Source: Macrostomum lignano
Lineage: Eukaryota
Assembly (NCBI GenBank): GCA_002269645.1
Contig: NIVC01003377.1
Coordinates: 1 to 64,000, forward strand
Reading direction: 5' to 3'
Length of the DNA stretch: 64,000 nucleotides
Both the position numbers and the translations under genes were made by a program. Positions 1 to 64,000 of this stretch are shown here, piece by piece; within the stretch, counting starts at the first letter, position 1; the number at the start of each line of letters is the position of its first letter. A model generated the notes under the pieces. It was not told the DNA's origin. It saw nothing but the letters and a program-made list of their open reading frames with translations, and ran no database searches.

Positions 1-1833
1 TACCTGACCTCCAGCAGCGGCAGCGGCGGCAGCCGGCGCCTCTTCTACTGGCTGGTCGAGAGCTCCCACGTGGACGCCGCGACGGCTCCGCTCGTGCTGT
101 GGATGAACGGCGGTCCCGGCTGCTCCTCGGTCGGTGGCCTGCTCATGACGAACGGGCCGTTCCTGGCGAACGACCGCGCCGAGCTGGAGCGCAACGACTT
201 CGCGTGGAACCGGCTGGCCAACGTGCTGTACATCGACTCGCCCAGCGGTGTCGGCCTGAGCGAGCCCGGACCCACCGACGACCGACCGAGCTCAACGATA
301 ACGCGACCACGCGGCTGAACCTGGGAGCGCTGCTCCACTTCTACAGCCTGTTCCCCGAGTACCGAGGCCGGGCCTTCTACATCGCGGGAGAGAGCTACGC
401 GGGATCTACATCCCGCTGCTGGCCAGCGCCATCATCGAGGGCGGGCACCGTCCCGGCCTCATCAACCTGAAGGGCATCGCCGTGGGCAACGGCCTGCACG
501 TGCCCTTTGATCGTCAGCATTTGAGGCTTCTCGCAGGGCGCTGACTGACGCCCTGGGTGCCAGCCTCGGGCGCACAAAGATTTACAGCGTGAAAGTGCAG
601 GTATGTTGTGCTGCCGCGTCATTTCGTCGTGCCTCGCCCAACCTTCCAGACAGCCCCACCTCTCCAGTTTTCGCTAACGTACGTTTACCTGGTTCACGTC
701 ATATCGCACCCCACCCTGTCGTACAGTTGCACACCGCCAGACGCCAGACGGGAACTAAGGGAGGGTTGTTGCGCAACGCAATTTGCGCATTTTTAGTCTC
801 CAGACACGAACCCCATCGAGCATGTCTGGGACTTCGTAAAGCGAAGAGTTCAGCAGGAAGTCCCGTCCCGCACAATGCTGAACAGTTACGACTGCGGTTC
901 TGAATGCCTGACAGCAGCGACTGCCCCAAGAGTTCATCAACTCCGTCCGGCTGGTGATCAGGATGCCGGGACGAGCGATGGTACTTTTGCATGCTCGTGG
1001 TTCCTACACACGATGAGCTACTAAAAGTAGCATTAAAGACATCAATTGCTTAACTTTTTGCCGCGTGACAGCGTCAGTTAATGGGAGTGATTAGCCGTTG
1101 CCGAGTTTATTCGGATCACAAAATATCATATCTCATAATCCATCCGCAGAACAACAGCATGCGGACACTGAACCCGTACAACATCGTGCAGCCCTGCTAC
1201 TATGAAGAAGACGTCAGCGGCTACCCGTGTCTCAACTCGACTGCACTCGTCAGCTACCTGAATGACAAGGCAGCTCAGGCGGCCCTCGGCCTGAATGACA
1301 CTGTCGCCAGAGAGTACTCAATTTGCCACAAAAGCGTCTTCCATGCCTACAAGCAACTCAAACGAGACGTTCTCGAAGACTTTGTTCGCATGGCGAACCA
1401 CAGCGTCTTGGTGCTGCTGTACCACGGAGCCCTGGACTACCTGTTTCCGGTGGGGATCACACAGCAGCTGCTGGAGCGGCTACCACCAGATCCGGACCCA
1501 TTGAGCAGCCAGGACGTCTGGCTGTACTGTCTGAATGAGCCGGGCTACGGACTGCAGATCGGAGGCGTCCAGAGGTCCTACCTTGGCGGCCGAATCAAGT
1601 ACCGGACGGTGATTGGCGCCGGACACTCCGTGGCGACGGACCGGCCGGAGATCGGGCTGCAGCTGCTGCAGGACTTTCTGGCGACGTCAGCAAGCGACGC
1701 TCGGTTCGAAAGCTGCCCGACAGAGAAGGCAGAGAGTGCCAGCATTGCGGCGAATGCAGCTGAGCAGCCGAGCGCCCGAATCGCCATCGCGGCGCTCTGC
1801 ATCTGTGCTCTCGGATTTCGCGACAGGATTTGA
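1..1833 (+). CDS. Serine carboxypeptidase, family S10 (cathepsin A/CPVL-like); 5' end outside window; exons ~1-600 and 1150-1833; at least two apparent 1-nt frameshifts (~284 and ~403)
   Basis: Frame 1 from base 1 reads ...RLFYWLVES...PLVLWMNGGPGCSS...WNRLANVLYIDSPSGVGLS. After a shift it reads FYIAGESYAG (catalytic Ser), and after another IYIPLLA...INLKGIAVGNG. GT donor at 601; acceptor catccgcag at 1149. Exon 2 reads LNPYNI...LLYHGALDY (Asp)...TVIGAGHSV (His), then a hydrophobic tail. The frame between ~500 and 600 is uncertain. Confidence 0.88.
797..1016 (+). mobile_element. Tc1/mariner transposase C-terminal remnant inside the carboxypeptidase intron
   Basis: Reads SPDTNPIEHVWDFVKRRV (Tc1 SPDLNPIE.VW motif). 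After frameshift/stop it reads QRLPQEFINSVRLVIRMPGRAMVLLHARGSYTR*, matching the Tc1 C-terminus (W..IPQ..I..LI.SMP.R...VI.A.G..T.Y). Confidence 0.82.
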
Positions 1834-2955
1834 TGCTGTTGGAACAATTATATTGAAGGTCATGAGATGGCTACTAGACTAGAGATGGGGCGGTTTTCAC
1901 CTGACCGGCACGCGCGCGGAGATAAATACGAGTAAATAAACAACGCGGGAAAGGACCACAGCAGGCAAGATTAGCTGTTGGATTTAAATATTTGATGAGG
2001 CAAAAAAACGAATCTGACAAGAAGTTGAGTAAATCCGGAGTTGGAAACTGCGCCTGTGTTTTGATATATTTACAAAATGACTCTTCACTGGGGGTACTTT
2101 TAGTCAAAGCTGGGGCGTGAACACTTTACATGTACGATAAACGATAAAAAGGATATTCATTTGATGCAACAAACTGATCACTGTTTATCTGTCAATCATC
2201 AAGGCTGGCTAGTGTAAAATACCTGCGGTGAAATACCTGCTGACGTCTCCTCATCTTTGCAAACTCCAAGTGTGAGATAAAATCAGCTCAGTTGCGCGAG
2301 TTCGCTAAAGCCTTGATGATGCACAGAAACACCGAAGCAGATTTTCGACAAAACGAAAGACGATTATAAGCAAAAAACGAAGGGTCAAAGACAGGAACAA
2401 AGAGTGCCGGGTGTAGGGTGAAGGGGACGATGAGGGACGGTGCGAATGGTGGGAGCTGTACACACAAATTCAGTCTGAGAGTCTCAAGATTTCTTCAAAA
2501 CACAACAGCCAAAGTCAACTCAAGTCCAGAGGGTAAAAAATTTACGTGTACAAAAGTACATTTTGTATCTGAAGATTTTTTCCCCAAATTTCAGAAGAAA
2601 TCCTTCCGTTACAGAACTTCCATCCGGAAAATCTCAATAAAGAAGCCTAGCAGTTGCAGCGGACGCATTGCACTACTTACAGTAAAGTAGCTAGAAGTGT
2701 TCTCAAAAATTTTAATGTACTGCAGAAACCACCTGCGCTGCGAGGGGAGCAAAGGGTGGAAATGAAAAATCCGCTTGAGGATTCAGTCCCATGAACCCGA
2801 TCCATTGAAAGCGTCGCCGTGACAAGAATAGCTTAAGAGTGATTGCAAACAGCTCACCAGTGACTCTAGCGACTATGGGGCGACTCTTGTGGCTTTTTAA
2901 AGCAAATCAGCGATTCTACAGCGACTCAAGCACGCCTCAGATACGACTCTGCGGT

Positions 2956-4180
2956 CCCAGAGTCACTATAGAAGCGCCCCAAAGTCACTATAGAAGCGCC
3001 CCAGAGTCACTATAGAAGCGCCCCAGAGTCACTATAGAAGCGCCCCAGAGTCACTATGGAAGCGCCCCAGAGTCACTATAGAAGCGCCCCAGAGTCACTA
3101 TAGAAGCGCCCCAGAGTCATTATAGAAGCGCCCCAGAGTCACTATAGAAGCGCCCCAGAGTCACTACAGAAGCGCCCCAGAGTCATTATAGAAGCGCCCC
3201 AGAGTCACTATGGAAGCGCCCCAGAGTCATTATAGAAGCGCCCCAGAGTCACTATAGAAGCGCCCCAGAGTCACTATAGAAGCGCCCCAGAGTCACTATA
3301 GAAGCGCCCCAGAGTCATTATAGAAGCGCCCCAAAGTCACTATAGAAGCGCCCCAGAGTCACTATAGAAGCGCCCCAGAGTCACTATGGAAGCGCCCCAG
3401 AGTCACTATAGAAGCGCCCCAGAGTCACTATAGAAGCGCCCCAGAGTCACTATAGAAGCGCCCCAGAGTCATTATAGAAGCGCCCCAGAGTCACTATAGA
3501 AGCGCCCCAGAGTCACTATAGAAGCGCCCCAGAGTCACTACAGAAGCGCCCCAGAGTCATTATAGAAGCGCCCCAGAGTCACTATGGAAGCGCCCCAGAG
3601 TCATTATAGAAGCGCCCCAGAGTCACTATAGAAGCGCCCCAGAGTCACTATAGAAGCGCCCCAGAGTCACTATGGAAGCGCCCCAGAGTCACTATAGAAG
3701 CGCCCCAGAGTCACTATAGAAGCGCCCCAGAGTCACTATAGAAGCGCCCCAGAGTCACTATGGAAGCGCCCCAGAGTCATTATAGAAGCGCCCCAGAGTC
3801 ACTATAGAAGCGCCCCAGAGTCACTATAGAAGCGCCCCAGAGTCACTATGGAAGCGCCCCAGAGTCACTATAGAAGCGCCCCAGAGTCACTATAGAAGCG
3901 CCCCAGAGTCACTATAGAAGCGCCCCAGAGTCACTATAGAAGCGCCCCAGAGTCACTATAGAAGCGCCCCAGAGTCACTATAGAAGCGCCCCAGGGTCAC
4001 TATAGAAGCGCCCCAGGGTCACTATAGAAGCGCCCCAGGGTCACTATAGAAGCGCCCCAGAGTCACTATAGAAGTGCCCCAGGGTCACTATAGAAGCGCC
4101 CCAGAGTCATTATAGAAGCGCCCCAGGGTCACTATAGAAGCGCCCCAGGGTCACTATAGAAGCGCCCCAGGGTCACTATA
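2956..4180. repeat. 22-bp minisatellite (AGAGTCACTATAGAAGCGCCCC)n, ~55 copies
   Basis: Directly visible tandem array with rare variants (ATT, GG, AAA, GGG). Confidence 0.97.
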
Positions 4181-4463
4181 GAGTCCCCAGAGTAGTCCTG
4201 AGTCGCAGACAATAAAACGCTTCAAATTGACTCTTAGGCGACTCTTTGACTACTTGTGCCGTGACATCTCCGCGTTTAGAGTCACTTCTTTCCCATTTTA
4301 CCTGTGTTACCTGCAACGACTCTGGGGCGTTTCTTGGCTTAGGTACCATTTTCAACGGGCAAACTATACTCAAGATCAAAGTCTAGTTGAGAAGTTACAT
4401 GTGCTTAAGTGAATCGGCCCTCTTATAAAATAGTTTCCCAACAATGCCCCAACCAGAGACGGG

Positions 4464-8358
<3,895 letters not shown>

Positions 8359-10494
8359 CTATGGAGCCTATTGGGCTATTAAAAAGCAATCCTAAAAGCT
8401 TTGCAGCTTGTAATTGATCAACTTTTTCTACTTAGCCTTTATAAAATATGACTTTCTATCTTCTGGAAGCATGCAAGTAAATTAATTTAAGTTCAAGATA
8501 GATTTGATAATTGTATTTTCAGTTTTGTAGCTTATTATAATGTATATATAAACTATGATTATACATAAAGTTGATATTGCTAAATATTATGAAAAATAAC
8601 TTAAGAGAGCATCTAGAAAGCTCATAGTTTATATAGATAATAAATATGGTAACAAAACAATAACATATAAATCTATTCATATTAGAACCTAAAAAACTAT
8701 GCTTTTTATAATCCTTTAAAAATGATATGCTTTATTTAAGAATATAGAAGCCTATATTGTACTAAAAATAATTTAAAAAATAAAAAGTATCATTTCCCAA
8801 AAGAAACTAGCTAGTATGTAGTAGTAAAACATAAAAACAAACTAGAAGCCAAATTAGGCATTTCAAATCAATTTAGTACCATATATAGTTCATTTATTTT
8901 AACTAAGCTTACATATAATTTAAATGTCTACAGTTTATATCAAAACAAACTAATAGCACTTAAAATTAAATCCTACAAATATAATACTACCACAGACTTT
9001 CGAAGTTACATATCTAAGCTATATAATCTACATTATACTAATGTAAATTGTAAGTTAGCAATTAATATTTATTTTAGACATTATGCAGGTCTACAATATC
9101 TATAAGAAGTAAATGATACTATAGTGTCAGTTTTGCTAGCTTCTTTACATTTTAAACAACAGATTAATAATAAAATAAACAGATTAAAGTCATATATCAG
9201 CATTTATTCTACCCCAAGGGCGGAATATTTACACTTGGGTCGTTCTCAAAGTTTCGACGTAAGCAGTTAAGCAAATTTTTTTTAATCCGCCTTAAATTGA
9301 GGGCTTATTTTTTCATGTGGCTCGACAATACTATTAAAAATAAACGTTTATGATTATAAACAGTCATTTTTATTTAAAATTCTTGAGTAAATGTCAAGAG
9401 TCTGCGCATCTTCGTTTTTTAATTTATTTTTTGGATTATCGCTTTATAGCGTAATACCCATTTTATAGATACAATATTTTTCTCACGTGGTCGTATCAAA
9501 AAGTAAAACTATCAAATATTATTTATATCTTGATTTCTTACAACCTGAAAGCCATTAAAACCTTTGGCTTGTTGAATTGACGTTTTTATTTTGACTTTTC
9601 TAGAAGCGTGACACTGTATGGGATGAAAAAAACTAACTTTCAGTTCATTCGTTCAGCTGATAGAATCAAAAGAGAGGTGTGTTTTCATCTGTTATTAAGA
9701 AAGATGGTCACAATTTACAATATAGTATCAAAATATTCAGTGTCATTTAAAATTGTAAGAATTATGTTAATTAAATCACGAGTTTTTAGTTTTTCAATAG
9801 CACAAAATTAACCTAACAAATACAGATTAATCTGTCTACAATAAAACAAGCAGTACCAGAGTAGTTCTGTTTCAAAGCCTTCATCTGTGGCTTGAAAAAA
9901 AGTACTGCCTCTATGCCCCTAGTAAAGTATTAAAAAATTCTCAGCACATTGTTAGGTTTTTGGAAGGTATTTTTGTACATCTAAAATAAACTTGGCCATT
10001 TAAATGCCCAATCTGTTGATGAAAAACAACAGAATTTTACGCTTTGTACTTAAATTTATACTGATCTAATTTAAACTGGGTGTTGTTAGTTGTTTTTACT
10101 CAAAAGAAGATTTTTAGACTGATTTTTTAATATTTTATAGTACATTTTAAGTAGTCTGAAACAAAAATTAATATGCTAAGAAGCAGGAAAGAATAAAAGA
10201 TGAATAAAAATGATGCCGTGCATTTTTATAGAAATACCATGAGAAAACAGTCTTGCATCTATGTATGAAATGATAGTTATAATTATGAAACTAATTTTCT
10301 AGAGTTTACTAAAATAACATTTCTATGCTTCTTACTTTCTAATTAGATCGATTATGCATGATTAGTGATCTCAATTTTTAGGTAATAGATTCGGCCTTTT
10401 GTTACATACCAACGACAAAAAGAAAATAGAAACATTTTTTAAAATTACTACTGGCAATGGTAAAAATAGTACATCAGAAACGAATAATTATGCC

Positions 10495-10861
10495 CAGGGA
10501 CGTCGCCATGGATTCTATGGTTGAAGGGGGGGGACGAAGCCAAGAATTCAGCATGTACACGACTAAATTTCTGCTGTATATTATTTTCGGAATGTGTTGT
10601 CAACTATCATTTAAGCGCCATAGGCACTCGTTTTAGTGCCTCAGCTGCACCACTTCAGCACTGCTGGCATTCATTTTAGAACCGCTGGCACACATTTTAG
10701 AACCACAGGATCCATTTTCGCGCCGCAGACACTATTTTTGTCGTCCTGAAGCAACATTATTTTTTTCCATAACAGGTCAACGAAGGAATGCATGGTGGGG
10801 GACAAAGCATTTTACTGGGGGCTTGTCCCCCTGCACTGCCCCCCCGGTGGCGACGCTACTG
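10495..10861. mobile_element. hAT-like MITE nested in the Sola2-like element
   Basis: Imperfect TIR CAGGGACGTCGCCA / TGGCGACGCTACTG (11/14). 8-bp flanks ATTATGCC vs ATAACGCC (6/8). G-runs near both ends; no ORF. Confidence 0.65.
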
Positions 10862-10986
10862 ATAACGCCACATCAAGTATTAAAAATTTATCCACATCAG
10901 CTCACTGCTTGAAGCTTAAACGTAGATTTATGTCAATAAGTCTAAGAAGTTAAATCTCAAAACCTATACATTTATCAAATAAATAA

Positions 10987-13302
10987 ATGAATTCCGTTCA
11001 CTTTCAGCTCAAAAGCAACTGCTTCTTTAGTATGCCATCAAAGAAGCAGCGCGCTCGCGAGTCTTATAAAAAATGGGAGAATAAAAAGCGTTCCGCTGAT
11101 CTTGAGGGATTCAAAGAGCAGAATCGATTGAGACAAAAAAAGTTCTATTACAAACAAAAAAGTATCATGGAATCGGACGCAGTAAAAGACCAGAGAAGAC
11201 GTCAGATTAAGCCTAATTCAAGGAATGATACTAAACAGATTAAGAGCACTGCGAATGAGCGATTGAGTCGGTCTGAGGCTGCTAAGCAGCGGGAGATGAG
11301 AAAGAAAAAGGAAGAAATTTCGCGTTTGCTTGAACGGTTGAAGAAGGTGGAAGAAGAAAATAAAAAGCTGAAGCAGCAGAAGCGGCGAAGATCTAAGGCT
11401 GCTGTTTCTAGACAAGGTGCCTCTGACGATTCAGATGCCGCCGTCAAGCATATTGTGGATAGCGTCGTAGCAGTGAAACGAAAGAAGCACATGCAAGGCG
11501 TAGTTCGGCGCATTTGTGAGACTGCTGAGACTCCTGGAGTAAGAAAAGAGGTGCTCCGGCGATTGCACTGTTCCGGGAAAATTTTGAAGCCGCTTCCACC
11601 GCCAAAAGTGAAAAAGTTGCCAATGGCTGTTTCGGATTTTTTGTGTGAGGACCAAAACTCACGGGCGACTGCTGGAAGAAAAGAGACCGTGCTCAGAGGG
11701 TCGGAAAAGAAGCAGAAACGCTATCTTCTTTACGGAATGCAGATTTTGTACGAAAAATTTCTGTCTGAACACCCGACTGTAAAATGTAGCAGGGCTTCAT
11801 TTTACCGTTACAAGCCGCCACATGTGCTTCAACCAAAAGTAGGCAATCGAGAACAGTGCCTGTGCCCACTGTGCACCAACGTCGACCTTTTGGTTGAAGG
11901 AATTTGTAAAGCAAAGCTAATAGATTCAACAGCTGACAAGCATGATCTTCTACGGAAGATTGTTTGCTCAGACGAGTCGTACAACTGTCTGAACAATATA
12001 TGCCAGAAGTGCACCCAGCTTTCTCCTATCAAAGCTGGCGCCGCTGCTAATCAGCCAATTGTTGTGTACGACAAGTGGAAGCGTAGGACTGATGCGAATG
12101 GCATGGAGGTTGTAAAGAAAACGATGAACTGTGAGTTTGCCATAGCAAAACTTTTGAAACATTTGCGCAAATATGGCGCCCACTTCCTGCGCCTCCGACA
12201 TCAATTTCGCGCTATTCGTCAGCTGAAGGACAATCTGGGCGAGCACCACCTGGTGCTACACATTGATTTTAGCGAAGCGTATGGCGCAAAGTACCACCGC
12301 GAGACGCAACCAGCCCATTTTGGAGACCGCGGGCAGGTTACAATTCACCAGGGTGTCGCCTACGGGGTGTGTGAACGGCGAGGTGTGTCATTTGCTTCTC
12401 TGTCGTTGGACCGCAACAAGAAGGCGGAAGCAATTGTTGCACACCTGCTACCTGTACTGAAGCACTTTTTATCCGTCTTAGGTGAAGTTGAGCGAGTCAC
12501 CATCATTTCCGACTCCCCCAGCAGCCAATACCGCAACAGAATGACAATTTTTTTGTTTGATCGACTGTTGCGGCGAATTGGCATCCATCGCTGGCAGTGG
12601 ATCTTCACCGAGGCTGGCCACGGCAAGGGTGCCGCTGACGGTGTGGGAGCGGCCATTAAGCGGCGTTGCGACAACCGGGTGTCTACAGGTGAGCAGAGGC
12701 AGGTGGTCACGGTGCAGGACATGATGGAGGCAATGATGATCGGTGGCAGTAATGAAGAGAAAAAGATTTTGCTTTTCGAGGTTACAACCAGTGACATCGA
12801 GGAGTTTGGAAATGTGCTGCAGATGGTGAACCTGTCTACAATGCCGGGCATTGCCAACTGCCACCACGTCTGCCGAGTTGATGAAAGCGGCATCTTGTAT
12901 CGGGAGCTGGTCTGTCTCTGCACAAAAGCTAATGATTACTGTCGGTGCCACAACGCTAGACTGTGGCAACCGCTGGCTTTGCCACCGATGCCAAGACAGC
13001 AGACAGTGCTTTCGGTGAAAGATGCAGCTGGTGCCGCAAGGTGTTCAACTGGCAAGCGTGTCAGGGGTCAAGAGCGAGGTCGGGGTCATGGTAAGTCGGG
13101 GACTGAGGTCGAGCGCTGCAGTTCTACCATCTGTATTCAGCCTGCAAGTTTGAGAATCCAGTGGATTCAATGCGATGGCTGTGATGCCTGGCATCATTGT
13201 GAATGTGCTGGCTTTCCACCAAAGAGCAACCTGCCACAAAACTATTATTGCTCACCTGATTGCGCCTTCGACCTCACACAGGCTGAGATGAGGGAACTTT
13301 GA
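10987..13302 (+). CDS. Sola2-like DDD transposase with N-terminal basic coiled coil, Cys-rich segment and C-terminal PHD finger (likely start ATG 11032, MPSKK)
   Basis: Uninterrupted 771-codon ORF. Motifs HIDFSEAY, ISDSPSSQYRN and FTEAGHGKGAADGVG supply three candidate catalytic Asp. CLCPLC is present. The C-terminal CSSTIC..WIQCDGCDAWHHCEC..YYCSPDC fits C4HC3 PHD spacing. Confidence 0.88.
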   Translation: MNSVHFQLKSNCFFSMPSKKQRARESYKKWENKKRSADLEGFKEQNRLRQKKFYYKQKSIMESDAVKDQRRRQIKPNSRNDTKQIKSTANERLSRSEAAKQREMRKKKEEISRLLERLKKVEEENKKLKQQKRRRSKAAVSRQGASDDSDAAVKHIVDSVVAVKRKKHMQGVVRRICETAETPGVRKEVLRRLHCSGKILKPLPPPKVKKLPMAVSDFLCEDQNSRATAGRKETVLRGSEKKQKRYLLYGMQILYEKFLSEHPTVKCSRASFYRYKPPHVLQPKVGNREQCLCPLCTNVDLLVEGICKAKLIDSTADKHDLLRKIVCSDESYNCLNNICQKCTQLSPIKAGAAANQPIVVYDKWKRRTDANGMEVVKKTMNCEFAIAKLLKHLRKYGAHFLRLRHQFRAIRQLKDNLGEHHLVLHIDFSEAYGAKYHRETQPAHFGDRGQVTIHQGVAYGVCERRGVSFASLSLDRNKKAEAIVAHLLPVLKHFLSVLGEVERVTIISDSPSSQYRNRMTIFLFDRLLRRIGIHRWQWIFTEAGHGKGAADGVGAAIKRRCDNRVSTGEQRQVVTVQDMMEAMMIGGSNEEKKILLFEVTTSDIEEFGNVLQMVNLSTMPGIANCHHVCRVDESGILYRELVCLCTKANDYCRCHNARLWQPLALPPMPRQQTVLSVKDAAGAARCSTGKRVRGQERGRGHGKSGTEVERCSSTICIQPASLRIQWIQCDGCDAWHHCECAGFPPKSNLPQNYYCSPDCAFDLTQAEMREL

Positions 13303-16300
13303 ACATGAACGAACTCAACTCACATGGGAATCAATTTTTAGTTTTTAATGCTATCAATATTTAGCTTTTTTATTACGAGCAAAGCATCGATCCATGACTT
13401 AGGTTATAGAAAGTTTTCTTTAGGTGGGTTTGAAAGACACCACTTGGTTTTTAATGAAGACACCACACAAAAGTTGAAAACTTTATGCACCACACACTAA
13501 CTATAATTGGAAAGATCTTAATTAATCTCTACCGGAACTTACTCGGTACCGGCACCGAACTGGATAACATGCATGGGCGGGGGTGGAGAAAAACGATCTT
13601 GGAATCATTTTGACAGCAATGCTATGTACATCAAAGATCAGAACAGACAAGGGGTGAAGAAGAGAGAGAGAAATTTTCTTCAACCAGTCTGTAGTCAGTC
13701 AGTTTGTCCTCCAGTCGGGGCAGTACAGAAGCTCAGCGCTTATGGTCTCACAAAAAACTAAGTCTAGTATTGGGTTATAGCGATAGATCCCAGTCAGCCG
13801 GCCATCTGGTGTGACTACAGCTGACCTCTTTAACCCATGGGGATATGCCATTGCAGTAAGGTCAAGGTCCACATGCTAAAGCACGCGGCCCCTTAGTGCT
13901 TTTACAGATCCATGCTAAGGAAAGTCACGGCTACAAAGAAGCACCCAAAGAAACTCTTATCTATCACTTCTATAACAAAAATTTGGGCGTGTAGACATCA
14001 AACAGTTCTAAGACCCTACAGTGCTACATGTACAATTTATAAGTCACCCGAGACGACAGGCTTTACTACGTGAGATGCCCCAAATGCCAAATTCTCACGT
14101 TAAAAAACCTAAAACAATGTAGGAGTCAACACACAATACTAAAAAAATAATTTAGAGCATATAATGAAAATAGCTACTGTAGTCTTTTAAGCATACAGTG
14201 GATCGATTCCTGAATCTCGTGTAGGTCTTTTAAAGGACAGTCATCAAGGCATACAGTGTATTATTTATGCAAAAGTAAACTATATTTTCTGAATTATCTT
14301 CAAAACCTGACTTCAAATCTGAAGTAAAATAAAGCTCATTATATTAGCTCCATATTAAATAAGCTAACATTTTTATGTATTTTTGAAGTTTCTAAATATT
14401 CAATGCTGTTGAAGCTATGCAAAGCCTTCTCAAAATTTGTTTCGAAGTCCTAATAAGTACTGGCAAATCAGTGGTTTGTTTCATATTCTTGTATCAAGGA
14501 ATTGGATTCGAATATGTGCTTCATTTTACAAATGAGATTTTTCCACTGGTGCTTGTTATTTTTTTCTTTTTAAATTTAGCTTATTGAAACTAAATGGTGA
14601 ATGGTTGAACTTCAAAGAAAAACAGTTTTTTAATTATTTTCATACAGAAAAATTGTTCTAATATTACAGTAAATCATTTTGTTATTGTTATTGTATTGTT
14701 ATACCCATTTTAGATTACTTTTATATGCTGTATGTTGTTGCATTATTATCATTGCTTTGATAAATTTCACAGATGCATGTATTTTTTCCAAATTACTCTA
14801 AAACCAAAATAAGGTATGTGATCTTACTTTGCATGCATTTAACCAATCCAACAGCAATTTCAATGAAAGATTAAAGTTAGAATAGAAATACCGATATTTA
14901 CCCTAAACTGCCTTGTTTCTGACTTTCACACTACATGTGCTAGTAAGCTATCAGATAACTTCTAAATTCTAACATCTCTACCTGGTGAGCTTGCAATTTA
15001 TGCGCTCCATGAATATTACATACTTTTAGAAATTGAACAGAGTTCGCATTTTAAAGTTACATCAAAAACAAATTTAAATGAATTTTCTGAAGAAAACGGA
15101 GAAAGAAGTATTCAAAATAATGATGATCTCATTTACATTTTCTGAATTTTTAAGAACTTGAAGACAAACAAGTTTAACAATAACGATGTCCGAAAAGAAC
15201 TTTTTTCCACGAAGTTAAAAACGTGTGGTGTAACTGTTTTTAAATAGTAAAACAAAATCAAATATGACTATTTAAGTGTGTTTATCTTTGTAACTTAATA
15301 AAAAAATAAATAGACAAAATATTACTTTTAGGTGTTTCATATGCATTTTAATTAGATATTGCAGGACAACAACTTTGTCGTCTATACATCCTTACGGTAA
15401 AATAAACAAACACGCTTATTTATTGAATATTCAAGGATTTTGTGGTTTAAAAAACCTATATGGGTTGTGGTGCCACAAATGAAAATTTTAAAGCCAAAAG
15501 AATAATATTTCATGCTTTTTAATTTTTTGTTCATAAATTCAAGCTAAGATTTGAGAACGACCCACTTGCTTTCTTACAAAAAATCAAAATCAAAATCGAT
15601 AAGGAAAGACAGAAATTTGTTGTAAAAAGTTTATAGATAATTTAAGCATATAATACATTTATATTACTTTTTTTATAAAACGACTTTTATACCAGATTAT
15701 TCAACTAGGATTATAAGATTGTTTGTTTAACATATTGTAAAGCGTAAAGCCGGGGCTGAATTTAAATCCACATCTAAATAAACTTTCGTCTCAAAAATAT
15801 CTCAAATATATAGTTCTTACTGGCCTGAGCAAATTTACTACTACTACTTCACGTCGCTGCAATTTACTACAAACGTCTAGTTCCTCTTGTGGCCTCATCG
15901 TACTCATAGACATCATAGTTATGAAATAAATATACATGGGTATATAGGCCTAATGAATCAATAAATACATTGTTGCTACAATAACTACTAGTAGTAACTA
16001 GTGTCATATTTATCATTTTCTTTTTGTCAGATATAGGTGTAACTGTAAGTGGTAAGCCTAGGTTTTTTGCCTAGCTAGCTATAAATAAGCATAAATTTAG
16101 GCCTAAAAGTTTGATTTTGGATTTGAAATTATACTAAATGTTTATAAGTTTGGCATTTATTTAAAAACTTAAATTAATATTAGGCCTAAGATGAGATTTT
16201 CAATATGCCTATTATATTAGTTAGAATTAGGCCTAATAATAGGCTAATAAGGTAGCCTAATATCTTTCCTGTTACAAAATAAAAAGGTTGAACCTGATGC

Positions 16301-16531
16301 TAAGTTGCCAACTGCTTAGAGCAATGGTTAGGCCCTATGCTAACAAAGTTTACTACTCTTAGGCCTAGCTAATGGTTTCTTCTAACTTATATATGCACAA
16401 CCCCCTTGCCTTGATTTACACTGGCCATGCAACTTACTTGTGAAAATTGAAAAAAAACCCTAAAAAAGCACAAAATTAATGCAATTTTGGATAACTGCCA
16501 GGAGTAGGCTTAACTATGATTGTCTTATTAA

Positions 16532-17979
16532 CAGTAGGAATACCAAGCCATTTTTCCGCCCGTCGAACTACCAAGGGAGGGGGAAAAGTTTCCCCCCCCC
16601 CTGACAAATTTTTTTGCTGCGCCGGAACGGAGCAACGCAGACACACAAAATTCAAGAACACGGGCTAACTTTTTGTTGTGCACCTTCTCAAACAAGAATC
16701 AAGTCGCCAGCCCTCTGGACCGTCGAGATATTCGACGATTCTGCCAGAAGGTCGGATTTTTCCCATAAGCGCTAGTGTATTCAGTACACCCCTGTGCGCC
16801 AATCAGCACTGCGCCTCAGTGCAGCCTTGCCAAGTCTCCAAATTTCATCAGCACGTCGACCACATGTGTCTGCATCAGCTCTGACTTCGTTGGTCACTAG
16901 CCTTCACCTAGGCGGAGCTTCTGGACCTTCAACAGGTGGCACCAAGTGACTATAGATACTCTGATACGAATTTCTCGAGTTTCGCTGATCAAGCCTCGAC
17001 AGTGGGCATACCTCAACTGCTAGGTATCCTCAGCTAGTCTCTCGAGCCTTCCATCATCACCCCGACGCCGTCGGCACCTTCAACGGATTACACCAGGTGA
17101 CTATGAACACCCTGATGCAAATTTCTCTAGTTTCGCTGATCAAGCCTTGCCAATGGGCAAGCCTCAACCGCGGAACATCTTCAGCTAGTCTCTCAAGCAT
17201 TCAGTCATCACCCCGACGCCGTCGGCACCTTCAACAGATGACACCAGGCGACTATGAACACCCTGATGCAAATTTCTCTAGTTTCGCTGATCAAGCCTCG
17301 ACAGTGAGCAAGCCTCAACTTCTGGACACCCTCAGCTAATCTCTCAAGCATTCAGTCATCACTCGGACGCCGTCGGCACCTTCAACAGATGACACCAGGC
17401 GACTATGAACACCCTGATGCGAACTTCTCGAGTTTCACCGATCAAGCCTCGACAGTAGGCAAGCCTCAACTGCCGGACACCCTCAGCTAGTCTCTCAAGC
17501 ATTCCGTCATCATCCCGACTTATTGATGAGGTATGCCCACTGTCGAGGCTTGATCAGCGAAACTCGAGAAATTCGTATCAGAGTGTCCATAGTCACTTGG
17601 TGCCACCTGTTGAAGGTCCAGAAGCTCCGCCTGGGTGAAGGCTAGTGACCAACGAAGTCAGAGCTGATGCAGACACATGTGGTCGACGTGCGTATGAAAT
17701 TTGGAGACTTGGCAAGGCTGCACTGAGGCGCAGTGCTGATTGGCGCACAGGGGTGTACTGAATACACTAGCGCTTATGGGAAAAATCCGACCTTCTGGCA
17801 GAATCGTCGAATATCTCGACGGTCCGGAGGGCTGGCGACTTGATTCTTGTTTGAGAAGGTGCGCAACAAAAAGTTAGCCCGTGTTCTTGAATTTTGTGTG
17901 TCTGCGTTGCTCCGTTCCGGCGCAGCAAAAAAATTTGTCAGGGGGGGGAAACTTTCCCCCCCCCTTGGTAGTTCTACTG
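16532..17979. mobile_element. Non-autonomous foldback DNA element with ~455-bp inverted arms and internal 151-bp tandem repeats, flanked by TTAA
   Basis: 16560-17015 is the near-perfect reverse complement of 17527-17979. TTAA at 16528-16531 and 17980-17983. Termini CAGTAGGAATACCAAG vs (rc) CAGTAGAACTACCAAG. Internal unit recurs at 16981, 17132, 17283 and 17434. Confidence 0.85.
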
Positions 17980-18865
17980 TTAAGGGTACCAGTCATTTCG
18001 GTGACAAATAGTCATTTTGGTGACAAATAGTCATTTTAATTTTTGGTCACAAGTTGCTATTGTGATAGACACACTTCATTTTCAATGAAAAATCAAAGAT
18101 TTCATGAGTATTGTCATTTTAGTGATAAGAGACATTTCATAATATTTGGTTGTATTTATTTTGTTAAGATTTATATTTCCATTATATAATTTATTTAATT
18201 CATTATTAAGGCTAAATGCCTCATCATGCAATTAATGCTATATTTATATTATTTTAGGTGGGCATTTTTATGACTATCACTAGACCATCATAATTTATAG
18301 TGACCAGATCAGCTAGGTTGGCCAGAAATTGTGCATGTATATTCTAGCTTATATGGTGACAACTAATACAAAAAATATCTATGGTAGTCTTCTAATAAGT
18401 CAATAGTTATAATATAAGTCAAGTGCAATTAAGTTCAAGTTGTAGTTATAAAATATACAAATAGCATTTAATATCTAAATTTAAAAATTTTAATATTTTC
18501 ATCAATTCAATTTAAATATTTTGTTTTCTTATTTTATAAGCATAATTCATAAGGCTTTATTCCCCTTTTATAATCAATTAATGTTTTTAAATGCCCAATG
18601 CATTAATATACATAGTTATATAACTATGGGGTAGTTGCCCCTCCCTTATATAGAAACCTGAAAAAACAGAAAGGAACCAAGCAACTTTTTGCAAAAACAA
18701 AGCCACCTCTACCTTGCCCCTTTGGTTTTTACCCTCTAGAACCTCATTGCGCATGTATGTGTTTTGAGGTGAAAACATGTTTTTTGGCAAGACATATTTT
18801 TGGGTATTTTATCGCAGTCCCGAGTTGCTCAACTCTGTCCCGCAGCAGAGCTCGCCCGCTGCGCC

Positions 18866-21762
<2,897 letters not shown>

Positions 21763-21825
21763 TCAGAAATGCAACCTTCAGTATATTGTCTCCTGGTCTC
21801 CCCTCTGTCTTGCCTCTATCTTGTC

Positions 21826-22555
21826 TATCCCCCTCCCCTCTATCCCCCTCCCCTCTACCCTCCCCTCTATCCCCCTCCCCTCTACCCTCCCCTCTATCCC
21901 CTCCCCTCTATCCTCCCCTCTATCCCCCTCCCCTCTATCCTCCCCTCTATCCCCCTCCCCTCTATCCTCCCCTCTATCCCCCTCCCCTCTACCCTCCCCT
22001 CTATCCTCCCTCTTTCCCCCCTCTATCCTCCCCCTCTATCATCCCCTCTATCCCCCTCCCTTCTATCCTCCCCTCTATCCCTCTATCCTCCCTCTATCCC
22101 CCTCCCCTCTATCCCCCTCCCCTCTATCCTCCCCTCTATCCTCCCTCTTTCCCCCCCCTCTATCCCCTCTATCCTGCCCCCTCTATCATCCCCTCTATCC
22201 CCCTTCCTTCTATCCTCCCCTCTATCCTCCCTCTTTCCCCCCCTCTATCCTCCCTCCTCTATCATCCCCTCTATCCCCCTTCCTTCTATCCTCCCCCTCT
22301 ATCCTCCCCTCTATCCCCCTCCCCTCTACCCTCCCCTCTATCCTCCCTCTTTCCCCCCTCTATCCTCCCCCTCTATCCTCCCCTCTATCCCCCTCCCCTC
22401 TACCCTCCCCTCTATCCTCCCTCTTTCCCCCCCTCTATCCTCCCTCCTCTATCATCCCCTCTATCCCCCCTTCCCTCTATCCTCCCCCTCTATCCTCCCC
22501 TCTATCCCCCTCCCCGCTATCCTCCCCCCTCCCCTCTATCCTCCCTCCTATATTT
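21826..22555. repeat. C/T-rich low-complexity array (CCTCCCCTCTATCC-like)
   Basis: Pyrimidine-only degenerate repeats downstream of RPB3. Confidence 0.9.
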
Positions 22556-23242
22556 CTCTTCTCCTTCCTCTCCCATCCTCCTTTCCCTTTTCCTATTCTT
22601 TACCGTAGTTACCCGTTGTTGCTATGTTAGCTTAGCAGACCCATATTTACGTTGAATACTCGATCGCAATGCCGACTTAAGAAGCTCAGTTTAAATAAAA
22701 GTGATGAGCAACTGGTCAACTTACCCCTGTTACCAGTTATGAGCAGCGTACAGCTAATTTCGCATTAATTTCGCATGTACAGCTTTATTGCGTGAAGTGT
22801 CGCGGCGCTCATTTCAATGCTAAACTGCACTTCAATAATAAGCTTTGCACTTGTCAGCCAATGGTTTCACCTGCCGCTATTTTGCAGATAGTAAAATCAA
22901 TTTTGCGCAGTCTTTTTCTCTCGTCTTTTTCGTTAATTTTTAGCTTAGCCGCTATAGCGGGGGTCGGCAACCTCCGGTCCGCGAAGCCTCTCTATCCGGA
23001 CCTCGGGTCCTTTGAAACTTCACAATAGCAATATATCTATAACAATATAGTTCGGATTTGTGTATCTTCTAAGTTATCTCCTCTCTTTTCTTCTCTTTTT
23101 TTCTCTACTCTCCTCTCCTCTCCTCTTCCCTCTCATCTTCTCTCCTCTCATCTCCCCTTTCTTGTTCTCTCTCCCCATAGAAATTCATAAGTTCTCATTC
23201 TCGTGCAAGATTGATCAGCTGAGTCAGCGCCGATCATTGCAG

Positions 23243-26200
23243 ATGGCCCAGGCGGCGGGTGCCGAGTCAACGAGGCCTCAAAGTGGCTCGGACTCCGAGC
23301 AGGATGTAAGACTGCTGTTGTTGCCTTCTGCTGCTCCTGCATTTTTGTGAAGTTTTGCACGCTCTGGAAGCCATCCGGGTCCCAAATAGCTTTTAGCATG
23401 CAAGAGGGTAAACCAGGTATTCTACAGGTTCCTTGCCCGTGACCCTGTTGGATAAATTAGGATAAATCAAACATCCGCAGTAGTGCTGCGTGTACCCTTT
23501 CGCACCGCCTTCAGCAACACTGGTCTTACAACCAGTGGTGAGGCAATTCTGCTCATTCGTCTGACTCCTGCGCGCACGGCACTCGTGCACACGCTCACTC
23601 AGGGTGTACAGTGGCCCCTGACTTCCTCAGGCATCTACACTGTCCCTGGGAGGCTGGCCCTCATGTGTGTGGATCGCACAACTCGCTGGCCAATTTTCGC
23701 GCACACAAGCCCCAGATGAATGCGCTTGGGGTTGTAGCGATCTAGTGCTGGACATCATCCGTCCCGTGTCTGCGGCCTCAAGCTACAAGCGGTATAACTT
23801 ATTGGATCCCGCAGTCGACCTCTACGAGTCATTGCGCGATCGAAACTCTACCAGAAGTGCTGCTCACGCGGATCCTGTCCGAGCTGGACCAGGCCAGCCG
23901 CGGCCGGTGCGCTCAGCTGAGCAGGCGCTTGCATCGGCTGGCCACGCAGCCGCAGCTGTGGCGCAAAATCCGCATTGGCTTTGGCACTTCCTCAAATGTC
24001 GAACTGACGGTATCGTTTACCAGCTTTCTGAGGGACGTTGTGCGGGAGATTGATGGCTACTCAATGACTGACCCACAAAAGCTGCCCCAGGTGCTGGCCG
24101 CATCCGTGAACCTCACCAGCCTCAGATTGTTTCGCGTCAATGGTGACTCAGCGCTGATTGCAGTGGGCCGCAGCTGCCACAGCCTGCAGGAACTGAGCGT
24201 CAGTCACTGCGACAATGCGCTCTCGGACGAAGCGCTGAGAAGCCTGCTGACCGGCTGTCCCCGCCTGTCGCTGATGGACATTCTTGGAAAATGGTTCTAT
24301 CGCACTATGATACCCCTATACTCGCTCGCAGATTCGCAGAACAGGCAGCTTCTCAACCAGCTGGTTGCCCGACTGGCTAACTTGTCTTTTGATTTTTATG
24401 GCGATGATCTTGAGGATAATTGTGGTAACCTGCTTCACTTCATTCCGAAGTGTCCGAAGCTGGTTAGCCTGAAATTCTACGTGTTTGATTTCTCTGGTGA
24501 GTTTGTTGAAGACCTGAAGTTCTGCGCTGATGTAAGGATGATGCATTCTTGTACTTGTAGTTAGCCAGGTGAAAAAGAGTTTACACGACGGCGTGGTGAA
24601 GCGTCGCGCGAGAACTACGGGAGGTGGGCGGGAGCGTGTTTCTCCCGGCTGAAAATTTTGAGCGAGAAACTCGCTAAAACGAACTCGGTAACCGAGTCAA
24701 ATTGGCAGCTCGATTTTTTGGTTTAAAAAACTTGCTACGGACACTTTCTGAGCGAGAAGCATCAGAACTGGAAGCTCGGTAGTTTTACAGGTCAAAACTC
24801 GGTACTACGCTCGTACATGTAAATCACGGTCAGAACTCGGTACTAAATCACTGTCAAAAATGGCTACCTTAAGCTCGCTACCTTACTAAGTACTATCTCT
24901 ATCTCTATCTACCTTACTATCTCAATATATAAAAATGAGTTGTCTGTGGGTAGGTATTTAATAGATTTCAGAAAAACGTCTCAACCGATTTTCTTCAAAT
25001 TTGCACCGTTCGATCAGAAATTTTCCAGTTACAGATAAATTGACGTAGGTTAAAAGATGTTTCGGTCTTGTGAAGGATCGTGCAGCAGTTTCCGGCGTTG
25101 TGAAATTTCGGTCTTATGAAGTTTCGGTCTTGTGAAGGATCGTGCAGCAGTTTCCGGCGTTGTGAAATTTCGGTCTTATGAAGTTTCGGTCTTGTGAAAT
25201 TTCGGTCTTATGAAATTTCTGGGGTATACAGTACACCGATTCCTAAAACTACAGAGTATTAAGTCAGCGACCTTATTCTAAAGTGTTGGAAGTCTATTTT
25301 TGCAATTGATGTCTAGTTTGAAAACCTTACGTAGAGATATTAGATTTTTCTACGAACAAAAGTCGGAGATTCACTAATACCATGGTACCTTAGTCACTAA
25401 TACCACTAATAGTAGCATATTGAAAGTAAATTTCTAAACGCAAAGCTTTCCAATGGTAACTTCTGTCATATGTTTAAAAGAAGTGGCCTATTTGATATGA
25501 AATTACCAAGTCACTGAGTTTTCGACCGAGAAAATGAGCGAGACAGTACCCGAGAATCTGACCGAGTCACACAGTGCCAGGTTTTGGGACCGAATTTAGA
25601 CCGAGAAAATGAGCGAGACAGTACCCGAGAATCTGACCGAGTCACACAGTGCCAGGTTTTGGGACCGAATTTAGACCGAGAAAATGAGCGAGACAGTACC
25701 CGAGAATCTGACCGAGTCACACAGTGCCAGGTTTTGGGACCGAATTTTAGACCGAGAAAATGAGCGAGACAGTACCCGAGAATCTGACCGAGTCACACAG
25801 TGCCAGGTTTTGGGACCGAATTTTAGACCGAGAAAATGATCAAATCACGATAAAAAGTTTTTGGGACCGAATTTTAGACCGAGAAAATAATCAAATCACG
25901 ATAAAAAGTTTTTGGGACCGAATTTTAGACCGAGAAAATGATCAAATCACGATAAAAAGTTTTTGGGACCGAATTTTAGACCGAGAAAATGATCAAATCA
26001 CGATAAAAAGTTTTTGGGACCGAATTTTAGACCGAGAAAATGATCAAATCTGCACGATCAACAGTTTTTGGGACCGAGTTTTCCACAGAAAAAAAAGTCC
26101 GCGAAATGACCGAATTTAGTAGGATCGAGTCAAAATTTGTTTAAAAAATCTCGTTTGAGTGTGTTTTTATTTCCCAAACTCGCTCAATTTCCGCGGTCAT

Positions 26201-28044
26201 CTCTCGGTGGCCTCCAAATTTACACGCTGAAATTTTTAGCCGAATCTATAAATAAAGAATAAAGAAGGTTCAAGCCGCTTCTTATTGTAGCGCTTAGCCA
26301 TTAAAAACACGGAACGATTGTTTGACTAAGGGACTCTTAGTTCTTGTTAAAAAGCAAAGCTAGCAACTTGTAGCAGTTTATTGCTTAGGATTTTGTCCCC
26401 TGAGTCTATTAAACATATACTACTTCCACCCAGAGCTTTTGGATTTGCTACCACGAATGCCGAACTTGGAGAAGCTGGAGGTCAGCTGTAGAGACGCTGC
26501 AGTTCCAAGTTCAAGGTCTCGAATACCGAGCCTGCCTCTGCGTCGCCTCAGCCTGAGCTGCGGTTTCAACAATGCGACTCCGATTTTGCTGCTGCTGCGC
26601 TGCCTGCCGCAACTCCGAAGCTTCAGACTGCTGTACTATAAAAATCTCACTGGTAGAGAGGTCCGCGACATTCTGCAAGCCCTGCCAGCTGGCCTCACAC
26701 AGCTGGGCCTCGATTTCTGCAACAAAGTGACCGCCCTAGATGAGTCTGACTTGAGCGCCCCACTGCCGACTGGCCTGCGGCAACTGCTAATGCAACAGTT
26801 TGGGGACAGTAATCTCAAAGGCTTGAGGCTGATGGACACATTGTTTAACTGCTCAGGTGAGTTGCTGGTGTGGGCTGGTGGCTGCTCAGGTGAGCGGGTC
26901 TGTTGCTGGTGTGGGCTGGTGGCTGCTCAGGTGAGCGGGTCTGTTGCTGGTGTGGACTGGTGGCTGCTCAGGTGAGCGAGTCTGTTGCTGGTGTGGGCTG
27001 GTGGCTGCTCAGGTGAGCGGGTCTGTTGCTGGTGTGGACTGGTGGCTGCTCAGGTGAGCGGGTCTGTTGCTGGTGTGGGCTGGTGGCTGCTCAGGTGAGC
27101 GGGTCTGTTGCTGGTGTGGACTGGTGGCTGCTCAGGTGAGCGGGTCTGTTGCTGGTGTGGGCTGGTGGCTGCTCAGGTGAGCGGGTCTGTTGCTGGTGTG
27201 GGCTGGTGGCTGCTCAGGTGAGCGGGTCTGTTGCTGGTGTGGACTGGTGGCTGCTCAGGTGAGCGGGTCTGTTGCTGGTGTGGACTGGTGGTTGCTCAGG
27301 TGAGCGGGTCTGTTGCTGGTGTGGACTGGTGACTGCTCAGGTGAGCGGGTCTGTTGCTGGTGTGGACTGGTGGCTGCTCAGGTGAGCGGGTCTGTTGCTG
27401 GTTCTGCTCAGGCCTGAGTCCGCGCTTTGCTTAGCTCAATTGGCTGTAAGTGTGAAGCTATTCCGCCTGTCATCTTTAATTAAGCAATTCAGGAATTACC
27501 TCTGAATTGCCTGTACCGAACTTCAGGCCTGAGCCTTCTAGTCCTGGACTTTTGTTGCGACGACCTGCTGCCGGCTCTGCTCTCCCGGCTGCCCCGCCTG
27601 CGCTGCCTCCACCTCACCAACTGCAGCCGCCTGACCCGCCAGGCCTGGGCGAGTCTGAGAACCCAGCAAGTCGTCGCCACCACAGCCGAACTGCAGAATT
27701 TTCATGCTGAAAAATGCAGCGAGTCCAGCCTCACCGATGAGGCGGTTGCCGACCTGTGCGCCAGCCCGGCCGTCAGGGGGCTGCGGCGGCTGTTCCTGTC
27801 CGACTGCAGCCGCCTGACCGCCGCCTGTCTGCCCAGCATCGCCAGCGGCTGCCCGCAGCTGACTCACCTGGCTCTGCACATCCATGATGAAGCCAGAGAA
27901 AGTCCTTTTCCGGTTCACCGGCCGGGAGCCACGGGCTATAAACAGCACCCGATTTCCGGGTCAGATTTTCAAGCTTTTTGCGCTGGTTTCGATCACCCTG
28001 TGAGAGTTGAAAACTGGTTTCGACCTACTTTTTTTGTCCTTTGA
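23243..28044 (+). CDS. F-box/leucine-rich-repeat protein (FBXL-type), 561 aa; exons 23243-23305, 23815-24496, 26434-26856, 27527-28044
   Basis: F-box IETLPEVLLTRILSELDQASRGRCAQLSRRLHRLATQPQLWRKI, followed by cysteine-containing LRRs (LQELSVSHCDNALSDEALRSLLTGCPRLSLMDI; LRCLHLTNCSRLT; LRRLFLSDCSRLTAACLPSIASGCPQLTHL). Splice phases 0, 1, 1 are consistent; 1686 nt is divisible by 3. Exon 1 is the least certain. Confidence 0.85.
24893..25030 (+). mobile_element. Possible Helentron/DINE-like non-autonomous element end
   Basis: TATCTC repeats followed by ATCTCAATATATAAAAATG..GTCTGT. ACCGATTTTCTTCAAATTTG here nearly matches the reverse complement of CAAATTTGAAGAGAATCGGT at ~62646. Family call is by resemblance only. 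Confidence 0.35.
25059..25215. repeat. 62-bp tandem duplication built from TTTCGGTCTTRTGAA subunits
   Basis: Copies start at 25059 and 25121, plus trailing subunits. Confidence 0.8.
25524..26075. repeat. Composite tandem array: 4 x 75-76 bp followed by ~5 x 51 bp units sharing GGGACCGAATTTTAGACCGAGAAAAT
   Basis: GACCGAG anchors at 25524, 25599, 25674, 25750, 25826, 25877, 25928, 25979 and 26030. Confidence 0.92.
26851..27410. repeat. 41-bp minisatellite containing the 5' splice site (GCTCAG|GTGAG) in FBXL intron 3
   Basis: GCTCAGGTGAG recurs at 26851, 26884, 26925, 26966, etc. (~14 copies). Confidence 0.95.
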
Positions 28045-28689
28045 CTGACAACTGCAGCTTGCTGTTTCGTTAACAATTTTTACGTTTTTTCTCTCAAATA
28101 GTCTATAGTGTTTTAGTCTTTATTTTCTTCTTCGTTTCTAGTGCTTTAATTGTTGCCGGGAAGGGGGGGGGGTCCCATACCTCCGACACTTATATCTCCA
28201 AAACACCATATCGCCTAAACATAATTTCCGAAAGTTCATATCTCCGATAAACTTAACCCTAAGCCTAACGGAGAGATAAAGATTTAGAGATCCCCTAACT
28301 CGGGAACGGATTAAGCCGGTTCGCCAATCCCTGAGCACGCACTCATACAGGGTGCACAGCAGTCCTATCTTTCTTATCGACAGGCGTGCATACTCTGTAC
28401 CTTGGGATTTCGACTCTCGTGGACGTGAATTGCTCGATAAGCCCCAGGCTTATTTTCTTGCTTATTTCTGTCTTATTAACTTGCTTTCTAACGACTTAAT
28501 TTCCTGTTTCTGTCGCGTTTAAGGGCCAGTTTTTTACTCAAAGATTATTTATTCATTCTTATAGCTAAAGTTTTATTACACCTGCTATATTGCGCAGATG
28601 TGCAACCGACAGCTCAGCCGCAGCTATGGCGCGTACGGCTGTTCAGTCAAAGGACTGGGAGGAGTTGCCACACACCCTCAATTACCCCA

Positions 28690-28735
28690 GCTAATGCTGG
28701 CACCCATTTTACAGCTTGCGTGAACTGAAGCACTC
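28690..28735 (+). mobile_element. Possible SINE core remnant
   Basis: GCTGGCACCCATTTTACAGCTTGCGTGAACTG resembles the conserved central domain of widespread invertebrate SINEs. Recalled similarity only. Confidence 0.3.
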
Positions 28736-29252
28736 AAGCCACTAAGCGACGGACTCTTACTGCGAATACTCAATATGTCTAGGATTCCTTGCATAATACG
28801 AGTAAAACCACGCGAATTCATTGCGCTTTTTTTAACTAAAACATTCGTTGGAAGGTTTTATAACTCCACAGTGCCACAGCACTTTTGGCGCCATTTTTTC
28901 TTGATAATGTAATTCTATCAGTCTTTAGTAAAATATACTTTTATTTATTGTACTGAAAAGTGCAACATTATACACTGCGAATTTTGCCTCGTGGGCTTTT
29001 AAAACTTTGCAAAGCGAATCGGCGTAGCTCTTCTTCATTTTCTGTTTCATGACAAATGCTAGATATACTGAGTGAGGGCTGTGATTTGACGGCAGGCATT
29101 TAAACACATATGAGTACTGGACTGAGTCAGGTATAAAATGCATTCTGCAAGCTGACTTCACGGTTTCCACCAACATCTCAAAAATTCCCACACCTGGTAA
29201 TGGCCGGCTCAGCTTTGGTTGAAAGCTCTCGCACGCATGTCTTCTGTTGTAG

Positions 29253-29304
29253 GCTGGACCAGACCTGCAGCCTCGGCCGCGGTGCGCTCAGCTGAGCAGG
29301 CGCT
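29253..29304 (+). pseudogene. Short duplicated fragment of the F-box exon
   Basis: GCTGGACCAG..CAGCC.CGGCC.GGTGCGCTCAGCTGAGCAGGCGCT closely matches 23883-23928; flanks are unrelated. Confidence 0.7.
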
Positions 29305-30368
29305 GGCCTCCATTCACAAATAAAACTTGTTTTGCACGATCGTCTTCCACCAGCCTTCCGGTGCAGATGAGGATCGAGAGATCGCGGTCAGAGGAGCTGG
29401 TCTCCCCCACAGCATCTTTGTCCTTTTCCGACCACGAGGAGCTAGCACTTTGGCTAGTCAGCTGGGGTTTAACAGGTCGTGCAGTTATACGGTGGTCCTT
29501 AGCTACGTGTATGTTAGGCACATGTAGACACTTTTGACGCCTCGCCGACAAGATCGAGGCTTTATGAGCCTGCCATAACTACACAAAGGTACGTGTAAAA
29601 ATTCTACTTTGGCCTTGTGAGTAACAAAAGTTAGTATATGAATACTTTTCTACTTGTTCCTAGAAAGGTTGCTGTTTTGGTAGTTTAAAAACCGAAGTTT
29701 ATTCGTTTCTCAAATTTATGTAACGTAAAACTGAAAAAAGAATCTGTACATTTCGTCATACATTTTTTGGATGACAGTCGTACGAATAGCATTATATGAT
29801 GAATTAGTTCGTAAAGTGCATGTATAGACCTAATTTTATAGTCCTATATACTAAAAATAAAAATTTTAGCTAGGAATCTTCATTTTTTAATTGACTGGCT
29901 TTGCTAATCGGAAAAGGCAGGCTTTTGTAGAATTCAATAAAGGATGAAAAGCTTTTTAATTATCTAAATGTAGCAGGTAATAAATTAAGTCTTCACAGTA
30001 GAGTTCGTCGTTACAGGCCACAAGACGATGACTAGCGCACGTGACAAGGAACAGAGGGAAAACGAGAGAACACTAATCCATTTCAAAAGTAACTCCAGAG
30101 CTCTGTGCCAGATAAATTTTGTTTTGAAATACGAGTAAAACAAATTTATATATATTTATGAAGCATTTATTAAATTCCGTTAATTAGATTTGACAAATAA
30201 AAAAGTTGATACAGTCAAACTTAACCGTTTGGTGAATTTTCTTACTATTATCCGTAATTTGTGTATTTTTTCGTTTCCTCATTTTTCTAAGAAAACGTAA
30301 ACTAAGTGCAGCTTGCACTTGCAGAGTTGCAGTTAATTGCATTAGCATTACAGCCTACAGATTCTATC

Positions 30369-31025
30369 GGTCCGCGGTCATTTCGTCTGCCGCCTTTTCG
30401 TCTGCCAAAGAATTTTAGCAGACGAAACGACTTTTTTATTTATGTTTATTTTGGTTCACTTATTTCGTAATTTTTATGTAGGGAATTAAAATAAATTAGT
30501 ATAAGCAAGTTTTAAGTATGTTTTCTTATTTATATTGATACATTTTGTTTTTCTTCATTTTCTACGAAACCTAACTTACCTTTTTTTAACACTTTGTGCA
30601 TTTAAGCTACTTTGTATTCGTGAATAAATTGCATATGAGTTTACATTTTCTGTGCCTACAATTTCGTTTGCTCCTTACATTTTACACTTTGTGCATTTAA
30701 GCTACTTGTATTCGTGAATAAATTGCATATGAGTTTACATACACGAAAAAAAGAAAGTTGGAAGGAAACTAAACGGTTGGAACTTGGAGATATTTGCTTC
30801 TGGCTTTGTGTATTTATATATATGCAATATATTAGCTCCGGAACTTGCAGAAAAATCCTAGCATTATAATAAATTAGAATTAATAAGACATTTACATTAC
30901 ACTTCCATGCGAAGCTTGATGACATAATTAGTTATTCCGATTTATATATTATATATATTGGCAGACGAAACGACTATATCGTATATTGGCAGACGAAAAG
31001 GCGGCAGACGAAATGACCGTCAACC
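30369..31025. mobile_element. 657-bp MITE with perfect 8-bp TSD (Merlin- or hAT/MULE-like)
   Basis: TSD ATTCTATC at 30361-30368 and 31026-31033. TIR core CGGTCATTTCGTCTGCCGCCTTTTCGTCTGCCAA is mirrored at the right end. Termini GGT..ACC. Internal ~57-bp direct duplication. Confidence 0.88.
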
Positions 31026-31069
31026 ATTCTATCAACTTAAAGGTTAAATAACCTGATTAAATATTAAGA

Positions 31070-32100
31070 TTAAACTAGCAATCAGCGCCCCCCGTTGGGG
31101 AGCCAAAAAAATGCAGTACAAGTTTTTTTAATAAACTACATGTAAGCGTCTCTTTGCATTATACCTTGTAAGCCTTGACATGTCAGAAAATCCCCCCACA
31201 AGCCTTAGCATATCAACCCCCTTGACATCTTAGCAATGCCCCATAAGCCTTGCAATCTTAAAAAATCTGTCAACCTTCTAACCCTAACCCTAACCCTAAA
31301 GCATTGACATTTCAGTAATTCTCTCCAACAGTCATTATAGCACTACAGCATTATAGCGATTCCCTGCAAGCCTCGACATCGTAGGGATTCCCAAATGAAT
31401 CTCTTAACTTCGACATGAAGCTTCTTTTATTTTTTACATTACACTTTTTCTATCAGCAATCCCTCCCGTGAGGAGCCAACAAATAATGAAAAAAAGTTTT
31501 AAATAGAATACATGTAGCTTCTGACTTTAGCCTTGACATCTCATTTATTCCCCCATGAGCCTTGACATCTCAGCTATTCCCCTGTAAGCCTTGACATGTC
31601 AGCAATGCCCCGCATAAACCTTGATATCTGAAAAATCCCCTGTTAACCTTGAAACCCGCTAAAATCTAACCCTCAACCCAAACCTGACCTAAACCTAACT
31701 TTAACCCAACCTATAAAAGCCTTGAAATCTCAGCAATTCTTCTCCCCTAAGCCTTGACAATTTAGTGATTCTTTCTTCAAGAATCACAGCACTATAGCAA
31801 TTCCCTCCAAGCCTTGACATTGTGGCAATTCCCAAATGAATCTTTTAACTTCGACATGACTCTTCTTTTATGTATACATAGTGCTTCTTTTCTTTTTTAC
31901 ATGACTCTTCTTCTATCAGCGCCCCCCCCCCCGTGGCGAGCCAACAAAGAATGTTATAAAAAAATTGAGTAAAGTACATGTACTTTGAAGTAGCTTCTGA
32001 CTTTTGCTTTGACATCTCAGAAACCCCCCCCCCGTAATCTCAGTTATTCTCTGAGAGCCTTGACATCTTAGTAATTCTCCCCAGCACAGCACGATGGCTT
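31070..32100. repeat. Three diverged ~375-465-bp tandem units rich in GCCTTGACAT subrepeats, containing (TAACCC)3
   Basis: Unit heads ATCAGC..CCCCCG..GAGCCAA at ~31081, ~31452 and ~31915; TAACCCTAACCCTAACCC at 31279. Confidence 0.7.
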
Positions 32101-32149
32101 CATTTAATTTTTACATGACACTTCTTTCATGTCTGACATTTTTTATTGT

Positions 32150-34135
32150 CACTTGATTTTTTATGTCAGTATGATTTTTTTACATGACGCTTTCATGATT
32201 GTTTACATGACGCTTCTATGATTTTTTATATGACGCTTCTATGATTTTTTACATGACGCTTCTATGACTTTTTCATGACGCTTCTATGATTGTTTACATG
32301 ACGCTTCTATGATTTTTTACATGACGCTTCTATGATATTTTACATGACGCTTCTATTATTGTTTACATGACGCTTATATGATTTTTTATATGACGCTTAT
32401 ATGATTTTTTACATGGCGCTTTTATGATTTTTTAACTGACGCTTTGATGATTTTTTACATGACGCTTTCATGATTGTTTACATGACGCTTCTATGATTTT
32501 TTACATGGCGCTTCTATGATTTTTTACATGGCGCTTCTATGATTTTTTACATGACGCTTCTATGATTTTTTACATGACGCTTCTATGATTGTTTACACAA
32601 CGCTTCTATGATTTTTTACATGACGCTTCTATGATTTTTTCATGACGCTTCTATGATTTTTTACATGACGCTTCTATGATTGTTTACATGACGCTTCTAT
32701 GATTTTTTACATGACGCTTCTGCGATTGTTTACATGACGCTTCTATGATTTTTTACATGACGCTTCTGCGATTGTTTACATGACGCTTCTATAATTGTTT
32801 ACATGACGCTTATATGATTTTTTAAATGACGCTTCTAAGATTTTTTACATGACGCTTCTATGATTGTTTACATGACGCTTCTATGATTGTTTACATGACG
32901 CTTCTGCGATTGTTTACATGACGCTTCTATAATTGTTTACATGACGCTTATATGATTTTTTACATGACGCTTCTATGATTTCTCAAATGACGCTTCCATT
33001 AGTTTTTATATAAGGCTTCTATGATTTTTTACATGACGCTTCTATGATTGTTTACATGACGCTTCTATGATTGTTAGATGACGCTTCTATGATTGTTTAC
33101 ATGATGTTTTTATGATTGTTTACTTGACGCTTCTATGATTGTTTACATGACGCTTCTATGATTTTTTATATGATGCTTATATGATTTTTTACATGCCGCT
33201 TTTATGATTTTTTAACTGACGCTTCGATGATTTTTTACATGACGCTTTCATGATTGTTTACATGACGCTTCTATGATTTTTTTATATGACGCTTTCATGA
33301 TTGTTTACATGATGCTTCTATTATTTTTTACATGACGCTTCTATGACTTTTCATGGCGCTTCTATGATTTTTTACATGACGCTTTTATGATTTTTTACAT
33401 GACGCTTATATGATTTTTAAATGACGCTTCTATGATTGTTTATATGACGCTTCTATGCTTTTTTACATGACGCTTCTATGCTTTTGTACATGACGCTTAT
33501 ATGATTGTTTACATGACGCTTCTATGATTGTTTACATGACGCTTCTATGATTTTTTACATGACGCTTCTATGATTTTTTACATGACGCTTCTATGATTTT
33601 TTACATGACGCTTCTTTGATTTTTTACATGACGCTTCTATGATTTTTTCATGACGCTTCTATGATTGTTTACATGACGCTTCTATGATTTTTTACATGAC
33701 GCTTCTATGATTTTTTACATGACGCTTCTGTGATTTTTTACATGACGCTTCTATGATTTTTTACATGACGCTTCTATGATTCTCTACATGAGGCTTCTAT
33801 GATTTTTTACATGACGCTTCTATGATTCTCTACATTATGCTTCTATGATTGTTTACACGACGCTTCTATGATTTTTTCATGACGCTTTCATGATTGTTTA
33901 CATGACGCTTCTATGATTTTTTACATGACGCTTCTATGATTTTTTACATGACGCTTCTATGATTTTTTCATGACGCTTTCATGATTTTTTACATGACGCT
34001 TCTATGATTGTTTACATGACGCTTCTATGATTTTTACATGACGCTTCTATGATTGTTTACATGACGCTTTTATGATTTTTTACATGACGCTTCTATGATT
34101 TTTTACATGACACTTCTATGATTGTTTACATGACA
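32150..34135. repeat. 23-bp minisatellite (ATGACGCTTCTATGATTTTTTAC)n, ~85 copies
   Basis: Directly visible, with TTGTT/TTTTT variants. Confidence 0.97.
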
Positions 34136-34187
34136 CTCTTGTCCTTTATTTGTCCTTTAATAAAAGCTTTTAATAAAAAAACTTTTC

Positions 34188-34252
34188 ACTACCAAGATTC
34201 GAACCCAGGTCGCTGCATTTGCAGTCTAGTCTGTTCACATCTAGGCTAGCTC
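34188..34252 (-). pseudogene. Degenerate tRNA-like sequence (Cys GCA-like loop) or tRNA-derived SINE head
   Basis: Minus strand reads TAGCCTAGATGTG (A-box-like), AGA-CT-GCA-AA, then CTGGGTTCGAATCTTGG (T-arm/B-box). The anticodon stem does not pair, so it is not a functional tRNA. Confidence 0.55.
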
Positions 34253-36064
34253 TTATCGTATTTATAAATGAAATTGTAGCACTTATATTATTCAACACTC
34301 ACTCACGAAGCAGTTATGACATAATCAATTTCCCAGGCAAGTCAGTATCAGTCTCAATTAAAGTTGACAATATGGTTACCCAATCTAAATCACGTCTGGT
34401 GCTACGCTTCCACACTGCATTTTCAATACTGTGACGCAATTCAAGTCGGAGTTACAATTCATTTATGATGCAATCTATTTCAGAATCAGAATTCAACCAG
34501 TCAGTTTTTTCTCTAGCATTCTTACAATGCATTTCAAGTCGAAAAGTTTGCTTGACCTTTGCAAAAAAGCATGTTTTTCGAATATTTAATCGCTTTAACA
34601 TGGAGCAATTTCTTAGCCAAGATGCATGTACCGTAACGGGAAAATTTCTGATCGAACAGTGCAAGTCTCATAAAAATCGGTTAAGCCATTTTTTCTCTAA
34701 TCAATTACAAGCAAGCAAGCAAGATTTTCATTTTTAGTATATTGGATTTATCCTGATTTAAGATGAAATTTTAAAATGGCAAGAAATAATTAGCAGATGT
34801 CTGATATAAATGTAATGCCCGCATAATGGCAAGAAGAAATAATTAGCAGATGTGTATAACATTTAAGTTTTAACTGGTTACTGATATAGAAATAAAAAAT
34901 TTTAAAGATAGGCTCTATACTATAAAGTTATTTTTCTTGTTTCTTATATTAAATAATAATAATAATAATAATAATTTTGTTGCTCCTCTGTCATCTTAGG
35001 CCTAAAGTTAAACAAATTGACTCTAACTAAAATATCTAAAACTAAAACCTCAAATAATATTAACCACTAGTAGATAAATTGGATTACCTGTGCCCGACTA
35101 AGCTTTGAGGCCTCAAAGAATAAGTCTTTGCAGATTAATTAAAGCTTGCAATTAATAAGCCTTGCAATCCTAAATAAAACCATCAATATACTAATTATTT
35201 CCCCAATCAATGTTAAGAGTGCATGATGCTTAGTTGCATAGTCCAGAAAAGGTGTGGTATGCCAGATAAATCCAGCGTACACTCACAACTTTTGGCATAC
35301 ACTTGGCATACATTTTTTTTTAAATCTGGCGCACTATCTAGCATATAAAAGTGGAGAGTGAAAAAGTGGCATATATGTTCCTGTAGTTGTAGAATCAAAT
35401 TGTGAAATAAAAGAAAATTGAAATGGAAAATGATTGTTTTGAAAAAAGGAAAGAAATCTTGGCATGTATTGACTTTCCACTGGCATTGTAAAGAATATAA
35501 GCAAAAAGCAAAAAATGAAATAAAAAAGCAAAAAAGGGTCATTTGGTACATTGCAACACTAGAAATAAGGCTCATAATGAGGCAATTTTTTTCTGGGATT
35601 ACAATTTTGGGTTGGAAAAAATTTGGTATATATACTAAAAAATTATAGGAATTTTTAGTCTGGTATATATTCAAGGTGTTCCAAACTATAGGCTTAGTTT
35701 ATTGGTTCTGCAACCTATCTGCCTCATTAGGAAAATAAATGCAAAAGAAGAAAAAGAAATTCATTTCCCTTGAAAAGAAAAAACTAAACCTAAACAAAGA
35801 ATTTCTATCTGAATCTCTAGACTGCCTGACAAAACCATTGCTTTCTAGGGTACTATGCTATCATTGTATCTAGATCTAACATAGCCAATATAGATTCTTG
35901 CTACTGCCAAAATTTGATAATACAAATGAAACATTGTTTGTACTTAAGTTATAGTTGACTTATGACTTATGACTTACTGTAGTTATATCACTTAAAAGGA
36001 TTCTGCCCCCCTCTTGGTAGAATGTCTTAAAATCAGATTTTTGGAAAGAGAAATTTCAGGGCCA

Positions 36065-36742
36065 TTGTGCTAAAACCCACAGTCAATTATATCTGGCCAT
36101 TGGCCCATTGCGCCACATCCCATAGCCAATCATATCTGGCCATTGCGCTGCATCCCACAGCCAATCCTATCTGGCCATTGCACCACATCCTGCAGCCAAT
36201 CACATTTGGTCATTGTGCCAAATCCCACAGTCAATTATATCTGGCCATTGCACTGCATCCCACAACTAATCACATCTATCACATCTGGCCATTGCGCCAC
36301 ATCCTGCAGCCAATCACATTTGGCCTTTGTGTCACATCCCACAACCAATCATATCTGGCCATTGCGCTGCATCCCACAACCAATCATATCTGGCCATTGT
36401 GCCACATCTTGCAGCCAATCACATTTGGCCATTGTGCCAAAACCCACAGCCAATCATATCTGGCCATTGCGCTGCATCCCACAACCAATCATATCTGGCC
36501 ATTGCGCTGCATCCCACAACCAATCACATCTGGCCATTGCGCTGCATCCCACAGCCAATCATATCTGGCCATTGCGCTGCATCCCACAGCCAATCATATC
36601 TGGCCATTGCGCTGCATCCCACAGCCAATCATATCTGGCCATTGCGCTGCATCCCACAACCAATCACATCTGGCCATTGCGCTGCATCCCACAACCAATC
36701 ACATCTGGCCATTGCGCTGCATCCCACAGCCAATTACATCTG
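36065..36742. repeat. 35-bp minisatellite (ATCTGGCCATTGCGCTGCATCCCACAGCCAATCAT)n immediately upstream of the WDR24 ATG
   Basis: Period 35; ends ~18 nt before ATG 36760. Confidence 0.95.
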
Positions 36743-36759
36743 GACCAGCGGCCGTCGCC

Positions 36760-39700
36760 ATGAAGGGGGGCACTCGGGTGGTGCACGACTTCCACTTCAA
36801 CCGGTCCACGCCGTCCTGCAACCTGTACCTGGCCCTGCAGCAGTCGAAGAGTCTGGTTGCCGTGGCCGGCCGCACCGTGTTCAAAATCTTCCGCCTGGAC
36901 GAGTGCAGAGATGAGCCGGCGGGAGGCTACAGCCTGTCCGACATGCACATTCTGCCCAACAACTACCAGCGCAAGTCCAAGCAGAATCTCAGCGGCCTCG
37001 ACACGGCCATCGCCGACATCGTCTGGAGCCCCAGCGACGAGTCCAAGCTGGCCTGGGGCTCCACCAACAACAAGGTGTTCGTGCTGGACATCAACAAGGA
37101 GAAGTACAGGATGTTCCAGTGCCACAGCCGCTCCGTCAACTGCGTGGTTTTTCACCCCAGCACGCCGCTGCTGCTCAGCAGCTCCAACGATGGCAGCGTG
37201 TTCTGCTACGACCTGCGCAGCCCGGAGACCGAGGCCGTCGCCTGCGCCAACTTCAGCACAGGCGGCGACAATGCGGTTCGCTGCATCGACTTCTCCCGCG
37301 TCAACGAGAACCTCTTCGCCACGGGGCAGGAGTCTGGCACCATTCAGGTTGGTTCAGGTCACCTGGCTTGCTTGTCTGTAGCTCTGTCTGTCATCTGGCT
37401 GGGTTGTCTGTAGCTCTGTCTGTCACCTGGCTGGGTTCCGGGGTTGTCTGTAGCTCTATCTGTCATCTGGCTGGATTGTCTGTAGCTCTGTCTGTCACCT
37501 GGCTGGATTGTCTGTAGCTCTGTCTGTCACCTGGCTGGGTTGTCTGTAGCTCTATCTGTCATCTGGCTGGATTGTCTGTAGCTCTGTCTGTCATCTGGCT
37601 GGATTGTCTGTAGCTCTGTCTGTCACCTGGCTGGGTTGTCTGTAGCTCTATCTGTCATCTGGCTGGATTGTCTGTAGCTCTGTCTGTCACCTGGCTGGAT
37701 TGCCTGTAGCTCTGTCTGTCACCTGGCTGGGTTGTCTGTAGCTCTATCTGTCATCTGGCTGGATTGTCTGTAGCTCTGTCTGTCACCTGGCTGGATTGCC
37801 TGTAGCTCTGTCTGTCACCTGGCTGGGTTGTCTGTAGCTCTATCTGTCATCTGGCTGGATTGTCTGTAGCTCTGTCTGTCATCTGGCTGGATTGTCTGTA
37901 GCTCTGTCTGTCACCTGGCTGGGTTGTCTGTAGCTCTATCTGTCATCTGGCTGGATTGTCTGTAGCTCTATCTGTCATCTGGCTGGATTGTCTGTAGCTC
38001 TGTCTGTCATCTGGCTGGATTGTCTGTAGCTCTGTCTGTCACCTGGCTGGGTTGTCTGTAGCTCTATCTGTCATCTGGCTGGATTGTCTGTAGCTCTGTC
38101 TGTCACCTGGCTGGATTGCCTGTAGCTCTGTCTGTCACCTGGCTGGGTTGTCTGTAGCTCTATCTGTCATCTGGCTGGATTGTCTGTAGCTCGGTCTGTC
38201 ACCTGGCTGGATTGTCTGTAGCTCGGTCTGTCACCTGGCTGGGTTGTCTGTAGCTCAGTCTGTCACCTGGCTGGATTGTCTGTAGCTCGGTCTGTCATCT
38301 GGCTGGATTGTCTGTAGCTCGGTCTGTCACCTGGCTGGATTGTCTGTAGCTCGGTCTGTCACCTGGCTGGGTTGTCTGTAGCTCAGTCTGTCACCTGGCT
38401 GGATTGTCTGTAGCTCGGTCTGTCACCTGGCTGGATTGTCTGTAGCTCTGTCTGTCATCTGGCTGGATTGGCTCTCTTCTGGGCCTTCTCACTCCGCCTC
38501 CAAATAGCTCAGCCGACCCCCAACTGCAGGTGTGGGACATCCGCAACACGCAGAAGCCGGAGCGCAGCTTCCACGCTCAGCACAGCGTCATCACCTGCAG
38601 CTGGCACCCGAACAGCCAGTTCAACTGGCTGGCCACCGGCTGCCATCGGCAGAACACCATCGGCATCCTGGACTTCAGCAGCACCCACTTCACCGCCGTG
38701 CGGCACCTGGACACCATCCAGTGCATCTCGCCTGTGCTGAAGGTCCGCTGGCGTCCTGACTGCGACATGCACATCGCCTCCACAGCCAAGACCTGCGACA
38801 AGAACATCTACGTGTGGGACCTCGCCAGCCACTACCTGCCCGACCGCATCTTCGAGGAGCACACGGGCGACATGGTCACCGGCTTCGACTGGGTCGGGCC
38901 CGACTGGCTTCTGTCCGTGGGCAAGGACGGTCGCATCATCCTGCACCACTACAGCGACGGCTACCGGCCCGCAGACTGGGTGAACCCCTGCTCCCTGGCC
39001 GTCAGCTGCCGCGGCTCCCTAGCAGCCTCGCAGAGCACCAAGAAGCTGCCAGCTGATCCCAATGTGCTGTCCGTGCAGCTGATGCAGCTGCAGACTCAGC
39101 CGCCGCCCCCGCAGCAGCAGCAGCCGGCGCTTGGCCGCAACTTCAGCCTGACCAACGCTGTCGGCGTCTCGGGTGCCGGTGCCAGGCACCGAGGCAGCGC
39201 CGCCAGCGCCTCTTCCGCCGTCACGGCCACCATTGTGCAGTGGAACCGGACCTCCACGCCTGGTGAGCTGGGAGATGAAGGCTGAAACGTCCCGGCTGAA
39301 ACTTGCTGATTTGAAAACTAGGTTTTGTGAATCTAGGTCATTTATGAATAGTAGAATCGCCACTGACCAGTTCTCTAGAATCGCCTCTGACCAGTCATCT
39401 AGAATCGCCCCTGACCAGTTCTCTAGAATCGCCTCTGACCAGTCATCTAGAATCGCCTCTGACCAGTTCTCTAGAATCGCCCCTGGCCAGTCCCCTAGAA
39501 TCGCCCCTGACCAGTTCTCTAGAATCGCCCCTGATTAGTTCTCTAGAATCGCCCCTGACCAGTTCTCTAGAATCGCCCCTGACCAGTCCTAGAATCGTCC
39601 CTGGCCAGTCCCCTAGAATCGCCCCTGGCCAGTCCCCTAGAATCGTCCCTAGCCAGTCCCCTAGAATCGCCCCTGACCAGTTCTCTAAAATCGCCCCTGA

Positions 39701-41285
39701 CCTGTTCTCTAGAATCGCCCCTGACCAGTTCTCTAGAATCGGCCCTGACCAGTCCTAGAATCGCCCCTGGCCAGTCCCCTAGAATCGCCCCTGGCCAGTC
39801 CCTAGAATCGCCCCTGACCGGCCATTACGAACCGCTAACTCGAATTCAATCCGAATCCCAGGCGAATACAACCTGGTCGAGTACAGGTGTCCGAGCCAGA
39901 AGCTGCCCCTCGGTACGGACAGTTTCGTCCACCTGGCCAAGCACTACCGGCTGTCCGGCGCCTCCCTCTCGGAAGTTTGCGCGCACAACTTTCAGCTGGC
40001 CGCCGGCCTCGGCCTGGACAGCGCCGCCTGTCTCTGGCAGCTGGTGCTCTGCGCGTTCGGCGTCGAAGAGGAGGCCTTGGCCGCCGCTTCCGCTGCCAAC
40101 GCGGCCTCAGCAGCCGAGGCGTCGGCCAGCCTCAACTTGCCGGAGCATCAGCTCGTAGCTGATGAGCTCGCTGGCGGTGGCGGCATCAACTCCGCCTCGA
40201 TGTCCGTGACCTCGGCGTCGGCATCTGCGCCGGCCAACATGCCGAACTCCGAGTCGGTGTCCGCCCTCCTGTCGCTCGACGACGTCGATGCTGACCGTCG
40301 CCTTGGCCTTGGCGGCAGCGCTGGTGGCGGCGGCGGCAGCAGCAGCGGCGGCTTTGCCTTTATTGACGCCGGCCTGCAATCGGACAGCGCCACCCTCGAC
40401 GACGACTTCGACGGAGGCGGCGCCGGGGCCGGCGTTGGCGGCGACACGGACGTCGGCGAGTTGGACGCCGCTTCGGCTGGCGGCTTTGGCGACGCGAGCT
40501 CCAAGGAGCCGAACGACTACCTGTTCAGCGACGGCGAGCCCGCCACCGCGGACGAGGAGTTCTTCGCCGACGGGACCGGAACCGGCGCCGCGCCGCTGGA
40601 GCAGAGCCAGCTGCCGCTGCAGGGCCTGTGGCAGCAGAAGCCGCAGCAGGCTCAGCAGCATCGCAAGCGTCGGCAGCAGCGGTCGGGCAGCTGGCAGCTG
40701 CTGCAGCAACAGCAGCAGCAACAGCAGCAGCAGCCGCCGCAGCACCAGCAGGAGTTTTTGCCGTCGGATCTGCCGCCACTGACCGCCAAGCTGGAGGCCG
40801 ACCTCAGCGGCATGGTGACGGACGCGATGTACGAGCTGGTGAACTGTGGCCACGTGCAAACTGTCGCCACGGCCTGCGTGCTGCTCGGGGACCGGCTGCG
40901 GGACAAGCTGGACGAGTCCGTGGCCGAGACCTGGATGCTGAGCTACATCGACCTGCTGCACTCGCACCAGCTGTTTGTGGAGAGCGCAGCTCTGATCGGC
41001 GCCTGCGGCTTCCTGCCCAACGTGGCCCTGCTGAACCAGCAGAGCACCTCCATCAGCCTGATCTGCGCCGCCTGCAACTATCCCAGCAAGCAGGGATTCA
41101 CCTGCGCCAGGAGCCTCTGCAAGCAGCGCCCTCTGCTGTGCGTCATCTGTCATCGGACTGTGCGCGGTCTCTACCTGTGGTCCCGCGCCTGCCAGCACGG
41201 CGGCCACTTTGACCACCTCATGGACTGGTACTCCAAGAATTCCGTGTGCCCAGAGTGCGGCGCCAGTGTGGATTTCGGCATCTGA
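36760..41285 (+). CDS. WDR24: GATOR2 subunit WDR24 (WD40 propeller plus C-terminal zinc/RING region), 914 aa; exons 36760-37347, 38530-39262, 39862-41285
   Basis: VAVAGRTVFKIF; HSRSVNCVVFHP..LLSSSNDG; GTIQ|VWDIR; ITCSWHP..WLATG; VLKVRWRPDC..HIAS..DKNIYVWD; FVHLAKHYRLSG..EVCAHN; WMLSYIDLLH; CVICHRTVRGLYLW...HGGH. Splice phases 0 and 1 are consistent; 2745 nt. Confidence 0.93.
37355..38470. repeat. 32-bp minisatellite (CTGTAGCTCTGTCTGTCACCTGGCTGGATTGT)n in WDR24 intron 1
   Basis: About 35 tandem copies. Confidence 0.97.
39350..39820. repeat. 24-bp minisatellite (CTAGAATCGCCCCTGACCAGTTCT)n in WDR24 intron 2
   Basis: About 19 copies. Confidence 0.95.
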
Positions 41286-41339
41286 GCATAGCGATAGGTG
41301 TTAGCATAGCAGCATAGCAACGGCTGTCTAACAGAATCT

Positions 41340-41945
41340 GAGCATACTGAGCATAGCAACGGGAATCTAACAGCATCTGAGCATACTCAGCATAGCAACG
41401 GGAATCTAACAGCATCTGAGCATACTCAGCATAGCAACGGGAATCTAACAGCATCTGAGCATACTCAGCATAGCAACGGGAATCTAACAGCATCTGAGCA
41501 TACTCAGCATAGCAACGGGAATCTAACAGCATCTGAGCATACTCAGCATAGCAACGGGAATCTAACAGCATCTGAGCATACTCAGCATAGCAACGGGAAT
41601 CTAACAGCATCTGAGCATACTCAGCATAGCAACGGGAATCTAACAGCATCTGAGCATACTCAGTATAGCAACGGGAATCTAACAGCATCTGAGCATACTG
41701 AGCATAGCAACGGGAATCTAACCGCATCTGAGCATACTGAGCATAGCAACAGGAATCTAACAGCATCTGAGCATACTGAGCATAGCAACAAGAATCTAAC
41801 AGCATCTGAGCATACTGAGCATAGCAACAAGAATCTAACAGCATCTGAGCATAGCAACAAGAATCTAACAGCATCTGAGCATAGCAACAAGAATCTAACA
41901 GCATCTGAGCATAGCAACAAGAATCTAACAGCATCTGAGCATAGC
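41340..41945. repeat. 39-bp minisatellite (GCATCTGAGCATACTCAGCATAGCAACGGGAATCTAACA)n just 3' of the WDR24 stop, with 30-bp variants at the end
   Basis: Period 39 (41401, 41440, etc.). Confidence 0.95.
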
Positions 41946-43247
41946 ACAGGTGTCTAAAAGCGTCTCTGAGTCTTGCAGGGGGGGGGGGGGTGCGGTGTCT
42001 GGATTAGCTGTATCGTTCCTTCATATTCCTTTCCTGGGCGGCAGCTCTTGACATTGTTCTGGCGTATAAGATTATTGGGTATGGATAAAGCTCAGGTGTG
42101 TCCGAAGTCTTTCTGCTTCTTTCTGTCTATGCTAAATACAAGAGCAATAGCGTAATCTGATGCGTCATGTATAGCATAATATGTTAGAGGTTATATTAGA
42201 AATCTGCTCAATATTAGTTGATTTTTCATAATTTAAATGCCATGCTCTCTATGCTACTCGAGTAGTGAATTGTGAGAACGAGAAGATTTTTCAGATTGTG
42301 CACCTTAATACATTATTAATCAGCTTGCAATCAAGAACGAATACATTTATGGCTTTCTTAATGCGCGCCACAGTAATTTCTTTAATTCCTTCATTCTGTA
42401 AATTATATAGAAATTCGCTCATTGTGGATAAATATACCAGCCTTGACTAAAACTTCACGGAGTTTTTTCTCGTCTTTCTTTTTTTGCTTTTTTGGATATT
42501 TATTTTAATGTACATAGTTTTTATGTCACTTAGTCTTGAGGGGAGTAACTTGGGACCGGATCGTCTTGCCGATATGTAGAGTAATCATCTTTTTATTCAC
42601 GATTCGACCGTTAAAAGCATTAAACGTGTTTCGTGTTTTTTGGTTTTTTCCGCAGCTAGTTTTTCGTGTCTTTTGTAATAGTTGGACAGTCTTTGCATAC
42701 ATCAATTAAATGTTTATTAGCTCGTATGCTATGCTCACTCCAAATTAGTTGTCTCAAATTCTTTACCTGTAAAAAACGGGCCAAGAATTACATATCCGAA
42801 CGACCTACAGTGCTGACAGACAGTGCAAGGGCAAAATGGCTCACTCAGTCCAGTGCGTGGCCCGTGGCCGTGGGCGACGCCAGTGGGCTCATTCCTTTAG
42901 ACGGGGATAGATAGAAAACGTCGCCCCAACGTTCCCCAAGCCTGCCCAGTGTACATTGGAGGAAAATGTACGTCGAACCGCACGGCCGCACGCACTCTGG
43001 GCTAAAAATAGATGCGTGGACGAAATTGCGTGTGTTCTATTTTTAGAAACACCACTAGCTGCTATATTGGCAAAGCATTTTCATTTCTTTCCTGCCTGAC
43101 CCTCTCGTTTTGTTGCAGCTCAAGAAGAACCCGGCTAACTTGCACAAATTAACTGGATCTAACCGAAAAGCAAAAGGCAATACAAAAGCAAGCAGTTCCG
43201 TATATTTGATACATACAAGACAGTGAAAAATTGCTTTGAAACAAGAA

Positions 43248-46200
43248 ATGGAGGCCCAGCCAAAGCCGAAACAGCCGCCAGTAAGTGGCGAAGAAGATAT
43301 TGAAAAGCTAAGCCTGGTCGATATTGAAGCCGCCATGAGCATGTCTGTCACTGACGCTGTGTTCACTTCTGTGCTGTCCAGCTACCCAGTGGGAGCGCAT
43401 ATTCAGTGCCGCTGTCAGGTGAGCTGCGCAGCTTCTATCTAGTGTACACATTATTTTAAATCCTTGCTGTTGGTTGCTTTTGAAGTTGGGGCGGAGTCAT
43501 ACAGTGACTGCCAAATAGATTTTGTCAGGGAGGGTCATAGTGGCTGCTAAATAGATTTAGTCAGGGAGGGTCATACTGACTGCCAAATAGATTTTGTCAG
43601 GGAGGGTCATAGTGGCTGCTAAATAGATTTAGTCAGGGAGGGTCATAGTGGCTGCCAAATAGATTTAGTCAGGGAGGGTCATAGTGGCTGCCAAATAGAT
43701 TTAGTCAGGGAGGGTCATAGTGGCTGCCAAATAGATTTAGTCAGGGAGGGTCATAGTGACTGCCAAATAGATTTAGTCAGGGAGGGTCATAGTGGCTGCC
43801 AAATAGATTTAGTCAGGGAGGGTCATAGTGACTGCCAAATAGATTTAGTCAGGGAGGGTCATAGTGACTGCCAAATAGATTTAGTCAGGGAGGGTCATAG
43901 TGGCTGCCAAATAGATTTAGTCAGGGAGGGTCATAGTGACTGCCAAATAGATTTAGTCAGGGAGGGTCATAGTGACTGCCAAATAGATTTAGTCAGGGAG
44001 GGTCATAGTGGCAAGCTCATAAAAACTTCATTGTGGTGCTGGCTGTCAGGCGTTGGTCATGCTCCAGATTTCCAATGGTCTCCTGTTCGAATCCCGCAGG
44101 TGAGCGACCCGGCCGACCTGTCCGAGGGCTGCTGGGTCGGCCTCTTCAAAGTCGGGTGGGCCAGCGCCGAGGCCGACTGTGTCTGCCGGGCCGAGTGCCG
44201 GCGCGAGTCCGAGCGGGTGCTGGCGGCCGTCTTCAGCCCCGGCCAGCTGCCCCGCGACACCCGCGAGTTCTACCAATTCTGCTTCGCCGCTCCCGGCGGC
44301 CTCGTCAAGGGCGCCAGCCCGCCATTCCTGTTCCGTGCCGCCCCCGCCGACGATTTTGTGTCCGTTGTGGATGAGGAGCTGCAGGGCGTGGTTGTGTCTG
44401 CCAGGTGCGACTCGTAAGGCCATGGCAACCCGTCCCTAACTCAGTATTGAAACCTCCCTACCTTTAACTCCGCTCTGCAACCCGCCCCCAACCCAGCTCT
44501 GCAACCCGCTCCCAACCCAGCTCTGCAACCCGCCCCCAACCCAGCTCTGCAACCCGCCCCCAACCCAGCTCTGCAACCCGCCCCCAACCCAGCTCTGCAA
44601 CCCGCCCCCAACCCAGCTCTGCAACCCGCCCCCAACCCAGCTCTGCAACCCGCCCCCAACCCAGCTCTGCAACCCGCTCCCAACCCAGCTCTGCAACCCG
44701 CTCCCAACCCAGCTCTGCAACCCGCTCCCAACCCAGCTCTGCAACCCGCTCCCAACCCAGCTCTGCAACCCGCTCCCAACCCAGCTCTGCAACCCGCTCC
44801 CAACCCAGCTCTGCAACCCGCTCCCAACCCAGCTCTGCAACCCGCCCCCAACCCAGCTCTGCAACCCGCCCCCAACCCAGCTCTGCAACCCGCCCCCAAC
44901 ACAGCTCTGCAACCCGCCCCCAACCCAGCTCTGCAACCCGCCCCAACCCAGCTCTGCAATCCGCCCCAACCCAGCTCTGCAATCCGCCCCAACCCAGCTC
45001 TGCAACCCGCTCCCAACCCAGCTCTGCAATCCGCCCCAACCCAGCTCTGCAACCCGCCCCAACCCAGCTCTGCAATCCGCCCCAACCCAGCTCTGCAATC
45101 CGCCCCAACCCAGCTCTGCAACCCGCTCCCAACCCAGCTCTGCAATCCGCCCCAACCCAGCTCTGCAATCCGCCCCCACCCAGCTCTGCAACCCGCCCCA
45201 ACCCAGCTCTGCAATCCGCCCCCAACCCAGCTCTGCAACCCGCCCCAACCCAGCTCTGCAATCCGCCCCAACCCAGCTCTGCAACCCGCCCCCAACCCAG
45301 CTCTGCAACTCAGCATTGCCGCTCCCATTCACCCCCCCCCCAGGACGGCCCAGCTGGAGGGCCAGCTGGCTTCGATGCGGCTGGAGCAGGAAGCGCAGCG
45401 CTCGGCAGCCGAGGACGCCGCCGAACGACTACGGGCCGAGCTGTCCGAACTGTCCGAGCGACTGTCCGCCGCGGAGTCTCGCGCCGCCAACTCCAAGTCC
45501 GAGTCGTGCCGACTGCGCGCCGAACTTGGGCGCCAGGATGAGTGGCGCCAGGTGCAGGCGGCGCGCCTAATCGAGGCGGAGGACGAGAAGCAGCGCCTAC
45601 TGCGCCGGCTGGAGGAGGTGGCGCGGGACGCCGAGACGGCCGGAGATCAGGCTGACGCGGCCCGCCAGTCGCTGGAGCTGCACGCGGCGGAGCGGCAGCG
45701 GTTGGCCGAGGAGCTGCAGGCCGCGCGGCTGGAGTCGGAGCGGCTGTCCGGCCAGCTGCAGGCGGTCAGCGGCCAGCTGGAGGCCGCCCAGCAGCGCGAG
45801 CGGCGGGTGGCCGACCAGCTGACTGAGGTGAGCGGGCGGGCTGGATATCCCAGTGTCCGAGATTAACATCTCACTTTCCGACTCTGAAATCTCACGGTCT
45901 GATTCTGACATCGCAATGTCCCCTGTTCCCGCAGACTCAGGCAGCTGCGGAGACGGCACAGTCGACTGCAGCCGCGCAGCTGGAAGCTCAGCGGGCCCAG
46001 CAGCAGCAGGAGCTCCAGCTGATGCAGGCCGAGCTGCAGCAGCGCCATGCGGCTGAGCAGCAGAAGCTGCAGCAGCAGCTGCAAGTGGCCGAGGCCCAGT
46101 CCGCTCAGCTGCTCGCCGAGCTGCAGCAGCTGCGCCAGCAGCGCCAGGCCTCTCCGGAGGAGCTGCAGGCCCAGCAGGCCCGCTACTGCAGCCTGCTGAC

Positions 46201-46946
46201 CGCCTACGAGGGCGTGAAGAAGCAGTTCCACTCCGCCGAGGACCGGGAGCGAATCGTGAAGCTCAAGTACGACGAGGTGATCGAGTGCAACAGACAGATG
46301 CTGGCCCGAGAAGACCGCCTGCATCAGACCACTCAGGAGTTCAAGGACAGACTGCAGGAGGTAAGTCTGTGGACGCCGTCCTCCCAGATCCTCAGTCGCT
46401 GGGCCACCACCCTCCCAGATCCTCAGTGGCTGGGCCAGCCTTCCAGATCTTCAGTCGCTGGGCCATCGCCCTCCCAGATCCTCAGTGGCTGGACCAGCCT
46501 CCCAGATTCTCAGTTGCTGGGCCAGCCAGCCTCCCAGATCCTCAGTTGCTGGGCCACCACCCTCCCAGATCCCCAGTTGCTAAGCCACCACCCCAGATCC
46601 CCAGATTAAAGCACAGCCGCCCCGCGCACCGCAGGGCTGCAAGGAGTACAAGCGGCTGATGAAGAAGTACAAGGAGGCTCAGCACCAGCTGCAGCGGCAG
46701 CAGCAGGCCGAGCCAGCCGAGGAGTTCCACGACGCGATCGGTGGCGACGACGAGACCGAGGAGGACGGCACCGGGACGGTCATCCACCGGCCGCCGCCAG
46801 TGGAGGTGCCGCTGACTGCCCTGACCGCCGCTGCCCCGGTTGCCGAGCTTGCCAGAGTGTGTCCGGTCTGCGATGTGACCGACTTCGCTAGCCAGACCGA
46901 CTACGAGGAGCACGTGCACAGCCACTTTGGCGAGGCGGACGACTGA
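43248..46946 (+). CDS. TAX1BP1/CALCOCO2(NDP52)-family autophagy receptor: SKICH, coiled coil and one C-terminal UBZ, 565 aa; exons 43248-43418, 44100-44404, 45344-45827, 45935-46360, 46635-46946
   Basis: SKICH: AVFTSVLSSYPVGAHIQC|..WVGLFKVGW..EFYQFCF..GLVKGASPPFLFR. A long Q/E-rich coiled coil follows. UBZ: CPVC..FASQTDYEEHVHSHF. All GT/AG phases are consistent; 1698 nt. Orthology within the CALCOCO family is unresolved. Confidence 0.9.
43495..44011. repeat. 36-bp minisatellite (CAGGGAGGGTCATAGTGGCTGCCAAATAGATTTAGT)n, intron 1 of the SKICH gene
   Basis: About 14 copies. Confidence 0.95.
44472..45310. repeat. 24/23-bp minisatellite (AACCCAGCTCTGCAACCCGCCCCC)n, intron 2 of the SKICH gene
   Basis: About 35 copies. 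Confidence 0.96.
46376..46606. repeat. ~30-bp minisatellite (CCTCCCAGATCCTCAGTCGCTGGGCCA..)n, intron 4 of the SKICH gene
   Basis: About 7 diverged copies. Confidence 0.88.
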
Positions 46947-48950
46947 CTATTTGTTGGGGACGGCTGACTGGTGATTTCATGTAAATACGCGCGTCCCAAA
47001 TCCCTGAATTGAAAAAATAAGACAAAAGATTTTGCAGAGCGCAGATCGGCACATCTTTTTCCATCGTCACTTCTTTCGGTTTTTAAGCAATTTTTTGGTA
47101 AAATTCGCATACTAACTACTATTCAGTTTTATTTCAGTAGCTAATCGTGAGTATTTAACCCGTGATAAATATAATTTTATTTGTTTACTTAACTGTTTTA
47201 TCATAGCAGCATGTTGACAAGATTACTGATTCAATCGGAAAACCTGCTTTAGTTTTTATGCACCAGCGGGGGTTTTCTTTTCGACCTCTGTCTTTTGTGT
47301 CACTGATTTGAATGTTGTAAAAATTGCCGATATGTATAGAAAGTAATATTTGTGATGGTAAGAATAACGAGTAAAAGTGTGTCCCTTTGGTTTATTTTTT
47401 TCGAGCTCTCCTTTCTGTTGTACAAATGCGTCATTATCCAGCTAACACACAGTTCCTGTGTATTTACGTAATAATTTTATTTCGTTTCGTTGATTTTTTG
47501 TATATTTGCAATTGCAACGCCTCTGTCGTCATTTCAATTTTCATTATAATTTTTTGATTGCTGCAACAAAAAAATATAAAATTTCAAACAAAAATTATCG
47601 CATTTCCTCATTCTTAATCAAGACAAACAAGAGAATCGATTTCCCAGTTAAATATTACCAACCTACTAAACAGTCGCCCACATACAATTCCTGCCTAAAC
47701 ACAATATTCTACTTTATTAATTTTCACCTCACTATTCTACTAACAGTAAAATTTATTACTGAAAAAGCTTGCGGCTAATTTGAGTATAACTCAAATATTT
47801 CTGCAGATACTGTTTTATTTTTATAGTAATTAATAAAGAATAAAAACGAGTTCAGAATAATTCTGCTAAATAATGAAATATTTTCCTAGATTTCTTGTCG
47901 CCATGGCATAAGGAAAAACTTCGGATTTGATCCACTCGCCTCGCCTTTGTCATGTCATGTCATTTCTCGTGTGCTGGGAGTTTACTCCATAGGGTTTATT
48001 TTACAGTTTTAGTATTAACGCATATAATAGATAGTACAGTATATTAAACTCTTGCTTCTTATGGATAATTTAAGGATAAATTTTAATCAGGTTTTAGAAG
48101 CTTTCACTTTAAAGTTAATAAAGAAAGTAGAAAAGTCTTTAAAAAGAACTTGAAAAAAAATTAAAAACCACTGTTGACAGGGCATTGTCATGTTTGATTA
48201 CCCTAAAAAGGGCCGTTTTTTACACTTACAGTTAATAAATCAGATTAAAAGCTTGCAATAAACTATTAATACAATTTTGCAACTGTAAAGCAACTGTGAT
48301 TAAAGAAAATCCACTATACTAAAATGTTCTACTACTGTTAACAAGGTAATCATGTTTGGTTGCCCCTGAAAGGGCCGTTTTACAATGTGGCTTTCCTTCA
48401 GTAAAGGCCTGGCCCTAGTGGTTATAAACATTTAGAAAAATTACACGTTTCTCCTTAAAAGGATAATACTTTCAGTGGCCTAATATGTGCAATTTCAATT
48501 TTATTGAAGTGCCAGTAAGTAATTAACTTATTAGTTATTATAGCCATTAGTCATTTATGCACTTATGGTATGGTATGTTGAATCACAAATTATATCAGGT
48601 AAAGTACTCACATACAGTATTCAATTTTCACAAGTGAGAACACTTATAATTGGTCTAAACTTTATAAGAACTATACCGAGAACTGCTCAGTGCTCACCAT
48701 GATCGATGTGAGAAAGTCTAAATAAAATTGGGGCCCGAAAAGGGCCGTTTTACTCAAACTACATGTAGGCTTCCAAACAACTGTCGGTATGGAACTGCGA
48801 ATTTTAATTTACGTTACTACGGTAGATATCGATTATTTGAATTAATTTAAGTTGAATTAAGTTGTCTGTCTTAATTATTTTTTAAGACGATTTTTTAATC
48901 ATAATTTTTTTTAAATTGCTAAGTGCTAATACTACGGCAAATGTTATCAA

Positions 48951-49136
48951 GAGGAAATGGAAGGCGAAAGAAGGAAGAAGAATTAGACCGAAAGGGGAGG
49001 GAGGATGACCTAAAACTGAAAGAATACACCGGATGGACAATGGAGAGGCAAAGAAGAGCAGCGAAGGACAGATAGCGGTGGCGGAAGCTGGTGCATGAAT
49101 GCGTGCGCCCATGGGCACGGTTATGACGGCCAAGGT
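48951..49136 (+). mobile_element. RTE-clade LINE ORF2 3' remnant
   Basis: Degenerate EEMEGERR..., then KEYTGWTMERQRRAAKDR*RWRKLVHECVRP..*. This resembles the RTE C-terminal pattern G.R.RGRP..W...A.DR..WR. Confidence 0.65.
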
Positions 49137-49499
49137 AAATAGAATGCTACGAGTAACGCACAACGAAGAAACATTAAAAACAAGGTGTCTGTAATACTGT
49201 AATTAAAACTGTCTAAGTCCAATTTTAGTTGACTCTTAAGATTTAGTATATACAAGCTGTTGAAACCCGCGGATTTTGAACCCGGGGAATTCCAATCCCC
49301 GGAACTATTTTTGCATGTATTCTGAAATCTAAGGCCATACACAAACAAAAACTTGTTAATAGTTAGTAGGATAGAGGTAGACATAAAATGGAGCACATTC
49401 GTGTAAAATTAGGGTTTGAGACATTGTTGGCTGGGGTACTGCGCAGAATGTCAGGCAATGTCTGTCTGACTCTAAAACATATATTGCTAAACTCTGGTC

Positions 49500-50016
49500 T
49501 CTCCCTGACTCTCCCTACGTCCCTTGGATCCTTTAAAATTTCTATCGTCTCTTTGTTTCCTCTCATCTCTCTCGTCCCTCGTCTCTCCTCTCTCCTTTCT
49601 CCCCTCTTCTCTCGTATCTTCCCTCATCTCTCTTCTCTTTCATCTCTCTTATCTCATCTCTTGTCTCTTCTTTTCTCTCTCCTCTCCTCTCTCCTCTCTA
49701 CTTTTTCGTTTTCTCTCTCCTCTCTCCTCTCTCCCCTCTCCTCTCTCCTCTCACCCCCTCTTCTCTCTGATCTTCCTTCTCCTTTCTATTCTTTTCTCTC
49801 TTCTCTTAACTCTCTCCTCTAATCTCTCATCTCTCCCCTCTTCTCTCGTCTCTTCCCTCACCTCTTTTCTCTCTCTCGTCTTTGCTCTCTCATCTTTCCT
49901 TTCTCTTCTTTGATCTTTTCTCTCTTATCTCTTCTCATTTCTCTCTGCTCCCCCTTCTCTCTCTCTCTATCTCTCTCTCTCTCTCTCTCTCTTCTCTGTC
50001 TCTCTCTCTTATCTCT

Positions 50017-50085
<69 letters not shown>

Positions 50086-50108
50086 GTTTTTCTCTCTTAT
50101 CTCTCCTC
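49500..50108. repeat. CT-rich array/(CT)n microsatellite, left flank of the palindrome
   Basis: Pyrimidine-only tract, homologous in direct orientation to 59120-59700. Confidence 0.92.
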
Positions 50109-53100
50109 ACTACTAAGGGATTCCGTAAGGCTTGATTTTGGAGGTGGGGTGGGTGTCAACCCTCCTCGCCTCTCATTGGCTGGCGCCCCGATCACTAGGT
50201 GATCGATACCCGTATCGATATCGGCGACTCGAACCCGCGACCCTCCCCAGCCGCAGGCGCACCTACCGATATTAGATCCCAATAAATCAATCAGATCCCA
50301 AATCAATCAGATCCCAAGCGCACCCTCCCGAGCCGCAGGCGCCCATGCAGCAGGCGCCCATGCCGCAGGCACCCCGAGTGTACACTCTCCCGATATGTGT
50401 GTACACCGATATGTAGTCATCGATACGGGCCTCTTCCCCTCTCTCACCTACATCTCAACTAGCGAAATCGAACCCAGGTCGCGCCCATACTAGGACACTA
50501 CACGGTTGTGGGGTATAGGGAGCGAGAAGTTTCAACCCTAACGCTGACGCAGCCCTGTACAGTGAGAGTGTACGGGCAGAGAGGGGTGGGGCGGACAGAG
50601 AACCAGCCACTAGGTTGTTATACTGTTGAAGCATAGGGAGCGAGAAGTTTTAACCCCGATGCTGACGCAGCCCTGTACACTGAGCGTGTACGGGCAGAGG
50701 GTGGGTGGAAAGAGATGTGAATAACACAGCCTGCTGCAGGAGCCGGATAGAGAGGCGCATGCTAGGACAGAGAGGTAGTGTGAGTCACACACACCCCACA
50801 GAGAAAGCCATACAGAGGATAGAGAGCTCCCTCCCCAGTTGCAGGGGACAGAGAGGCAGGCAGGGTATGCAGGGGCATGCGAACCGTCAAGGGGCCACGC
50901 GAGGATAGAGTGGAGGAGCAGAGATGTGTTTGGACAGAGAGCCAGCCACGTGTGCGTAGTGTGAGGGAACAGAAACATATGGAGCAGGAGGGAGATAGGA
51001 AGCAAACGCGCAGGGTAAGGGAGCCATGCAGCAGGGAGCAGTGTACAGTGAGACACGGGCAGGGGTGGAGCCGTGCGTGGACAGAGCTGAACGGCACGGT
51101 CAGCTGCAGGAATAGGATGATAGAGAGGCGCGGAGGGGGACAGAGAGCAGTGTGCAGGGTAGGCAGCCACGCAGGCTGGGGAACAGAGAGGCGCGTGTCA
51201 GCCAGTTACAGCCCGGGACAGAGAAGTATGAAGGGGGGCCTGGGACAGAGAAGTATGAAGGGGGGCCTGGGACAGAGTTGCGAGCAAGGCACAGAGAGAG
51301 GTAGGGTCCGGTAGCTATGTATAGGCAGGGACCCACGCGAGGGCAGGACAGGGCATGCAAGGCATGCAAATTACATGCAAGGGCAGTGAGGTGTGCGCGG
51401 AGGGAGACAGAGAGCAGTGTGTAGGGGTAGGTAACAGCAAACTTTAGTAGCGGCGCGTGCGGGGACGGAGAAACCAGTCAGAGCATACAGAGACGTTACA
51501 GAGAGGTACACAAGCAGAGACCAAAGCGAGCAGAGCACATGTGTAGGGACAGAGACGTGAGGGAGAATCGACCAAAACACGCTATGTATTTTCAAAAGTT
51601 GGTTTTAGTGCAACATGTTTAATAGTGGGTAGTATAATAGTATGTACATAGTAGGTATAATAGTAGTAATAATAGTAAGCATATTAGCCCAAAAGGTAGA
51701 CTAAAACAGGCTAAACTGTGTGTACGCATCCTCATCACCCCACAAGCCCCCTCTCCCGCCAGACTCACTCTACCAAACCCTCCTGTATTGCTGCATGAAG
51801 GAAAATATAGTGTAAAAATACAGATCTTAACCGTCAGACCGCTGAAATCAGGGCACACTAGAGGGGTTTCGGGGTCTGCATGCTCTATGTAAGCTGCTTG
51901 AGGAGGTTCCAAGGGCGTTGTGAGGGTTTCCATTATGTTTTGAAAAAAACTAGAGGCTTAAATACAACGTTTTATTCAAAAGTAGGTTATTTTAATGAAA
52001 TAGCTGACACAATCATTGTCGAGAGTAGAAATTTTTATAAGAAACCAGGCATTTTAGCAAAAATAAACCTTCAAACCACATAAAATTGAATAAAAAGCAG
52101 ACATTTTCAATTATAAACCGCAAGTATTTTAATAGAAAAGTAAGCAAACAAGGCACAAAACCAGCAAATTTTACCTTTTTATTTTAATGTTACTGATAAG
52201 GTAGAGAGTAGAAACTTGTGAGCTGTACGGAGTTAGAAAGTATTAACCATTATGTATCGTATGAATTATTAGTTCAGTACCAGCCATTGGTCAAGCGAGC
52301 ATTTATGAAGTTATTACGAGTGATGAAGGGATAGAGAGCTATATACAGGAAGACAGTATCCTTCTAAACCACCACGAACAGATTGCTAATAGAGATAAGC
52401 TTTGTCTGTGTGCAGTATGAGTAAGCGAAGGCGGGGCAAATACTTTTCCACATGCCGGACAGAACAGTATTGTGCTAGGATTTCTCTCGAAATCGCGGTA
52501 CGTTACTAGTTTTTATCACACCATCCAGATGCGTCAACTAGTCAGCAGTAGTCATTTATATGTTATTAGAACTTACAAACCCAGGTCAAGTAAATATTAC
52601 AAAGAGTATATTACGTACACACGCCAACTCCGAATACCAAGCCATACTAGTCTACTTGCAGTGCTCCTGGAGGGAAGGGACGGCGGGGTGTACATCCGGC
52701 AGGGTGGGCGTCCAGCGAGTGTACATCTGACAGGATGGGTGTTCAGCAAGTGTACATCTGACAGGGTGGGCGTTCAGCAAGTGTACCTTCAGCGTCGAGT
52801 AGGTGTACACCCGTCAGTGGGAACTCAGCCCCTCCCACCAATGTCGTGTGCACGCGGTTAGTCAGTATAGTGGTGGGGTAGACGGTGCAGGAAGGAAACC
52901 CAGATGCTGACGCTGCCCTGTACAGCGAGCAACCAGCCCTCCTGTAGCAGGAGGGGGACAGAGAGTGCGTGGAGGCAGTAGGAGATAGAGGACGCTACCC
53001 GGCATGTCGCAGCACGCGGCGCGGGACAGAGAGGCAGTGTGTAAGTCACCCCCACAGGGAGAGCTGCCCTGGCAGGAGGCGCGGGACAGAGAGGCGGTGA

Positions 53101-56100
53101 ATCACACCCCACGGAGAGAGCCGTACAGCGAGCTTCCCCACCCGAGTCCGGTAAATATTACAGAGTATTACGTGCACACGCCAGCCCTGAATACCAAGCC
53201 ATACTAGTCTACCTGCAGTGCTCCCAGAGGGAAGGGATGGTCAGGAGTTACACACCAAGAATGCATTCATACAAAGAGTACACAACTCGAGCCCAGACAC
53301 CAAGTCACAGTCTACTTACAGTAGAGATGGTAGATTAATAGCAAGATTATATTACAATTAGACCTCCCTAGCACATGAGGAGTGAAATTCAATAATAATT
53401 GAATTCAATAATAATACAACATTTAGACGTAGTAATTTAATTACAAAATACCACTAACACTGAGCCAACGAATTGTAGGTTACAAAGGAGTTGCACTCAT
53501 ATGGAAAGCCAGTATAATGCAGGTGTATATTATTAAAACATAGACAAAAACGATGCAGACGTATATACACACTATTGATTTTGTACATGTACATTTCGGC
53601 ATATTACCACACATCGCAGGCACATATTATATATCGGGGGATAGGTTAAAATACACACATCGTAGATGTAGAAGCAGACACAATGCAGGAAAATTATGAT
53701 ACGAGTGTACATATTAGTGCGTAAAAGTATCATATTATGACACCCTGTAGCACATATTGACATAATGCAGGGGAAAATATTGACAGAAATAGTACACAAT
53801 TGTAGAGGTAACAACCCGCCAACTAGTAAGGACATCCAGCACTTGTTCAGGTTTTTATTATTTCGAGACGAGTGTCATGCCCCCGCAAGAGATCTTATCA
53901 GAAATTTGTTGAACTCCACTGCAACTCTCCCAGAGCCTCCAAATGTGAGTTTTTAACCCAGGGTCGAGTACAAAGGACCCGCCCACTCTTAACCCCAAGG
54001 GGTGATCGTAGCGGAGACCAAGTACAGTGCGGACGGAGAGGGGTAACAGAAAGCGCTGCATCAGACCGCAGGGCTGCATTCCTCCCCGAGGTAGGCGCGT
54101 CAGCTCCCACTCCTCATTTAACCATCAAGTAAACTAAAGAAGTCAAGCAGAAAGCCTTACAATCACCCGCAACCAGCACAAGTAAGAGTACTTTCCACTA
54201 GAGAGCCATAGTGCAAGATTCGCGAGCCAAGTTGAAGAAGCACACCAAATTACACTAAAGACATATGTATTAAAAAGCATACCGGCACCTCTACAAAAAC
54301 ACAGTATGTACCGATTAAAGTTGCTTTTGGTGCAGTGTATTTAATAAAAGCAGGTACCTAACACAAAAGTAGGCATCAATGCAGTGCACGGGCTAAACTG
54401 TATTTACAAACGCAGGGCAACGAACTACACACAATGTAGCGCATAGACATAATTGTACGCATAAATGTACGCAATTTCCGGTATATAGGACCAAATGTAC
54501 ACAATGTACACAAACACACACACACACACACACACTCAGGCGTATTCACAGCAAGAGCTTCCTGCCGATGGCGCCATCGCCTGCGGCGATCGGTGCTGCA
54601 GGATGCGCTGCAGGATGCGCCTGAGTGTGTGTGTGTGTGTGTGTGTTTGTGTACATTGTGTACATTTGGTCCTATATACCGGAAATTGCGTACATTTATG
54701 CGTACAATTATGTCTATGCGCTACATTGTGTGTAGTTCGTTGCCCTGCGTTTGTAAATACAGTTTAGCCCGTGCACTGCATTGATGCCTACTTTTGTGTT
54801 AGGTACCTGCTTTTATTAAATACACTGCACCAAAAGCAACTTTAATCGGTACATACTGTGTTTTTGTAGAGGTGCCGGTATGCTTTTTAATACATATGTC
54901 TTTAGTGTAATTTGGTGTGCTTCTTCAACTTGGCTCGCGAATCTTGCACTATGGCTCTCTAGTGGAAAGTACTCTTACTTGTGCTGGTTGCGGGTGATTG
55001 TAAGGCTTTCTGCTTGACTTCTTTAGTTTACTTGATGGTTAAATGAGGAGTGGGAGCTGACGCGCCTACCTCGGGGAGGAATGCAGCCCTGCGGTCTGAT
55101 GCAGCGCTTTCTGTTACCCCTCTCCGTCCGCACTGTACTTGGTCTCCGCTACGATCACCCCTTGGGGTTAAGAGTGGGCGGGTCCTTTGTACTCGACCCT
55201 GGGTTAAAAACTCACATTTGGAGGCTCTGGGAGAGTTGCAGTGGAGTTCAACAAATTTCTGATAAGATCTCTTGCGGGGCATGACACTCGTCTCGAAATA
55301 ATAAAAACCTGAACAAGTGCTGGATGTCCTTACTAGTTGGCGGGTTGTTACCTCTACAATTGTGTACTATTTCTGTCAATATTTTCCCCTGCATTATGTC
55401 AATATGTGCTACAGGGTGTCATAATATGATACTTTTACGCACTAATATGTACACTCGTATCATAATTTTCCTGCATTGTGTCTGCTTCTACATCTACGAT
55501 GTGTGTATTTTAACCTATCCCCGATATATAATATGTGCCTGCGATGTGTGGTAATATGCCGAAATGTACATGTACAAAATCAATAGTGTGTATATACGTC
55601 TGCATCGTTTTTGTCTATGTTTTAATAATATACACCTGCATTATACTGGCTTTCCATATGAGTGGCAACTCCTTTGTAACCTACAATTCGTTGGCTCAGT
55701 GTTAGTGGTATTTTGTAATTAAATTACTACGTCTAAATGTTGTATTATTATTGAATTCAATTATTATTGAATTTCACTCCTCATGTGCTAGGGAGGTCTA
55801 ATTGTAATATAATCTTGCTATTAATCTACCATCTCTACTGTAAGTAGACTGTGACTTGGTGTCTGGGCTCGAGTTGTGTACTCTTTGTATGAATGCATTC
55901 TTGGTGTGTAACTCCTGACCATCCCTTCCCTCTGGGAGCACTGCAGGTAGACTAGTATGGCTTGGTATTCAGGGCTGGCGTGTGCACGTAATACTCTGTA
56001 ATATTTACCGGACTCGGGTGGGGAAGCTCGCTGTACGGCTCTCTCCGTGGGGTGTGATTCACCGCCTCTCTGTCCCGCGCCTCCTGCCAGGGCAGCTCTC

Positions 56101-59050
56101 CCTGTGGGGGTGACTTACACACTGCCTCTCTGTCCCGCGCCGCGTGCTGCGACATGCCGGGTAGCGTCCTCTATCTCCTACTGCCTCCACGCACTCTCTG
56201 TCCCCCTCCTGCTACAGGAGGGCTGGTTGCTCGCTGTACAGGGCAGCGTCAGCATCTGGGTTTCCTTCCTGCACCGTCTACCCCACCACTATACTGACTA
56301 ACCGCATGCACACGACATTGGTGGGAGGGGCTGAGTTCCCACTGACGGGTGTACACCTACTCGACGCTGAAGGTACACTTGCTGAACGCCCACCCTGTCA
56401 GATGTACACTTGCTGAACACCCATCCTGTCAGATGTACACTCGCTGGACGCCCACCCTGCCGGATGTACACCCCGCCGTCCCTTCCCTCCAGGAGCACTG
56501 CAAGTAGACTAGTATGGCTTGGTATTCGGAGTTGGCGTGTGTACGTAATATACTCTTTGTAATATTTACTTGACCTGGGTTTGTAAGTTCTAATAACATA
56601 TAAATGACTACTGCTGACTAGTTGACGCATCTGGATGGTGTGATAAAAACTAGTAACGTACCGCGATTTCGAGAGAAATCCTAGCACAATACTGTTCTGT
56701 CCGGCATGTGGAAAAGTATTTGCCCCGCCTTCGCTTACTCATACTGCACACAGACAAAGCTTATCTCTATTAGCAATCTGTTCGTGGTGGTTTAGAAGGA
56801 TACTGTCTTCCTGTATATAGCTCTCTATCCCTTCATCACTCGTAATAACTTCATAAATGCTCGCTTGACCAATGGCTGGTACTGAACTAATAATTCATAC
56901 GATACATAATGGTTAATACTTTCTAACTCCGTACAGCTCACAAGTTTCTACTCTCTACCTTATCAGTAACATTAAAATAAAAAGGTAAAATTTGCTGGTT
57001 TTGTGCCTTGTTTGCTTACTTTTCTATTAAAATACTTGCGGTTTATAATTGAAAATGTCTGCTTTTTATTCAATTTTATGTGGTTTGAAGGTTTATTTTT
57101 GCTAAAATGCCTGGTTTCTTATAAAAATTTCTACTCTCGACAATGATTGTGTCAGCTATTTCATTAAAATAACCTACTTTTGAATAAAACGTTGTATTTA
57201 AGCCTCTAGTTTTTTTCAAAACATAATGGAAACCCTCACAACGCCCTTGGAACCTCCTCAAGCAGCTTACATAGAGCATGCAGACCCCGAAACCCCTCTA
57301 GTGTGCCCTGATTTCAGCGGTCTGACGGTTAAGATCTGTATTTTTACACTATATTTTCCTTCATGCAGCAATACAGGAGGGTTTGGTAGAGTGAGTCTGG
57401 CGGGAGAGGGGGCTTGTGGGGTGATGAGGATGCGTACACACAGTTTAGCCTGTTTTAGTCTACCTTTTGGGCTAATATGCTTACTATTATTACTACTATT
57501 ATACCTACTATGTACATACTATTATACTACCCACTATTAAACATGTTGCACTAAAACCAACTTTTGAAAATACATAGCGTGTTTTGGTCGATTCTCCCTC
57601 ACGTCTCTGTCCCTACACATGTGCTCTGCTCGCTTTGGTCTCTGCTTGTGTACCTCTCTGTAACGTCTCTGTATGCTCTGACTGGTTTCTCCGTCCCCGC
57701 ACGCGCCGCTACTAAAGTTTGCTGTTACCTACCCCTACACACTGCTCTCTGTCTCCCTCCGCGCACACCTCACTGCCCTTGCATGTAATTTGCATGCCTT
57801 GCATGCCCTGTCCTGCCCTCGCGTGGGTCCCTGCCTATACATAGCTACCGGACCCTACCTCTCTCTGTGCCTTGCTCGCAACTCTGTCCCAGGCCCCCCT
57901 TCATACTTCTCTGTCCCAGGCCCCCCTTCATACTTCTCTGTCCCGGGCTGTAACTGGCTGACACGCGCCTCTCTGTTCCCCAGCCTGCGTGGCTGCCTAC
58001 CCTGCACACTGCTCTCTGTCCCCCTCCGCGCCTCTCTATCATCCTATTCCTGCAGCTGACCGTGCCGTTCAGCTCTGTCCACGCACGGCTCCACCCCTGC
58101 CCGTGTCTCACTGTACACTGCTCCCTGCTGCATGGCTCCCTTACCCTGCGCGTTTGCTTCCTATCTCCCTCCTGCTCCATATGTTTCTGTTCCCTCACAC
58201 TACGCACACGTGGCTGGCTCTCTGTCCAAACACATCTCTGCTCCTCCACTCTATCCTCGCGTGGCCCCTTGACGGTTCGCATGCCCCTGCATACCCTGCC
58301 TGCCTCTCTGTCCCCTGCAACTGGGGAGGGAGCTCTCTATCCTCTGTATGGCTTTCTCTGTGGGGTGTGTGTGACTCACACTACCTCTCTGTCCTAGCAT
58401 GCGCCTCTCTATCCGGCTCCTGCAGCAGGCTGTGTTATTCACATCTCTTTCCACCCACCCTCTGCCCGTACACGCTCAGTGTACAGGGCTGCGTCAGCAT
58501 CGGGGTTAAAACTTCTCGCTCCCTATGCTTCAACAGTATAACAACCTAGTGGCTGGTTCTCTGTCCGCCCCACCCCTCTCTGCCCGTACACTCTCACTGT
58601 ACAGGGCTGCGTCAGCGTTAGGGTTGAAACTTCTCGCTCCCTATACCCCACAACCGTGTAGTGTCCTAGTATGGGCGCGACCTGGGTTCGATTTCGCTAG
58701 TTGAGATGTAGGTGAGAGAGGGGAAGAGGCCCGTATCGATGACTACATATCGGTGTACACACATATCGGGAGAGTGTACACTCGGGGTGCCTGCGGCATG
58801 GGCGCCTGCTGCATGGGCGCCTGCGGCTCGGGAGGGTGCGCTTGGGATCTGATTGATTTGGGATCTGATTGATTTATTGGGATCTAATATCGGTAGGTGC
58901 GCCTGCGGCTGGGGAGGGTCGCGGGTTCGAGTCGCCGATATCGATACGGGTATCGATCACCTAGTGATCGGGGCGCCAGCCAATGAGAGGCGAGGAGGGT
59001 TGACACCCACCCCACCTCCAAAATCAAGCCTTACGGAATCCCTTAGTAGT
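50109..59050. mobile_element. Giant (~8.9 kb) palindromic foldback element: arms 50109-54542 and 54618-59050, 75-bp spacer
   Basis: Arms are reverse complements throughout, and the ORF track is mirrored. Termini ACTACTAAGG..CCTTAGTAGT. CTCCTC lies directly outside both ends. No ORF longer than 190 aa lies within it. The palindrome itself is certain; its mobile-element nature is inferred. Confidence 0.8.
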
Positions 59051-60400
<1,350 letters not shown>

Positions 60401-60840
60401 CTGGATTCTTTATCTGGCTTTTGAAGTAAAAGTCTGCCGATCCCTGCTTCGAAAGCCAGTTTGTGGGATGTACTACTCTCATCGTTATTCTCATGCTTTG
60501 ATCACGTCATCTTTCTTGCCAATTTGCAGCCCTGAAAGGAATTTGTGTATCTTCAGCTCCACTGCAGTCTGCATCAGTCTAACAACCAATGAAATATGCA
60601 TTTCTTAGGCCATTTAAATTTCAAAGTACTTTTAAGAGAAACTTAAAATTTCAATGGTGTGCCTAATTTAGTAGGGTTGTATTTCATTGCATCGCATCGC
60701 CTTTTCATAAATCTTTCGCTTTTACAAACCATGCTGGATTCCCTCGATTTGCCAATTGCCATCCAGTGTTAAACTGCTGCAGAGTTTGCCAATACAGAGG
60801 GGAGGGCAGTGGTTAGAATTTCTCACTAAACCGTCATGGC

Positions 60841-62138
60841 CGTAAAGACGGTCTCTGACTGTTTTTACCCTGGTTGCCTTCTGGCAGCTTGTCTAAGGGT
60901 TGTGCGCAATCCGATTGGCTATGCCAATTTCAAAGGGTCCGCCCCGGAGGGGCTGTGCCTGATCTAAAAATAAACCCTATTCTTTTTTCTAATTTCGGCC
61001 CTCGGCCTTGGTTTAGGGGGGGTGGTGCCCGGAGTGAGTAGGTTCTCTGGACTGCAGTGTGGCTAGGTCGGGACTGAGCCCCCTGGTCGTACCCGCCCTG
61101 CAGGAAAGAATGACCAATTCACAAAGGTGTACGGTAGACCCAGTAGCATGCCAGCCCTGAGGCTGAGCACCCGGGCTGCAGGCCGGCAAGCTGCCTGCTT
61201 TAGGGCTATGGTGCTCCTCCTTTCTGCCTTTCTTTTTTTCTGGGCTGGCATCCCAGCGCTGTTTTATCCCTTTAGCTTTGTGCCTTTGTGGCTTTTATTA
61301 TTTTATCCTTTTATCTGGCCACTAGAAGCCTTCCAATATTCGGAGTTATGAGCTCTGCCCTTGCCCGGTCCATCTTGCCCTGTCCTCGGGTCCATCTCCT
61401 GGCTCCTGCTGAAGGTCCCTGCTTGCGTGTCTCTGGCTCTCATCCTGACAGTGGATTGGTGTCCTGGGAAGGATGTTCGTCCCGAACCGGGGACAACCGG
61501 CTGAGTCCGGAGTCCTCTTGCCCTGGGTGCCTCTTCTCCCGACCCCTTGGCCTGGCCCCCAATAATGAGCTGGATAGGCGATGCCCTTGGGTTGGTAGCA
61601 ATAGAGGTGTATCCTGTCCGCCTAGAGTCTCCCCCTCGGATACAAGCCTTCCAGACTCACTCCAAAATAGAGCTGGGTAGTGAAAAGCCTTGAGGCTCGA
61701 GACCTACAGTTCATGCGGTTACTGTTTAGGATCGCTCTTGGTAACTAGCTGCCCAGACTCGCTCCAATAGTTTTAAGCCATTTCCGTAGGTTTAGGAGTA
61801 ACTCCTCACTCGGACCGCTTTTTTCAGTAATATTTCAAGCATTTCGCTTTCCAATTTTTCTGCGCACTCCCAAGGACTCGCTAGCTGGGGGGTGGCCTGG
61901 GTGGACTCGGTCTTAGCACCGTCCCTGATTCCACTGTTTGGGTTGGCGGTGTCTTGTACCGTAGGTTTGGGTCAACTCGCCCACCCGCGCTTTGAGCCGG
62001 GTCCAATCCCAATGCATTCCATGGGGTATCTCGGGCCCTGGACAGTTAATGCCTTGGCCCCTGGCAGTGCCCCTCTGCGGCAGAGCCCACCCAGGGCTGA
62101 TCCGCGGGTAGCCTAGCTTCCCACCCCCGTTTAACAAC
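60841..62138. mobile_element. 1.3-kb GC-richer insertion flanked by a 13-bp direct repeat (possible 5'-truncated non-LTR retroelement)
   Basis: AAACCGTCATGGC at 60828-60840 and 62139-62151; short TAACAAC tail before the right copy; no recognisable ORF. Confidence 0.55.
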
Positions 62139-62289
62139 AAACCGTCATGGCTAAACGTAGCCTCTCCACTCTGGGGGTGCAGAGAAGGCTATTAAAAAGT
62201 TGTTCCAAAACACTGTACATTCGCTATGTACATTCAGTCCTATCGCCTGACCCTTCGTCTGGCGTTGGGGGAATGAGTGAGTGAGTGGC

Positions 62290-62905
62290 ACAAACAACAG
62301 AAAAAGCAGACAAACTTCACATGCTTACAGTTTCTTTTTCGGTTGAGTTACAGAGTTGAAACTTTACATTTAGACAGAGAATGAGTCAATGAAGAATTGT
62401 GTCAAGTTTGAAGTCAATCGCTTTACGTGGAGCAAACTTATGGCAGCTGAAAGTTAGTCAATTTTGAAACCCTTTTACACATCTGGGCCCAGATTGGGAA
62501 AGAGAGGCAGGCGGGCGGAGGTTGGGGTGGCTGTCTCGCTGAAAAAAGCAGACTAACTTTAGAAGTGAACAGCGCCGTTCAGGATTAACTTTGAGACTCG
62601 AAATTTTACACGATTGTGTCACAATAGTTAAAGATTAATTGTGTCAAATTTGAAGAGAATCGGTAAAAGTGGAACGGCGCTATGGAGGATTAAGTGAAAA
62701 AATCGCGCATTTTGAGCAGTTTTTTGTACTTTTAGGTAGGAAGACTTGAGTCTAGGAAATTTAAAGGTAGCCTAAGACATTCTCCGTAGTACGTTTAGGG
62801 TGGGTGTAAAGTTTGGTGTAATTTGGTTGAGCGGTTTGGGAGTCCATAGCGAAGTAATTTGTCCACAGACAGACAGAGTTTTGATTTTTATAGGTAGAGA
62901 AGATC
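62290..62905. mobile_element. Possible Helentron/DINE-like non-autonomous element
   Basis: Begins AACAACAGAAAAAG; repeated TGTGTCAA(G/A)TTTGAAG..AATCG modules; ends CAGACAGACAGAG..TTTTATAGGTAGAGAAGAT; shares a motif with ~24990. Resemblance only. Confidence 0.4.
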
Positions 62906-63118
62906 ATTGTTACTAATTACTAACATCCATCAGAGAAGAACATTGGTAGTTCCAGTCCAGCGAATAGAAAATATTCACACGATCGATAAAATTCAACTGG
63001 CGGCGGAACACCCACCCCCCTCCGCCAGCCACCCCAATTCTTCTGGTTACTTATTCGGCCCGAGAACCGCCGTTTACTCCATCAAATTCTCACTTTACTT
63101 CACAACTCTTAGTTTTGA

Positions 63119-63448
<330 letters not shown>

Positions 63449-63537
63449 AGGCGCTCGCAGCCTGTTAGCTGTCAGGCGTCATTGACGTCTGCTTCGTCAT
63501 AACTACGCTGTGACAACCGTATCCTGAACGCTAAAAC

Positions 63538-63553
63538 GGCCCTTTTCAGGGCC
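63538..63553 (+). terminator. Histone mRNA 3' stem-loop
   Basis: AAAAC GGCCCT TTTC AGGGCC ACCAC, ~90 nt after the H4 stop; matches the SLBP-bound consensus. Confidence 0.97.
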
Positions 63554-64000
63554 ACCACATTTATGTGATGTCTTGTTCGTTCTATTTAAGCTTTGTAATT
63601 CTAAGCCTACTACTAGTACTAATGTAGAAAATAAGCACTAGCATTTCACAGTTCAAAATATAAAATTCGTATTATAATATAAATATAGTGAGGCAAGACA
63701 ACTGGAATCCCACAGTTTCATTCACACGAATCAGTGTCGATAATTTTCCGCTTATTGGAATAGAGAACCTTAAATGAATCCGTTCAAGGACCCCAGAGGT
63801 CCTGCATCTGGTATTTACATAGTTTATTAGCATTAGCATGCTGCAACGCCTGTATGTAGTCTTCCGAATAAACTACTGAAGTATCGAGTCGTTAAAAGGG
63901 TTAATTTTAAATATTCGCTTAGCTGCTGGCTTCGCTAAGAACGACCCTAAGATCGAGGCGAACGAGACTTGCAAAATCCAAAATTTGATATGTGATAGTA

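Follow-up and report, generated by a model that had tools for sequence, protein, structure and literature searches.

A structurally complete, possibly active Sola2-like transposon in the flatworm Macrostomum lignano

In a 64,000-nucleotide stretch of Macrostomum lignano DNA (contig NIVC01003377.1, positions 1 to 64,000; hereafter the window), a long open reading frame sits between short inverted repeats in the interval separating two host genes, which raises the question of what kind of element was inserted there and whether it can still move. An initial annotation had proposed a young, structurally complete and possibly active Sola2-like transposon. From the ends, the encoded protein, the related elements and the neighbouring genes, we conclude, at a probability of roughly 0.9, that positions 9237-15563 are an autonomous class II cut-and-paste Sola2 transposon inserted in the M. 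lignano genome.

Boundaries and layout of the element

The element measures 6327 bp (9237-15563 of the window), carries a single gene, and comprises, together with its target-site duplication, the following features.

9233-9236, no strand: left target-site duplication, ACTT, identical to 15564-15567; a direct repeat outside the inverted repeat
9237-9250, plus strand: 5' terminal inverted repeat, GGGTCGTTCTCAAA, matching the opposite end at 14/14 positions
9251-11031, plus strand: 5' non-coding part, 33% G+C, no open reading frame of at least 80 aa
11032-13302, plus strand: transposase gene, 756 aa from M16 (probable start), single exon, stop codon included
11857-12012, plus strand: cysteine-rich region (aa 291-342) upstream of the catalytic core, putative zinc-binding DNA-binding module
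12244-12684, plus strand: RNase H-like catalytic core (aa 420-566), from the hhalign match to the Sola2-1_HM core
12265-12267, 12511-12513 and 12637-12639, plus strand: codons of the candidate acidic triad D427, D509 and D551, within the catalytic core
13117-13263, plus strand: C-terminal PHD-like Cys4-His-Cys3 finger (aa 711-759; Pfam PHD, E 0.0039, with 17.6 bits against a cut-off of 24)
13303-15549, plus strand: 3' non-coding part, 33% G+C, open reading frames of at most 62 aa on either strand
15550-15563, minus strand: 3' terminal inverted repeat, reading TTTGAGAACGACCC on the plus strand, the exact reverse complement of GGGTCGTTCTCAAA
15564-15567, no strand: right target-site duplication, ACTT

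Both the perfect 14-bp inverted repeats and the perfect ACTT duplication of the initial annotation were recovered letter for letter. The inverted repeat is exactly 14 nt long, with termini GGG...CCC and only sporadic agreement between the ends deeper in, and its 14-mer is absent from the rest of the window even when up to two mismatches are tolerated. When the 5 kb flanking the open reading frame on either side were shuffled 1000 times, perfect 14-nt inverted pairs arose 0.14 times per shuffle on average, and a matching 4-bp flank beside such a pair appeared in 0 of the 1000 shuffles, which excludes a chance origin of the ends. The insertion is flanked by ...ATATTTAC-ACTT on the left and ACTT-GCTTTCTTAC... 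on the right (TTTAC immediately before the left ACTT, GCTTTC immediately after the right one), and an intact pre-insertion site would join the two around a single ACTT. M. lignano is reported to be a hidden polyploid, with homeologous chromosome copies.

Within the non-coding parts, a search of the element for subterminal binding-site repeats yielded just one 10-mer present three times, and a search for enrichment of GCATACAGTG found none. The final 38 nt of the 3' non-coding part are 87.5% identical, in inverted orientation, to the 5' end of L003, a related element. Separately, positions 10492-10697 in the 5' non-coding part resemble DNA of L004 that lies beyond the limits of the related element there.

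The transposase and its relation to Sola2

As the initial annotation had claimed, the transposase frame is uninterrupted: the longest open reading frame (10987-13302, plus strand) stays open across 771 codons without an internal stop, and M16 (11032) is its probable start, as homologues begin at this position. A search among 1.84 billion representatives returned 4942 relatives at E<=1e-3. The invariant residues of the family are all retained, the candidate acidic triad included, and 4 of the 118 columns conserved within the subfamily deviate, by changes that are all conservative or within a low-complexity stretch. Behind a basic, helical N-terminus, the cysteine-rich region holds six cysteines of at least 90% conservation within the family (C291, C293, C327, C334, C339 and C342), and its RSTFY..P...NR.D.CP.C motif aligns with the Dictyostelid Sola2 transposases; the region may serve as a zinc-binding DNA-binding module. 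The C-terminal PHD-like finger is confirmed only in the element's own subfamily, where its motif is kept in a 53%-identical relative (P0027), and it falls in a region of low confidence in the structure model.

The AF2 model of the core is confident and shows an RNase H topology, in which strand 421-428 carries D427, strand 503-508 is followed by D509, and helix 549-566 opens with D551. D427 is invariant in the family and D509 and D551 are conserved at 90% or more, making this DDD acidic triad on a predicted RNase H fold the candidate catalytic site; the candidate third residue was assigned to D551 over E542 by conservation rather than by model geometry. Foldseek with the core model returned RNase H-like nucleases only, with Mos1 mariner and the P element among these sole matches to the predicted fold, which were weak (best E 1e-3; target TM 0.33). 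A sequence search of the PDB found no chain similar to the transposase, and neither search returned the structure of a Sola transposase. If the protein works as other RNase H-fold transposases do, it would bind the GGGTCGTTCTCAAA termini and pair both ends, a metal-ion site at D427/D509/D551 would cut the element out, and the ends would be joined to target DNA opened by a 4-bp staggered cut, whose repair would leave the ACTT duplication. The chemistry and the DNA-binding roles of the transposase are thereby proposed by analogy.

Sola1 and Sola3 belong, per Repbase, to the same superfamily as Sola2 and make 4-bp duplications. The Sola2 group was reportedly defined by sequence in 2009 by Bao, Jurka, Kapitonov and Jurka, and its ends are said to begin with 5'-GRG and its enzyme to have been called a DDD transposase; the GGG that opens our 14-nt repeat and the D427/D509/D551 triad both fit this description. 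Sola2 elements share 4-bp target duplications and short inverted ends with the element described here. Pairwise BLASTP against Dictyostelid Sola2 proteins gave marginal, collinear matches (E 0.002), so that a profile comparison was needed. Compared by hhalign, a family profile built from the open reading frame and 21 homologues matched the Repbase Sola2-1_HM core at 99.4% (E 3.4e-21) across all 125 aligned columns of the catalytic core, whereas the Sola1 core (Sola1-1_AP) matched weakly (68.9%, E 4.5e-5), with the signal over the core's second half, and the Sola3 core (Sola3-1_HM) showed no detectable similarity (0.9%, E 0.064; all reference cores from Majorek et al. 2014, supplementary file 5). 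Sola2-1_HM comes from Hydra rather than a flatworm and its homologous core is only ~18% identical, while the motifs DF[AS]ENY, [ST]DG..QY[KR]N and W.F....HG occur in both; the Sola1 motifs DLEK and SDNCGGQNRN, by contrast, read DFSE and SDSPSSQYRN here.

The same profile matched the Dictyostelid transposases Sola2_DFa-2 and Sola2_PPa-1 (Bao & Jurka 2013, supplementary file 3, PMC3627910) at 96.8% (E 3.1e-10); the alignment spans 391 columns and takes in the cysteine motif that precedes the core. In this comparison, DFSEN, SDGP and HGKGxxDG correspond to DFKEN, SDGA and HGKSxxD, and D427, D509 and D551 align with D326, D413 and D456 of DFa-2. The Dictyostelid elements have inverted ends of 12-22 bp that begin GAG, and 4-bp duplications (PMC3627910). 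They differ from ours in their length of 13-15 kb with a Fanzor1 (TnpB-like) gene, compared to 6.3 kb and a single gene, and in their AT-only duplications (AWWT), compared to ACTT (PMC3627910). Overall, the sequence comparisons support the placement of the element in the Sola2 group and bear out the Sola2-like identity first proposed for it.

Clustering with another superfamily was absent: the profile favours Sola2, and the Pfam transposase families of other superfamilies gave no match at E<=1, with no matches of the piggyBac, rve, hAT, MULE, PIF, Tc1, P and Transib models to the open reading frame. Target duplications measure 8 bp for hAT, 9-10 for MULE, 3 for PIF-Harbinger, 2 for Tc1-mariner, 8 for P, 5 for Transib and 3 for CACTA; we rejected all of these, the duplication here being 4 bp and the protein having no Pfam transposase domain. 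PiggyBac and Kolobok need a TTAA target and duplication, where we found ACTT and other varied tetramers, and for piggyBac the expected DDE_Tnp_1_7 domain gave no Pfam match. Ginger was rejected as well, since an rve core and TGT...ACA termini would be expected, and we found no rve at E<=1 and GGG...CCC termini.

Related elements and the genomic neighbourhood

Termini and duplication length are common to the element and its relatives, and the prospect that other copies might lack these ends and 4-bp duplications did not materialize. All of ~15 related elements begin GGGT, including those from elsewhere with 30-46% protein identity to the transposase, and six relatives have perfect 4-bp duplications (GTAT, CTAG, TGCT, AATA, ATAT and ATAT). 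L003, the element of the relative P0024, has perfect 23-nt inverted ends, with GGGTCGTTCGCAAA at each end and TACA/TGCA as flanks (3/4 matching). L004, from an NCBI assembly that we take to be M. lignano, carries the GGGTCGTTCTCAAA terminus but has an altered 5' terminus and no duplication; a 43%-identical sister family likewise occurs in an NCBI assembly presumed to be of this species. Two independent relatives, 5163 and 6255 bp long, have the terminal sequence of our element at their boundaries. In several metagenome copies the flanks do not match, which we tentatively put down to chimeras formed when a multicopy element is assembled. L002, whose ~95-nt inverted repeat is imperfect and starts near GAGCA and which shows no clear duplication, was left out of the duplication count, and L001, L005 and L006 were too short for element ends. 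In the more distant relatives, subterminal motifs of 13-16 nt form arrays at either side.

The element was inserted between two divergently transcribed M. lignano genes, PCMTD1 on the minus strand and POLR2C on the plus strand. The N-terminal exon of PCMTD1 has its ATG at 8346-8344, at a distance of 887 bp from the left duplication, in line with the ~890 bp upstream of the start codon given earlier, and the next exon (ORF 7258-8196, minus strand) is ~50% identical to animal PCMTD1/PCMTD2; a PCMTD protein search returned no M. lignano protein among its results. On the other side, the element lies 3.3 kb upstream of POLR2C, an exon of which matches M. lignano A0A1I8J1Z1 at 100% and so identifies the host. 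An exact-product look-up of M. lignano RPB3 found no record. From its position, the insertion could plausibly affect PCMTD1 expression. In the public gene model P0001 (UPI0007A2BD0E), the transposase frame is spliced with flanking exons into a chimera that fuses it to POLR2C and antisense PCMTD1 sequence. As this model runs antisense through one PCMTD1 exon and also passes through a foldback repeat, we regard it as an annotation artefact; the entry should be split, a matter of minor importance.

Alternative readings, age and activity

That the Sola2 label is wrong, the transposase coming instead from another superfamily with 4-bp duplications (piggyBac, Kolobok, Ginger or Academ) or from an unnamed one, appears extremely improbable. 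The marginal pairwise matches to the Dictyostelid proteins would fit such a reading, as would the fact that the placement rests on reference cores rather than on a full-Repbase phylogeny; yet the match to the Sola2 core profile is decisive and discriminates against Sola1 and Sola3, the Pfam models of other superfamilies are silent, and the duplications of the family vary in sequence instead of being TTAA. It is also very unlikely that the frame is a domesticated host gene, or a piece of a larger composite element, with the 14-nt repeats not being true boundaries. The chimeric gene model and the 200-nt stretch of 5' non-coding sequence that matches L004 DNA outside the related element could be read in this way, but the former is an artefact, the same terminus bounds two independent relatives of similar length, and the perfect 4-bp duplication at the ends was never reproduced by shuffling. 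We retain the reading of an autonomous Sola2 transposon delimited by its 14-nt repeats.

For such a transposon, we see even odds that this particular insertion is dead or silenced, looking intact by virtue of its recency and no longer moving. The enzyme might be crippled by N431A in the DFSEN motif, beside the first candidate catalytic aspartate, host small RNAs might silence its expression, or required internal sites might be missing. Pointing in this direction, A431 replaces an asparagine kept by 20 of the 21 other family members, the subterminal motif arrays of the distant relatives are absent from this element, and neither a second copy nor a near-identical protein fragment was found in any collection searched. 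On the other hand, the close relative P0024 has alanine at the same position and its element L003 has perfect inverted ends, the invariant residues and candidate triad are in place, and the 2.3-kb frame is free of stops, which arise easily at a surrounding 33% G+C. With the candidate catalytic residues kept and four deviations among 118 conserved columns, nothing argues against activity. The 18 informative bases of the ends, together with the open and well-conserved frame, suggest a recent insertion and are consistent with present-day activity, in keeping with the terms "young" and "possibly active" used initially. No further fragments of the element were found in the window, and exact look-ups of the frame from M1 and from M16 returned no identical gene product; with one visible copy and no identical product on record, the family can be called potentially mobile in the M. 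lignano genome.

As a biological discovery, the element is ordinary: a new copy of a known Sola2 kind, with relatives numbering in the thousands. Our literature searches found no report of a Sola2 transposition assay and nothing relevant on Sola elements in Macrostomum. An unlikely scenario is that the copy is currently mobile in M. lignano and that its PHD-like finger reads promoter-type chromatin; such finger-guided targeting, if true, would explain the landing in a ~4-kb interval between two divergent housekeeping promoters, and Sola2 would gain its first experimentally active element, equipped with a targeting module of its own and resident in an animal already amenable to transgenesis. 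Perfect ends, a perfect duplication and a well-conserved single-exon gene in a laboratory flatworm offer a practical starting point for testing Sola2 chemistry, for solving a structure, and possibly for a gene-transfer tool, making this element well suited to a first bench test of the little-studied Sola2 family.

Ends and genomic setting of the transposon

The window contains a complete Sola2 element (9237-15563), bounded by perfect 14-bp inverted repeats and a perfect ACTT target-site duplication and encoding an uninterrupted transposase frame, each of which the initial annotation had claimed and we recovered at the following positions.

9233-9236 and 15564-15567: target-site duplication ACTT, direct repeat, identical copies
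9237-9250: left terminal inverted repeat, GGGTCGTTCTCAAA, directly inside ACTT
15550-15563: right terminal inverted repeat, perfect reverse complement of GGGTCGTTCTCAAA
10987-13302, + strand: transposase open reading frame (ORF), 771 codons without a stop
8346-8344, minus strand: PCMTD1 start codon, 887 bp from the element
7303-19320: gene model P0001 over the element locus (UniParc UPI0007A2BD0E, 998 aa)

The inverted repeat ends at 14 nt with no extension inward, and no further GGGTCGTTCTCAAA was found in the 64-kb window with up to two mismatches allowed. Upon shuffling the 5 kb on each side of the ORF 1000 times, we obtained a mean of 0.14 perfect 14-nt inverted pairs and, in 0 shuffles, such a pair with a matching 4-bp flank; hence, the arrangement of ends and duplication is not due to chance. 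Between the ends, no ORF of at least 80 aa was found outside that of the transposase, for which the codon at 11032 is the probable start, as homologues begin at the position of M16.

The distance to PCMTD1 agrees with the ~890 bp upstream of its start codon given previously. The transposase gene is oriented away from PCMTD1 and toward POLR2C, which lies 3.3 kb past the element. Apart from a gene-model gap, the first POLR2C exon (~18860) matches Macrostomum lignano A0A1I8J1Z1 at 100% identity, which identifies this flatworm as the host. P0001 is a chimeric model that arose as an annotation artefact from the insertion of the element: it fuses PCMTD1 exon sequence in antisense, the bulk of the transposase ORF (an internal piece of which is spliced out), a stretch of a foldback repeat, and POLR2C. 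The foldback-like element (~1.4 kb, 16562-17977) lies between the transposon and POLR2C, with 422-nt, 98% complementary arms (16594-17015 and 17527-17948, continuing outward to 16562 and 17977) around three 151-bp tandem units. Long minisatellite arrays in or adjoining the PCMTD1 and POLR2C genes (6133-7313 and 19300-21300) contain ORFs that run to hundreds of codons in several frames of the two strands (SDLL..., ADHSANHS...) and are spurious. Elsewhere, a near-perfect palindrome of ~8.9 kb (50109-59050; 69-nt centre at 54546-54614), with 100% complementary arm pieces of 3386, 247 and 665 nt, reflects either an inverted duplication of very recent date or an artefact of long-read assembly.

Sola2 assignment and related elements

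Pfam returned a PHD finger at aa 722-756 alone, below threshold, and, because it gave nothing else, the superfamilies with Pfam models (hAT, MULE, PIF/Harbinger, Tc1/mariner, piggyBac, P, CACTA, Transib and Ginger/rve) were excluded. Among 1.84 billion cluster representatives, 4942 were homologous at E<=1e-3, of which 482 reached E<=1e-30, the named ones including hagfish and beetle proteins. Aligning the window ORF with 21 homologues revealed three nearly invariant blocks (HIDFSENY, SDGPxTQYRNK and WNFxEAGHGKGAADGVGG), with several conserved cysteines upstream of them.

For classification, we took reference sequences from the supplements of Bao & Jurka 2013 and Majorek et al. 2014. Two Dictyostelid transposases classed as Sola2 by Bao & Jurka 2013 (PMC3627910) matched the window ORF marginally in pairwise BLASTP, and matched the profile of the family alignment at 96.8% probability (E 3.1e-10, 391 columns) with the three blocks in register. 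Decisive were the RNase H cores of Repbase references printed for all three Sola groups by Majorek et al. 2014, among which Sola2 scored best, bearing out the original assignment.

Family profile against Sola RNase H cores
Sola2-1_HM: probability 99.4%, E 3.4e-21, all 125 columns
Sola1-1_AP: probability 68.9%, E 4.5e-5
Sola3-1_HM: probability 0.9%, E 0.064

Other copies were expected to share such ends and 4-bp duplications, and relatives from metagenome contigs indeed proved to be GGGT-ended, with six perfect duplications. A subfamily-alignment scan of metagenome contigs gave 69 loci of 30-35% relatives, in which we looked for inverted ends of the form GGG...CCC on either side of the transposase match. 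This yielded ~15 elements of 4.4-6.0 kb, all beginning GGGT(C/G/T), 6 of them with perfect duplications (GTAT, CTAG, TGCT, AATA, ATAT, ATAT). In one multicopy family (L009-L012 and L016), the 27-nt ends are identical and the flanks mismatched, suggesting that assemblers joined flanks of different insertions; missing duplications in such contigs are therefore no evidence against the 4-bp rule. L010 and L016 have a right flank in common, and the right flank of L012 is shared with the left flank of L016, the flanks on the other side being different. Dictyostelid Sola2 elements likewise have 4-bp duplications, and their inverted ends of 12-13 bp (up to 22 bp in PPa families) begin GAG.

Among closer relatives, a JGI metagenome contig (L003) encodes a 46%-identical transposase, P0024, in a 5163-bp element with GGGTCGTTCGCAAATCTTGGG perfectly inverted at both ends and flanks TACA and TGCA. 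Its 5' end (442-480) resembles the window 3' end (15525-15563; 87.5% over 40 nt, inverted), despite both transposase genes running in the same direction as oriented; in one lineage or the other, the gene may be inverted with respect to the ends. A 43%-identical relative (L004) from GCA_002269645.1, presumably M. lignano, has right end GGGTCGTTCTCAAAATCAGG and left end CAGTCGTTCTCAAAATCAGG, 6255 bp apart, with no 4-bp duplication at these ends. About 200 nt of window 5' non-coding sequence (10492-10697) is 70% identical to L004 7159-7362, located 1 kb beyond that element's left end, which could reflect a separate small nested repeat or a more complex L004 than drawn. In a 58%-identical relative (L005, 763-3009), the coding sequence is divided among three overlapping ORFs that differ in frame; it is a decayed copy, unlike the intact window copy.

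Predicted catalytic core and mechanism

The AlphaFold model of the transposase (mean pLDDT 71.9; aa 210-660 mostly >80) places three candidate catalytic residues in what is predicted to be the usual layout of RNase H-fold transposases.

D427: end of strand 421-428
D509: directly after strand 503-508
D551: start of helix 549-566

Foldseek against the PDB returned RNase H-like nucleases only, weakly (herpesvirus terminase nuclease, Argonaute PIWI, P element and Mos1), and a PDB sequence search found no similar chain. As E542, conserved in the animal family, is replaced by a different residue in Hydra and Dictyostelid sequences, we assigned the third acidic position to D551, in agreement with the 2009 Sola paper, which reportedly described a DDD transposase.

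By analogy with the enzyme class, the transposase would bind the terminal repeats, then excise the element and integrate it at a target cut with a 4-bp stagger. As a guess, the cysteine-rich module could be a candidate for DNA binding and the C-terminal PHD-like finger, conserved in the 53%-identical relative P0027, one for chromatin binding. In distant relatives (L007, L009-L013, L016, L017 and L020), a 13-16-nt motif, e.g., GTAACAGAGATTAC, recurs many times in opposite orientations no more than ~1 kb from either end, and other families have different subterminal motifs (GTCATTACCATCAG, GTGACGGTGTTGAC); the 13-16-nt motifs are likely transposase-binding sites.

Age, activity and significance

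Several features would favour a young or active element: the perfect ends and duplication, the open 2.3-kb ORF, the retention of every invariant family residue, and deviation from the six closest relatives at 4 of 118 conserved columns, all by mild changes. Counting against activity, or leaving doubt, are the replacement of the DFSEN asparagine by A431 (N in 20 of the 21 others; A also in P0024, whose element has perfect ends), the absence from the window element of subterminal motif arrays like those of distant relatives, and the lack of a second copy, an empty site or a transcript among the 64-kb window, exact-product look-ups and a PCMTD homologue search. The 18 informative end bases cannot date the insertion. 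The odds that this copy remains mobile are, in our estimate, about even. Overall, the element adds a further member to the already known Sola2 group, and it is of use mainly as a candidate for what would be the first functional and structural work on Sola2.

Follow-up and report, generated by a model that had tools for sequence, protein, structure and literature searches.

A gene-less 8.9-kb palindrome of Macrostomum lignano shares its ends with the two halves of a split Polinton and probably spreads as their fold-back satellite

The palindrome and its junctions

The window, that is the whole stretch of 64,000 nucleotides that was analysed (Macrostomum lignano, assembly GCA_002269645.1, contig NIVC01003377.1, positions 1 to 64,000 of the forward strand), contains a near-perfect palindrome of 8,942 bp. 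At its left junction, ACTACTAAGG begins at 50109, directly after the hexamer CTCCTC (50103-50108). At its right junction, CCTTAGTAGT stops at 59050 and is followed by CTCCTC again (59051-59056). The arms, of about 4,437 bp apiece, differ from each other by one substitution and three 1-base indels. The parts of the element are listed in Table 1.

CT tracts lie on the same strand on both sides of the palindrome, indicating that it sits inside an older CT-rich stretch. Two random 6-mers drawn from these tracts match by chance in 2.5% of cases, so that the CTCCTC match at this locus alone is a weak proof of a target-site duplication. The sequence-only reading, which had proposed the duplication, had itself pointed out that CTCCTC might match by chance inside a CT tract; for a single locus this caution is justified.

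Table 1. Features of the palindromic element and its flanks (positions in the window)
Feature	Position	Strand	Remark
Target-site duplication, left copy, CTCCTC	50103..50108	.	6-bp duplication in 62/64 elements with these ends
Entire palindrome (8,942 bp), free of recognisable genes	50109..59050	.	No helper-protein tblastn match; no Pfam match (two longest ORFs); eight ORFs without third-position bias
Invariant tip ACTACTA	50109..50115	+	Also present on elements A (polymerase) and B (capsid/integrase)
Variable end tag, nt 8-27	50116..50135	+	Here AGGGATTCCG-TAAGGCTTGA; variants common to P, A and B
Subterminal block matching the terminal repeat of the polymerase segment	50109..50393	+	82% to C691
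Left arm	50109..54545	+	
Internal block like the terminal repeat of the capsid/integrase segment	52684..53049	+	71-79%
Centre, 69 nt, non-palindromic	54546..54614	.	Kept between copies; imperfect hairpin, z = -4.05
Apical stem-loop of the centre	54576-54590		Minus-strand loop is GCA
Right arm	54615..59050	-	Inverted copy of the left arm
Target-site duplication, right copy, CTCCTC	59051..59056	.	

Target-site duplications across the family

Copies of the element were sought across the 764-Mb assembly that contains the window. With the terminal 192 bp as query, the best 40 of 260 candidates are mostly inverted pairs at a spacing of 8.3-9.3 kb; with the AT-rich arm as query, the best 40 of 119 candidates are all 99-100% copies. 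Exact matches in the genome number 156 for a subterminal 25-mer and 50, haplotig duplicates included, for a 22-mer from the centre.

An exact 6-bp duplication flanks 62 of the 64 elements, of all classes, in which both ends were found. This count is made up of the window copy and of sets of 12/12, 32/32, 11/11, 3/4 and 3/4, a few of them haplotig duplicates of one locus; one further region beside the 32/32 set showed only one end and was left out. Among palindromes with both ends the figure is 30/32. The two duplications of the 64 that do not match are each off by one flank base. The duplicated hexamer varies from locus to locus, the end position is identical in all copies and the whole element is an inverted repeat. 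It is these family-wide duplications that settle the one in the window as real, and the proposal made from the sequence alone is thereby borne out by the kind of tabulation of genomic copies that it had recommended.

The same reading had considered CACTA (EnSpm) ends with a 2-3-bp duplication, since the left junction of the window reads CACTAC from 50108. However, the C at 50108 is the last base of the duplication of this particular copy. Across the copies, the base that precedes ACTACT may be A, C, G or T, the duplications are of 6 bp, and neither CACTA...TAGTG ends nor duplications of 2-3 bp are what the family displays. The CACTA interpretation is thus refuted, and the probability that we leave to it is negligible. 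The 'reversed polarity' ascribed to the termini is more aptly described as a change of motif, A-C-T for A-G-T, in which the first A is kept.

Three classes of element with common ends

Elements with these ends fall into three classes. Class P, the palindromes, has a median length of 8.8 kb among the 24 copies measured (range 6.7-9.4 kb, plus one 21-kb copy with a nested element). Class A (18 copies) has a median of 9.5 kb and terminal repeats of about 900 bp, and class B (9 copies at 8 loci) a median of 10.5 kb and repeats of about 650 bp. Class A encodes pPolB, as judged from a Pfam profile match (PF03175). By tblastn, pPolB is present in 19/19 A-type elements, and capsid, ATPase and protease genes in 0/19; one A-type element has a distant integrase, located inside a nested Polinton. 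Conversely, 9/9 B elements carry integrase, capsid, ATPase and protease genes, all four together, and pPolB is present in 0/9. In 25/27 P-class elements none of these genes is detected by tblastn, the exceptions being due to a nested distant Polinton and to a recombinant (see below).

The B integrase is of the rve type (PF00665, above cut-off), and the ATPase is nearest to Pox_A32 clusters (0.98). The protease is assigned solely by a His/Asp/Cys motif and by its position. The fourth product, a protein of 427 amino acids whose relatives are labelled F54H12.2-like, has no match among solved structures in a sequence search. In a fold search, its predicted model (pLDDT 79.7) matches the double jelly-roll capsid proteins of PBCV-1, Sputnik and mavirus with E values of about 1e-16, and on this model it is a double jelly-roll capsid protein. 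The capsid/integrase segment also contains, at L103:7349-7882 and 9422-10225, a Fic-domain gene above cut-off and an ORF that weakly resembles TBP (E 9.5e-5, slightly below cut-off).

Besides the 6-bp duplications and the fixed ends, same-ended elements therefore encode pPolB, an rve integrase, an A32-type ATPase and a predicted double jelly-roll capsid protein, and the Polinton-like geometry suspected by the sequence-only reading is upheld. The tblastn search for these proteins, which it had advised, does find them near such termini, on two separate classes of element. What that reading missed is this split of the helper and the absence of genes from the palindrome.

Classes A and B have no blastn match longer than 200 bp, and only the terminal ~30 nt are common to them. 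No joined form carrying both modules was found. Of at least 61 places with close capsid genes, only two lie on the same contig as one of at least 91 pPolB places, at distances of 49 and 130 kb. Among the distant capsid genes (at least 12), two have pPolB at 9.3 kb. Ordinary Polintons of this genome start with AGTAGT, with both ends found in 4/5 regions, and measure 16.4-17.5 kb. Palindromes of these ordinary ~17-kb Polintons were found for 0/5 of the members checked, which belong to two families.

The pPolB gene (L082:1928-6558, in the polymerase segment C691) is interrupted by GT-AG introns; several are about 70 nt long, and another spans 742 nt. Two of the splice joints occur in 3/3 runs presumed to be RNA and are absent from the run presumed to be DNA; two further joints occur in 2/3 presumed-RNA runs, and one is present in all four runs. 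At L082:6500, 6858 and 8809, which are likely transcript starts, long loose ends are seen solely in the presumed-RNA runs, possibly as a result of leader trans-splicing. Ordinary AGTAGT-ended or distant Polintons are nested in a polymerase segment and in a palindrome (C271:282527-314471 and C106).

Coding content and origin of the arm

The palindrome looks non-coding. Its two longest ORFs have no match in Pfam, and eight of its ORFs are intact in just 2-15 of 18 copies, with no excess of third-position changes, all codon positions varying alike. None of six joints in the arm, from four runs, is of the GT-AG type (a weak result, obtained from contigs only). In Rfam, the sole match of the palindrome is to a CA repeat and falls short of the gathering score. 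The helper proteins have no tblastn match in the window palindrome, which is devoid of the pPolB, integrase, capsid, ATPase and protease genes of an autonomous Polinton. Like a non-autonomous derivative, it has the same ends and the same duplication length as the coding elements, lacks their genes, and is present as many independent insertions.

The first 285 bp match the terminal repeat of class A. Beyond the blocks listed in Table 1, the remainder matches neither helper. Most of the arm being unlike either of them, the palindrome is not a simple deletion product of the helpers. No host source of the arm is seen among the best 40 of its 119 candidates.

Arm identity, end tags and recombinants

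Within a copy, the two arms differ by a median of 0.09%, a value that assembly polishing may have lowered by inflating arm identity, whereas the copies differ from one another by 2.0%. These figures come from an alignment of 19 copies, from which C176, without a centre, was excluded and in which the mis-cut copy C93 was retained for the medians. They indicate that the arms are made alike after lineages part. In C56 and C660 the arms are 1.4-1.7% apart. Furthermore, two arm-specific differences beside the centre are common to 7 independent insertions. This implies that the palindrome is also inherited as a unit, that it does not result from fold-back during assembly, and that not every round rebuilds one arm from the other.

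The end varies strongly over nucleotides 8-27, and the three commonest 10-nt tags are present on P, A and B elements alike. Copies whose bodies differ by 0.0% bear different tags. Indeed, body distance is similar for pairs with equal and unequal tags (1.4% and 1.2%, respectively). The two ends of a copy carry mismatched tags in 0/24 P, 1/18 A and 3/8 B loci (P versus B, Fisher p = 0.011). In addition, a recombinant between a P arm and an A polymerase half is present between two different flanks, with 7,330 bp in common at 99.9%. Tag swapping, arm identity and this recombinant together suggest that molecules replicating alongside one another exchange sequence.

The hypervariable, modular tags stand directly behind the invariant tip in the ends of both the present family and its sister family (see below). 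In adenovirus, the most conserved sequence of the origin occupies that position behind the tip. Two loci hold elements with a single arm, 4.1-5.1 kb long and flanked by 6-bp duplications, which give no sign of having moved as such. A partial fold-back of the polymerase segment is found in C1158, similar to C1313 (see below).

A sister family with ACTACG ends

A second family has the ends ACTACGTA, a pattern with 109 matches in the genome. Its end ACTACG is an inexact trinucleotide repeat. The organization is the same: four A2 elements carry pPolB only, four B2 elements carry the capsid/integrase module only, and 15 other elements are without pPolB or capsid/integrase genes, four of these being whole-length palindromes of 7.8-9.6 kb. 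Of 20 regions, 17 have a 6-bp duplication, one has a longer microsatellite match and two have none. There are thus two sister families, marked by ACT-type ends, each comprising two helper halves and a palindrome.

No homology between the arms of the two families is detected by blastn or tblastx. The centres of both fold into an imperfect GC-rich hairpin with a short apical stem and a GCA loop on one strand, a likeness that could be due to chance. GNA loops form unusually stable DNA hairpins.

In L150 (C2132), a derivative of the sister family, arms of 2.2 kb each contain a dUTPase-like ORF and enclose THAP/transposase-like ORFs, all labelled by reading their translations. In L139-L140 (C1313), a capsid/integrase segment of this family, inverted arms of 3.7 kb double the ATPase and capsid genes.

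A model for propagation

We propose that the gene-less 8.9-kb palindrome, with its dozens of insertions and its ACTACT ends common to two separately inserted Polinton halves, spreads as their fold-back satellite; this we consider probable. Class, end, duplication, gene content and size are all observed on integrated copies, from which we infer that copying and insertion depend on the helpers. Outside the chromosome, the pPolB of helper A would start at the ACTACT tip, perhaps by slide-back, and displace one strand. Slide-back initiation is known from adenovirus. The ACTACG ends of the sister family indicate that the trinucleotide repeat need not be exact. The whole element being self-complementary, the displaced strand could snap back into a 4.4-kb hairpin whose origin would already be double-stranded. 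Synthesis across the loop would then restore the 8.9-kb duplex, keep the arms alike and carry a new end tag to both ends. Finally, the integrase of helper B would insert the duplex. In this scheme the tip ACTACTA is likely to be the site of both initiation and integrase action.

A more speculative extension concerns packaging. Intact elements of all classes measure about 8.5-10.5 kb, and a single arm amounts to 42% of B. Once doubled, a unit of 4.4 kb would reach about 85% of the length of the larger helper segment, which a capsid sized for 9.5-10.5 kb could package. Adenovirus genomes below 75% of the normal length rearrange to regain size (PMC9863843); with the clustered lengths seen here, this suggests that doubling may be an adaptation to packaging. 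The one-arm copies weaken the notion of a strict size limit, unless they arose by deletion after insertion. A still wider proposal, which we regard as possible and hold only tentatively, is that of an integrating multipartite dsDNA animal virus. This would be a Polinton split into separately packaged polymerase and capsid/integrase segments of 9.5-10.5 kb, with a doubled, self-complementary component fitted to the capsid, joint extrachromosomal replication, trading of origin tags, and two sister families with ACT-type ends.

The palindrome might instead be a non-autonomous, foldback-like element that the Polinton integrase moves by cut-and-paste alone, its arms being kept alike by chromosomal gene conversion, with neither pPolB copying nor packaging. 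Integration needs just the ends and a 6-bp duplication, one-arm copies exist, and palindrome arms in other genomes are known to undergo gene conversion. Yet tags at the ends are exchanged between copies and between classes more quickly than the bodies mutate, a palindrome/polymerase recombinant has moved to two sites, and in both families the lengths cluster near those of the helper segments; movement by integrase alone is therefore unlikely. It is also conceivable that the palindrome is a useful third segment of a multipartite virus, acting as a non-coding RNA, a decoy or a regulator, rather than a parasite. Both split families retain such a class, at a copy number similar to that of the helper segments in the present one, both have a hairpin centre with a GCA loop on one strand, and the arm is covered by runs presumed to be RNA, a cover that we do not count as evidence, no run being recorded as RNA for this stretch. 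However, a useful segment would have to be reconciled with arms that have no detectable sequence in common between the families and that show no Rfam family at gathering score, no GT-AG joints and no codon signal; we rate this possibility as quite low.

As for an assembly or long-read fold-back artefact, four regions (C201, C843, C1580 and C1190) do have an inner end that runs on into the left host flank in inverted form, a structure that could stem either from fold-back of reads in the assembly or from replication running from an integrated end into host DNA, and several contigs have only one arm. Against this stand the differing host flanks joined by a 6-bp duplication in 30/32 palindromes, the recurrence of the same centre 50 times, the arm-specific differences of 7 independent insertions and, in the window, flanks that are CT tracts on the same strand. 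An artefact is accordingly very improbable, and a fold-back satellite of the two Polinton halves remains our preferred interpretation.

Relation to known systems

Vertebrate Mavericks are described as units of 12.7-24.6 kb that carry eight genes, all of them intronless, are flanked by 6-bp duplications and end in (AGT)2, (AG)3 or (AC)3A (PMC8097293). Animal Polintons and adintoviruses, those of nematodes included, are presented as single units (PMC8502044, 10.1101/2023.08.22.554363), and the accessible part of PMC11161782 does not contain the word 'segment'. The elements described here resemble Polintons/Mavericks in their 6-bp duplication, terminal inverted repeats and repeated A-x-T tip, and in that pPolB, rve integrase, A32-type ATPase, protease and double jelly-roll capsid (the last as predicted) all occur among same-ended elements. 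Unlike in published Polintons, the genes are distributed over two elements of 9.5-10.5 kb, pPolB has introns, the end is (ACT)2A and the window element is wholly an inverted repeat and gene-less.

Segments with matching ends are described for bidnaviruses and for Drosophila Vesanto virus (PMC8502044, PMC8363768). The likeness to the latter two lies in the matching-ended segments and in a polinton-type pPolB carried by one segment. Bidnaviridae and Vesanto virus are, however, single-stranded and parvovirus-like, with no integrase and no double jelly-roll capsid. Here, instead of a single jelly-roll protein and no integrase, there are a predicted double jelly-roll capsid and an rve integrase; moreover, all pieces integrate with a 6-bp duplication and there is a gene-less palindrome class.

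Snap-back defective genomes, helper-dependent adenovirus vectors and the hairpin or palindrome plasmids of the yeast pGKL system are self-complementary, poor in genes, provided with two copies of one end and dependent on a helper polymerase. Size correction towards the packaging optimum (PMC9863843) is a further parallel. These molecules arise in culture and do not integrate, whereas dozens of copies of the window element have become fixed in the germ line of an animal. The foldback elements FB of Drosophila and Galileo also have very long inverted arms and few or no genes, and rely on a Mutator- or P-type transposase. In contrast, the ends, the 6-bp duplication and the tag sharing tie the window element to a Polinton integrase and polymerase.

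Searches of the literature outside Repbase, subscription journals and supplements, which may describe non-autonomous Polintons, brought up no account of a segmented Polinton, of a segmented integrating double jelly-roll virus or of a palindromic Polinton satellite. The present analysis ties the palindrome to both halves of a split Polinton, and adds the repetition of this arrangement in a sister family, the ACT-type end as its mark and the exchange of end tags.

Whether animal Polintons form particles, and how their DNA is copied, has been judged from sequence models. A palindrome that lacks genes, follows its helpers in length, has arms that stay alike and swaps its tags with them would preserve, in nature, the traces of replication by strand displacement and fold-back, and possibly those of packaging. 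The host animal carries young copies, which are presumed to be transcribed.

Other elements of the window

A 1.4-kb element at 16568-17971 has inverted arms of about 420 bp and an internal tandem array of 151 bp. Its ends, ACTACC...GGTAGT, resemble the tips of the family, and no flanking duplication is visible. On the plus strand, an open frame of 771 codons extends over 10987-13302.

What the first reader, a model, noticed from the sequence alone, without database searches (positions are those of the whole stretch)
50109..59050. 8.9-kb near-perfect, non-coding palindrome that looks like a discrete inserted element
Two 4.43-kb arms are reverse complements around a 75-bp spacer. The differences I found are one substitution (52853 C vs 56306 A) and a few 1-nt indels, mostly in homopolymers (e.g. 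G5 near 53636 vs C4 near 55519). The symmetry stops abruptly. Outside it, both flanks are CT-rich on the same strand and homologous in direct orientation, as expected if a self-contained unit inserted into a pre-existing array. No transposase, integrase or polymerase is encoded. Arms of this length are far beyond ordinary MITE/foldback TIRs. It could be an undescribed giant non-autonomous element or an integrated head-to-head dimer of a linear replicon.
Basis: partly seen in the sequence, partly recalled or inferred. Interest (0 to 1): 0.9.

Follow-up and report, generated by a model that had tools for sequence, protein, structure and literature searches.

The report
Non-coding 8.9-kb palindrome in flatworm DNA
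A nearly perfect 8.9-kb DNA palindrome without genes sits as a discrete block inside a CT-rich repeat array of the flatworm Macrostomum lignano; it is probably a real foldback-type insertion, but without raw reads or other copies I cannot show that it is mobile.

Summary
The arms are 50109-54542 and 54618-59050 (4,434 nt) around a 75-nt spacer. They differ by one CpG>TpG substitution and three 1-nt indels.

The window is Macrostomum lignano contig NIVC01003377.1 (assembly Mlig_3_7: PacBio CLR, Canu, Pilon).

No coding signal was found: 0 of 64 translated pieces hit Pfam. The arm has no match to plasmids or phages, and its terminal 21-mer is absent from the viral, metagenome and prokaryote-genome collections. 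The source genome could not be searched for further copies.

Both flanks are CT-rich on the same strand. Joined, they align collinearly with a paralogous array unit, so the palindrome behaves as an insertion. This topology is hard to get from a foldback-read artefact.

Array and palindrome lie in a 13.6-kb segment (49253-62893) missing from the paralogous subgenome contig.

Its terminal motif ACTACYAAGGG recurs only near the ends of a second, 1.4-kb foldback at 16562-17977.

- Best reading: foldback-type non-autonomous element (0.40).
- Rival: one-off inverted duplication or captured inverted dimer (0.33).
- Rival: assembly artefact (0.17).
- Rival: replicon or virus dimer (0.03).

Interest is moderate.

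The parts
49253..62893 (.). 13.6-kb segment that holds the CT arrays and the palindrome. It is absent from the paralogous contig NIVC01001673.1 (L010). It is flanked by an imperfect short direct repeat (GATTTAGTATATA on the left, GATTTTTATAGG on the right).
   Evidence: BLAST of window 43000-64000 against L010: 46380-49252 matches L010 6941-9767 (93.6%) and 62894-63642 matches L010 9761-10519 (92.5%). No terminal repeats, no Pfam hit in its unique parts.
49560..50108 (+). Left CT-rich imperfect microsatellite array. Unit 1 (49574-50106) is paralogous to 59127-59632.
   Evidence: TRF rows 49560-50105; direct alignment at 82.5% over 536 nt; collinear alignment of the joined flanks.
50103..50108 (+). 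CTCCTC, left copy of a candidate 6-nt target-site duplication (weak).
   Evidence: The same 6-mer lies at 59051-59056. Relative to the paralogous unit, the joined flanks carry one extra 6-mer. Chance of such a match in these arrays is 2.5-12%.
50109..54542 (+). Left arm, 4,434 nt, non-coding. It has alternating GC-rich and AT-rich stretches and is purine-rich on the + strand.
   Evidence: symmetry; no Pfam hit in 64 pieces; only small internal repeats; skews.
50109..50120 (+). Terminal motif ACTACTAAGGGA at the outer tip of the left arm.
   Evidence: The exact pattern ACTACYAAGGG has 4 hits in 64 kb against 0.06 expected. All four are at or near the ends of the two inverted-repeat structures.
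50240..50372 (+). Subterminal short direct repeats: a 21-nt unit twice (82 nt apart) and a 15-nt period three times. Nearby are a 16-nt tandem pair (50284-50315) and an inverted pair of ATCGATACGGG (50209-50219 and 50419-50429).
54514..54535 (+). (CA)11 tract 7 nt from the spacer, mirrored by (TG)11 at 54625-54646.
   Evidence: Sequence read. It produces the sub-threshold mir-3149 hits in Rfam.
54543..54617 (+). 75-nt non-palindromic, GC-rich spacer. It holds a 14-nt perfect palindrome (CGATGGCGCCATCG) and a 12-nt tandem pair (GCTGCAGGATGC twice), and is weakly self-complementary.
   Evidence: Alone it folds at -19.3 kcal/mol, z = -2.0, with 6 of 200 shuffles as good. No 14-mer of it occurs elsewhere in the window or the 10 loci.
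54618..59050 (-). Right arm, the reverse complement of the left arm.
59039..59050 (-). Terminal motif ACTACTAAGGGA at the outer tip of the right arm.
59051..60340 (+). Right CT-rich array. It consists of 76 nt that continue unit 1, then unit 2 (59127-59632, extending to about 59681), then further CT-rich DNA.
   Evidence: TRF 59050-60289.
16562..17977 (.). Second, 1.4-kb foldback structure. Its arms are about 454 nt with 9 substitutions and 2 indels, and 151-nt tandem repeats lie between them. It carries ACTACCAAGGG 5 nt inside each end. TTAACAGTAG occurs at 16528-16537 (+) and 17974-17983 (-).
   Evidence: TRF 16925-17519.

Best explanation
The palindrome is a real feature of the Macrostomum lignano genome. 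It is an 8,942-bp non-coding foldback block that entered a CT-rich microsatellite array as one unit.

Most likely it is a foldback-type, non-autonomous DNA element made almost entirely of two 4.4-kb terminal inverted repeats. A transposase encoded elsewhere would recognise the terminal or subterminal ACTACYAAGGGA motif, cut at both symmetrical tips and join the element into a staggered break, possibly leaving the 6-nt CTCCTC duplication. The arms are near-identical either because the event is recent or because intramolecular pairing and gene conversion keep them alike. The 75-nt spacer lowers, but does not remove, the tendency of such a structure to extrude a hairpin.

Shown:
- the structure itself;
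- the absence of detectable coding sequence;
- the sharp symmetrical ends;
- the direct orientation and collinearity of the flanks;
- the motif shared with a second foldback.

Inferred:
- mobility;
- the transposase supplied in trans;
- the target duplication;
- the reason for arm identity.
For: 1. The structure and the four differences are established.
2. The flanks are in direct orientation. The joined flanks (49540-50108 plus 59051-59126) align collinearly with the paralogous unit 59090-59678 at 78.8%, with only 4+2 gap columns at the junction. This amounts to one extra CTCCTC. None of 70 control segments from the distal array extends the alignment as well.
3. Symmetry runs exactly to the last base on both sides.
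4. ACTACYAAGGG occurs exactly four times in 64 kb against 0.06 expected: at the two tips of this palindrome and 5 nt inside the two ends of the only other compact foldback in the window, each in the outward-to-inward orientation.
5. The subterminal region carries short direct and inverted repeats, as the ends of terminal-inverted-repeat transposons often do.
6. Non-coding foldback elements with kilobase inverted repeats and no known transposase are documented, for example Tetris.
7. The single substitution is CpG>TpG, a mutation-like change, which argues for two physical copies.
Against: - No second copy is known. None occurs in the rest of the window or in about 180 kb of nine other loci of the same assembly. 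That sample is only about 0.03% of the genome.
- The arms are complex sequence, not the tandem subrepeats typical of foldback elements.
- The 6-nt duplication is weak evidence in CT-rich DNA, with a 2.5-12% chance for that length alone. It also differs from the 8-10 bp reported for Tetris.
- In the small foldback the shared motif is 5-7 nt inside the end, and that element seems bounded by TTAA (or TA) rather than by a 6-nt repeat. The same enzyme is therefore not implied.
- As a plain local alignment, the 12-nt match does not exceed shuffles. Only its terminal position makes it notable, and I noticed it after the fact.
- 10 of 68 control segments from the left array extend the flank alignment as well as the true one.
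Confidence: 0.4

Rival explanations
1. A one-off structural event rather than a mobile element. There are two versions. (a) A single 4.5-kb segment already sat at this point of the CT array and was copied in inverted orientation. This could happen by fold-back priming at a break, or by a replication template switch near the (CA)n/GC-rich centre, with the copying stopped at the CT tract. (b) A hairpin-capped fragment was replicated into an inverted dimer and captured by end joining at a break in the fragile CT tract.
For: - A short non-palindromic spacer between otherwise identical arms is the expected product of fold-back priming from a short inverted repeat. The two bases next to the arms pair again after one mismatch, and the spacer is weakly self-complementary and nearly co-centred with the palindrome.
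- (CA)11/(TG)11 tracts flank the centre.
- The arms look like host DNA, with small minisatellites as in the rest of this genome, and no other copy is known.
- The region is structurally unstable: the whole 13.6-kb segment is missing from the paralogous contig.
- Templated inverted insertions at breaks by a foldback mechanism are documented, at much smaller scale (abstract of PMC11724301).
Against: - Version (a) needs the inverted copy to end exactly at the arm/CT boundary, to the base, and then to rejoin the array collinearly.
- Neither version explains the terminal motif shared with the second foldback.
- Version (b) needs both ends to escape trimming.
- No microhomology can be read from the product alone.
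Confidence: 0.33
2. Assembly or sequencing artefact. A PacBio CLR read with a missed hairpin adapter, or another foldback chimera, was built into the Canu contig, so the genome really holds one arm only.
For: - The assembly is PacBio CLR, Canu 1.4, polished with Pilon.
- Foldback and palindromic reads are a known artefact class.
- Three of the four arm differences are 1-nt length differences in base runs. That is the typical residual error of such a consensus where short reads cannot be placed uniquely.
- 36% of this assembly's length lies in scaffolds that mix subgenomes.
Against: - A foldback read is symmetrical out to its ends, so the sequence after the right arm should be the reverse complement of the left flank (AG-rich). 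It is CT-rich instead, in direct orientation. It is only about 80% identical to the left array, so it is not a re-copy, and it continues collinearly into unique DNA and a histone H4 gene.
- There are no gaps (N) in the window.
- Coverage was about 130x, which should outvote single chimeras.
- The one substitution is CpG>TpG.
Confidence: 0.17
3. An integrated head-to-head dimer of a linear replicon or virus-like genome.
For: The arm length (4.4 kb) and the inverted-dimer layout resemble replicative dimers of small linear DNA replicons (general knowledge). The spacer contains small palindromes.
Against: - No open reading frame with any Pfam match in six frames.
- No similarity to phage or plasmid records.
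- The terminus is absent from viral contigs.
- Translated pieces have no relatives (only weak repeat-like hits).
- Arms 99.9% alike cannot be reconciled with coding sequence decayed beyond recognition.
Confidence: 0.03

Closest known systems
Foldback (FB-like) transposons: Drosophila FB, Tetris (D. virilis), Galileo, Tm1 of root-knot nematodes
   Same: The element consists almost wholly of two long inverted repeats. It has no coding capacity and sharp ends. Copies without any known transposase are common (Tetris). A smaller foldback with tandem repeats lies in the same window.
   Different: - The arms are 4.4 kb of complex sequence, not arrays of subrepeats. Tetris inverted repeats reach 1,735 bp.
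- The candidate target duplication is 6 nt, not 8-10 bp.
- No other copy is known.
- The middle domain is only 75 nt.
Large arm-converting palindromes of mammalian sex chromosomes (P1-P8 and X palindromes)
   Same: Arm-to-arm identity is above 99.9%, as is maintained there by gene conversion (abstracts of PMC3723533 and PMC8600007).
   Different: Those have arms above 10 kb that carry testis-expressed gene families (abstract of PMC8327919) and, from general knowledge, kilobase-scale spacers. Here there is no gene, the spacer is 75 nt, and the locus is autosomal or unknown in a hermaphrodite flatworm.
Long nearly perfect inverted repeats in C. elegans (PMC1803023)
   Same: Long near-perfect inverted repeats in an invertebrate genome, thought to be actively kept alike (abstract).
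   Different: Those involve pairs of homologous genes. This one has no gene.
Hairpin-RNA (hpRNA) loci that give endogenous siRNAs in Drosophila
   Same: An inverted duplication with a short loop would give a long double-stranded RNA if transcribed.
   Different: hpRNA arms derive from target genes and are usually shorter. No gene-derived sequence was found. Transcription was not tested.
Foldback and palindromic long-read artefacts (missed adapter, whole-genome amplification chimeras)
   Same: Two halves of one locus on opposite strands with a short junction.
   Different: The flanks are in direct orientation, non-identical and collinear, which such reads do not produce.

Membership tests
Foldback-type transposon | Long terminal inverted repeats make up most of the element, with a short or absent middle domain. 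| tested here: met
   Arms of 4,434 nt each and a 75-nt spacer.
Foldback-type transposon | The inverted repeats are built largely of tandem subrepeats. | tested here: not met
   Only minor repeats: 27 nt x2.5, 31 nt x3.2, 16 nt x2, and two pairs of 72-105-nt repeats. The small foldback at 16562-17977 does have 151-nt tandem repeats.
Foldback-type transposon | Target-site duplication of constant length (8-10 bp in Tetris). | tested here: inconclusive
   CTCCTC lies on both sides, and there is one extra 6-mer relative to the paralogous unit. Chance is 2.5-12% in this array, and the length differs from Tetris.
Foldback-type transposon | Several copies at different loci sharing the termini. | not testable with these tools
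   The source genome cannot be searched. There is no copy in the rest of the window or in nine other 20-kb loci of the assembly. The terminal 11-mer is shared with one other foldback.
Foldback-type transposon | A transposase encoded by autonomous relatives. | not tested
   No transposase domain in the arms. The 771-aa transposon-like ORF at 10987-13302 has no similarity or terminal link to the palindrome.
Long-read foldback artefact | Symmetry continues to the end of the read or contig, or the flanks are also inverted. | tested here: not met
   Symmetry stops at 50109 and 59050. Both flanks are CT-rich on the + strand and collinear with a paralogous unit.
Long-read foldback artefact | Support comes only from chimeric reads, or there is an adapter at the centre. 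| not testable with these tools
Gene-conversion palindrome of the sex-chromosome type | Arms carry genes and the spacer is of kilobase size. | tested here: not met
   No coding signal and a spacer of 75 nt.
hpRNA locus | The locus is transcribed through both arms, and siRNAs map to the arms. | not testable with these tools
   No expression data are available here. The centre and adjacent 43 nt of each arm fold as a near-perfect hairpin, as any such palindrome must.
Integrated dimer of a linear replicon or virus | Replication or structural genes, or similarity to known replicons. | tested here: not met

The most novel reading that the evidence does not exclude
A new kind of foldback element: giant (4.4-kb), complex-sequence, non-coding inverted repeats with almost no middle domain, inserted in CT microsatellites of a flatworm. 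If transcribed, it would act as a source of kilobase-long double-stranded RNA (an hpRNA-like locus).
Probability: 0.2. Interest if true: 0.55.

Novelty: new variant of a known kind. Interest (0 to 1): 0.35.

Why it matters
Near-perfect palindromes of many kilobases with a spacer under 100 nt are expected to be fragile in eukaryotic chromosomes, from general knowledge of hairpin and cruciform cleavage. A real one in a regenerating, neopolyploid flatworm would be useful in three ways:
- as a natural case for studying how such structures arise and persist;
- as a marker of recent structural turnover between subgenomes;
- possibly as the first described foldback family of Macrostomum, or a source of long double-stranded RNA.

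If it is an artefact, it flags a class of error in a widely used reference assembly (Mlig_3_7). In either case the practical value is modest until reads and a genome-wide census are examined.

Tried and rejected
- **Exact look-up of ten arm ORFs** in the protein collection: none present.
- **Homology search with the 195-aa arm piece:** nothing.
- **HMMER scan of a 146-aa arm piece** against 1.84 billion representatives: three weak multi-stretch hits (E about 2e-4) on long proteins, read as repeat noise.
- **One protein search wasted** on a 251-aa exon piece, because the length filter excludes full-length relatives.
- **Exact scans for the terminal 21-mer** in viral, metagenome and prokaryote-genome collections, and for an internal 24-mer in metagenomes: zero. 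These collections are unlikely to hold flatworm DNA, so the result says little.
- **BLAST of arm plus spacer** against plasmids and phages: no match. A vector or bacterial origin is rejected.
- **Rfam:** only sub-threshold mir-3149 hits caused by the (CA)n/(TG)n hairpin. Rejected as trivial.
- **tRNA/SINE idea** for two T-arm-like stretches near the outer end: neither ARAGORN nor Rfam supports it.
- **T-shaped terminal-hairpin idea** for the spacer: the fold is only z = -2.0.
- **Terminal repeats of the 13.6-kb segment:** none. Coding signal in its unique parts: none.
- **Extended similarity between the two foldbacks** beyond the 12-nt motif: none.
- **Paper by Wasik et al. 2015** on the PacBio library: not held.


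Full report
**1. Observation**

The palindrome is there as described. The repeat finder splits it into four gap-free blocks. Self-BLAST gives one reverse-complement match, 50109-59050. A global alignment of the two halves sets these bounds:
- arms at 50109-54542 and 54618-59050 (4,434 nt);
- spacer at 54543-54617 (75 nt).

The arms differ at four places:
- one substitution, C at 52853 against T on the other arm; this is CpG>TpG;
- three 1-nt indels, at 53494, 53636 and 53880, two of them in runs of 4-5 bases.

All four differences lie between 52853 and 53880. Symmetry ends at A50109/T59050.

**2. Source of the window**

An exact look-up of the histone H4 protein encoded at 63137-63448 returned ten loci, all from assembly GCA_002269645.1.
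- One locus, NIVC01003377.1 positions 53137-73448, is identical to the window over the overlap. The window is therefore bases 1-64000 of that contig.
- That assembly was built from about 130x PacBio CLR reads with Canu 1.4, polished with Pilon and scaffolded with SSPACE.
[quoted passage not shown] This matches the 48 tandem-repeat rows in this window.
- The species is a neopolyploid with three subgenomes, and 36% of the assembly length lies in scaffolds that mix subgenomes.

**3. Content of the arms**

- None of 64 stop-to-stop translated pieces of at least 40 aa hits Pfam at E <= 0.01.
- No Rfam family reaches its threshold. At relaxed threshold only the (CA)n/(TG)n hairpin at the centre gives a mir-3149 score far below gathering.
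- The arm has only small internal repeats.
- It has no similarity to the rest of the window, to nine other 20-kb loci of the same assembly, or to plasmid or phage records.
- Translated arm pieces have no relatives in the protein collections.

**4. Flanks**

Both flanks are CT-rich on the + strand.
- The left array (49574-50106) is paralogous, in direct orientation, to 59127-59632: 82.5% against about 72% for off-register alignments.
- I joined the flanks in a script, as the brief permits. The joined sequence aligns collinearly with 59090-59678 at 78.8%.
- The alignment crosses the insertion point with only 4+2 gap columns, equivalent to one extra CTCCTC. That 6-mer sits on both sides of the palindrome (50103-50108 and 59051-59056).

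Controls temper this result.
- The 76 nt right of the palindrome add 47 score units.
- Control 76-mers from the distal right array add a mean of 28.6 and a maximum of 43 (0 of 70 reach 47).
- Control 76-mers from the left array add a mean of 39 and a maximum of 54 (10 of 68 reach 47).
- A matching 6-mer has a 2.5-12% chance in these arrays.

So 'a discrete block inserted into an older, tandemly duplicated CT array' is the simplest reading, but it is not proven.

**5. Wider context**

The paralogous contig NIVC01001673.1 (L010) carries the same neighbours: a SKICH-domain gene, H4, a WD40 gene and Ssu72.
- Window 46380-49252 aligns with L010 6941-9767 at 93.6%.
- Window 62894-63642 aligns with L010 9761-10519 at 92.5%.
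- The 13.6 kb in between (49253-62893) is missing from L010. This stretch holds 308 nt of unique DNA, both CT arrays, the palindrome and 2.55 kb of unique DNA.
- The segment is bracketed by an imperfect short direct repeat.
- It has no terminal repeats and no coding signal.

I cannot say whether it is an insertion here or a deletion there. It does show that the locus is structurally young relative to the subgenome split.

**6. A second foldback and a shared tip**

The only other compact inverted repeat in the window is at 16562-17977.
- Its arms are about 454 nt and differ by 9 substitutions and 2 indels.
- 151-nt tandem repeats lie between them.
- It carries ACTACCAAGGG 5 nt inside each end, while the giant palindrome begins and ends with ACTACTAAGGG.
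- The pattern ACTACYAAGGG occurs exactly at these four places in 64 kb, against 0.06 expected from shuffles. It occurs nowhere in the nine other loci.

Caveats:
- The two members of each pair are copies of each other, so this is one coincidence, not four.
- As a plain local alignment the 12-nt match is within shuffle scores.
- The motif is offset from the small element's ends.
- That element seems bounded by TTAACAGTAG on both sides, which suggests a TTAA or TA target rather than a 6-nt duplication.
- I noticed the match after the fact.

I take it as a moderate hint that the tips are transposon-like.

**7. Artefact or real?**

Palindromic reads are a known product of missed adapters, strand follow-on and whole-genome amplification. 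Three of the four arm differences look like residual CLR consensus errors in a repeat that Pilon cannot polish. The topology, however, argues against an artefact.
- A foldback read is symmetrical out to its ends, so the right arm should be followed by the reverse complement of the left flank (AG-rich).
- Instead a CT-rich array follows, in direct orientation. It is only about 80% like the left one and is collinear with it.
- The contig then runs on into unique DNA and genes.
- The window has no N.
- The substitution is of a mutational type.

I put the artefact at 0.17, because I could not see reads or compare the spacer with adapter sequences.

**8. Mechanism**

- *Foldback-type mobile element (0.40).* For it: sharp symmetrical tips, a clean insertion, a possible short duplication, the shared tip motif, subterminal repeats, and the precedent of non-coding foldback families such as Tetris.
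- *One-off inverted duplication or captured inverted dimer (0.33).* For it: the short non-palindromic and weakly self-complementary spacer, the CA/TG tracts at the centre, host-like arm sequence, the lack of any known second copy, and the unstable neighbourhood. Against it: the need for base-exact ends at the CT boundary.
- *Replicon or virus dimer (0.03).* No positive evidence.

Arm identity of 99.9% means either a very recent origin or ongoing arm-to-arm conversion, as in other large palindromes.

**9. Novelty and score**

If real, this is a new variant of a known kind: a foldback or long inverted repeat with unusually long, complex arms and a tiny spacer. It is not a new category. Interest is 0.35.

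- a sequencing hairpin-adapter sequence;
- short end motifs of several well-known transposons;
- a tRNA T-loop/box-B consensus;
- a histone stem-loop consensus;
- part of the canonical histone H4 protein.

None was of a virus, toxin or effector. None was entered into a tool, and none is used as evidence here. I stopped when I noticed and have deleted nothing. No repaired, consensus or ancestral sequence was built. The only joined sequence was the two flanks used to model the empty site.

Noticed in passing
window 16562-17977: A 1.4-kb foldback structure. Its arms are about 454 nt with 9 substitutions and 2 indels, and 151-nt tandem repeats (16925-17519) lie between them. TTAACAGTAG occurs at both outer sides (16528-16537 on the + strand, 17974-17983 on the - strand), and there is a 27-nt extra stretch at the left end. 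It looks like a TTAA- or TA-flanked non-autonomous transposon.
   Followed up: partly
window 10987-13302 (+): An intact 771-aa ORF with a C-terminal PHD-type zinc finger and no other known domain. Relatives at 28-52% identity sit on short JGI, ENA and Logan contigs, in hagfish and in a beetle. One relative carries a Ulp1 protease domain, and one 92%-identical fragment is fused to an RNA polymerase subunit in a metaclust entry. It is probably a transposon-derived protein of unclassified type.
   Followed up: partly
window 49253-62893 versus L010 9761-9767: A 13.6-kb presence/absence difference between two subgenome copies of the SKICH-H4 intergenic region, bracketed by an imperfect 11-13-nt direct repeat.
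   Followed up: partly
window 48198-48217, about 48360-48380, and 48730-48749 (- strand): Three hairpins that resemble the 3' stem-loop downstream of the H4 gene (63535-63554). They lie in AT-rich DNA with no histone coding sequence beside them. They may be remnants of histone genes or a small repeat.
   Followed up: no
window 63137-63448 (+): An intact histone H4 gene. The same protein is encoded at 10 or more loci of the assembly in two- or three-fold paralogous neighbourhoods, which shows the subgenome structure.
   Followed up: yes
window, whole; for example 2956-4193, 6175-7259, 19374-21292, 32170-34134, 37444-38470: Very dense minisatellites with periods of 12-41 nt and up to 90 copies. 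Several lie inside long open reading frames or next to exons.
   Followed up: no
L005 3634-4398 / 7060-7824; L006, L008 and L011 about 14.8-16.4 kb; L007 and L010 about 14.9-19.6 kb: Inverted arrays of tandem repeats with kilobase spacers are frequent in this genome. They are conserved between paralogous contigs, so they are real. None is a unique-sequence palindrome.
   Followed up: no
window 40561-40640 (-): ARAGORN calls an 80-nt tRNA-Gln(CTG) inside a GC-rich, glutamine-rich ORF of the WDR24-like gene. Rfam does not support it, so it is probably spurious.
   Followed up: no
window 48332-48341 (-): A third exact TTAACAGTAG with a partly similar neighbourhood to the right end of the small foldback. 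It may be a solitary terminus.
   Followed up: no
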